From positions 3,811,751-3,875,750 of the forward strand of contig OZ037773.1 in the NCBI GenBank assembly GCA_964035545.1: 64,000 nucleotides of DNA, in the 5' to 3' direction. Shown piece after piece: positions 1-64,000 of the stretch. Numbering within the stretch: the first letter of the stretch is position 1; every line of letters starts with the position of its first letter. A program made the translations under genes and the position numbers. The notes below the pieces were generated by a model. That model ran no database searches. It was not told the origin of the DNA and worked only from the letters and a program-made list of their open reading frames with translations. The DNA comes from Bugula neritina. Lineage: Eukaryota; Animalia; Bryozoa.

Positions 1-107
1 TCAAGGACAGTAACACAATGCGAGATACTTAGACTCAGGATTACACTGTGTCTGTAACTATTTAGCCCTAAAATCTAATTATGATAGAGAGATATGTAGA
101 GCGCATA

Positions 108-3100
108 CCTGATGCTACTCCGTAACATGAGAGTACGTGGACACCCTCCTTCCCATTTCTCGATATAACAGATGACTCGTTGATGACTAGTAACGAGTTG
201 GCACAGTAATTTCCAACTCTCAGCCCAATATCAGAGTTGTCCTACCAAAAAAATATATCTATAATATAGGTCAGTTATGGTTATAAGACTTAGAAAATGC
301 ATTGCACTTTGAGCAAATGTTTTTAATAAAAATCGAAAATTATAATATAAAGTATAGTTTATACACATATAGCATAATATAAAGTATAGTTTATACACAT
401 ATATAGCATACTATAAAGTATAGTTTATACACATATAGCATACTATAAAGTATAGTTTATACACATATAGCATACTATAAAGTATAGTTTATACACATAT
501 AGCATACTATAAAGTATAGTTTATACACATATAGCATACTATACAGTATAGTTTATACACATATAGCATACTGTAAAGTATAGTTTATACACATACACAT
601 ACTATAAAGTATAGTTTATACACATACACATACTATAAAGTATAGTTTATACACATACACATACTATAAAGTATAGTTTATACACATACACATACTATAA
701 AGTATAGTTTATACACATATAGCATACTATAAAGTATAGTTTATACACATATAACATACTATGCTGCAATATTATAGAGTACATATTGCAGCATATAACG
801 TGCTAGATAATGTGGTATTATGAAGTATATACTACAGTATTTATTACATGAGATAGTGTAGTGATATAGAGTATATATTACTATACATAATATACTATAT
901 AATGTAGTATTACAGAGTATATATTACAGTATATAATACACTAGGCATGCATACCTCCAGCTTAACGTTGACCAGCTCAGATTTCTGATGTCGTTCTTCT
1001 CTTGTTTTAAACTCATGGATGTAATCAATGTAAATCCCTACAGATGAAAAAGCTATTACCTAATTGATTTAGTAGTAAATTCATTCCCAACAAACATATA
1101 ATATTCACATTTTCTCATTACTCTCTAAATGGAATAAATGAATCTGAATTGTGCTGCTGATTCCACTCATTTCTAGTAACTCAACAATTGACCACGCAGA
1201 CTATGCCGTCATAAGAGTTTGCTATTCGGGTACAGCACAGCGCTATGATGACTTCATACATTGGCCTTACACATGCCAATTCATATGGACAAAAGGAAGC
1301 GGAAATTATTTCTTAAATAAACTAAATAAATTTCCAAGACTCTAGGTGAGGTCACACTAACCCAAGTGAGATAGGGAGGGAAGGCTGCAACACGTATTGT
1401 AATCCTTGACATAATTGATTAGGAATTACTTCAGAATCAGACGTTAGCATATAATCCACATTATTAGAACAGGTAACACTTACCTATCCCTTTGTTTCGC
1501 CGAGACGCGACGTTTCTCAGTACCCGTCTACCGCCCGAATAGGTGATATTAATACCGGAATTAGAGTTATCTTCCAGAACTGTGTTGCTCATATCTAAAT
1601 CACAAGCCCCGCCTCTGATTCGAAAGCCTCCACCATATTGATTTCTAGAAAATTGACTGTCCGTCACCTGCAACATGGTAGGTGGGAATAGAGATAGCGT
1701 TCCATGCTATAGAGTTTTCCGGTAATGGCAGAATGGCAAGCGATATCAAACAAAAGTATACTATTTGTATTACAGTATAGAAGGAAAGCAGAGTAAACAA
1801 CTGCTGACACAAGGTAAGCGGAGTAAACAACAACACATCTCTCAGCACACACCTTGACAAAGCTGCGGGGATTTTCAATCAGGACTCCATGCAGGTTGTT
1901 GTCTGAAGATGTCACTTGAGACAGGATGACGTCCTCAGCAGGTGCTCCTAAAAACACAAAAGAAACTCCACTACAACAAACAAATACAGGATGTGAGAGA
2001 TATGCTAGGCAGGTGAGTGGCAAATGTCAAATGGCTGTGATGACACGCAAAACAATAGATAAGCCCTAGTAAATAGCAAACACTCTGTGTGGGAATAAAG
2101 TGAGTATTTGCCAACTGGCGAACCGTAACTGAAAAAAAAACAGAGCTATGTATTTGAGAGTTGATTTACAAGTAAAAGCTAGGTTATTGGCAGAAGACAT
2201 GCATGTGACAGGCAGGTGAGTGTGTGGCAAGTGACAGGCAGGTGATTGTGTGACATGTGACAGGCAGGTGAGTGTGTGACAAGTGACAGACAGGCGAGTG
2301 ACGAGAGACAGGCAGGTGAGTGAGTGACAAGTGACAGGCATGTGAGTGACAAGTGACCGGCAAGTAAGTAGTAAGTGACAGGCAGGTGAGTGAGTGACAA
2401 GTGACAGGCAGGTGAGTGTGTGGCGAGTGACAGGCAAATGAGTGAGTGACAAGTGACAGGCAGGTGAGTGAGTGACAAGTGACCGGCAAGTAAGTGGTAA
2501 GTGACAGGCAGGTGAGTGAGTGACAAGTGACAGGCAGGTGAATGAGTGGCAGGTGACAGGCAGGTGAGTGACAAGTGACAGAGAGGTGAGTGAGTGACAA
2601 GTGACAAGCAGGTGAGTGTGTGGCAAGTGACAGGCAAATGAGTGAGTGACAAGTGACAGGCAGGTGAGTGAGTGACAGACAGGTGAGTGACAAGTGACAG
2701 GTAGATGAGTGGCAAGAGACAGGCAGGTGAATGAGTGACAAGTGACAGGTGACAGGTAGGTGTGTGAGTAGCAGGTGAGTGAGTAGTAAGAGGAATCATT
2801 ACATACCCTGAGTGCTGGTGACGAGAAAGACAAATCTGACGCATCCCCTGACCTGTACACACTCTGCTTCTCTATAAATAGCATCGAGACTGAAGTTTAC
2901 TGTGATCTGATGTGTTGTTGAAACCTCTGCTTGGGGTAGTCCAATAGTACCTGCAGCACAACGCAGAACTTTATAGCAGGAAACTATGTATTAAATTCAA
3001 TAGCCAAGTCTGCATTTTCAACCACAAGATCAAACACACGATAAAGCAAAACAAAATGGCTGTCAATATATACTTGCAAAAGTGTAACATTTGAATAGGA

Positions 3101-6100
3101 AGTTACAAAACCACACATTGTGCTCTGATTGTATAAATTGGAAGTTAGAATCTATTTATACAAGATGTGAAGTAGCATTGCAATGATATGAAGAAAACAG
3201 AAACCGAAGCCAGCAGTGGAGTCAATTGAAGTTAGCTAAGCTGATGTAAGAACCTAAATACAACTCCTACTAGCAGTGACAGCTCTGTACGCTACAGAAA
3301 CATTAGCGCCTACCTAGCAGCAACTTACCAGATTCTTGAAGGTGCAAAAGAAAATTTAAGTATAAAATGTGAGTTAGTTTAACAAATATTATCCTGCATA
3401 TAATATGTTTGGAACTTAGTCTAGCTTAGTCTAACTTACACAGTTCAGGCTAAGTTGACATACGTATATGCAATTGGATAGTTACTTATATATAAGTTGT
3501 ATAGAGTACGTATATATATATGAATAGTTACTCGTATATGAGTTTTAATTTACAGTCCTTTATATATGTTGTTTTTAATATACAGTTGTTTAGTTACTTG
3601 TATATGTTGCATAGAGTATATATGTACAGTTGCTTATATATGTTATACAGAGCGCACCATATATGACCATTACAACATCACTCAAGTACATTCATAAACT
3701 TCATTTAATTCATTAATTCACATATTTTACAGGAGCAAGTGATAGTTACCTAAGTTCTTCAGATGCCATGTTTTGAGAAGAGGGGCTTGTATACTAGGAC
3801 ACCCACTCCCTGAACTTAAGCAATTGCCATTGTAGATCTGAAGCTGGGCATCTTTAACTATTGGATCCGTAGCTACTTCTAGCAGAGAGATAGTCAGAAA
3901 GTTCCCAAAAACTGTCTTAAATGTCTACAAAGTGAAGCATAGAAATCACATTAGAAGTTGTAGGCAGAACTTAGATAGTGGGGCTGTAGACTAAACACAC
4001 ATGCACTAATAAAAATATTGTCAAATATGATTGAAACTATAGCATCTTTGAATTTATTTACCATGTAGCATGCTATGCCTTAACAGACATCTACTAAGCT
4101 TGCAGTGAGGTGATACTGTAGTTTGCATGCACCCAATACGTCATAAACAACGAAATTAAAAAGTTACGATTCTCGTACTATTTTAGACCAAAAAATAAAG
4201 CCCAGTGAACTCCAACGGTTACCAGTTTTCCACCCTCTGTGCACACGTTAACATATTCTCGTACTCTATTTCCTACCTTAGCACACTGTCTACTACCAGC
4301 CGGCGCCACTGCCGTGTATATCTGAGGGTAGAGGGAAGCCGTAGAGCTGAGACAGAAATCTCCTGTTCGCCACTCCCACCTCCTGTATATCTTATCCACA
4401 GTGCGCACGTACATCCCATTCCCCATGTTGTGGTGGAAGGAAGAGCCGGTGATTCTAACTCTACCTAAGCTAGTCGTCACATTCAGACCGTGACCTGCAT
4501 CATCGAGAGAATAACTCCCAATTAGTTCATTAGAACTTCATTACTACTGAAGCCAGTAGTAGTGCGCATACTCTGAGTTACAGAAATAATATAATTAAAT
4601 GCATTTACTTGAATTAGGAACACTGAATAGCAGAGTTCGAATTATGATAAATTAATTATTATCGAGTACTCTCATTTTTATATGGACAAAAACGTCGCAT
4701 AGTAAAATGTACCAGCATGGCACAACAAGTAGGGCCAGGCAATAAGATACACACTGACCTCTACTATGAGAAACCTCACAATTATCAATGATGGCGGTGC
4801 TGTTGATGTCAGTGTAGTTGATTGCATCATAAGCGCTGAACTTGACTCTCAAGTTGGACAGTTTAGGTACGTATGGAGAGGCTGATATGGCGGCAGTAGG
4901 TAAGCCTTCATCAGTCACTCCTAAACAAAACAGGCATACAAGTAAGTACAAGTCAGTTAATTACTAACAGTTGACTAAACAGGTGGCAGTGTATAGACTA
5001 ACTGATTGTTGATACAGAACTGTGAATAATATGTAAAATTAAAAATTTTAGTGTGAATGAAATTTATATTCAAAGCTGTTGAAAACACTGCTTGAAACTT
5101 ATATATTATTCAGCTATCAGAAATTAAAATAGAAATTGTACAAGTAATCATGTTAACACATGACATGTGTAAAGTTTAGTAGTTTGCTACCATTACTTCA
5201 ACAAGTGTGTTTAGAAAGACTTGCAAGCAATATGCAGCATACAGATAACAAAATATGGCCAGAAAAGTTGGCATGATATCTGTTGAGATGACACCTGAAT
5301 ACACGAGTCACTATATGCAGACGTGTAACATCCTAACCTGCATACAGAACGTCTGCATAAGATAATAAACTTGTCGACTCATTCAAACCGATACCAGGTG
5401 AGATTCGTCGCTCAAATGTCGTGTTGTAGAAGTGAATACCGCCCCAGTGACCTTGAACAAGGTCAGGGCGTATTCCTTGGCACTTGAGGTAAAGACTGCG
5501 CTGGTCTCCTGTAGACACAAATATTCAAACTATAGTAAGTATTGCACATGATCTACTAGATTCAGTTGGGAGTTGTCTGTACTATCATGATACCAGGTTA
5601 AAGGAAAATTAACTATTATATATGACACAATTAGACATATAGTATTACTAAGAGAGAGGACAACTCACTGCAAATCTGACTACTGTATCTGAGAGTGGCT
5701 GCTCCATCACAGTCCAGCAGTCGACTCTCTTCACCTGTGCAATTGGGCTGAGTAATAGCCAAGTACTTGTGGTAGTCAGTAGCAGTGAAGTTGTATGTGA
5801 AATAGTTATTGACAGGGGAGGCAAACCCTAACTGTCTGCATACAACCTTAGCATCTTGAGCAGTCCAACTAAAAAAACAGTTCATTATATGGTGTATGAC
5901 ATAAATAGTCCAGCAAGGGATGGACAACACAAATTAGGCATGTGTTGGTAGCATAATTTTGCTAAAATTTTCAACATGCAGAAAGTTAACAATAACGCAA
6001 ATATAGGAACTAACTTAAATTACGGTGAAAAATCCTTCAATAGTGAAACACCTGAACGTCATATGACATATAAGACACTTACAAGACAAGTGTTACTTAC

Positions 6101-7171
6101 TTGGCAGAATTGGCACAGATGCCTCTCCACACGTCATTGTACAGTATCTGCACAACTCCCTCATGAATATCGCTGCCATTAGCTAGACGGATAGTGCTAG
6201 GCCAGCTAATTGGGGTGTCCGTTACATCACCACCAGTTGACTTTGTGAACTTTATCCGCTCATTCGAAGTACCCTAAATGTTAGTTATAGTAGTACGAGT
6301 TTAAAGTAAAACTGAATACCGAGCCATACATGTATACTTTTTCAGGTAAGGCGATATACATTGAAAAAAAAACATTGTGAAATATTTAGAGCATTAATAA
6401 TGTATACTCATATTTTTTAAAAATTGCTAGGAAAAATAAAATTAAAATGTCAATGTAACAATTATAGTAGTATCACTATTATCCACTATAGCCCACCACC
6501 ACTATTATCTAATATAACCCAATGCAAACAGTAATAACTTTGTAATATCCAATTTAATAAATGCTATAACTATAAGTGGCATAACTCCTTCAATTAAGTT
6601 AAAAACAAAAGGCGAAACTATCAGTAGACTCATGATCATATTCATATTGATATACTTATAGTTATAAATTAATTTATGGTTATTGTCAAGAATTTCAATA
6701 TATCGCAATGATCACTATAACTATAATAGCAATTGTGATTGCTAGTGATAACGATTAAGCTAACTAAAATCTAAATCCCAATGATTGTATTTGGTATACT
6801 TATACTTATAATCATCATTTTCATTTTGATTACTACTATGCTTATCACAATGAAATTGAATAACAATAATTATTGTTATCGCATGACAACATATCAGAAG
6901 AAGCAAAAAAGCTAAAACTTACCACGGCCGTCAATGTACCGTGAACAAGAAGCTTTACACCTGGATCAAATCTTAACTCTGTGCCTGGCTCAATTACAAC
7001 AGATGACTCAGGTAGGACCACTAAATCACTTGAAACTTGATGGGGGCTGCTAGCTTTACTCACTATCTTTTCACCACTGTATTTACCACCTAATTCTTCA
7101 GAATTTACTAGCTGCTTTGTTGTTACAAGACTAATTATTATTAAAATTAAATCTAAATAGGTCAATGCCAT
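108..7171 (-). CDS. Bark beetle (anakonda)-like secreted/membrane protein with SRCR and parallel beta-helix repeats; multi-exon, 3' end runs off the window
   Basis: Signal peptide MALTYLDLILIIISLV at 7171, then 'SPHQVSSDLVVLPESSVVIEPGTELRFDPG', SRCR motifs 'WTAQDAKVVCRQLGF' and 'PNCTGEESRLLDC', 'WGGIHF', and N-x-G-x-G beta-helix repeats. Approximate GT-AG exons: 6923-7171, 6101-6275, 5668-5867, 5337-5511, 4758-4920, 4279-4495, 3750-3925, 2808-2951, 1851-1947, 1483-1668, 954-1038, 108-242. Confidence 0.75.
345..762. repeat. Intronic minisatellite, ~32-bp unit TATAAAGTATAGTTTATACACATATAGCATAC
   Basis: About 13 near-identical tandem copies visible. Confidence 0.95.
2205..2785. repeat. Intronic degenerate minisatellite (GTGACAGGCAGGTGAGTGAGTGACAA units)
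   Basis: Tandem ~27-bp variable units. It explains the low-complexity ORFs at 2066-2884. Confidence 0.9.
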
Positions 7172-7399
7172 TAATATTGCTGTGTTAGTTTCAGTTTGAC
7201 TTTGAGTTTGTCAGGAAGTTGTGATTCAAGTTAAACCACTAATAATCTAGTATTTAAAATAGCAGGAACTGGAGTAAATTAAAAATATCAACTTTTGCTA
7301 TGTTGCTGTGAAGTAACATTGTTGTAATTTAGTTAAAAGTCCTCCCTTTGAATGTTACTTTTTTTTCTAATCACAAAAATATGAAATTATTTCAAAACT

Positions 7400-7625
7400 A
7401 GTTAAGTACGTTTCCGGTTTTCCTTACAGTTTGAAAAAGATAAAATGTAATCGATGGTTACTAAATTTCACATCCAATCAATGAGCCTCAATCATAATCA
7501 CTCATCCAATAGCAAATGTTTAGTAACTTGACCAATAGAAGTATGGGTATTTCCTAGAGGACTTTCCTATGACTGATAGCATCCTGATGTTTATTCATTG
7601 CGAAGCTTCTCTTATTTCCGTTTTA
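7400..7625. promoter_or_regulatory. Probable bidirectional promoter region (three CCAAT boxes, ETS-like TTCCGG)
   Basis: CCAAT at ~7474, ~7506 and ~7533, between the divergent bark-like and syntaxin-5 genes. Confidence 0.4.
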
Positions 7626-8023
7626 AGTTGGCATAAATAAAGTACTTTAATTATAATTATCACTCTCAGTTTCAGTAGAGTATTGATAATGTAAGCTATA
7701 AGTATATCAGTATGAATATCCATACGAGTATAGAATTGATAAAATTACATGTCCATCAATAGTTACTTACACTGAGTTTACTTTAGCCTGCGACTGTAGT
7801 CACTCTGTAAGATTAAGTGTAATGAGTGTAACTCAAACCGAAACTCAAACTCAAACTGTGAATCACTAATACTAATAAAAATTCTTAATCAAAATAAGTA
7901 AATCTGTTTGAAATTAGTATTAGTATTACTATTCATATTAGTTATTGCTATTACTATTAGATTTAGTCATTTAATTTTATCATTACGACTATGAATATTA
8001 TATTGATAATCTCATAACACTTA

Positions 8024-8224
8024 ACAGTTACTGTACATATAATTATAATCACTGATACTGATAGTGAACAATCATAATCAACATCATAATCATAATGATA
8101 ATCATAAACACTGTTAGTGTTAAGTTAACACTAACAGTGTTTATGATTATCATTATGATTATGATGTTGATTATGATTGTTCACTATCAGTATCAGTGAT
8201 TATAATTATATGTACAGTAACTGT
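8024..8224. repeat. Perfect palindrome with 100-bp arms and a 1-nt spacer
   Basis: 8024-8123 is the exact reverse complement of 8125-8224; the centre is G8124. Confidence 0.95.
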
Positions 8225-8860
8225 ATCTTTAAGTAACGGTAGGTGAAAATATTACTATACATTGTAATATAAGTATTAGCCCAACTTTATTAGTTACCAC
8301 GATCACACTAGTTCGAAAAGTAAATTCTTAAGCACCCAGCTGTTCACATGTCTGATGTATATTCAGTTCTCAGTTATCGCACTTACAAAGATTTTCCTTT
8401 GCACGAAAAGTTATGGCTTAAGCTCATAAGTTATTTTGCTTTCAATTTCTGATTAGGCCTAACAGTAACCGATACTGGATTCCAATTTATAGACTTATTT
8501 GATATAGAAATGATTATTTAAATTTTATAGTTAAATAATTCACTCTTGCTCAATTGCTTTTGTTTGAGGTATAGACTAGTATTTCAATTTGTTTAGTTTA
8601 TTAGTTTGGTTATATATCTAGATTTTTTGAAACGGGCATCTATTTCTTATAAATTTGGGAGTGTTTATTTGTCATCAGTTTTATTTACACTGCAACAGTT
8701 ATTCAAATTTATTTTGCTTTTAATATTTTCTTACTGTGGTACCAAACTTGATATTATTTTCTTTCGTTTTATTACATAAAATTTAGTTGAAAAAATGTTG
8801 TTTGACTGAATTACTTGTAGCCTTATTTCTAAAAAAAACTAACCCTCACAAGGGTTTGTG

Positions 8861-11800
8861 ATGAGCCTTGGAGCCAGGAATAGGTTTTCTGGTGCCAACT
8901 CCCCTGCCAGCCCTACTGCCACATTCGTTGTTGAATCCTCAGGCCGAAGTACTTCACCGACTCAGAGCCTGGCAGCGGGGAAAATGTCTGGTCGAGACCG
9001 GACCTCTGAGTTCATGTCGGCAGTTCACATGCTACACACTCCTCAGGTAAGTTCACATGCTACACACTCCTCAGGTAGGCTCTCATGCTACACTAGGTAG
9101 GTTCACAATAATTACGACTTGTCACTCACTCCTATTATGAAGAGTGTGCATATATTCTATCTATAAATACAATGTATTTTGTATCTCTATGTAATGTACA
9201 ATGTATTTTGTATCTCTATATAATGTACAATGTGTTTTGTATATATTGGCTATGATATATTATCTATTACTATATATATACATGCTGTGTGTTCTATAGT
9301 GACTTGCAAATTATATACACTATAGTGGCTGTTCTAGATCTGTTATATATGTGTTCTAACATCTGAAAATTTCTGCCTTTTAGTCTAAAAGTGCTCCTAC
9401 GACTTCTAGAAATGCAGCTCTTCATCATAAAACAGAGTTTATGAAAATAGCCAAGTAAGTGTCTATAATGGAGACACCAGCAGACTGGTGGGCGTGTCAT
9501 GTATCGCCCTTCCTATGTAGCCACTTGTTGAAATCACTTATTCTGGGCAGTTTTTCATCTGCTATGCAATTGTGTTGTGAAGAGTTTGTAAATTAAAACT
9601 TCTGTTCCACATTCTTTCTAACATCAATCAGCACATCTCTGCACATAGTATATGAGTTTATAAAATTACTTATCACCTACTGTAAACAGCCCAGTTTTCG
9701 TCAATGAGAAAAACAGGTGATATTTTTCAGGTCCATAGGAAGGCACTTGTCACAATACTTTGGACTATGTTTATCTGTTAGCATTAGTTTGACTTCTTGG
9801 TTTCTTTGTTTTAGACATATTGGAAAAGATCTGGGAAGCACATTCACTAAACTAGACGCTCTAACAGCTTGTGAGTTCCATTTTGAACTTTGAGCGTCTT
9901 TTTCCATCTATCCACTATGTTTTTCCAGATAAAAGTTGTAGTTCTAAATATGAAACTCTTAGTTACAGCTATTCATATTTACTCTGGTGTATGCAGTCAT
10001 TGATGTCTAACTTTTTACTGCAGTTTAAAGCCATTGATGTCTAGCTTATTGCTGTTGTGTAAAACCATTGATGTCTTACTTCTGACTGTAGTGTAAAACC
10101 ATTGATGTTTAACTTCTGACTGTAGTGTAAAGCCATTGATGTCTAACTTCTCACTGTAGTGTAAAGCCATTGATGTCTAACTTGTTGCTGTAGTGTAAAA
10201 CCATTGATGTTTAACTTCTGACTGTAGTGTAAAGCCATTGATGTTTAACTTCTTACTGTAGTGTAAAGCCATTGATGTCTAACTTGTTGCTGTAGTGTGC
10301 AAGAAGAGATCACTCTTTGATAACAAGCAGGTGGAGATCCAGGAGCTGACCTATATAATCAAACAGGATATCAACAGTTTGAATGGACAGATTGCACAGC
10401 TGCAGGAGTTGGCACGGAAGCAGAAGGGAACGTCCGGCAGACATTTACAGAGTCATTCCAACAGCGTTGTACTTTCCTTACAGGTAAGACGCTGGCCGTT
10501 TCGCTACTTGTGAAGATATGAACGGTATTATAATGAAAGAATAGAATAATTATACAGCTTCATAATAATTTCTACATAATAGTAGCTGGACAATGATTTC
10601 TAATGACCTGTTTTTTATAGACATCTTCGCATTTTAGTTGTTTTTTTTAGAGTGTAGTAACACCACTGTAGCTGTGTGTTGTAGTTGTGACACTGTAGCT
10701 GTAGTAGTCACACTGTAGTTGTAGTAGTGGCACTGTAGCTGTAGTGGTGACACTGTAGTTCTAGTAGTGATACTGTAGCTGTAGTAGTAACACTGTAATT
10801 GTAGTAGTGACACTGTAGCTGTAGTAGTCACACTGTAGTTGTAGTAATGACACTGTGGTTGTAGTAGTGACACTTTAGCTGTAGTAGTCACATTGTGGCT
10901 GTGTGTTGTAGTCGCAGCTGGCCAACATGTCTAACAACTTCAAGACTGTTCTGGAAGAACGAACTGAGAACATGAAACAGGAGAAGTCTAGACGGGAACA
11001 GTTCTCTGACACCCAGCTACACGCCTCCGCATCAGCCGGTATATATCCCACCTCGTATCACCTGCTATATATAACATTACTCACCTTGTGCCACCTGCTG
11101 TACCTGTCATGTTCTCCTGTAGATAAAGGTGCTATGGCTAAGGGCTCTGTGCTCTGGCAAGACGAAATGAACGCCAGAAGTAATGGAGAAGTTGCCATCG
11201 ACATAGGAGGTGCTGGCGCCCACTTTCAACAAGATCAACTTCAACATATAGATGACCAGGTGAGGCCAGGCTGTAGAATGCAATGTCAGATTCTACATCA
11301 CTCCGCAGTACCCTCTTATATTTGCTGAAAAGTTGTTGTTACAGTTTGGATTTTTTTTTAAATTTGAATTTTAATACACTTTGAGTTGTTACATGAGCTT
11401 GTTTATGTTCCGCTTTTCCAATTCAATTAAAAGGAGAGATGACGACTCTCACATTAAAGATTTGTTGAGATGCTCTTACTCAGCTGCCTAAGTTGTATCT
11501 GAAATGTTGTCCTACAGATACGCAGTTACACATATGGGAAGACAACTATCAATAGTGGTTATTTTCTTCAAATTCTTTATGCAATAACCATTGTATTGGG
11601 TTTACAGGATGCGTATATACAAAGCAGAGCAGACACAATGAAAAACATTGAAAGTACCATCGTTGAACTGGGAGGTATATTTAGTCAGCTGGCACACATG
11701 GTTAAAGAACAAGAAGAGATGGTACAAAGGTAACCAGCCAGTGTATCTGTAAAATAATCACAAGACTGCTAGAAACTATCTTTGTTAGCTAGTTTTATAC

Positions 11801-12121
11801 TAAATGACTTCCGTCTTCAAAATATCAGGGGGAAGTAGTATTAGTATAGAGTAGTGTTAGTATAGGGTAGTATTAGTATAGAGTAGTGTGAGTACTTAGT
11901 AATGTTAGTATAGAGTAGTGTGAGTATTGAGTAGTATTAATATTTTATTCTCATTTTCTAGAATTGACTCCAACGTTGAAGACGCACATCTGAACATCGA
12001 AGCGGCCCACTCACAGATCCTGCAGTACTTCCAATCTGTCACCAGTAACAGATGGCTTATGGTTAAAATATTTGGTGTTCTCATATTTTTCTTTATTATA
12101 TTTATTGTTTTCCTTGCATAA
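8861..12121 (+). CDS. STX5: Syntaxin-5 (Golgi Qa-SNARE)
   Basis: 'MSGRDRTSEF' Sly1-binding N-peptide, 'KKRSLFDNKQVEIQELTYIIKQDI', SNARE motif 'SRADTMKNIESTIVELGGIFSQLAHMVKEQEE', C-terminal TM 'SNRWLMVKIFGVLIFFFIIFIVFLA'. Exons 8861(8984)-9046, 9384-9454, 9815-9870, 10296-10483, 10912-11038, 11123-11259, 11608-11729, 11962-12121. Confidence 0.95.
9993..10298 (+). repeat. Intronic ~35-bp tandem repeat that reiterates the STX5 splice acceptor
   Basis: About 8 copies of CCATTGATGTCTAACTT.TGCTGTAGTGTAAAG; the last copy contains the real AG/exon junction. Confidence 0.9.
10650..10910. repeat. Intronic ~20-bp tandem repeat (GTAGTAGTGACACTGTAGCT)
   Basis: Tandem copies visible. It explains ORF 10634-10891. 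Confidence 0.9.
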
Positions 12122-12956
12122 GTATTTATTTTATTTTTATATGTTTGTTTTGTTATTATAAGGCTGACTTTAAGAAAATACAGGCACGTTTTACTTTTTA
12201 AAGTAATTTTAAACTTTTAGCTATTTTCTAAAAAAAAACCAGCTTGACAAAAGTGTGAAATCTGAGCTGCTGGCCGCTGCAAGAAGTACAATAACTAAAT
12301 GTTTTCTTATGACCTCACTTACTGGATTTGATTTTAATATTAAGTAATATCTGTTTCCGACTGTCACAAGGGAGCAGCTATGCAGTAAATAAAGAAATGT
12401 GTAGATTAATACTGGATACTCTTGAGCGTAGAGTACACCATTATAGATAATATCTCTAATGATGTAAAAGATGTAGATACATACATTATATGTTAATTAT
12501 ATTTAACATATAATGCATGTATTTACATCTTTTACTATAATTGTTGGTGATCTATGTTGTTTTAATCATAGGTACTATCTAATGAATATGCATTGCTGTG
12601 TATCACTAGACTAAACTAAAATAAGTGTTTTATTACCCCAAAAGATGTAAACCATTACAAGCACTTCATGTGCTAGCACTGAGTTGTGTTGTCGTTATAC
12701 CAAACTATCTTACCTAATTCAAGGAACATGATAAAAAATTTTTAGTAGTAGGTTATTAAGAAACTGCTGGTGTTATCAGGTGCTTGAAGGGAGTGTATTA
12801 TGCCAAGATAAGATCATCACCAACCTAACTACTATCGGGTCTTGTAGAATGATAAAGTTTAAAGCTATAAAACCAGTTTCATTCTAGCAGCAGTGAGTGG
12901 ATAGGTGTGATTGATCTAATAGAGCATATTCTGTTCAGCGCTTGACTGACTGCGCA

Positions 12957-15813
<2,857 letters not shown>

Positions 15814-16577
15814 TTTTAGAAGAAAATAAATCCCTTTTTATACTTTTAATTTGTTTAAAGTGATATGCTTAAGTTAATTTTTTCATAATAGGGGCACAAT
15901 ATTAGTCCAATGACACTTGCTTTATGATAATGATAATGTAATGCAAATAAATATTATAATGATGTAGTTTTTTCTAATACATAACTTAGCACAACAAAAT
16001 TGTACTGTAACATTACCTGATAAGAGAGAAATAATTTCAGCAGCATATACTTCTAACTCACACAAAGAACATTGAGTACTTTGAACAATGCTCTAGTAGT
16101 CACAGCACCAGAAGCACTCGTAACTTAATTAGTGCTCTCAAAAATATTATTCTGCAACACAATAACTAGACTTGGATATTCTGTAGCATGCTACTGCATA
16201 GGAGATAGCAGATTTCTCTAACTAGAGAAGTGTGTTATTATACAAACAACAATTTATTTCCGAATTTTGATAAAAACAATTCTTTTATCTAACATCTGAC
16301 ATTGACATATGCATAGAATAGGAGCTTAATAATAATCCTCTAAAGTACGGATTGTGTGTAGTTAATTACCTATAGTAGCACATAATAATTAACATGTCAT
16401 TGAAAAGTGCAGTTATACAATAGCTGCCCTTCAAAAACTAGTAAGGTACCAATCAAGTAGTCAAGAGACAACAACTCCTGCCCATAAAACAGATGACTCT
16501 AAACATCTACAAATTTGTCATCTCACTTCTCAAGACTGTTCAGGGTGGCAGTTGACATAGTGTTGGGCTTAGTAAAT

Positions 16578-16650
16578 AGTCTCCGTGGTGTAAGGGTTAG
16601 CCCACCTGCATAAAAGTAAGAGGTCTGCAGTTTAAATCCTGGTAGGGCAA
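16578..16650 (+). pseudogene. tRNA-derived repeat/SINE-like head (related copies at ~40957-41027 +, ~55444-55517 +, ~55523-55592 -, ~35187-35256 -)
   Basis: A-box-like GTGGTGTAAxxGTTAGC and degenerate B-box GTTTAAATCC at tRNA spacing; the cloverleaf is degenerate. Confidence 0.55.
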
Positions 16651-17140
16651 AATTATTTTATAGTTTGATAAAATGTAAAATTAGTTCATATATGTTTCGA
16701 TCATCACTTCTTGGCATCAATAATGATAAAATAACAAGGAAGCTATTGTGAAAATAGTGGCATAAAACTGGAGGAGGCTATTTTGATATGGCATATAGCA
16801 GAGAGTGACATGGTAGCAATCCAGTCTGAAGAGTCGGTGCAGTTCATCAGCTCCAAAAACAAGCCAAAAAAGATGATGGTAACTCAGTAAGGTTCATTCG
16901 AGCGGGAAAGTTCTCAAAAAGAAGTTGTGGGATTCCTCCTACAAAGTGTCCTGCATTGAGTCAGCAGTGTCATCACTGTACCAAAAATGTTGTAGTTGCA
17001 TAGCAACAAGCGTAATACATACATTAGGATGAATTTGGAATTTATTCTTTTGAATTGCACTCTACAAGAAAAGAAAAATATTTACATGCTACACAAAAAC
17101 ATGGATAAATCATTTTCAAGCATAAAATAGTATAAATAAT

Positions 17141-17244
<104 letters not shown>

Positions 17245-17329
17245 GGGGTTGTCCATTTCCCTCCTTGGAGTAATTAGAGGTTATAGTCATGGCGTTTTTA
17301 CATTAATATTATATTTATATTAATGTCGC

Positions 17330-17660
17330 CTGAGGAGTACACAAACCAGTGTAAATCTCAGCCAGTCCCAAGCCCGGATAAAGACAGACGGTTCGGTGAC
17401 AGGAAGAGCATCCAGCCGGTAAAACACTCCAGCTCCAAACAATATGCTTGAAAACCATCAAATACTAGACCATGATAGGGCATCCCCCATGTTAAGCGAT
17501 GCGCAGAGGTTAGATTGTCTTGCTGACCCTGTGAGAAGTATGCGACGAGCTGCTACAGAAGATCAGGATAGCAACGTTAAACATTGGTACGCTGACTGCC
17601 AAGAGTCGAGAGATTGCTGATTTGATGGTGAGTCGAAGCATTGACATACTATGCCTAGTA
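17330..17660 (+). mobile_element. 5' fragment of an RTE-like non-LTR retrotransposon
   Basis: 5'UTR motif CCCAAGCCCGGATAAA...GGAAGAGCATCCAGCCGGTAAAAC, then the AP-endonuclease N-terminus 'KIRIATLNIGTLTAKSREIADLMVSRSIDILCL' at 17559-17657. Confidence 0.7.
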
Positions 17661-19016
17661 TCAAGCAAAAAACACGACGGTGAAAGGTGACCAAAGGTGA
17701 CCATGGTGTTTCTATATTTCCCCGCACCATGTGGAAAAACACGTGGTTAGTGGCATGATTATTCCTGAGCCTCCAATCAGGATGAGGATCTTAATTAGAT
17801 TACGGGGAGGGGGGGGGGGACAGTCTTCTCCAGCGTCAGTTATGACTGGTTAGGCAAACAGTAAACACTTAGTTTTAGTCGTGAAATTGTCTGAATTGAA
17901 TGTAAAGCTTTTATTGTTGTATAAATATAGTATAATTATTGTTCTCGCACAACAAACCTGTGAAGTCGATTACGTAACTACTAAAGCCATGTGCTAATTA
18001 GATTATATACCAATACCCACAACCTACACAAAAAATCTTAACAATTAAGAAAACAGAAAAAATTGTCAATTGTAATAGCCTATGTGCAAATATCAATTCT
18101 CTAGAATTATGACTTTTTTACAAAAAACTTATAATATGAACCTAAATGTGATATGATATGTATATATTGAATATGCATGAAGTCTGATAGATTTTCTGGT
18201 TATGCGTAGTTATGCTCTAGTAACAATTAAATCTAGAGTATTCTATTAGATGGAGCAGACTAAGAAGCAAAATAACTTTGACCAAAGATTAGAAATGCTT
18301 AATCTGGTGTTAAAAGATAATACATGCGTTCGTTGACTAAAGTCTTTTCAATGCTTCTGAGGTAAGAGACAGCATTTGGGAATACTTCATAGAAACTTTT
18401 TCACGTTCGCTTTGTAAAGGAATGGTGCGTGTGCATTAACATGAACCATTTTCGGAATACACCATATATATTTATCACTTGTATGAATATACACATTTCA
18501 CTATGATAATTTAAAATCCATGTTGTTGTAATCCTACCATTTGACTAATGTGCATTTCTGAGTATACCTATTATATAAGGGTCAGTTTACTTATTTTAGT
18601 ACATACTGGAAATCTCCAGTTTTTAGCTATTTTTTACAAATTAGCTGCTAATGGACATGGGCTTTTGCCCAAAACTAGTAAAATTTGAATGGATACACCT
18701 AAATAATCAAGGTTCTTTCTAATTTTGCTTGATTTCCCATGTTTTCTGCTAATTATTCAGCTACTTTTGATTCCTTGATATGTTTTCTCTAATATACTTT
18801 TTTTTTGAAATTCTGTTTATGCTCTTCACAACTTGGTCAAAACATACACCATTTTACAAGTTTCATTGCAATTATCTAGACTCTTCATGTGGTGATTTTG
18901 GCTACACTCCTGTGACTAATTATAACTTTTCTAGTACATTTACATCGGCTATCACAATAACATAATACCCCCTCGTGCATATTGGCAGTCTATTGGCATT
19001 CTTCCAATATAATGTT

Positions 19017-19607
19017 AGTAGTAGAAAGTGGATGGTTCTGGCTCACTTTTTTCCCCGGTCGAGTCTTCGACTCTCCGGTGTCAAAAAGTTATCCAGAACG
19101 CATCCACTTTCTACTACTCTATTAATATTTTATTGAAAATTGAGTTAGAAAGTATATATTCTAGCTCAATATAAAAAGTGAGCTAGAAAGTATATATAAA
19201 AGTGAGCTAGAAAGTATATATTCTGGCTCAATTTGTTTCATTATTTAAAAAAATGAGCTAGAAAGTGTATATTCTGGCTCAATTTATTTTCGTTATTTAA
19301 AAAGTGAGCTAGAAAGTATATATAAAAGTGGGCTAGAAAGTATATATTCTGGCTCAATACATAAAAGTGAGCTAGAAATTGTATATTCTGGCTCAATATA
19401 AAAGTGAGCTAAAAATTGTATATTCTAGCTCAACTTTCTTTGTTATTTAAAAAGTGAGTTAGAAATTGTATATTCTGGCTCAATATAAAAGTGAGCTAGA
19501 AAGTATATATTCTGGCTCAACGTTATTTAAAAAAGCGAGCTAGAAATTGTATATTTTGGCTCAATATTAGAAATAAATTATTATACGCTAAGAATATAAT
19601 AATTTAT
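19017..19607 (+). repeat. Left terminal inverted repeat (terminal hairpin plus internal palindromic repeat array)
   Basis: Reverse complement of 33927-34398, with extra TGAGCTAGAA..TTCTGGCTCA units. Confidence 0.95.
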
Positions 19608-19619
19608 TACTAATAGTAT

Positions 19620-20141
19620 TTAATTAGTTATACTATTATAATAAAGTTTTAAATATACGTAATCAAAAGGTAGCGCGTCAGTAGCGTATTCACTCGGTAT
19701 ATTAATAAAAATTATGTTATTGGGTTTATGACTCGGATATTCACTCGAAAGAGCTATTGTAAACGAAAAATTATTATTAGCGTTAACGGTTTTATTAATA
19801 TTTATTTTACTATACGGAACATTATGTTCGGCACCGCTAATATTATAAAATATATTTTCTTTAGACTCATCAAACGGATTTACGCTATCACGAATATGTA
19901 GACCTAATTTTTTATCAGTCCAATATAATTCTTTTATTTTATTATTAGGTGAACTTTCGTTATAAAATTGTATTAACGCGTGCGTTATTTCTATAGAATT
20001 ATTGACTAAATGGTCATTAATTAAATCTACCGTAAAGCTTTTAATATCTTCGTAATAATAAAATTCGCGTTTAGGTATAATGCTCGTAATATACGCTTTA
20101 TTAGTTGTTATATCGACTTTACCAAATTTATAGATATTCAT
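19620..20141 (-). CDS. Maverick uncharacterised protein, YKFG paralog 1
   Basis: Intact 173-aa ORF sharing 'IYKFGK', 'ELYWTDK' and 'ALPFDYVYLKLYYN' with 20138-20665 and 32773-33261. Confidence 0.75.
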   Translation of the reverse strand: MNIYKFGKVDITTNKAYITSIIPKREFYYYEDIKSFTVDLINDHLVNNSIEITHALIQFYNESSPNNKIKELYWTDKKLGLHIRDSVNPFDESKENIFYNISGAEHNVPYSKININKTVNANNNFSFTIALSSEYPSHKPNNIIFINIPSEYATDALPFDYVYLKLYYNSITN

Positions 20142-20665
20142 TTATAATTATAATAAAGTTTTACTAATACGTAATGAAAAGGTAACGCCGCGGCGGTTAT
20201 TTCGCTAGCGGGAGTATCGGTTAAAATTACGTCACTGGGTTTATAACTAGGATAAGTTTTTGATAATGCTAATGATATTGAAAAGTTTTTATTAGCTTCA
20301 ATAATTTTATTAGCGTTTATTTCGCTAAACGGAAGATTGTGTTCGCTACCGCTTATATCATAAAAAGTATTTTCATCGGATACTCCATATATTTCAGCGC
20401 TATTTCGAACTTGTAAGCCTATTCTTTTATCAGTCCAATAAAGTTCTTTAGTACTGTGTGCTTGTTCACCGTAAAATTGTATTAATATATTCGTTATTTC
20501 AATCGGTTCGTCAACTAAAAAATCTTTAATTAACGTACCACTGAATCCGTTAGAATTACCGTCATAATATATAAATTCTGATGGAATAACGATATCCGTA
20601 ATATAAGGTTTTTTATTTATTATATTGGCTTTATCCAAATTTCCAAAAATATAAAGCGAATCCAT
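20138..20665 (-). CDS. Maverick uncharacterised protein, YKFG paralog 2
   Basis: Intact 175-aa ORF with 'LYIFGN', 'ELYWTDK' and 'ALPFHYVLVKLYYNYK'. Confidence 0.75.
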   Translation of the reverse strand: MDSLYIFGNLDKANIINKKPYITDIVIPSEFIYYDGNSNGFSGTLIKDFLVDEPIEITNILIQFYGEQAHSTKELYWTDKRIGLQVRNSAEIYGVSDENTFYDISGSEHNLPFSEINANKIIEANKNFSISLALSKTYPSYKPSDVILTDTPASEITAAALPFHYVLVKLYYNYK

Positions 20666-21049
20666 TTATAATAGTAATTTATTTATGATTAATTGAGGCG
20701 TTTCGTGTTTAGACATTTCTTTAAGCCAATATAAACACAAGTGTCCGCATATAACCGTACCAAATTCTTGCACTCGTTCCGTATTATAAAATACTGGTCC
20801 TTTTAAATATTTCATTATTTCTAGAGGAGGATGTAATCCAAAACTATCAAAATAATATTTTTTATTTTTATTTTTATACCAAGCTACCCAATGAGTGCCA
20901 TTACCCATTAAATCGTCTAAATTTAATATACCGCATTCTTTTTGTCGTGGTGTATTAGGCAAGTCGTCTCTCGAGAATACTCCTCTAAATTTAAGAATTT
21001 TTAATTCTTTAATCGCTTTATTAATATCAATATTCGATAGAGCTTTCAT
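20666..21049 (-). CDS. Adenain-like virion maturation cysteine protease (PRO)
   Basis: 'GTHWVAW', 'YFDSFG' and 'VQ.....ICGHLC' give the His/Asp/Gln/Cys catalytic set. Confidence 0.92.
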   Translation of the reverse strand: MKALSNIDINKAIKELKILKFRGVFSRDDLPNTPRQKECGILNLDDLMGNGTHWVAWYKNKNKKYYFDSFGLHPPLEIMKYLKGPVFYNTERVQEFGTVICGHLCLYWLKEMSKHETPQLIINKLLL

Positions 21050-24000
21050 TTATATATCCGTAAGGAACTGTCGTTATACCGTCTTCAAGTATAATTCTCT
21101 TATCGTCTTCAGCCGACAAAGCTACTTTGTTTATCGTTTCGGCGTACATTATATGCTTATGACTTTTTAGCACATTCATCGTTCTATGCTGATCTCGCCG
21201 CGTCAATAAACACTCTTTATAATCGTTAAACGTTATACGATTATCGCGAGTAGTTTTATTAATGCCTTTACATTTTTTTTCTTCTACGCCATCTATCTTA
21301 TAAGAGTATAATTTAGCTCTTAAACCGACAAACTCAGTAATTTGTTTTCCACCGGCTTCGTCTTTAAACTTTCCTATTACTTTTTTATTCACGCCAGTTG
21401 GTAACGAGTGATTTTTAGGATAATTACTCGTGTCAAGCGTGCTAGCAACGTCTGGAGCAATATCCTTATAAAAGTCTTCAGTTTGTACGTGATACATTAA
21501 ACTGTCCGTATCCGTAAACAATAACTGAGCTTTATTACCATACTTATGCTTAATATACTCGTAATGAAAGTCATACATTAGAGTTTTACTAATGTCTAAA
21601 ATTGCTGCGCCTAAATATATAGGCTTGTCAAATTTTAGTTTAGTTACGTTCATATGAACGGCTACTAAATTTTCAGAAAATATCGTATAACTTTTAAAGT
21701 TAGATTGATTCGTTAATTTCTTAGCTTCGCTTTCGCTAGTAACTAATTTAACGTTAACTCTATTACGAATATTTTCCATCGTCTTACCGAACACGAAATT
21801 ATTCATTAGCTTAAAGAAATCTTTTTCAAAATTGCTCTTAGCTAAAGTTCTTAGTTTAGTATTTAAATTTATATATTCTTTAAGTTTATTGGATTTGTTA
21901 AAGGTTATACCTCTGTGAATCTTCGTTAACTTTAACCCGTATATAAGGCATTGTTCTAGCGCTTTATAGTGTATAACGTAATTCCTTTTATTATTTAAAT
22001 TTGGAATTAGTTTTTCCACTTTATTAACCGTTAATCTCTCGGAGCAGAATGGATAATCTTTATGAGAGTCGTGTAACTCTCTAGGATATTCTAAATCTAC
22101 TTCCAAGAAACTAGGTGGAAATGTTTTTGCTTTTTCTAGACTACTACACTGTTTTTCGCTTATCCACTTAAAATTGCCTACGGGTAAATTTTTAGACATG
22201 GCCCATCCGTATAGATTGTTAGCGTCCAAATACGTAATATAACTACTAGGCTCATTAGCGTTATAATTTTTCATATACTTATTATTAGCTTTAGCGTATC
22301 TATGACTAATCATGCTTACACCGCCTCTAATTCCTCTTTCGAAGAAGAGTAATTGCTCGACGTTGGTAATAGGATCTAGCTTTAATTCCGTAGTTTTTAG
22401 CATAGCGTCCCACGACAGGCCGGGAGCCGTATAATACCAAGCGGGATCTAACTTGTAGTGCTCAAGACATACGCTTCTAAAGTTTTCAAAAACGTCAGCC
22501 AACTGTAATACATCGACTTTCATATACAAGTCGTGATAGTCTTTAAACGTTTTTATATTAAACTCTCGCCAAACTTTTTGAGCGTGAGTGTAATTTTCAT
22601 CGCTTATATTACTTTCAGTTAAACTCGAGTAAAACTTTTCTTTAGACGGTAGAGAAGTTTCATCTAATACGCTTATGTTGTTAAAATAATCGTAAGGAAA
22701 TACGCCTTTTCTTAATAATAAGCTTAATTCATTTTCATTAAAATGTTTTTGCAAATGTTTAAAGTTGTCGCGATTTAAATTTGTAACTAAACTCGCTAAA
22801 CTAGAACTCATAAATTTAAACGTGTCTAAAAACCTAAGTTCACGCGTAACTTTAATCTTTTTTCCTTCTTTATTAGTAAATTTGTCTACCAATAATTTCT
22901 TACTAAAAGATATATATTTCTCTTCGGTATTGGGTATACACGAAGGTTCACCACCTAAGTTTTTAATAAACAAGTGAGCGTCGTAACCCGACAAGTTATG
23001 AATAAATATCGGATAAAATTTTGGAATTTTGTAATTTAAATTACAATTACTATGAGCCGCTCCTCTATAGTCTCCGGTTAAGTGACAATGATCTCTCACT
23101 TTATCGTCGCTTAATTCTTTTTCACATATATGACAAACTTTAGCCAACTCGAAAGACTCTTGTTCATTAACCGTAATTGTCATTCGTTTAGCAAACTTGT
23201 GTTTTTTATACAAGTTTTTAATGTCGAATTCTAGTAATCTTGTAAACTGTTCACCAATATCTTTGTCTTCGTATTCTTTAGTATAACTTCTATATTTACA
23301 CTCACCGGTAACGCTTACGATATAATATCCGAAACCCGACGGTTCGTGCTGTTGATATTGGTTGGTGTAACTTTCTTGAGAATTAGGCTGACAACCTTGT
23401 ATCGGCTTAGTAAAGCATTCAAAGTCCGCGTATACCGCAAATGGTACTCTCATACTACGACAATGATGGCTAGGTTGAAATTTTATTTTATTTTCGAGTT
23501 TTTGGAAAGACCATAGCTACGCTATCGTTCGATAAACACCAATCTTGATGCTTTTTTAAAGATTCGTTAGATCTACACGAACTCATACAATTTACGCAAA
23601 TATGTTTAGCGCTAACGCGTTTATTTATTTGCGAACCTAATAATCGATTTAAATTTTTAATATAAGCGTAATGGCCTTTTTCACCATCAGTTATATAAAG
23701 TAAATTTATTCCCCGATTGTTAGATTTTCTCCACAAATTTATCGTTTCGCCATCCCACGTAAATACATTAATTCCTATATTGGAATTAGCGTTTTCGAAA
23801 GCGTCAATAGATGTTTTAGTAGCTGGAAATTGAACGCCTTCCCACGATAATTTTTTAACGTGTTCTTTATAATTACTAATTCTTTCGGCATTTTTATTAA
23901 CCGGATAAACTCCCATTAAAACGGCCCACATAAAGCATTTATCGTCTTTATTTTTAGGATTTATTACGGCTTTCTTTTTTTTAATTTTATCCGGAAGATC

Positions 24001-24633
24001 AATCCAAGATGACCCATTAAAAGGTTGATATTTATTAACTTTAATAATCATCTTTTTAACGGATTTAAATATCCAGTTACTTCCTTTCGCGTTTAACGAA
24101 GCAAAATTTTCTTTTATACGTTCAATCATTTCATCGTATAATTCATCAACATTCGTAGACTCTAATATAGTTTCAACGTTTGATGTAAATGGCATAGTTT
24201 CTACGATAGTTTCTCCAGTACTTACATTAATTTTTTTCATTTCGCAATATATAAATATTTTAGTTTTTATAGTAGGTTTTAATAATTCTACTACGTTTAA
24301 TTTTACTAGTTTACTAAATGTATCAATATCGCACTTAGGTAAACCTTTAATTTCATAAGTTTGAAACCAACCATTAGCGGCTTCATTTTTTAACACAGGC
24401 TTAATATCATTAGATATTAATAAGTGTATAAGTTCAACTCTTTTTAAGCTAGAGTATCGCTTAAACCCTCTTTCTTTGGCTATAAGTTTCAATTCTTTAA
24501 CAGACTTGAAATTATCTTCAACCATTAAGAGCTGCATAAGTTCAGCTCTTTTTAATCGAGAATATCATTTCAATTCTCTTTCTTTAGCTAGTGCCTTTAA
24601 GGCTTTAACGGTAATTTTTGTATTGAACTCCAT
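21027..24633 (-). pseudogene. Protein-primed family B DNA polymerase (pPolB), ~1200 aa reconstructed; one nonsense codon and one frameshift
   Basis: Exo motifs 'YADFE' and 'HNLSGYD'; pol motifs 'DANNLYG', 'KLMNNFVFGK' and 'FTDTDS'. The true start is 24633 (MEFNTKITVK). In-frame TGA at 24565-24567; one extra A in the run at 23499-23503 joins ORFs 23488-24537 and 21027-23453. Confidence 0.92.
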
Positions 24634-24685
24634 TTATATAAAAATTTTTAAACTATAAAATCAATTTTTAAATAAAAAATTGGTT

Positions 24686-24922
24686 TTATACATCTTCAAG
24701 AATTTTATTTATTTGCGCTTTAAGTTTAGTTACTTTACGTCGTGATGTTAAACTTTTATTAAAATGTTTAAATAATTTATCACGATTTTCATTTGACATT
24801 GAATTAATTTTTAAGGTATAATGATCGGTTAATTGCATAAATTTATGTTCGGGAAGAGGTATATATTTCTTTTGTTTAGCTTGGGCTATTAGTTTATCGA
24901 GTAATTCATTAGTAAACTCCAT
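24686..24922 (-). CDS. Maverick small basic hypothetical protein (78 aa)
   Basis: ATG at 24922 (MEFTNELL) preceded by AAAATTGA; fits the compact gene tiling. Confidence 0.55.
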   Translation of the reverse strand: MEFTNELLDKLIAQAKQKKYIPLPEHKFMQLTDHYTLKINSMSNENRDKLFKHFNKSLTSRRKVTKLKAQINKILEDV

Positions 24923-24965
24923 ATTATAAAATAACGTAATAATAAAAATCAATTTTTTTATATAA

Positions 24966-25445
24966 ATGGACTTTCGACGAGAAAAATTAGAACTCTTAAA
25001 CGATGAAATTATTAAATTAGAAAACGAATACGAACAAAAACTTAATCGTTTTAATTGGTTATCAAAATCGTTAAAAATAATTTCAGGATTATGCGGTACA
25101 ACGAATTTAATATGCGGTGTTATTATTACGGCGTTATTAAACGCTAACGTTACTAAACAAACGTTATTACCATTATCTATAATAGTAAGTATAATAAGTG
25201 CAATTACTACTTCTATTTCTTCTCAAGACGCTAAATTAATTAAATCTACATTAATGTATTTAGATATATATACGTTTATAAAAGATTCTAAATTAGAAAT
25301 TAATTCTATGTTATCAAAATTTTTAAGCGACGCTCATATAGACGAACATGAGTATGACGCTATAACCAAAAAATATAAAAATATTAATAGCGTAATATCG
25401 AATAAAAAAAGCGACATAATAGCCGCTCGTGACAACGTTTGTTAA
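24966..25445 (+). CDS. Maverick predicted two-TM membrane protein
   Basis: 159-aa ORF with an N-terminal coiled coil and two hydrophobic segments. Confidence 0.65.
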   Translation: MDFRREKLELLNDEIIKLENEYEQKLNRFNWLSKSLKIISGLCGTTNLICGVIITALLNANVTKQTLLPLSIIVSIISAITTSISSQDAKLIKSTLMYLDIYTFIKDSKLEINSMLSKFLSDAHIDEHEYDAITKKYKNINSVISNKKSDIIAARDNVC

Positions 25446-25515
25446 TTAATTATATTATAATTAATTAAAAAAGGGAGTTCAATACAAAAATTATTCTTAT
25501 TTATATATTTATCCT

Positions 25516-25911
25516 TTAAATTATAATATTTCGTCTTTTTTCTATTTCGTCTTCAGCGTATTTTAGTTTAGTAAAGAATAATGGTATTCTAGCCGCCGCG
25601 TAATTCATTAAACCTACGTTAAGTTCTTGAATTATTTCTTTATTTTTGTAAATAGTTTTTATTTTTAATTTTCCATCATTTTCTTTATAAATAATTTCTT
25701 TTTAATTATTATAAGTAATTTCTTCAAACATTCCGCGTTCGTTAGACGGATTATTCATTTTGTCTAATATATTAAAGTTTTTATAAATAATTCTTTCTTT
25801 AATATCACCGCCTTCATACACTCGTTTTTTGCAATCATTGTTTTTATAAATTGTTTCGGTAATTGGAGTGCCGTCGAGGCTTTTATAAGTAATTACTGTT
25901 GGGTCGACCAT
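25516..25911 (-). pseudogene. Maverick beta-hairpin-repeat (MORN-variant-like) protein with an internal stop
   Basis: The frame continues past TAA 25702-25704 to 25516; repeated 'E.I.Y.N' units. Confidence 0.5.
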
Positions 25912-25930
25912 TTATATATTTATTCTTAAA

Positions 25931-26500
25931 CTATAACAGCATGCCTAAAAGAGGAATATTTTTAAACGGACTATTCGGACCCAAAATTAAACCTTCGCCT
26001 TTTATATAGCTAGAACCCTGTTTTAAGTATAAACCGTTACCTTTCATTAAATTAGACGGCGCGACTGGTTTTAAAGTAATAAAACCGTTTGAATTAGGTT
26101 CTACGGAACATACGTATCCACCTTTTTTCAAATAAAGACCTTTACCTTTAATAGCTCTTTCGACTCCGGCGCTAGCGGCTCCAGAAAGCACACCCGGTAT
26201 AATAGTTTTTAATAGCGTAGGTAAAAATCTCGTAGCTATACCCAATAGAGGTCCTAAAAATCCTCCACTCATTGACGCGTTAGTTTTTACCAACGACGGA
26301 GACATTTCGAGCGTTATATTTTTTTTATTCGCATTTAACGTTTTTAAAATATTATCATTTTGCGTTTTCGTAACGGCTAGTTTATCGTTTCCGCTTTCGA
26401 GAGGCAATTTAATAGTGCAACCCTTGCCGCTTCTATAAGCGTTCATTATTTTTTGTTTTTGCGCCTGTGGCACATTTCCTGTAATTTCGCAATAACCCAT
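25931..26500 (-). CDS. Putative virion core/membrane-active precursor (adenovirus pX-like amphipathic segment)
   Basis: 'MSGG|FLGPLLGIATRFLP' matches the adenain consensus followed by an amphipathic helix; repeated KGxGL. Confidence 0.65.
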   Translation of the reverse strand: MGYCEITGNVPQAQKQKIMNAYRSGKGCTIKLPLESGNDKLAVTKTQNDNILKTLNANKKNITLEMSPSLVKTNASMSGGFLGPLLGIATRFLPTLLKTIIPGVLSGAASAGVERAIKGKGLYLKKGGYVCSVEPNSNGFITLKPVAPSNLMKGNGLYLKQGSSYIKGEGLILGPNSPFKNIPLLGMLL

Positions 26501-26512
26501 TTATATAATATA

Positions 26513-27271
26513 TTAAACTTCTCTTAAATGAAATCTTATTGAGAGTTGTTCACCGCTAAGATCTAATAAATTACCTTTTTGATCGGTTACCGTAACGGTT
26601 AACGTCTTAATATATTTAACGTGAACGGGTAAGTATATTAAATTATGAGGTTTTTCTATTATTTTATATCCCGGACTAACGCTCGGAAAAAATGAATAAA
26701 TAACGGGTTTATAAGTACCATCGATATAACTTCCGTTAATACAATCGACTTGTACGTGTATAGCGTTTATATTTAAAATATTTACTATGTTCGTAGCTTC
26801 GATATAAGGTTGATTATATATTGTCGCGTCAAAACCTAAAACGTCTCTTATAGAATTTTCAACGTTAAAATCTATTCGATAATTAGGTTTTAATTTAAGT
26901 ATAATTCTAAAAGTTACTTTATTAGCTTGTAAAGTAATGCCGTTTCTATTACCCCCCTCTTTTACTATTTCGTCTTGAATAGCTTGTTCTAATTGATCTA
27001 ATTCATACACTCCAATTGGTAACGAAACTAAATACCACGTATTACCACCGTCTTTAGACCATCTATAGGAATTTCTATCGGCACTAATGTTTGGAAAAGA
27101 ATAAAACGTATCTAAACTAATAAGGCACATTTCGTATTTTTTATTTTTATTTAATTCTATAGGCGGATTAAGTTGAGTAATTATTCTCGTTTTAGTATCG
27201 GTAACTTCTATAGTCATTGTTTGTTTAGAGGCCGTATTATCGGCAATTTCTCTTAAAATTTTATTATCCAT
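26513..27271 (-). CDS. Minor capsid protein (penton)
   Basis: 'LNPPIEL', 'SFPNI', 'IPxGxY-like LPIGVYEL', 'PGYKIIEKP..LIYLPV', 'TDQKGNLLDLSGE...RFHLR'; adjacent to the MCP. Confidence 0.85.
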   Translation of the reverse strand: MDNKILREIADNTASKQTMTIEVTDTKTRIITQLNPPIELNKNKKYEMCLISLDTFYSFPNISADRNSYRWSKDGGNTWYLVSLPIGVYELDQLEQAIQDEIVKEGGNRNGITLQANKVTFRIILKLKPNYRIDFNVENSIRDVLGFDATIYNQPYIEATNIVNILNINAIHVQVDCINGSYIDGTYKPVIYSFFPSVSPGYKIIEKPHNLIYLPVHVKYIKTLTVTVTDQKGNLLDLSGEQLSIRFHLREV

Positions 27272-29303
27272 TTATATAACTTTTAAATTATTTCCATCGG
27301 AAGTGAGAGACATAGTTTTATCGGACAAAATTAGCGCGTAAGCTTGAGTATTAGCCGGCACGTTTTGACTAAATTGAACTCTCAATTGAATATCGGCTAC
27401 GCTATTTTTAAGAGTCTCGCTTTGCTTACTAACGTCTATTACGAACAAAGCGTAAAGATCTTTATATTCCGAAGGTAATACGTTTGAATAAGCGATTAGC
27501 TCGTTTATACCGTAATAATCTCCGCAAAATTTCGAAGCGTCTCCGTACACTCTACTAAACTTCATTTTAGCAAAATCTATATCGTAATCAACCTCGGGAT
27601 ACCGCTCACTATTTAACATCGCGTATACGCTTTTAACGTTAACGTGATCGAATACGGCGGGATTAGTAGTTTGACTTTCAGTCTTATTCGTTTGAAAACC
27701 TACAATAATATATTTAGGTTTTTCCGTATCGCCTCTAGAACCCAAACGCCACGTAAAGTTAGTAGTTTGCGGTACAGAAATACTATCGCACCATCTAGAT
27801 CTATATATCATTGGAAGTTGAGTTTTACTCTCTATAATCTTATAAAGCTTATTTTTCATTTCAAAACTGGGAGTTATATGAGGCATCCACCACGACACTT
27901 TATCCAACGTTATTTTTCCCGCGTCTACGCCATTAGCTCTATAAATGGCGTTATCGTTAGTATCGCGTACTAGCGTTAGTTGATGTTTTATACCATACAA
28001 AACTTTTTCATAATCATCGGCAAAACCAAACAAATGTCTGAGATCCACCTTAATACTAAAAGTTTCTTTAGGGTCGGGCTTTTGTATAATATAAATTTGA
28101 CGGGCGTTAAAACGTAAATTAGCGGCGGCAGCGGCTGCGGTAGTGTCTTTTGACCACAACTGGTTAAGACCTCTCGACTTGCCATAATCATCGGGATAAG
28201 TTAGCAAACCCATCATGGTCGAAGCGGTCCGGGATTATTTATATATTCCAAGTCGTGTCCGTCGAGTTGATATCTAATACTTTTAAACAAATAAGCCATA
28301 CCGTTATTAGTTAACGTTACTAAGTCGGCGTCGGCGTCACAGGATAGTTAAGGGCATCCTCACTAAGAATATCATAAATTTCTCTCAAAATGTAGTTCGG
28401 GTTCTTGAATAATATTGCTCTGCGGGTGGCATGCGTGTTGCCTACTTGTAATTGTTTAGCCTAAGATTAAACTACAACCAATAAGCAGCAACCTTCGTTA
28501 GGGCTGCGTTATCTATCAACATTCCATTATTGGTGCTACATAAACAAAGTACAAAGCAAGCTATTCATTATAGCCTGCCAGCTAGCTAGCCTGTAATTAT
28601 TATGTAGGCGCCAATATCTTCTCATCCCTACGTGCTCAGTGAAGCGTGAAGTGCTGCGCGCTGCTAGTTTCTTATGAGAAAATATGGCATTTTCAGTGTA
28701 TAAATCACCAATTTATGAGCAATCTAGCAGAGTTATTGAAAAAAGAAAAAAACTTACACTGGAGAAATATCTCAGGATTCCAGCAGTGCAATTTTTATTC
28801 AGATATCATGCTTTGTTGCTGAGATATTTTACTGGTACTGAAAAGTCAGCTTTTCAGGCAAAATTGGCCAAAATTCGGCAGTTTTTTGTCTATAACTTCG
28901 CAAAAAAAATGAAAATTGAAATTTCCAAAAAACTTACACTGGAGAAAAAGAAGATCTACAACATAGTTTTTAAATTTTGACTCTAGCTCAATTAGGTGAG
29001 ATTTTATTTTACTGGTACTGAATTCTTATATGATTACAATGCAAACCTCAGCAAGGCAGTTGCAGCTAAAAGGTTGCCCTTAACTATCCTGTGGTAAGCG
29101 GTTCCGTCATTTTTCGTTAAACGACCTTCGATAATCAAATAACTTTTACTCGGCTGAACGTACAAATCTTGTTGATTAATAACTATTCTAATTTCACCGG
29201 GGTTATCTAAATTCGTTCCAGTTACGGGTTCGTATTCGTGTACCTGATCGCGTTCTATACCCGTATCGGTTACAATTTTTTGTGTAATGTTTAAAGAGTC
29301 CAT
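27272..29303 (-). pseudogene. Major capsid protein (double jelly-roll), ~424 aa reconstructed; disrupted by a MITE and a 1-bp deletion
   Basis: 'YEPVTGTNLDNPGEIRIVINQQDLYVQPSKSYL' through 'KPKYIIVGFQT', 'LNSERYP' and 'VIDVSKQSE'. Removing 28338-29095 restores DGTAYADADLVT; frameshift at ~28228. Confidence 0.9.
28338..29093. mobile_element. Non-autonomous CACTA/EnSpm-like TIR element (756 bp) inside the MCP gene
   Basis: 23-bp TIR CACAGGATAGTTAAGGGCA(T/A)CCT, 2-bp TSD GT (28336-37 and 29094-95), internal ~180-bp direct duplication. Confidence 0.85.
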
Positions 29304-29324
29304 TTATTATAGTAAAATAATTTC

Positions 29325-29699
29325 TTAATAAGCTATAGCTTGGCCAGAACCTTCTAAAATATTAGCGATAGGTTGACTAATCGCGTTTAATACTTTTTGT
29401 CTTTGAGTATCATGACTAAGCGTTTTTAATATTTTTTGTCGTTTAGTATCATTAAGAGATTGACTAAGCGTGTTTAATACGACTCGATTTTTATCGTTTA
29501 ATTTTTGTTTTCGTTTATTTTTTACAGTGTTAATAAATTTTTAACCGGCCGCGTTACCGGCTTTAGCTATAGCTTTTTTACCTAATTCTCTTACGCTGGA
29601 ATTACTAGCTATTTTACTTACTACATTCCTAATGGTGTCAAATATTCTACCACCGGCGTAGTGTCTTTGTAATCGTTGTCTTTTATCGTAAACATACAT
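29325..29699 (-). pseudogene. Basic amphipathic virion protein (adenovirus pVI-like), missing from the ORF track because of an internal TAA
   Basis: MYVYDKRQRLQRHYAGG|RIFDTIRNVVSKIAS...; in-frame stop at 29541-29543; the frame continues to ...ILEGSGQAIAY*. Confidence 0.65.
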
Positions 29700-29702
29700 T
29701 TA

Positions 29703-30512
29703 TTATAGGCGTAAAAGAATGTTTTCGTATTGATTATGAGTAATTTCTTTCATTCTAAGTAATTCGTCTAATATAGCTACGATTTCGTTTTGTACTCCCG
29801 TATGTCCGGCTTGAACACTAGAAAGTAAAAGTTGAAGTCGTTCTACTAAAGCGTTAGGGTCTTGAGATAAATAAACTACTCCACCTCCCCTCTTAGATTT
29901 TTTACTATCGGCGAGTTTCGCTCTCTGAGGATATAATTGTTCCCAAATAGGTCTAACAATATTTTTCCATTTCCCACTATTTTTATCCACTGGACCGTGT
30001 TTACTTTGATATATAGCACCGCCGTTATCGAGTATATTAGCGTAATTCGCTAAATCATTATCATCGTATCCTATCGGCGTTTTACGCGTTAAAAGACTTA
30101 AAAGTTCTTTAGTTGCCGGATATTCTTCACCGTCAAAAATTATTTTACCATCGTTAAAGCTTATAGGTTTCGTACCAATAACGTGTTTATTACCGTCCCA
30201 CTTTACATTATAAGCACCGGGTTATAAGCCCGCTAAAGCGTTTTGCGTATATTCATCTAAATTTATAACTCCATCCGTTATAGCCGGTTGATAATTTGGT
30301 AATGTAACCAAATCTCGCAATTGTTTTAACGCTTCAGTCGTTTGAGCTTGAGAAGCGATTACGGGTTCAAAATATTTTTCTTGAGCCATTGCGGCATTTA
30401 ATTCTTGTTCACGTTCTCGTTTAAAATTTTCTTTTATTCTATTCTTTCGAGAAATAAAATCTTGTACAATTTTATCTCTTTTTATAGGATCATTAATCTT
30501 TAAATAACTCAT
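29703..30512 (-). pseudogene. Conserved Polinton/adintovirus coiled-coil core protein with an internal stop
   Basis: ORFs 30222-30512 and 29703-29990 are one frame split by TAA 30222-30224; C-terminal 'DPNALVERLQLLLSSVQAGHTGVQNEIVAILDELL'. Confidence 0.75.
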
Positions 30513-30526
30513 TTATTATATATTAA

Positions 30527-30643
30527 TTTGTGTCTACATTTGTGTCCACTTTTGTGTCTACTTTTATGGACACAAACACATTTGTGTCTACTTTACGTTT
30601 AATTTGTGTCTACTTTTGTGTCTAGTGTCTACATTTGTGTCCA
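30527..30643. repeat. Short TTTGTGTC(T/C)AC repeat cluster in the only sizeable Maverick intergenic gap
   Basis: About 8 direct copies plus one inverted copy (GGACACAAA). Confidence 0.85.
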
Positions 30644-32007
30644 CTATAAACGTTCTGAAACATTTAAATCTACCCACGAGTTTTGCGACTCGGGATAACC
30701 CAACCATTTTACTAAAGCCTTTTTACCTTTCTTTTTAATTACACGCTGTATTCTATAAATTTCTTGATTCGTCTTTTGTAATTCCTGTTCATAAAAAGAT
30801 CTTTGAATTTCTTCTCCTCCCGAATCAGTTAATTTATAAGTCGTTGGATTCGTATATAATATTTTACTTATCGTAAACACTTCCTCCGTCCATCTAACGG
30901 TATAACCTTTTCAAACGTTAGTTTCTTACGAGGTATACGCACTCTATCGCCTACAGCGAATTTAGGTTTAGAAGGCGCTGGTAAATTAGGATATAATTTC
31001 ATGCGTACTTTATTTTCGTTAGAAGGATTACTAGCTTCAATCAGTGTCATTCCGATAGACGAATGTTTAATCTCGTTATACCGTTTTACTAAATCTTTTA
31101 ATATGTCTATATATTTATAAGTATTATTCGCTGAAAAATATTTAAACATTCGCTCTTTCATAGTTCTATTCCACCTTTCTACTACGCTAGACTTTTCTTC
31201 ATTTTCCGTAGAATATAAGTTTATTAAGGACTTTACGTCTTTATTATAAAATTCTTTTCCCTTATCAACCCATAAACGTCGTGGCTTACGAAAAATTGTT
31301 TTTAAAGCTAAAGCAACGGCTTTACCGGTTTTATTTTTTAAAGGTATTATCCAACCGTATTTAGAAAACATGTCTATTATCGTTAATAAATATTTATAAC
31401 CATTATTAAATTTAGCGAATTCGGTCATATCAACCAAGTCAGCCGCCCAAATATCATCAATACCCGATACCCAAACTCGTCTTTTACGAAATTTCTTTTG
31501 TACCGGTTTATGCAATTCTTCGGCTAACTCATTAGTCCATCCCCATCCTAAACGTTTTTTCATTCCTATTATAGCTTTAGCAACGCGACTGTGTCGTTGT
31601 TCGGCTAACGTAGGATTAGGTATAGCGTTTAGTTCGTCTAACATATTTTTATCACATATTTTATTTCTAGTCTCGGTATCTTTATGAATCGCGTAACATA
31701 TATCGTGTCTCATAGCTATAGCGTCGTCTCGATCTACCGGTTTACTCCATTCTTTAGGAGTCATGTCGTCATTAAGACGTTTATTTAGTTTTGTACCTGG
31801 ACCTAAAAAATTGTGACCTGGATAATGCATTTCGACTGGTAAATTATTTATTAAGCTATTCGCTAAACCAGCTCCTCGTTTAATAAACGTAGTCTTTTTA
31901 CATCCACAATTAGAGCAATTACCGTAGCCCATTGGCTTATTATTTTTACTTAATTTCTCAATATAATTGAGAGTTTGAGTATTACGTTTACACTTTAAAC
32001 AATACAT
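30644..32007 (-). pseudogene. Zn-ribbon + parvovirus-type PLA2 + retroviral-like DDE integrase + chromodomain fusion; one frameshift
   Basis: CxxC..CxxC; 'FLGPG' and 'RHDICY'; DDE motifs 'WAADL', 'WVDKGKEF' and 'VVERWNRT'; chromo 'LVKWLGYPESQNSWV'. One A is missing at ~30908-30911 (FEKGYTVRWTEE). Confidence 0.9.
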
Positions 32008-32019
32008 TTATTATAGTAA

Positions 32020-32769
32020 ATGGACAATCAAAATTTATCTTGGAAACGTGAAATTAATCGTAATAATAATCCTTTACTTCCTAAAAGTATAAGAGGCGTT
32101 ATTATTGGTAAATCCGGATGCGGTAAAACTACATTATTATGCAATTTATTATTCCAACCCGAGTGGTTAGATTATAATAGACTTATAGTTTACGGTAAGA
32201 GTCTTTCTCAACCCGAATACGCTAATATGCGTAAAGCTTTCGAAACAGGATTATCTAAACAAGATATATTCGATATGTTTATAAATAGTAATGAAATAAT
32301 AAATGTAGATGACCTCTTAAAAGAATTAGGTAGTAATAACTGTAATATAAACGCAGAGTTTATAGAGTCTAACGAAGACGTATGCGATCCTAGTGAATTA
32401 GATGCTAACGATAAAAATTTAATAATATTTGACGATTTAATGTTGGAAAAACAAAAAACTTGTGAAAGTTATTACGCTAGAGGTCGTCATAATAATGTTG
32501 ATTGCTTTTATTTGCCTCAAAATTATTTTAAATTACCTAGACAAACTATTCGAGAAAACGCTAATTTCTTTTGTTTATTTCCACAAGATATGAAAAATTT
32601 AAATCATATATATCAAGATCATGTAGCGCGTGATATGCCTAAAAATGAATTTAAAAACTTTTGTAATAAAGGATGGCAAAAACCGCACGGCTTTATTACC
32701 TTAGATTTATCTTCCTCAAAAAATAATGGAAGATATAGACACGGATTAGACGAATTTTATATACCGTAA
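32020..32769 (+). CDS. A32/FtsK-HerA-type genome packaging ATPase
   Basis: Walker A GKSGCGKT, Walker B IIFDD, 'RGRH', 'IRENAN'. Confidence 0.93.
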   Translation: MDNQNLSWKREINRNNNPLLPKSIRGVIIGKSGCGKTTLLCNLLFQPEWLDYNRLIVYGKSLSQPEYANMRKAFETGLSKQDIFDMFINSNEIINVDDLLKELGSNNCNINAEFIESNEDVCDPSELDANDKNLIIFDDLMLEKQKTCESYYARGRHNNVDCFYLPQNYFKLPRQTIRENANFFCLFPQDMKNLNHIYQDHVARDMPKNEFKNFCNKGWQKPHGFITLDLSSSKNNGRYRHGLDEFYIP

Positions 32770-32772
32770 TAA

Positions 32773-33261
32773 ATGAGTGTTTATAAGTTTGGTAAATCAT
32801 TAGCAAAAGCTAAAGAAGAAAATTATATCGAAAGAGTCATAACTAAAAATAATGACGTTTTTATACAATCTTTTAGCGCAACGATTAATATAGGAATGTT
32901 ATTAGGATATATAGTGGATAAACCGATAGAACTAAAATACGCTTTATTAGAATTTCAACATCTTCCGGCTAATAATAATAATTCTTTATATTGGAAAGAT
33001 AAAAATTTAACTTTAATTATCGGTGATGTTAATAACCCTCTCAAACACGATACTAAAGAATATATAATTCAAGAAGGCGTTGCACGCGTAAAAATACCTA
33101 TGTTGGAATATATTGAGAGCAATAAAAATATTGGATTAGTATTACACTGCTCGAAAGATTATACTAGTCGTAAACCCGATGACATTATAGTTAATGACAA
33201 CGCGCCTATAGCTTTACCGTTTGAATTAGTGTCATTAAAACTTTACTACAATTATAAATGA
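32773..33261 (+). CDS. Maverick uncharacterised protein, YKFG paralog 3
   Basis: 'MSVYKFGK', 'SLYWKDK', 'ALPFELVSLKLYYNYK'. Confidence 0.75.
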   Translation: MSVYKFGKSLAKAKEENYIERVITKNNDVFIQSFSATINIGMLLGYIVDKPIELKYALLEFQHLPANNNNSLYWKDKNLTLIIGDVNNPLKHDTKEYIIQEGVARVKIPMLEYIESNKNIGLVLHCSKDYTSRKPDDIIVNDNAPIALPFELVSLKLYYNYK

Positions 33262-33915
33262 GTGTTTATAAATTCGGAGGAAGTAAAAAGCCACAAATAG
33301 ATACAAAAAAATTCGTTTTAATAGACGGTAGTAGTACTCTTACGGGTACGCTAGATATGGGGGAAAATAAAATATCTAGAGTCATTAATCCGGCTGACGA
33401 TCAAGACGCGGCTACAAAAAAATACGTTGATGATACGAGTATGCCTAAAATACAAAATCCCATTAATCAATTAACTATATCAACTAATGATGGACACGTT
33501 GTAGATAGCGATTTAAAAGTTAATGACGTCGTTACAAAAACTAATGTATCTAATTACGCCGTACCCCTTATACAAAATCCAACTAAAAAATTAACCGTAT
33601 CAACTACTTCGGGTAGCGTTGAAGATAGTAATTTAAGCGTTAATGACGTTGTTTACAACTAATAATATAAATAATTTCGCTATGAATAAAATACAACCGT
33701 CAATCGGAGGTAAATTATTAATGCTTTCGAGCGATGGTAGTATAGTAGAAACCGGTATAAATATTGTTGATCTTATTACAATACATAATATATACGGTTA
33801 CGCTATTCCTAAATTACAATCAGCGGTTGGTAATAAATTAGTATTATCAACGAGTGATGGTAATATAATAGAATCTACAGAATCTCAACCTACATTTCCA
33901 AGTTATAACGTTTAA
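33258..33915 (+). pseudogene. Fibre/spike-like repeat protein with a +1 frameshift at ~33651
   Basis: 'GTLDMGENKI...DAATKKYVD' trimeric-fibre motif and four ~40-aa repeats spanning ORFs 33258-33662 and 33643-33915. Confidence 0.65.
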
Positions 33916-33926
33916 ACATTATTGTA

Positions 33927-34398
33927 TAATAAATCATTATATTCTTAGCGTATAATAATTTATTTCTAATATTAAAGAAAGTTGAGCTAGAATATACAAT
34001 TTCTAGCTCACTTTTATATTGAGCCAGAATATACAATTTCTAGCTCACTTTTATGTATTGAGCCAGAATATATACTTTCTAGCTCACTTTTATATATACT
34101 TTCTAGCTCACTTTTTAAATAACGAAAATAAATTGAGCCAGAATATACACTTTCTAGCTCATTTTTTTAAATAATGAAACAAATTGAGCCAGAATATTCA
34201 CTTTCTAGCTCACTTTTATATATACTTTCTAGCTCACTTTTTATATTGAGCTAGAATATATACTTTCTAACTCAATTTTCAATAAAATATTAATAGAGTA
34301 GTAGAAAGTGGATGCGTTCTGGATAACTTTTTGACACCGGAGAGTCGAAGACTCGACCGGGGAAAAAAGTGAGCCAGAACCATCCACTTTCTACTACT
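33927..34398 (-). repeat. Right terminal inverted repeat
   Basis: Reverse complement of the left TIR; ~120 bp shorter in the repeat array. Confidence 0.95.
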
Positions 34399-37343
34399 AA
34401 TGTTCCTTATTTTACATTAGCGCTGGCTGGCATCTTCTTGCTATGTTATAATATAGCTGTTGAAAATGCTTCAGCACAACATAATTATTGGTTTGTTTGG
34501 CAAAGTTAATTTCAGCCAAATTTTCCACCCACCTCACTTTACAGTCTTGTCAGTAAGTGTCTGTCTATAGTGCAGCAGGTGTACTTTCAGTTTCTCTAAT
34601 CCACAAATATTCTAAGAACATTATTTTCCATGAAATCAATTTAAGAACTTTATAGAGCAAAAGAAGGTGAAGCATTCCTTAAACATGGCAAAAGCTGTTT
34701 TCTACAAACTTATATAAAGGTAATTTCAACCTAAAAGTGTAATCTGTTTTCCTGAGCATCACCAATATCTGCCTGTAGGCATTTCACTATTATGAGAAGG
34801 AATAGGCTGCTAGCAGCTGCCTATAACAATCTTGACAATTCAGTGCAGTAATTGAAAAGCTTTAATAGCCTAAGCTCTCTCATTTTCCTAATGAATTTTA
34901 GTTTCGGTGCAGGTTAAGAATAGTGCAAGAATGTAGCTCCTTTTGCTCTATATTCTATAAGAACTCGGGCTTTTCTTAATTTCTCTATTACTGCACTTCT
35001 CTCAATATTGACTTATTAGGCCTAAGGTTTAGCCCAGTGTTCGGTATCTAGTTAGTATGCATGTATGTTGTCTAACTGTTGAATTAAAAGTGAAAGAAAT
35101 CCTACAGATATAGCCATATTTACCCAATCACCAAGATTACACATATGAATGTACAGGATTTGCATAAGTTGGTAGGAAAATTTTTGCAGAGACCAGGAGT
35201 TGAATCGTGTCCTACAATGTGCTAGCCGGCGCTCTTATCCTCTGGACCACACAGGCTTTGCCAGTGGCAGAGCACTATATGAGTAATTATCATTATATAA
35301 ATATCTGGAGCCGCAGATGGGTATATAATTGTTAGGCTATATGTTGAAATGCTGATCTTGAATAACTAACCCAAAAATTGAAAAATAAGTAGCCTGCATA
35401 TTACTAGCTAAAAAAATAGGTCTGAAATAAACCAGTATAGCATGTTCTTGTCTATTAGAGTTTGCAGCTGTGCTCCAAAATATAAATTAAACTGTATGCT
35501 ATTTCATAAGCTTATGCATGCAAAAATGTGATGACAATACTGAGTTTGATGAAAACAACATACTTGAAGTAAACTTTGACAATAGTGTGTTATTTTCTTT
35601 ATACAGTAGCACGCGTAGGGCCTACAATCTATAGCATAACTCTCTAATCATATGAATCTTTATGAAGCCCACAGCTCATGTAAGGGTTGCGTCAATGTAA
35701 TTTGAAACTAAAAGTTATGACGCTGCATTGTCTTTAAGGTACATTATGGAGAAAAATTTGGTTTTGGTAGCCTACCCCAACGGCATTCTACAATGCAGCT
35801 CGTATGTTAGCAGTTGTAATAAGTACTTATAATAGCAAGGTTACTACCATGGCTATCTCTGTGCAGTATGTAACCTCTTGAATAATTGCGAAAAGTTTGA
35901 AATATTGGAAGTTTGCCATGTTATCATATCTCAGCCAGCCACCTGAGACAAAGCATCACAGTTATTCATATATTATACTGATACACTAGGTTATATTAGA
36001 TTGGCTCATCTAGTAATCTATTATAGTTCATCACCCTTTACTATGGGAATACAGCCTCTTTTTTTAGGTTTACCTAACAAACCATAGAAATATCTAAACT
36101 AATATTCTAATAATTTAGAGATAAATTTTGAAAACTAGGTTAATTGCACACGTTTGCACAACAACAATAATAGAATATATATTATGCAATATAATAAAAA
36201 ACACATATTATATAATATATTATAATGATAATAATATAATATTGTAGGTACCATTACTGCATTTTATAGCTCTGATGGTTGCCAAAGAAATTTATCACAC
36301 CAATTCTGTAATTACAACAAGGATTATGATAAGAAAATAGAATTAGCTAGGCAGCAGGTTGAAACAGAGTAGATTCCTAAAACATGAAATCATGATTGGA
36401 CAATTGTTTTATTTAGGCTAACCAACCTAGGAATACAAGATTGGGTTTTAACTGACAGGTCATAGCATGTAGCTTTTGAGCCAACAGCACTGGCACTTGT
36501 AAAGTATAAGCAAAGTTAGTGAAGCAAGACTAACCAGCACTCAAATACAGTATATTGAGATACAATACAAGTCAGGAGCATATAAATTAGAAAGAATGTG
36601 GAAGGGGGGACTATGTTTTTAATAAGTTATAACTTAAACATGAATTGGCTTTTGAAAAATTAAAAGAGTATATTGGAGAACATGAGTTTCTTAATTTTTT
36701 CATATTTTTTGTTGCAGTGACATTCAACCTGTTCGAGCTATCAGTGGAACATTGTTCAGCATATAGAAGTAAAGCATCTGGCAAAGAGCCAGAAACAGAA
36801 AAACATGACCTTAAACTAGCTGTGAGCTGAATTATAAAAAATAGCTAAAAACTGGAGATTTCTAGTGTGTATACTAAATTAAATATAATGACCCATATAC
36901 TAGTATACGGTTTATAAGTACCTATATTATAATTACGTAGGTTGTAAAGAGCTTCATGTGCGAGCACTAAGTTATGTTGTCACCTTGTCAAACTGTCATG
37001 TTTGATATGAGTGACATGTGCAGAAAAGTGATACCATGTTATAATGAAACTGCTGGTGTTATTAATCATAGCTAAAGGATGGATTTCCCAAGATGATAAG
37101 AGCATCACAAACCTAGCTGCTAGCTGACCTAGTAGTAGGTTATTAAAAACTGCTGGTGTCATCAGGTGCTTGAATGGAATGTATTTCGCTAAGATAAGAT
37201 CATCACCAACGTATCTACTATCAGGCCTTGTAGAATGATAAAGTATAAAGCTATAAAACCAGTTTCATTCTAGCAGCAGTGAATGGACAGGTGTGATTGA
37301 TCTAGTGGAGCATCTTCAGTTTAACCACTGATTGATTGTTACA

Positions 37344-40139
<2,796 letters not shown>

Positions 40140-41099
40140 GTTAGAAGAATACAGTAGGGACAACACAGACTTCTTCACATTTAATTTTAGAACAAAATAA
40201 ATCCCCTTTTTATCATTTTAATTTGTTTAAAATGATATGCCTAAATTAATTTTTAATAATCGGTGCACAATATTAGTCAAATGACATTTGCTTTATCAAT
40301 GTAAATGATAATGTAATGTGAATTAATATAATGATGTAGTTTTTATAATATATAATTTAGCACAATAAATTTATACATACTGCAACATAACCTGATAAGA
40401 GAGGGATAATTTCAACGCAGCGTATACTTTTAATGCACACAAAGAACATTGAGTACTTTGAACAATGCTCTAGTAGCCAAGCTACTAGAAGTACTCGTAA
40501 CTTAATAATTAGTGCTCTCAAAAATATTATTTTGCAACACAATAACTAAGCTTAGATATTCTGTAGTATGCTACGACATAGGGGATAGCATATTTCTCTA
40601 ACTAGAAAAGTGTGTTATTATACAAACAACAAATTGCTTCTGAATTTTGATCAAACTTGTTTTTTATTTAACATCCGACATTGACATATGCATAGAATTG
40701 GAGTTTTATAGTAATCCTCTAAAGTACAGATTGTGTATAGTTAGTTACCTATAGTAGCACAGAATAATGAACATGTTGTTGAAAAGTGCAGTTACAATAG
40801 CTGCCCTTCAAAAACTAGTAAGATACCAATCAAGTGGTCAAGAGTCAACAACTCTTATTAATCAAACAGATTACCATGAACATTGACAAATTTGTCATCT
40901 CACTTCACAAGACTGCTCCAGAGTGGCAGTTGGTGCAGCGTTGAGTTTACTAAATAGTCTTTGTGGTGTAATAGTTAACCCGCCTGCTTGCAAGTCTGAG
41001 GCCTGTGATTCAAATCCCAGTAAGGGCAAAATTATTTTATAGTTTGACCAAAAAATGTAAGATTATTTCATATGCTTCAATCATCACTCATTGGCATCA

Positions 41100-41390
41100 A
41101 TGATGACCAACTAATGAGGAAATTATTGTGAAAATAGTGGCTTAAGACTGGAGGAGGCCATTTTGATATGCCGTATAGCAGAGAGTGGCATGACTGAAAT
41201 CCAGCCTGAAAAGCCGGTGCAGCCCATCAGCTCCAAAAAGAAGCCAAACAGAGATGATGATAATTTGGTAAGGTCCACTCAAGCAGGAGACCTCTCAGAA
41301 AGAGGTTGTGGCAACTACGGGCAATCTCACCCTCCTGCAAAGTGTCCTGCATACGGTCACCAGTGTCATAACTGTGCCTGGAATCTTCTA
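41100..41390 (+). mobile_element. Degenerate Ty3/gypsy-like gag fragment (more decayed paralog at ~16730-16980)
   Basis: 'LRLEEAILICRIAE' and zinc-knuckle-like 'CGNYGQSHPPAKCPAYGHQCHNC'. Confidence 0.55.
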
Positions 41391-41512
41391 TTCGCATAAT
41401 AACAATATATTCATTGCTTTTGAATTTATTACTTCGAACTGTACTCTAGCAGAAGAAAAAATATTTACAAGCTACACAAAATTATATATAAATAGTTTTC
41501 ATACTGTCATGT

Positions 41513-41680
41513 GTGTCATTCAGAATGGCACCATGACTAGCCAATATGTGTGTGGTATTACTACAATGTTATGTGGTGTCATTCAGAATGGCACCATGAC
41601 TAACCAATATGTGTGTGGTATTACTACAATGTTATGTGGTGTCATTCAGAATGGTACCATGACTAACCAATATGTGTGCA
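41513..41680. repeat. 63-bp tandem repeat, ~2.7 copies
   Basis: GTGTCATTCAGAATGGCACCATGACT... repeated. It explains ORF 41308-41712. Confidence 0.9.
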
Positions 41681-42714
41681 TCACCATCACAAGCTCATCA
41701 GTTGTTGTTTGACTGTGCAATGCACTGCATTCACTTGTTTGTATTTTGACATTATTATCATATTTTATAAATAATACATTTATTCTATCATTGGAAATAC
41801 TTCGCAATGTTATATACCCAGCAATGTAACACATACATATAATAATATAAACCAAAGAAAAATAACTTGTCGATTGTAACAGTACCTACAATATCAATTC
41901 TCTAGAACGATATCTTTTTACAAAAAACTAATATGAACCTAAATGTGGTATATGTATAAATTGAATATGTATGTATAGTATGATAGATTTTCTGGTTATG
42001 CATAGTTATGCTCTAGCTACAATTCAGTTTAGAATGTTCTGTTAGATAGAACAGACTAAGAAGCCAAATAACTTTGACCCAAGATTAGAAATGCTTAATC
42101 TGGTGTCGAAAGATAATACATGCATTTCTTTTCAATACTTTTTAAGTAAGAGACAGCATTTGGGAATATTTCAGAGTATTTTTTTACGTTCACTTTGTAA
42201 AGGACTGCGGCGTGTGCATTAATATGAACCATTGTCAGAATACACCATATATATTAATCACATGCATGTATGAATATACACATTTCACTATAATAATTTA
42301 GAATCAATGTTGTTGTAATCCTACCATTTGACTAATGTGCATTGCTGTGTATACTGGATATACAGTACTAGTATACTGTGTATACTATAATAAAGTATAT
42401 TATAATTACTTAGACTGTAAAGAGCTTCATGTGCGAGCACTAAGTTATGTTGTCACCATGCCAAACTATCATATTTGATGTGAGTGACATGTGCAGGAAA
42501 GTGATATGCTATAATGAAACTGCTGGTGTTATCAATCATAGCTAAAGGATGGATTTCCCAAGATGATAGGAGCATCACTAACCTAGCTGCTATCTGACCT
42601 TGTGGAACACATGGAGTGTAGAGTAGTAAACCAGTTTCATTCTGGCAGCAGTGGGTGGAAAGGTGTGATTGATTTAGTGGAGCATCTTCAGTTCAGCCAC
42701 TGACTAACTGCACA

Positions 42715-45492
42715 ATGCTGAGATACTATGGCACTGACAAAACTCCTTTTGAGTGTGAAGAAATTGTGGAGCGACATGAACAGATCTATGGCAAAGAAAC
42801 ACGCAAGTTTGAAGTGTTTGACACTCTGTATCAATCTTTGCGAGAAGGCAAACATGATGTGTTTGAAGAAATGGCAGCAGAAAGCAACTTCATGGTAACT
42901 GACATTGGTATTTGGATGTGTGAATTACAGCTTGGAAATCATGACGTCAACTTGATAAAATACTTTCTCGAGACTGCATACAAGCAGTCATATCGAAAGA
43001 GCTTTCTTGTTGGTGAAGCCGTGGTGTTTTATCGAAATGAAAATCATACGCAGACGAGATACAAAACAGTTGACAACACCAACCAATTTCTTTTCTATCT
43101 GAAAGCGTTTATTCATCGAGTTTGTCGCTGGTATCCAGAACAAGTGAATAGGTTACATTTGTGTGGTGGAATTGCTCCAGTTCACGCTGTTTTTCAACTG
43201 CCTGGCTATGCAAGAGCAGAAGTCCTGGATGCCTTGCTAGCTTGCAATGCTGATATCAATGTCCAGGATCGTTATGGGGCTACAGTTCTTCACCATGCGG
43301 CATGGAGTGGCTACCGTGATGATATTGAAATGCTTCTTGAACGAGGAGCAGATAAAACCATTCTTGATGCTCAAGGTAGATCACCCTTTGACGTAGCTCT
43401 GCAACAAGAAAACTTTTCAATGGCAGAGCGGCTTAAAATCACAAGAAAGGAGAAGATAGAGGATTCAAGTGAGCGGTGGGGAAGATATGATGACATAAGA
43501 TGTTATGGAGGACCTCTAGAGTTTTCTGACCATGTGAGTTATATTCCAGAAGAGCCAGACTTGCAAGAGTTTATTCAGTCTCTGATAATCAGCAAGCATG
43601 GAAGTTGCAATGCCATGTTGGCCGATGACGTTCTGGGAAAACTGAAGGCTGAGGTTAACAAACTGATGAACCGTATTTCTCAGCTAGTAGAACAGGAAGA
43701 TCCTCGGTTTGCGTTCAGACCTCTTCTTACAGGAAGTGTAGAACAAGGAGGAAAAGTGGGACCACCTGATGAATTTGATTTCAGCTGCATTCTTATCAAA
43801 TTTTCTTCCTTATGTCAAGAGATTGTTGAGCCTTTACATCCTGGTTACTGTCGCCTAACATCTCGCGAGAAAGTCCCTCCTGAATTTGCCGAGTTCTTTG
43901 ACAACGAGTATCTCAATTTTTCTAAAGTCAACGCCAAGTTGTTCTCGATGATTGAGAAATCCCTGGCCTTCATACATTTGCATGGATTTGAATCTGAGCT
44001 CGCAACAACCTTGATAATCAATCCACCTTATCGTCAGGTCAGGCTTTCTACAGTGGCCTACAAGCTCTATCTAAGGTGCAACTCACCACAACTAAAAAAC
44101 CTGAAGTTCAAAATTGATTTAGCCGCCGTTCTTTCGTTTAAACCTTTTAATTTGAAAGTAGAGTGCTTTGAAGGAATAGAGGAGTGTCTGTTTGTTCACA
44201 TTGAAGACAATAACGTTGCAAAAGTGAACTGCAGAATTTCCCTCACTTATCAAGAAAACGCCATTTTCAACATCTGCAAGAAAGAAAAAGGCAATTATAT
44301 TATTAAGAGTTATGGACTGCTGAAAAGTCTGCTATCTTTGCTGTCATCATCGTGGACCTTGCCAGAAAGTGTGAGTATATTATACTAGTGAATTTTATTT
44401 ATTTTTTAAATTTGCTATTCAATGTTATATAATCAACTTCATTACTGTGTTACTGTTATTACCTTGTGCCAAAACGAAAAGTGTAAAACTTTACAGGAGC
44501 ATTTTTATGATATCTTTTATTTACAAGCATGCAAAATGTAGCTCCGCAGACTACATCCACCTCATATTATATTATTTTTATATATCCCATTATTTTTTTT
44601 TTTTTTTCAAATATAATATTGTGTGTTTATTTTAAAAATGATATTTTGTATTATAGCAACATATTGTGTTACATCCCATGCATTATATAATAGATATGCA
44701 ACATTATTATATTAAATTTGCATATCATTTTACCGAATTTATAATAATTTATTATTATATTATAACATTACATTGTAGCATATTATATAATTATTATATC
44801 ATATTATAGATAATTTTGAAAGCCCACTAGTGCAACTGTTTAAATTACAAGATAAGTTTACTGGGTGTACTGATTTTAGGAATTTTTTGCTCCGGACTCA
44901 AATACTGATGGGATTACTAAACTCGGTTTAGATCTTATCCCGACAACGTATCATATAAAGCAGTCTCTCATCAAAGCCATTCTAGACTACAACTATACTC
45001 CTCCACCTGGTTACACTGGGCGTGTAAGTCTTGTATATATAGTTATACTTCCTTATCTTACCCAATGAAAACAAACATTCAAATATTTGGCATTTCTCTT
45101 CGACATCTGTATATATGTAGAGTTCTATTTCAGTATATTATTACCTGATTGGTTGCTGTATATTTAAGGAAATAGAGTTTTGGGCCAAGACAGCAGTGGC
45201 GAACCTGATTGAAAGTTATAAAACTAGGAAGATGCCAACACCATGGTTGGCATCTCACAACGTCATGGAAGATCATACCAAGAGGCGGTCGGCAAGCGAG
45301 CCGGTACCTGAAGATGGTATAGACAGGTGCTTTGAGTACCTGCTAGCCCATGCCAACATTCTCCGTTGTATTCTCTTTCAGGAGAATGTTGGGCAACAAG
45401 AATCTTCAGACTCTGAAGTGGTCGTCAATCGCTTAGACCCGGAGGAATTCATTAAGGACCGAACAGAACTCTTCACATTTAGTTTCATGTGA
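42715..45492 (+). CDS. Ankyrin-repeat cGLR, copy 3
   Basis: Same motifs. Exons 42715-44370, 44880-45023, 45169-45492. Confidence 0.85.
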
Positions 45493-46750
45493 AAATAACT
45501 TTTCGCTTATTATTATTTCAATCAGTTTAAAATAACTCGCCTAAATTCTTATTTTGTTACGAGGGACAAAAGATCATTTAGGAGCAGTGGTGGAGAAATT
45601 AAGATAGCATCAGTTCTTTAATCTTATTGTTAAATTTTGGTTTGGGGTGCAGGTTGAACTTCTCGTGAGAACATAACTTCTTATGCTACATTCTTAATCT
45701 AAAACACAGGCTTTTCTCAATTTCTCTTTTACTGCACTTACCTCCAAAAGATTAGTCCAATGACACCTGCTTATACATGTAAATGATGACCTGATGCAAA
45801 TCGATGTTATAATGATGTCGTTTATTTTTTAATATACAATGTATTCATAATGCAATAAATTTAAGTATGCTGTAACTAAATGTTTGTGTGTGTGTACTAA
45901 AGCAATACCAATCTTATTCCATGACTTGTACCTTCTCCAGTCTTAAATCATGAGCTGTTATATCAATACAATACAACAATAATGCTGTCAAAGTAATTAT
46001 ATTGTAGTTTTCAATGTGCCATGTAACTATTTTGACATACTGTTTGTTTATCAAATTAGTCAGTTACCCTTGAGATTTGATAGTGTAGTGACAGTAAGAA
46101 ATCTGGTAGTAATTTATTGCAACACTTGTCTATATACATCAGTAACAATGTAGCAAAAGTTCAAAGATAAACACTGTGCGCTCTACATGCGATGTCAATC
46201 ACTTCAGAGTGTTCATCCTGGTTCAGAATAATTTAGCCATGGAGCTTGCTAGTATTTTGCAGATTCTGATGCTGTTTTCAAATGAAGAGCAAGCTTAATG
46301 TAGTTGGCTTGTTTTACTGTCAACTGTGATAGTGTGAAAATACTCAAACAAACTTTATTGAAACTTCAAATTTAAAGCAACGATAAATTCTTCACACACT
46401 TTAAATTGTAAAAAAAAGGAAAAACAAATATAAATCTAAATTTTAGTTCATGTTTTAAAAATATCTTGTATATCTATTGGCTAGACTAAAATATGTTGAT
46501 TTCCTGTATATGTTGTATGTCCTGGTGGGCGCAAAGAACAATATTATTACATTTTATCTTGGCATTCAACAGTTTTTACAGAATATCAACATTATTATTA
46601 TTTCTGAACTGCAAGGTTATTTGTGTTTTGTGAAGCCATGCATGGAGTTTTTAAATAGCAAGCATGCTTACATTAGAAGGAGTTGTGGCCTCCACATACT
46701 TTAGTTGCCATTTCAACGATTGAGTACTAAAACAGATGGAGACACTTGAA

Positions 46751-48239
46751 ATGACATCCTCAGTAGTAGACAGGCCACATGAAGCTCAGGCAAATAATTT
46801 GGCGCCTGTTTACCAAGATATTGATTTAATGAAGTCTGAGAACCGTATGTATAGCCCTAGTAACATGTTTAACTGACGAAGATATTATGGGAGGGGAAGA
46901 TTAAATATTATATACTAGTTTTATGAAGCTTTTAAGAGAACTGTTTAATTAAAAACAATGCTTTATGTTGAAGTGTTCTGCATATATGACATTAAAGATA
47001 CTGTTGTCTTGTTTTTGTATAGCTTTTGATAGCTTTCATGCAAGTTGGATCTCACTTGAAAGTATTTTTTGTATGACTTATCTTAAATTAAAAATAGTGA
47101 ATTGTATGGTCTCAGTATGATGTATCAGTCAGGTCTATAGCAGGCTCTCTGTAGTCTGTTAGTTGTAAGTTAAAACTCTTTACCTGCGACATTGTGGTAT
47201 AAAAAAATGTAGGAAGTCGACAAGAAGTAAACAACTCTCAAACTGTTGTATTTCCAGACGGCCTTGGATTTAACATCACAGGAGGCTACAGCGATGAACT
47301 TCGCACAAAAAATAAAGGTATTTTCATCTCGTCAATTAGAGCAGGGGGTGTGGCTGAGAAAGATGGACGACTCCAAAAGGGAGATAAGATTGTAAAGGTT
47401 TGTAAAATTATTTTCTCAGTAACTGCTTGATAACTACACTGTGCAAATATCATTATCATATTATTATATTATTATATTATATTATATTAATATTATTATT
47501 ATATTACTATTATATTATATATAATTTCCGTACAGGAAATAGCTGATATTGTTATTTACATGTGCCTATTTGGATATTCTATTTATAAGTTCAGAATTTT
47601 TATATTCATATACTTTTTTATAGATACTGCTTATTGCTGATTTGTAATATTATATTAATACTAATTGCTTAAAATACATAGTGGTTATTTATACCATGTA
47701 ATACTAATCCCAATTATAATACCTAAATTAAACATTAGTAATTATAACATAATTGTTTGTCATAACATTATATATGCTATAACACATCTGCTGTATATAA
47801 TGTGAATTATTTATTAGGAGTTATAATATAATTGTATGATTGATTGATAATATAACATATAGTATAAATATAAAACACACTTGTTATATTATAATATAAA
47901 TTAGATAATAGTTATAGTTGTAATATGATTAGATATAAGTAAATAAAAACATATGTTGCATAATATAAATTATATATCAATAATTGTAATATGATTATAT
48001 AAGTATATATAGAAGATTTGTTATATAATACAAAATTATATAATAGTAGTTTTAATAATATAGTTATCTGAGAACACATATATAATGTTTTGTTGTATAT
48101 TTGTAGCTCAATGGGCAGGTGTTGGAAGGTTTGTCCCATGCTACAGTAGTGAGTATGTTTCGTTCTGCTGGGAAAGTCAATAGGCTCACCATTTGGAGAG
48201 AACCAGTTGATCAAGAAGTGTCCAATCAGGTAGTCTTTC

Positions 48240-48315
<76 letters not shown>

Positions 48316-49086
48316 AAGTAGTAGGTGAATGAAGGTAAGACATACATGAAAACTACTGTTGGCTATTTTATTTGACCATCAATTTTATAGGTTGAATTAT
48401 GCTAAAGGCTAGTACAGAGAGCACACTGTATTAAACAAATGTATGACACACTCTTCACTAGGCCCTTTACCCCCTAGACACACTTTGTTGTACTGTAGGC
48501 TGTAACAAAAAATTGTCAGCCATTTTTAATGCGTCCGGGCTGAGGTTTTCAAAGTTCGGTATTGGATCCGATCTATGTTATCTCTGTGAACATTTATATC
48601 CAATGAGTAGGGACGAGCGTCTTTTTGGCCAATAGGCACCCGACACAACTTTTTCAAATCAAGCAGTGCTTGATCCTGATGTACTAGAAACTTTGAATTT
48701 TTAAAAATGGCTGACATTTGCTGTTACGACATTGGTACACTATGTCTAGCGGTTAGTCTTTTATGATGTTTAGATATAGAGCAGTTAGTCATTTTGTCAG
48801 CCAAATCAAATTTCTTAGGCCATATTATCTGCAAGCCTCAGGCTAACCAACTTTCTCTGTTAGGATGATAACAGAAATATGACTATACCCAAAAGTATAT
48901 CTAACCCATATAGCCTCTGTTTAAAGAATATAGTGCTTTTAGAAAGAGGACGAATCCTCAAAGCAGAGTGACCTCAACATTTGGTCGTTTATCAGAAGTA
49001 AAACTGAAATATGGAAAATAGCTGCAGCTAGTGGTATTACTATAGTAGCCTGTGCCCTCATGTATGAATTCAGACGAAGGAGATAA
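46751..49086 (+). CDS. Single-PDZ tail-anchored protein, synaptojanin-2-binding protein/OMP25-like
   Basis: Phase-consistent exons 46751-46844, 47258-47397 ('GLGFNITGG..GIFISSIRAGGVAEKDGRLQKGDKI'), 48107-48229 and 48943-49086 (TM followed by RRRR*). Confidence 0.8.
48468..48755. mobile_element. Degenerate MITE-like foldback element in an intron
   Basis: Imperfect inverted ends CTAGACA..TGTCAGCCATTTTT versus AAAAATGGCTGACA..TGTCTAG. Confidence 0.5.
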
Positions 49087-49598
49087 CTGACAATACTTCA
49101 AAGTAGTACAATTTATGTTAACTTTGATAAATGACATATAACCACATGTGGTGACATGTGCTCACACGTGCTTCATGTGCTTCATGTGATGCTGTAATGT
49201 TTATGTCCTGTTATCAACCAAAGAAGTCTTACATTGTAATATTGTTTTTGAAAATAAACTTTTTTTACAATTTCATAATGTTTGGATATTGTTGGTGTTT
49301 ACTTGTATTTTTGACTAGTTAGCACATATGGACTGTATCACTATAACTAACATATACAAAGATCTCACATAACACATGCAATGTTTTACAAAGTTTAATA
49401 TAATAGATAAAAGTCCATCGGTGAAAAAACCTTGTATTAAAATGATATTTAAACTAAAATATTATTTTTAGGATTGAATTTAACTATTTGCCTATATTGA
49501 ATAAATTTGTAAACTTGTATTATAATGTACAAACTTGCTGATGAGCATGGTTGCATGAATGACTAATTACAGAAATACAAAAACACTTTGTCTCTGTT

Positions 49599-52302
49599 TT
49601 ATTTTTTCTTCATTTTTTGTCTTGGATGACTACATTCAGCTTCATGATCATCAGTGATGTCTTCATCGGTAGAGTTGAAAGGGCACAGGTCTCTCGCACA
49701 CCATACAATGTTACACAACTGGTTGTTACATAAGGATTGGCTTCGAAGGACTGTTCCTCCACAAGGACACTGCTTATGGTACTTGGTGAATCTCTTAGCT
49801 GACTTGGCCGGTACCGTAATGGCCACACCAGATCCCGAAGCTGACTCTGAACATTGAGAGAGACTTGTTGCTGAGGAAGCGTCTGAAAACTCAGAAGTTT
49901 CAGCTGATTGAGTGGAGGTTGCAGCTGCAGCGGGTTTTGCCGCTGTTGAGGCAGATTTGCCTTTTGATTTAGCAGGTTGGTTTGCTGCAGGTGCAGGTTT
50001 ACTTGCTGCAGGTGCAGGTTTGTTTGCTGCAGGTGGAGGTTTGTTTGCTGCAGGTGCAGGCTTTTTCACTGCAGGTTTTTTTGCTGCAGGTGCAGGTGCT
50101 GTATACTCAACAGATGCGAGCCTAATTAGATTATGCACAGCCAACTCATGCTTGATGATTTCACTCTCGATGATAGTGAAGAATGAGCAGTTTGCACGGC
50201 ACCACTTTATCTTGCATATCGGGTTACCGCATATCGGATGGGTATAGGAGCTTCTTTTGTGACCACAAAGACAAAGCGGTGGAGATTTGTAAATTAGTTT
50301 AATCATCTGCTTTGCTGGCGCAGCTGGCAAAGCTGGCGCAGCTGGCGCAGCTGGCGCAGCTGGCGCAGCTGGCAAAGCTGGCGCAGCTGGCAAAGCTGGG
50401 GTTGCTGGTGCAACTGGCGCAGCTGGTGTCGCTGGCAAAGCTGGGGTTGCTGGTGTCGCTGGTGCCGCTGGCAAAGCTGGGGTTGCTGATGCACCTGGGG
50501 TTGCTGGTACAGCTGGGGTTGCTGATGCACCTGGGGTTGCTGGTCCAAGTCGGATTGCTAGTGTAATTGGTTTGGCTGGTGTGGCTGGCGATGATGCAGC
50601 TTGAGCTGGAACTGGTGCAGCTTTAAGCAAAAACTTATGTTGTCGAGCGCCTGACGAGGGAGGTGGTGTGTATGTCAATAGAAGTGGTAGTTTCATTACT
50701 ACAGGGGAAACATTGGGGTTAGGTGTGGTAGGTGATGTAGAAGTAGCAGGCGGTGTAGATGCAACAGCTCTGACATGGGTAGAATGCTTTTTAGCACCGG
50801 TTTCTTTTAGGATAAATGAATTTGGAGGTATAGTCAACAGAGTTTCCTAAAGTTTATAGACTGTTTGAAATCATGCATAGAAAAAGTGGGCTCCTGAGAG
50901 TAAAAATTTTGTATAGATGCAAAGTTTTGATATTATCACATTACCTAATAAGGATATGAAAAAGTAAAAGGTGAACTGCAGATCTATTCCAGTTCAGACC
51001 TCGGTTGTCAAAATTCATACCGCATGTGCAAACTTACCCATCCATACAGTGGCATAGTAAATATCCAATCATCTATTGGTACAACCGTATTGCCATGAAT
51101 AAATTTTTTTGTTGCAAAATATTTGGTCACCAGGTCCATGAAGGGCTCAATCCTTTCCCTTTTGTTATGGAGCACAAAATAGTTCACTACTGACTGAGCC
51201 AGTTCCATAAACTGTGTGAAATTATAACAAAGTTTTGATTGGCATCGTTGTTTGCTTGCATCTATAATGGGGCACTTACAATTATAAGTTTTTCAACATT
51301 TATTCATAGCATAGCCATATTTTGTAAGAATATTTAAAACAAGTATGTCCCAACTGTATTCAATTGTGCTATGAAATTTTTTTTGATATTTGTGAAACTT
51401 CCTGAGACTTGTTCTGTTTCTAGCAAATGTAGTCTTATTGGGAAAAAATTATTATATTTTTGGAAAGAACTGTATATACCTCTACGATAACCCCCCAAAA
51501 TATTCCACTGGCAAAGATTTTCCTAGCTGCCTCGTCTAACTCTAGTAGCAGAGATTCTGGTTGTGCTTTCACTATGGCATTTGCTCCAGCCCGAACATTT
51601 CCAAGGTTCATGTTTTTGACTACAGATACCAACACATTTAACTACATACAACAACATAGCTAACTACAGATACCAATAAAACCAAACATTTGGTAAGTTG
51701 GGTAAGTGTTGCTGGTTCATCAAACATAAAGGTAAAACTTTCAATCTAAGAAATTAAGCCAGCAGCATAAAATTAGCCATGCCACATATATTTGAGCATA
51801 TAATATAACAAAACGCTATGCAAGGCTAAAAGCGCTATAGCTAGTAACTGCTGATCACAACCGCCTATCATAACTGCTTACCACAACCGCCAATCATAAC
51901 TGCTTACCACAACCGCCTATCATAACTGCTTACCACAACCGCCAATCATAACTGCTTACCACAACCGCCTATCATAACTGCTGATCACAACCGCCTATCA
52001 TAACTGCTCACCACAACCGCCTATCATAACTGCTCACCACAACCGCCTATCATAACTGCTCACCACAACCGCCTATCATAACTGCTGACCACAACCGCCT
52101 ATCATAACTGCTTACCACAACTACCTATCATAACTGCTTACCACAACCGCTTATCATAACTGCTTTCCACAACCGCCTATCATAACTGCTTACCACAGGT
52201 TTCAATATGCACGGCTAGTGGTAGATGCTTTGACAGCTTTACTGGAGGTACCTGCTTTTTGATAAACGAGTTTACTTCACTTTGTTTTCCATGATGTCGC
52301 AT
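49599..52302 (-). CDS. Divergent Bcl-2-fold protein C, fused to a Pro/Ala linker and two Cys/His modules; 5' exons uncertain
   Basis: BH1-like 'AARKIFASGIFWGVIVE|FMELA' (exon ending 51480), BH2-like 'DDWIFTMPLYGW|' (exon 51038-51211), then phase-0 splice to 50846-49599. Candidate 5' exons at 52252-52302 and ~51680-51745. Confidence 0.6.
51843..52197. repeat. 26-bp intronic minisatellite ACCACAACCGCCTATCATAACTGCTT
   Basis: About 13 tandem copies. Confidence 0.95.
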
Positions 52303-53561
52303 GCTGAAAAGTTAAACAAACCATTTCACATCTATCAGTATTCCCACATTTAGTTTGTTGAGGATTATAAGATAAAAATTCAAATGCCATATTCATACAT
52401 GATTAGATTTTGGTCTAAATGTCTCTTTGATCGTATGCACTAAATTACGAAAAATGATATTATATTACTACAGCTAAGAAATTTAAGCTTTTAAAGCAAC
52501 AGTTTTAAAGTTGAAAAACCCTACCTACTTCAGTGGAACAAATTAGACAAGCAGTTGCAAAATAGGCTATGCTGTAAATATTTAATTGCATTTTACAAAT
52601 ACGCGTAATAGCATGTGCCAAAGACCATTTAATTTCCAGATTGTTAACTGATCAAAGTTGCTCTGGGTTTTTCACAACTAAAACTTCAGCAAATTTGTTT
52701 CAATGTAAGCAACCTGAATTTTTGCAAAAAATGAAGGAATTCATAAATTTACCCATAAACTATGTAGGTTAAGAGAGCATCTCTTGAATTAAGGTACTCT
52801 TTAGCAGCCATAACACTGTTCCTACGACAACTTAATTCCTAATCATAGACAATAACAGCGCTCAGCGCTGGGTTAATTAGGGTAGCGAAAATGATCTGAC
52901 ATTTTGATTTTTTATTTTAGTTATTATTGCCTTGTGTTTAGGAAACCATACAAAAATGTCAAACTTTTACTGAAAATTGCTTCCAAGTTTTGCAGCTTGG
53001 AGAAAAAATTAGTATAACAGCTTTATTCTAAAAGTTTTTTGCTAAGTTGCTAAAAATCAGTTTGAGCTTTTATAGGATGAAGTTTATATATGTATATAGA
53101 TAGCTTTAGTATTTTAGGATTATGTTGAGTAAAAGTCAAATTGGAAATTTAAAAGTTGTTTTACTTAAACGCGTCTATAATACATGTCAAGCATTTTCTT
53201 GCCGTTTTTTTTCAATTAGTAAAGCTTTTATAAAATAGCAAATTTGACAGTATCTTTTTAAACAAGTGTACTCTGCATGATCAGCTGATTTGCCTTGGAA
53301 CAACATAAACTTCCAGAAGTTACATTATTTCAAAACATGGTCTTATACATTCTATTGAGCACATGCAATTTTTAAAGTTAGTAAGCTACACGTTTGCTGT
53401 TAAAGCATTGTTCATTTTTATGAGTCAAATTGCAAAGGAGTTGCACTATTATATATGTAGTTGATTTTATTTAACAAATACAGCTACAAACTGAATGATC
53501 CTCTGGCCCAAAGATTTATTATTTTATTTTTTATAAGTTGGGAACTTATTTCATTGAATAA

Positions 53562-53910
<349 letters not shown>

Positions 53911-54156
53911 TGAGCTTATATATAAGACTGCATATTGCATTTTAGCTTATGAATTATTGCTATACAACAACACTTTTTATTACTCAATAAAGCTGTTAAA
54001 AGACTTCACGGTATATAAATTCTAATTTTATTTACTTACAAAAAATACTTTTGTTTTGATTAAATCTATCAAGAAATTTTTATTAACTATTTGTTGCATA
54101 TAAGAGAAATTATTCGAATATAACTGTTGCGTCAATAAGCTGCACATGATTCACAT

Positions 54157-57100
54157 TCAAATGTCACCCATGATGTCTAAAAATGGAACGTAGTCTTCGT
54201 CAACAGCACTAAATCCATAATCCACCAGTCCTAAGTATGCAATCTGCTTTTTGCTTTGCTGCTGTAGCCCGGACTACAATACAATGATTATGACTATGAC
54301 TATATGACTATATGACTATGACTATATGACTATGACTATGACTATGACTATGACTATAATCCTTTCTATGACCACAATTAGGATGATCATTATAATATGA
54401 CTGGCTATAATCAATTCCGCAATAATATATATTCTTTTTCAAATAATAACAATCTCTTCAGCTATAATCTTTCAAGGTGAACCTAATTAACATACATGTA
54501 ATAGACTAGAAGCTAAATAAACTATTGCATTTTGTATTAATCTTGTTTTGCTTTCAACATATTACAATTAATTTGGTTTGTTTCAGCAGTGACCAGTTAG
54601 AGTTAGTGTGAAAGTCACTACTGCAAGCAGGTTGTCATATCATGCCTCATTACTATTTCAACAACAAACCTATTGAATTATTTTATAATATTTAACAGAA
54701 ACTAGAATACTACAGAAGAAGCTATTCCATCGTAAAATGCGAGTATATATAATAGTCTATAGCAATGGGTCATAGTCCATAGGCACAGCAATGGTAACCA
54801 CATTAATGTGTTACTTCAATCAGCTCAATATAAAAATCTCAATGCTTATATTTTTGAGCTTACACAAACCGTGCAGGAATCTGTAAGTTTTTATAGCAAA
54901 ACAATTTTAAATAGTTTTTATGGATCATCTTGAATGCGTGTTTAAATTTGCTCTATATTTAAAATTGAAAGAAAAAGTCAAAAGTAAAAGAGATTGTCTT
55001 ACCCAAAAGTTGTGGTTGTGAACCCACATTTCAACAGTTTGATTCTGGGTTGGAACTATGGTGTTTAAGGTGAAGTTTGTCCACCAGCTGATCATCATTA
55101 ACAGTTCATCAACATTACCATTCTGTGCTCGTTGCATAAGCTGACATCCGACCTCGGAGAAGAACACTACCAACTGTACACACAACACCAATTTAATCAA
55201 TATGATACTTCGAGTTAGCTAACTATACAGAATGACAATTTAACCAATATATATTTGCTTCCAGTTTGTAGTTCGAATCCCGGTGGAGGCAATTATTTTA
55301 CAAGCTATTTTGGCTTTTAGTAAAGTGTAGTAGTACTCCGAGGGACTTGAGTGGCCAGGAGAGCCTGAAGACTGAAGGAATAGTAGAGAGGCCAGAGAAA
55401 TTCTTGAGAACTGGGTGGGATGCAGTGTTGAGTTAACCTAGCTGTCCTTGTGGTGTAATTGGTTAGCCTGCCTGCTTGCAAGCCCGTGGTCTGTGGTTTT
55501 AATCCAGGTGTGTGCAACTATTTCGCGCAGTTGGATCCAAACCTGAGACCTCCGGCTTGAAAACTGATATGCTAACCATTACTTCACAGGGTGTTCTCAA
55601 CATTAAACAATAGAAATAGACTTATAATCAAATAAAATTATATATGGAGCTGTTGGAAAATACTGTTTGGATGAAGGTATATTAACTCACGCCACTGAAG
55701 ACGCTCCACATCATTGGCCTCTGCTCGAGTACACCGGTAGTTACGAACCTAAAGTATTCTTTTAGGTATTCCTCGTTCATGCCCTGCACATGATCTTTAG
55801 CTATGAAAGTTTGGTCCCGATTAGTCATCTGTCTATCAGCTGTGAACATAATATATAGATACAGCATTGTATGGTAACACTTTATAAATTGTGGTTACAT
55901 AATAAATACAGTATTGTATAGCAACACCCCATACTCTGTGATTACATAATAGCTACAGTATTGAAAGATGACACTCCATACCATGCACTGTAGTTATATA
56001 GCAACAGTATTGTATCGTAATGCTCTATTCACTGAAGTTGTGTAGCTACAGTATTGAATAGTAACACTACACACACTAAAGTTATATTATTGAAAAGTAA
56101 CACTACATAATTTGTAGTTATATAGCTACTATTGGATAGTAACACTTTATACACTTTAGTTATATAGATAACTACAGTATTGAAAGGTAACACTGCAGGG
56201 ATAGAGTTATAGTGTAGAAGGTAATGCAAACAGAGTTGAAAATTATTATTTAATCTGCAAATTGCCATCAATTGAGGCATTTTATCAAAAATATCATACT
56301 TTGATAATTTAAAACTATAATAAAATACTTATTACAGCTATATAGTACAAAATTATAACTGTCTAAAACACACAACTTTTCTTCCATCACAAAATAATAT
56401 CCTGAGTCTTGTAAGCTTGAAAGCACTTTGTTTATGAAAGTTAACAAAACGTGCATATTTTAGAGTTTAATACTCACAATACGTAAAACTACACATAAAA
56501 TAATTCAATAAATCAAGACTGTTTTCATTTTTTCAATGATGTGCTGACATTTTAGGATACTGCTATGAAATAGCTGTCAGGGTCGATATTAATCTATCAG
56601 CTATCTATCTTTCAAATGTCTACATTGATGAAGGTGAACAGTTATTGCACAAGCATAAATTATTGTATTCATCATGTACGTCGCAATACAGTATCACATG
56701 ATGCACAAATTGCACACATTATATACAGGTGAAAAAAAATGCTCACCAATGTTGCTAATAGCAGCTACAATATGATCAAAGGCTGGGTTGAGGAGTTCAG
56801 CTTCAGTGATATTTAAAGCTGATGCTAAATGTGGCTCTATTTGAGCATAGGCATTGGCATAGATCATGTAGTTCATAGCTCTGCAATTACACATAAACTT
56901 TCAATCTATATATGCACACGGAAGCTGCAGAAATATACTTGCTACATATTATACGTATACACATTTCTTAGTCTATGCACACAGAAGCTGCGAAACCAAA
57001 TTTGTTTTACTAGCAATATTCACAGTGCTCACATTTTAAAGGTTATAGCTTATTTATTGTTTAGTAAACTGCTTTGACAACTCAAAACTGCCAAAAACTA

Positions 57101-57759
57101 TATTCTCGGGTGATTCAGTGTTTATTTCTTTGGTGTTGGAGTTGTCAATATTGCAAAAAGATGAAAAGTGGTGATGAATGAATAAGGTGAATTAACTATA
57201 TTATTACAAAAGTCTGCATCTAAAAAGGTAATAAAATGGTTTGTTAAAAAAAGAAGAATGAGTTATCCCAAATTTTAGATTTAGAATGCATGGTTAGGAA
57301 TAAAATGTCCATGTTTAGTTACAACCTAGTTCAACTTGTTGATATATTAAACTTTCTATATTTTGCTTTTAAATTGGCGTGGATTTCAATATGATATTTT
57401 TATATAAAAAATGGTGATTTAGCCACTAAATCTAATTGAAAAAATTATAATAACAAGTGAAAGTTTGTTTTAGCTTATAAATAAACTTCAAACATCAATT
57501 CGCATTAAGCTGATGAATCAAATAACTGTATTATTATATTTTTATATACGATTGTAACTTTCTTTAAAAAATTTAATTATAAGCTTGAGTGCACTAAACA
57601 GTCGTGCTAGTTGTAAAAAGGTTCTTAATGCATACTTTCAGATTACGGATCATAAATGTCATCACAAGTCTTAACTATTAAAACTTTAACAAACGTGTTT
57701 TAAGCAGCTTACCTTCTAATCATGAAAGCCAAGAGCACATCAGCTGAATTGGGAATCAT
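54157..57759 (-). CDS. Divergent Bcl-2-fold protein B (5 exons, ~205 aa, no TM anchor)
   Basis: Exons 57713-57759, 56747-56880, 55691-55839, 55003-55173, 54157-54273 are all phase-consistent. BH3-like 'AISNIADRQM', BH1-like 'VLEQRPMMWSVFSGLVVF', BH2-like 'EMWVHNHNFW|SGL'. Confidence 0.7.
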
Positions 57760-59013
57760 TTTGAATGCAAAATAGGATATCAAATCCTCTTCTTAAATAA
57801 AAGTATTTTATAGACTTGAAATACACTTTGCTTTCTTTTTTATTCTTTATTTTTAACAGTTCTTTGTGATGCGTAATAATATTTGAAATATATGTGAAAC
57901 CATAATTTCATGCAATCAATTTATGTTGTGTGAGTTTTGTTAAAATTGTGGGGTTTTTACATAAGCTGGAAAAGCTTTTCTCTAATACATGATAGCTTTT
58001 CACATATCATCTTAGCCATATCATGCTTTCCCATGCACTATTATTATAGCAAATACACAAAAGCTAACTTTTTTACTACTATAAAAACCCAGCAGTTTTT
58101 CACTTATCCAGACTTGCATCTCACACTTGTACTGGCAACTTATTACTCATGAGATAACCTTTATTTACTCTGCTATTTCTTTCAGTCTGCTATATAATAA
58201 ATATTTATTTCTCACACACTAAAACACAATGAAAATGGCATTTCTTCTACCCTTAGCATTTTTTATTTCTATCAGGAAATGATAGAAATGAGTATAGAAA
58301 AAGAACTTTGCTTAAAAATAATATAACCAATTTTTCAGCTATCATGATGCAATGCATTTTAACTCTTATATATGTTGCTCAAATGTAAAAATAAATAGAA
58401 TTGCACTTTAAATGTGTAGATGAGAATGCAATCCATTACAACTTTTTTTTTAAATATGCTTTGCACTTTTGGTATTTGTTTAAAGAAAAAAGTTAATGAT
58501 ATTTTCATCATACATGCTAAAATATTTTTGCTTTCAACATTTTAAAAATATATGATCTTGATGCTGCTTGGCTACAGCAAAATTTATAAATTTGGAGTCA
58601 ATTGGGATAATGCAGGTAAATCTGTATTATTTGTATCATATTTGTATTATTTAATGTTATAGCACACAAACTTGGTAATTTTTTCATAATATTTATTCTT
58701 AAAATTGTACAACTTTGAGATTATAGATAAACATATAGCAGGCACGAAAAGAAAATAAAGTTTATAATATGCAAGGGATGATAAGAATATTCAAAGAACT
58801 GACTAATGATTAAAGAAAGCTGTTTTCTGAATAAAATTTAGAAAAATTGACCACGTTTTAAAAATATAAGCACGTCAAAGTATGAGTTTCAGTTAGGCAT
58901 AATTCTTCGTAGTCAATAAAATAAAACACCGAGTTACACTAATATACAGTTGGAGATGGAAGAGTGAGTTGGTATCTCTAAACGGAGCTTTATGAATTAG
59001 AGCCAAACCAGCT

Positions 59014-63818
<4,805 letters not shown>

Positions 63819-64000
63819 GTTTCTTATGTTGCCTCACAATTGATGCTTTACTGAAAAAACTTTTGAACTAAATCCTTTTTAGCAAATGCAAAAAATTGAT
63901 TTGTCACTTTTTTTAAAACCCTTCAAATTGTTGAATTACAACGTGAAAAATATCTGTTCAAGCAATTTAAAAAGCATATATAAAATGAATTTTAAATGAA

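Follow-up and report, generated by a model that had tools for sequence, protein, structure and literature searches.

The Maverick at positions 19017..34398 of the Bugula neritina window (the whole 64,000-nucleotide stretch of DNA that was analysed) bears start and stop signals more like those of large cytoplasmic DNA viruses than like those of its host, which suggests that the family is likely to be activated by a co-infecting helper. Judging by these signals, the clade of the element is probably transcribed by the RNA polymerase of a co-infecting helper nucleocytovirus rather than by host Pol II, a reading to which a probability of about 0.55 is attached.

The element is a decayed Maverick/Polinton. 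It has 438-bp terminal inverted repeats with AG...CT ends, a 6-bp target duplication and a core of approximately 70% AT that encodes PolB, rve integrase, packaging ATPase, C5 protease and a double jelly-roll major capsid protein; the polymerase and capsid genes of this copy are broken. Its features are the following.

19011..19016, no strand: left target-site duplication AATGTT (read from the sequence; repeat copy at 34399-34404)
19017..19452, plus: left terminal inverted repeat, starting AGTAGT and internally repetitive (438 nt, 98% complementary to 33963-34400)
19565..19615, minus: hairpin with a 21-bp stem directly past the last leftward gene (z -4.6)
19620..20665, minus: two paralogous ORFs (173 and 175 aa), both with TAAATG starts, related to 32773-33261; no Pfam match
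20666..21049, minus: adenain-like maturation protease, its TAAATG inside the 3' end of the polymerase gene (Peptidase_C5 E=0.0046, below cut-off)
21027..24633, minus: protein-primed PolB gene, broken into three frames, TAAATG start at 24633 (homology to relatives)
24654..24690, minus: hairpin with a 16-bp stem past the 78-aa gene, one arm including AAAATTGA (z -2.6)
24686..24922, minus: 78-aa ORF, the sole start without TAAATG, with AAAATTGA at -34 (24956-24949; from the sequence)
24966..25445, plus: 159-aa ORF, hydrophobic in its middle part and running divergently to the gene at 24922, TAAATG start (from the sequence)
25438..25472, no strand: palindrome with a 17-bp stem between convergent gene ends (z -4.3)
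25516..27271, minus: interrupted small gene (start 25911), 189-aa ORF (26500) and 252-aa putative minor capsid gene (27271), all with TAAATG
27272..29303, minus: double jelly-roll major capsid gene, TAAATG start at 29303 (PF21738 E=8.5e-51), split by a nested insertion (28330-29093, about 0.76 kb)
29325..30512, minus: two interrupted virion-module genes, TAAATG starts at 29699 and 30512
30868..32007, minus: single ORF joining DUF5679, PLA2-like and rve integrase domains, TAAATG start (Pfam; the integrase by PF00665, E=2.4e-7, 31.4 bits, slightly below the 32.6 cut-off)
32002..32025, no strand: back-to-back TAAATG at the divergent starts 32007/32020, with 12 nt between the ATGs (from the sequence)
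32020..32769, plus: A32-type packaging ATPase, TAAATG start (Pox_A32 E=7.2e-10)
32773..33915, plus: 162-aa paralogue (start 32773) and an interrupted gene (33258), presumed fibre-like from its internal repeats; TAAATG at both starts
33928..33964, plus: weak hairpin with a 14-bp stem past the last rightward gene, related to the left terminal hairpin (z -0.8)
33963..34398, minus: right terminal inverted repeat, ending ACTACT (repeat comparison and sequence)

Full-length PolB proteins of relatives, one of them named from Nematostella, measure approximately 1,250-1,290 aa and are 59-86% identical to that of the window. The Pfam PolB profile finds no match in the window gene, which carries what we take to be polymerase motifs. 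The 252-aa ORF was labelled as a minor capsid gene from its expected position and by-eye similarity to genes of the relatives, with no relevant Pfam match. The major capsid protein matches PF21738 and Maverick-type loci only, and among Pfam profiles it matches no virophage (Maveriviricetes) capsid family. No RNA polymerase gene is found among the annotated ORFs of the element. An Rfam search and a comparison of a capsid fragment with PDB sequences gave no match, single-protein scans of viral contigs found no loci, and an Atlas search with the 162-aa paralogue returned only matches below 0.9. In its inverted ends, 6-bp target duplication, gene set and PLA2-like gene the element resembles the animal Mavericks/Polintons described as adintoviruses (Starrett et al., PMC8502044), in a paper whose main text does not use the word "promoter".

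The original prediction placed TAAATG at 15 of 16 gene starts, and all 15 of these ATGs were confirmed by reading the sequence; 24922, where it runs TAATATG, is the only exception. Several of the 16 counted starts belong to genes that are now interrupted, and internal ATGs after breaks (23453, 24537, 28216, 33643) were excluded. Of the 299 remaining ATGs in the element core, 10 are preceded by TAA (Fisher p=3e-18). An AT-matched background has TAAATG at 4/72, and 20,000 shuffles of the last 20 nt before each start gave at most 7/16. Chance arising from an AT-rich core has a probability of practically nil, being refuted for the TAAATG motif itself by comparison with internal ATGs (p ~1e-18), with the background and with the local shuffles. 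The putative initiator, TAAAT(G/A) overlapping the start codon, takes the form of a poxvirus late promoter. Host starts were predicted to lack this context, and the three paralogous putative host starts that could be read in the window do lack it (GCA, ACA and ACA before the ATG), a number so small that the comparison is weak.

The motif might instead be a translation signal, serving stop-start re-initiation on a polycistronic mRNA and since spread to all starts. This would agree with presumed RNA contigs of related copies that cover several genes and with the 6 of 15 starts that, much as predicted, abut or overlap an upstream stop: TAA is the stop of the upstream gene at 20665 and 27271, the second in-frame TAA behind the stop at 29699 and 32773, and is part of the coding sequence upstream at 20141 and 33258, where the genes overlap in ATGA. 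However, nine starts, matching the predicted minimum, have no abutting stop (21049, 24633, 24966, 25911, 26500, 29303, 30512, 32007 and 32020), and these include three divergent first genes (24966, 32007 and 32020). Each of the divergent ATGs at 32007/32020 has its own TAAATG, in agreement with starts at the motif rather than with stop-start coupling. In relatives, moreover, TAAA stands up to 9 nt from the ATG and is paired with an upstream A-tract, and re-initiation is accordingly regarded as very improbable.

Exact TAAATG is lineage-specific. In five related elements it is found at 2 of 77 starts (0/19, 0/17, 0/16, 1/16, 1/9). Another element, L046, has it at 7/7 starts, and because L046 is placed apart from the window element in the PolB tree, its TAAATG looks independently acquired. 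This tree has 24 rows, all of them retained, and is for the most part unresolved; its L004 row is non-homologous and sits on a very long branch. The window element groups with P0121 (100/100) and L046 falls in a separate starred group. The structural starts of the five related elements (n=48) have TAAA no more than 12 nt upstream in 40 cases (17.2 expected), with TAAA positions peaking at -29..-22 and -12..-3. A two-part A-tract/[TC]AAA pattern, defined post hoc from the data and counted on structural and non-structural labels assigned by eye, is present at 32 of the 48 (5.4 expected) and at just 5 of 13 structural starts in the window. The two forms parallel two poxvirus promoter classes, the late class having its TAAAT(G/A) initiator fused to the ATG, as in the window, and the bipartite intermediate class having a core and a TAAA initiator, as in the relatives (PMC5294985). 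The relatives may use an intermediate-type, two-part version of a signal that in the lineage of the window element would have become fused to the ATG.

A second type of signal precedes the polymerase gene. The element core has two copies of AAAATTGA, one at -35 of the PolB ATG (24668-24661, where it is also a hairpin arm) and one at -34 of the 78-aa gene. The more general form, five A/T then TGA, is found before 5/5 PolB starts of the close clade (1.2 expected, p=0.0005), being kept before the polymerase in 4/4 relatives, and before 10 of 20 non-structural starts (3.2 expected) versus 5 of 61 structural starts. As a sequence word it best resembles iridovirus and mimivirus motifs: the IIV-6 polymerase promoter begins AAAATTGATT (PMC5294985), and AAAATTGA lies upstream of the polymerase of the Polinton-like virus (PLV) Gezel-14T (bioRxiv 2022.07.28.501842). 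All of these motifs are short and AT-rich.

The third type is found at gene ends, where hairpins form putative 3'-end signals, a virophage-like trait. Their number in the window core (4) is within the shuffle range (0-5), and only their position and length stand out. Stems of at least 12 bp occupy 5 of 6 convergent spacers, compared with 11 of 66 tandem and 1 of 7 divergent ones, and relatives keep hairpins at convergent ends. AATAAA is present at 3/16 unit ends, and counting AATAAA around every stop codon failed to distinguish the Maverick groups. Hairpins at 3' ends are not known as a poxvirus trait. Sputnik combines hairpin 3' signals with late promoters (PMC6723459).

Other Mavericks are clearly Pol II units. 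A TATA box lies approximately 30 nt before the transcription start, and the initiator words TCAGT and CATT are known from arthropods. The module sought was a TATA box at this distance before such an initiator, upstream of the ATG, the initiator words being arthropod ones that may not be those of the host. It is present at 19 of 61 starts in six distant Mavericks (1.2 expected), and in a further group of Mavericks PolB contains GT-AG introns; with the same arthropod words it is found at 0/16 window starts and 0/68 starts of four close relatives (0/84; 2.6 expected). TATA-like words immediately upstream of ATGs were considered as TATA boxes and rejected, since transcription would then begin within the ORF. 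A box at -22..-29 would bring the Pol II start to the ATG or into it.

In four runs presumed to be RNA, contigs of related copies cover 23-26 of 30 bins; these are assembled contigs, without strand or start information. Some of 3.6-3.8 kb span two or three starts, and their presence fits some host-driven transcription. Two presumed-RNA contigs end approximately 50-60 nt upstream of ATG 30512; these ends were set aside because they fall at a tandem repeat. In Amoebidium, demethylation alone reactivated 32% of adintovirus genes, capsid genes not among them. The contigs, the Pol II organisation of other Mavericks and the requirement of a nucleus for integration together favour an unlikely but credible alternative, in which host Pol II acts on an unusually compact AT-rich promoter, with starts around the TA of TAAA or at more distant upstream sites, and the element lives as a nuclear virus in its own right, like other Mavericks. 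Against this alternative, in addition to the missing TATA and initiator module, a start in TAAA would give the window genes a leader of 2 nt, the A-tract upstream lies too near the ATG for TATA geometry, AATAAA is missing at 11/11 unit ends of relatives, where hairpins are found instead, and there is no explanation of why 15 of the 16 starts have T at -3.

Mavirus, Sputnik and Gezel-14T are small viruses, integrating or PolB-coding, with helper-type promoters (PMC6723459; bioRxiv 2022.07.28.501842), to which the candidate promoter words of the window element would correspond. They have protist hosts and known, cultured helpers, whereas the capsid of the window element is of Maverick type and its host is probably an animal. 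The PLVs associated with entomopoxviruses (Barth et al., PMC11296320) have an animal host, are proposed poxvirus hyperparasites and include two divergent members of a Maverick capsid clade. The evidence there is co-occurrence in occlusion bodies, rve integrase was not detected, and the main text does not contain "promoter", "motif", "TAAAT" or "transcription". The yeast cytoplasmic linear elements pGKL1/2 share a protein-primed polymerase and, as sequence features, a trio of signals: an A-rich-TGA upstream word (ATNTGA), a TAAAN initiator, at which slippage in the yeast elements produces poly(A) leaders, and stem-loops at 3' ends. They differ in encoding their own RNA polymerase, lacking a capsid and not integrating (PMC6211774).

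This trio, together with adintovirus particles reported from baculovirus-infected insect cells (PMC8502044), is consistent with a rather improbable alternative, namely that the signals are viral in type and the polymerase is not that of a current nucleocytovirus helper. It might belong to another cytoplasmic element, as with pGKL2 for pGKL1, or to another large DNA virus, or the signals might be relics of a virophage-like ancestor. However, the motifs are retained across elements 51-60% identical in the ATPase, in lineage-specific forms, suggesting ongoing selection, and among 40 of 60 differences listed for the other copies in the host, no substitution affects either of the two TAAATG that were examined or the -35 AAAATTGA.

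Under transcription by a helper nucleocytovirus, the A-rich-TGA word would cause the polymerase gene and the small non-structural genes to be expressed early. After replication, transcription would begin within the AAA of TAAA(TG), with polymerase slippage adding a poly(A) leader; T at -3 would then be absent from the mRNA, removing the conflict with the Kozak context. Hairpins would define transcript 3' ends. The family would be mostly quiet in the chromosome, with particles made only on helper infection of the cell, as in mavirus. The prediction of transcription by a large-DNA-virus polymerase, although still an inference, gains from two more signal types at the right gene classes, from the promoter grammar of the relatives and from the missing TATA and initiator module; the candidate helper-type words match published nucleocytovirus classes. 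Naming a poxvirus as the source was too specific, because the closest long relatives have almost no exact TAAATG, the early word is iridovirus/mimivirus-like and 3' hairpins are a trait of mimivirus/Sputnik and yeast plasmids; the helper could be another virus. A poxvirus also differs from the window element, which has no RNA polymerase and whose poxvirus-like start is a sequence resemblance. The suggested role as an inducible antiviral hyperparasite is unsupported, and the decayed window copy, with its broken polymerase and capsid genes, could not complete a helper-induced cycle alone.

At stake is whether the Mavericks of animals live as independent nuclear viruses or as satellites of larger ones. 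Distant Mavericks have TATA boxes with initiators, or introns, and the window clade has nucleocytovirus-like signals, so that sequence by itself divides Mavericks into two classes, one of Pol II type and one of nucleocytovirus type. A search of the literature, mainly of papers outside subscription and of main texts, turned up no account of such motifs in Mavericks of animals. Tentatively, and at somewhat less than even odds, a large animal Maverick clade, cnidarian members included, may consist of integrated virophage-like viruses with an early/post-replicative programme for nucleocytovirus RNA polymerases, their promoter forms recording the helper, while other clades switched to host Pol II. 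This reading predicts starts within TAAA, poly(A) leaders, transcript ends at hairpins and induction by infection. Maverick particles are reported not to have been observed (PMC8097293), and a virophage-like way of life would explain their near-absence. If true, it would extend virophage biology to animals, the evidence for a helper-dependent lifestyle having come until now mostly from single-celled hosts.

The TAAATG motif at the gene starts of this element, which occupies the following interval, is real and highly significant.

19017-34398, Maverick, with AGTAGT termini and flanked by a target duplication of AATGTT

All 15 ATGs for which the original prediction claimed TAAATG do read so, the sixteenth start, at 24922, reading TAATATG. 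The prediction that the motif exceeds expectation from AT content also held, as 20,000 shuffles of the last 20 nt upstream reached at most 7 of 16. TAA precedes 10 of 299 other ATGs of the element core (nested insertion left out) and 4 of 72 ATGs in the AT-richest background. Stop-start coupling covers part of the pattern only: nine of the 15 TAAATG starts have no abutting stop, the TAA is the true upstream stop at two and a second stop at two others, and at two the TAA falls within the preceding coding sequence, the genes overlapping by ATGA. The divergent ATPase and PLA2-integrase genes, whose ATGs are 12 nt apart, each have their own TAAATG. The comparison with host gene starts comprises three paralogous putative starts. 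At 20141 and 33258 the TAAATG is coded by the final codons of upstream paralogues (Y-N-Y-K-stop); this ending is lost from a third paralogue, which no gene follows.

The inverted repeats of the element span 438 nt and are complementary at 98%. Pfam matches include a jelly-roll capsid, an A32 ATPase, DUF5679, PLA2 and rve within a single ORF, and a weak C5 protease, while full-length relatives of the polymerase are 59-86% identical, one being named from Nematostella. Judged from that relative and from the flanking DNA, an invertebrate is the probable host. No RNA polymerase-like ORF was found among the element ORFs scanned. The copy is decayed, with PolB in three frames, several small genes interrupted and an insertion of about 0.76 kb nested in the capsid gene. 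Four runs (sequencing read sets, as assembled contigs) in which the element occurs are rich in related copies. The inverted ends (19107-19565 and 33981-34308) are built from a 28-nt unit, in part palindromic, that recurs about nine times; the repeats are possibly replication-origin binding sites. The insertion site (18500-19016 and 34399 onward) is repeated host sequence, and one contig has the flanks joined without the element. PLA2-like and integrase domains share one ORF at 30868-32007 and apparently at L006:591; they are split in three related loci (L037, L038, L041), whose integrase lacks a clear start signal, and an A-run at the junction in L037:8020-8532 could be a frameshift site. Three paralogous ankyrin-repeat genes (12957-14663, 37344-39041 and 42715-44388), with just three full-length relatives found, cluster around the Maverick. 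Their C-terminal half carries GS...DEFD, which we take to be a nucleotidyltransferase-like motif, and weakly matches a Mab-21/cGAS-like structure (E=0.43). The cluster is a possible cGAS-like receptor array.

A second signal accompanies TAAATG. The element contains five copies of the word AAAATTGA: two lie in the inverted repeats, one in the nested insertion and two in the core, the core copies standing at -35 of the PolB ATG (24633) and -34 of the ATG of a 78-aa gene (24922). The latter ATG is the sole start without TAAATG. Among the 40 substitutions listed in other copies in the host's runs (20 more were not), none hits the -35 word or the TAAATG at 24633 or 24966; the -34 word becomes AAAAATGA in other copies through a common 1-nt deletion. 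Of the four longest hairpins, the one with a 21-bp stem follows the last leftward gene, the 17-bp one lies where two convergent genes end, and those of 16 and 14 bp follow the 78-aa gene and the last rightward gene respectively. In this order the z-scores are -4.6, -4.3, -2.6 and -0.8, for segments selected because of their hairpins, and their number lies inside the shuffle range of 0-5. The two terminal hairpins are akin, and one AAAATTGA doubles as a hairpin arm.

The nearest long relatives seldom have exact TAAATG (0 of 19 starts in L036/L040, 0/17 in L037, 0/16 in L038, 1/16 in L041 and 1/9 in L004), starts being defined by the first ATG in each non-nested ORF, some of them false; 35 short ATPase loci have it at 16 of 100 ORFs. 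L046 (IMGVR_UViG_3300020002_000020), a distant element coding for integrase and PolB, has it at 7/7 starts, with a GC content of 38%, and looks like an independent case. In the five nearest long relatives, 40 of 48 structural starts have TAAA no more than 12 nt from the ATG (17.2 expected), and TAAA is most frequent at -29..-22 and -12..-3. An A-tract followed after 9-17 nt by [TC]AAA, a two-part pattern defined after seeing the same data and with structural labels set by eye, occurs in 32 of these 48 (5.4 expected) and in 5/13 structural starts of the window. Five A/T followed by TGA precede 5/5 close-clade PolB starts, that of the window included (1.2 expected), and 10/20 non-structural versus 5/61 structural starts; at most one of ten more distant long ORF starts, among them L004, has this word in the tested range. 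A TTAAAGA-type word stands before small non-structural genes or polymerase in L038 (9201, 10979), L063, L067, L047, L050 and L052. Stems of at least 12 bp occupy 5/6 convergent, 11/66 tandem and 1/7 divergent spacers, overlapping gene pairs being skipped. AATAAA is found at 3/16 chosen unit ends, all three in the window (relatives 0/11), and its occurrence near all stop codons does not separate the Maverick groups.

Pol II-type Mavericks exist and look different. A TATA word with TCAGT, CATT or CAGT 21-27 nt on occurs at 19/61 starts in six distant Mavericks (L085-L089 and L044; 1.2 expected; 0/9 in L086), whereas the window and four close relatives have it at 0/84 (2.6 expected) and L004 at 2/8. 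In a further group, from genome G001, gaps with GT...AG ends interrupt PolB at positions common to the four loci inspected, and the two-part pattern is found at only 0-3 of 12-19 starts; twelve other distant loci likewise lack it (0-3 starts each). G001, the genome to which L038 belongs, is a bin labelled as a bacterium; its PolB matches number 151, come from several Maverick groups and in some cases contain spliceosomal introns, and it is probably eukaryotic DNA. One distant ORF (L053:6207-7595) has PLA2-like and ADP-ribosyltransferase Pfam matches.

PMC5294985 gives the pox early consensus as AAAANTGAAAA, the intermediate promoter as a bipartite TAAA and the late initiator as TAAAT(G/A); the mimivirus early word is AAAATTGA, missing from DNA replication genes, and the IIV-6 polymerase promoter starts with AAAATTGATT. 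Other sources describe AAAATTGA upstream of the Gezel-14T polymerase (bioRxiv 2022.07.28.501842) and, in Sputnik, late promoters of the helper type together with hairpins as polyadenylation signals (PMC6723459). In yeast linear elements ATNTGA is combined with stem-loop ends and with TAAAN, whose poly(A) leaders arise by slippage (PMC6211774). Literature searches yielded no report of the present signals in animal Mavericks; subscription papers or supplements may contain one. The main text of the entomopoxvirus-PLV paper (PMC11296320) does not analyse promoters and its supplement does not contain the word 'promoter', the adintovirus paper (PMC8502044) lacks the word in its main text, it occurs twice in the vertebrate Maverick paper, at least once for a host gene, and the matching passage of PMC4722103 is a primer.

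Against dependence on a helper, some host-driven transcription is likely. Contigs of related copies from four runs guessed to be RNA, which cannot themselves show transcripts, cover 23-26 of 30 bins, and 3.6-3.8 kb contigs (three runs, two studies) cover two or three starts. In Amoebidium, demethylation reactivates 32% of adintovirus genes, capsid genes not among them (bioRxiv 2024.01.08.574619); PMC8502044 describes adintovirus transcripts and particles in cavefish tissues and baculovirus-infected cells.

We infer a helper nucleocytovirus because all three signal types stand at the expected gene classes and no RNA polymerase is encoded. The predicted use of a large DNA virus polymerase thereby gains support, which the suggested antiviral role does not. 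Transcription would start within the AAA of TAAA(TG), with slippage, and the T at -3 would then be gone from the mRNA. TAAATG belongs to a broader transcription grammar of nucleocytovirus-like kind that one Maverick clade carries; the best supported, though unproven, reading, with a probability of about 0.55, is that this clade would be read by the polymerase of a helper nucleocytovirus.
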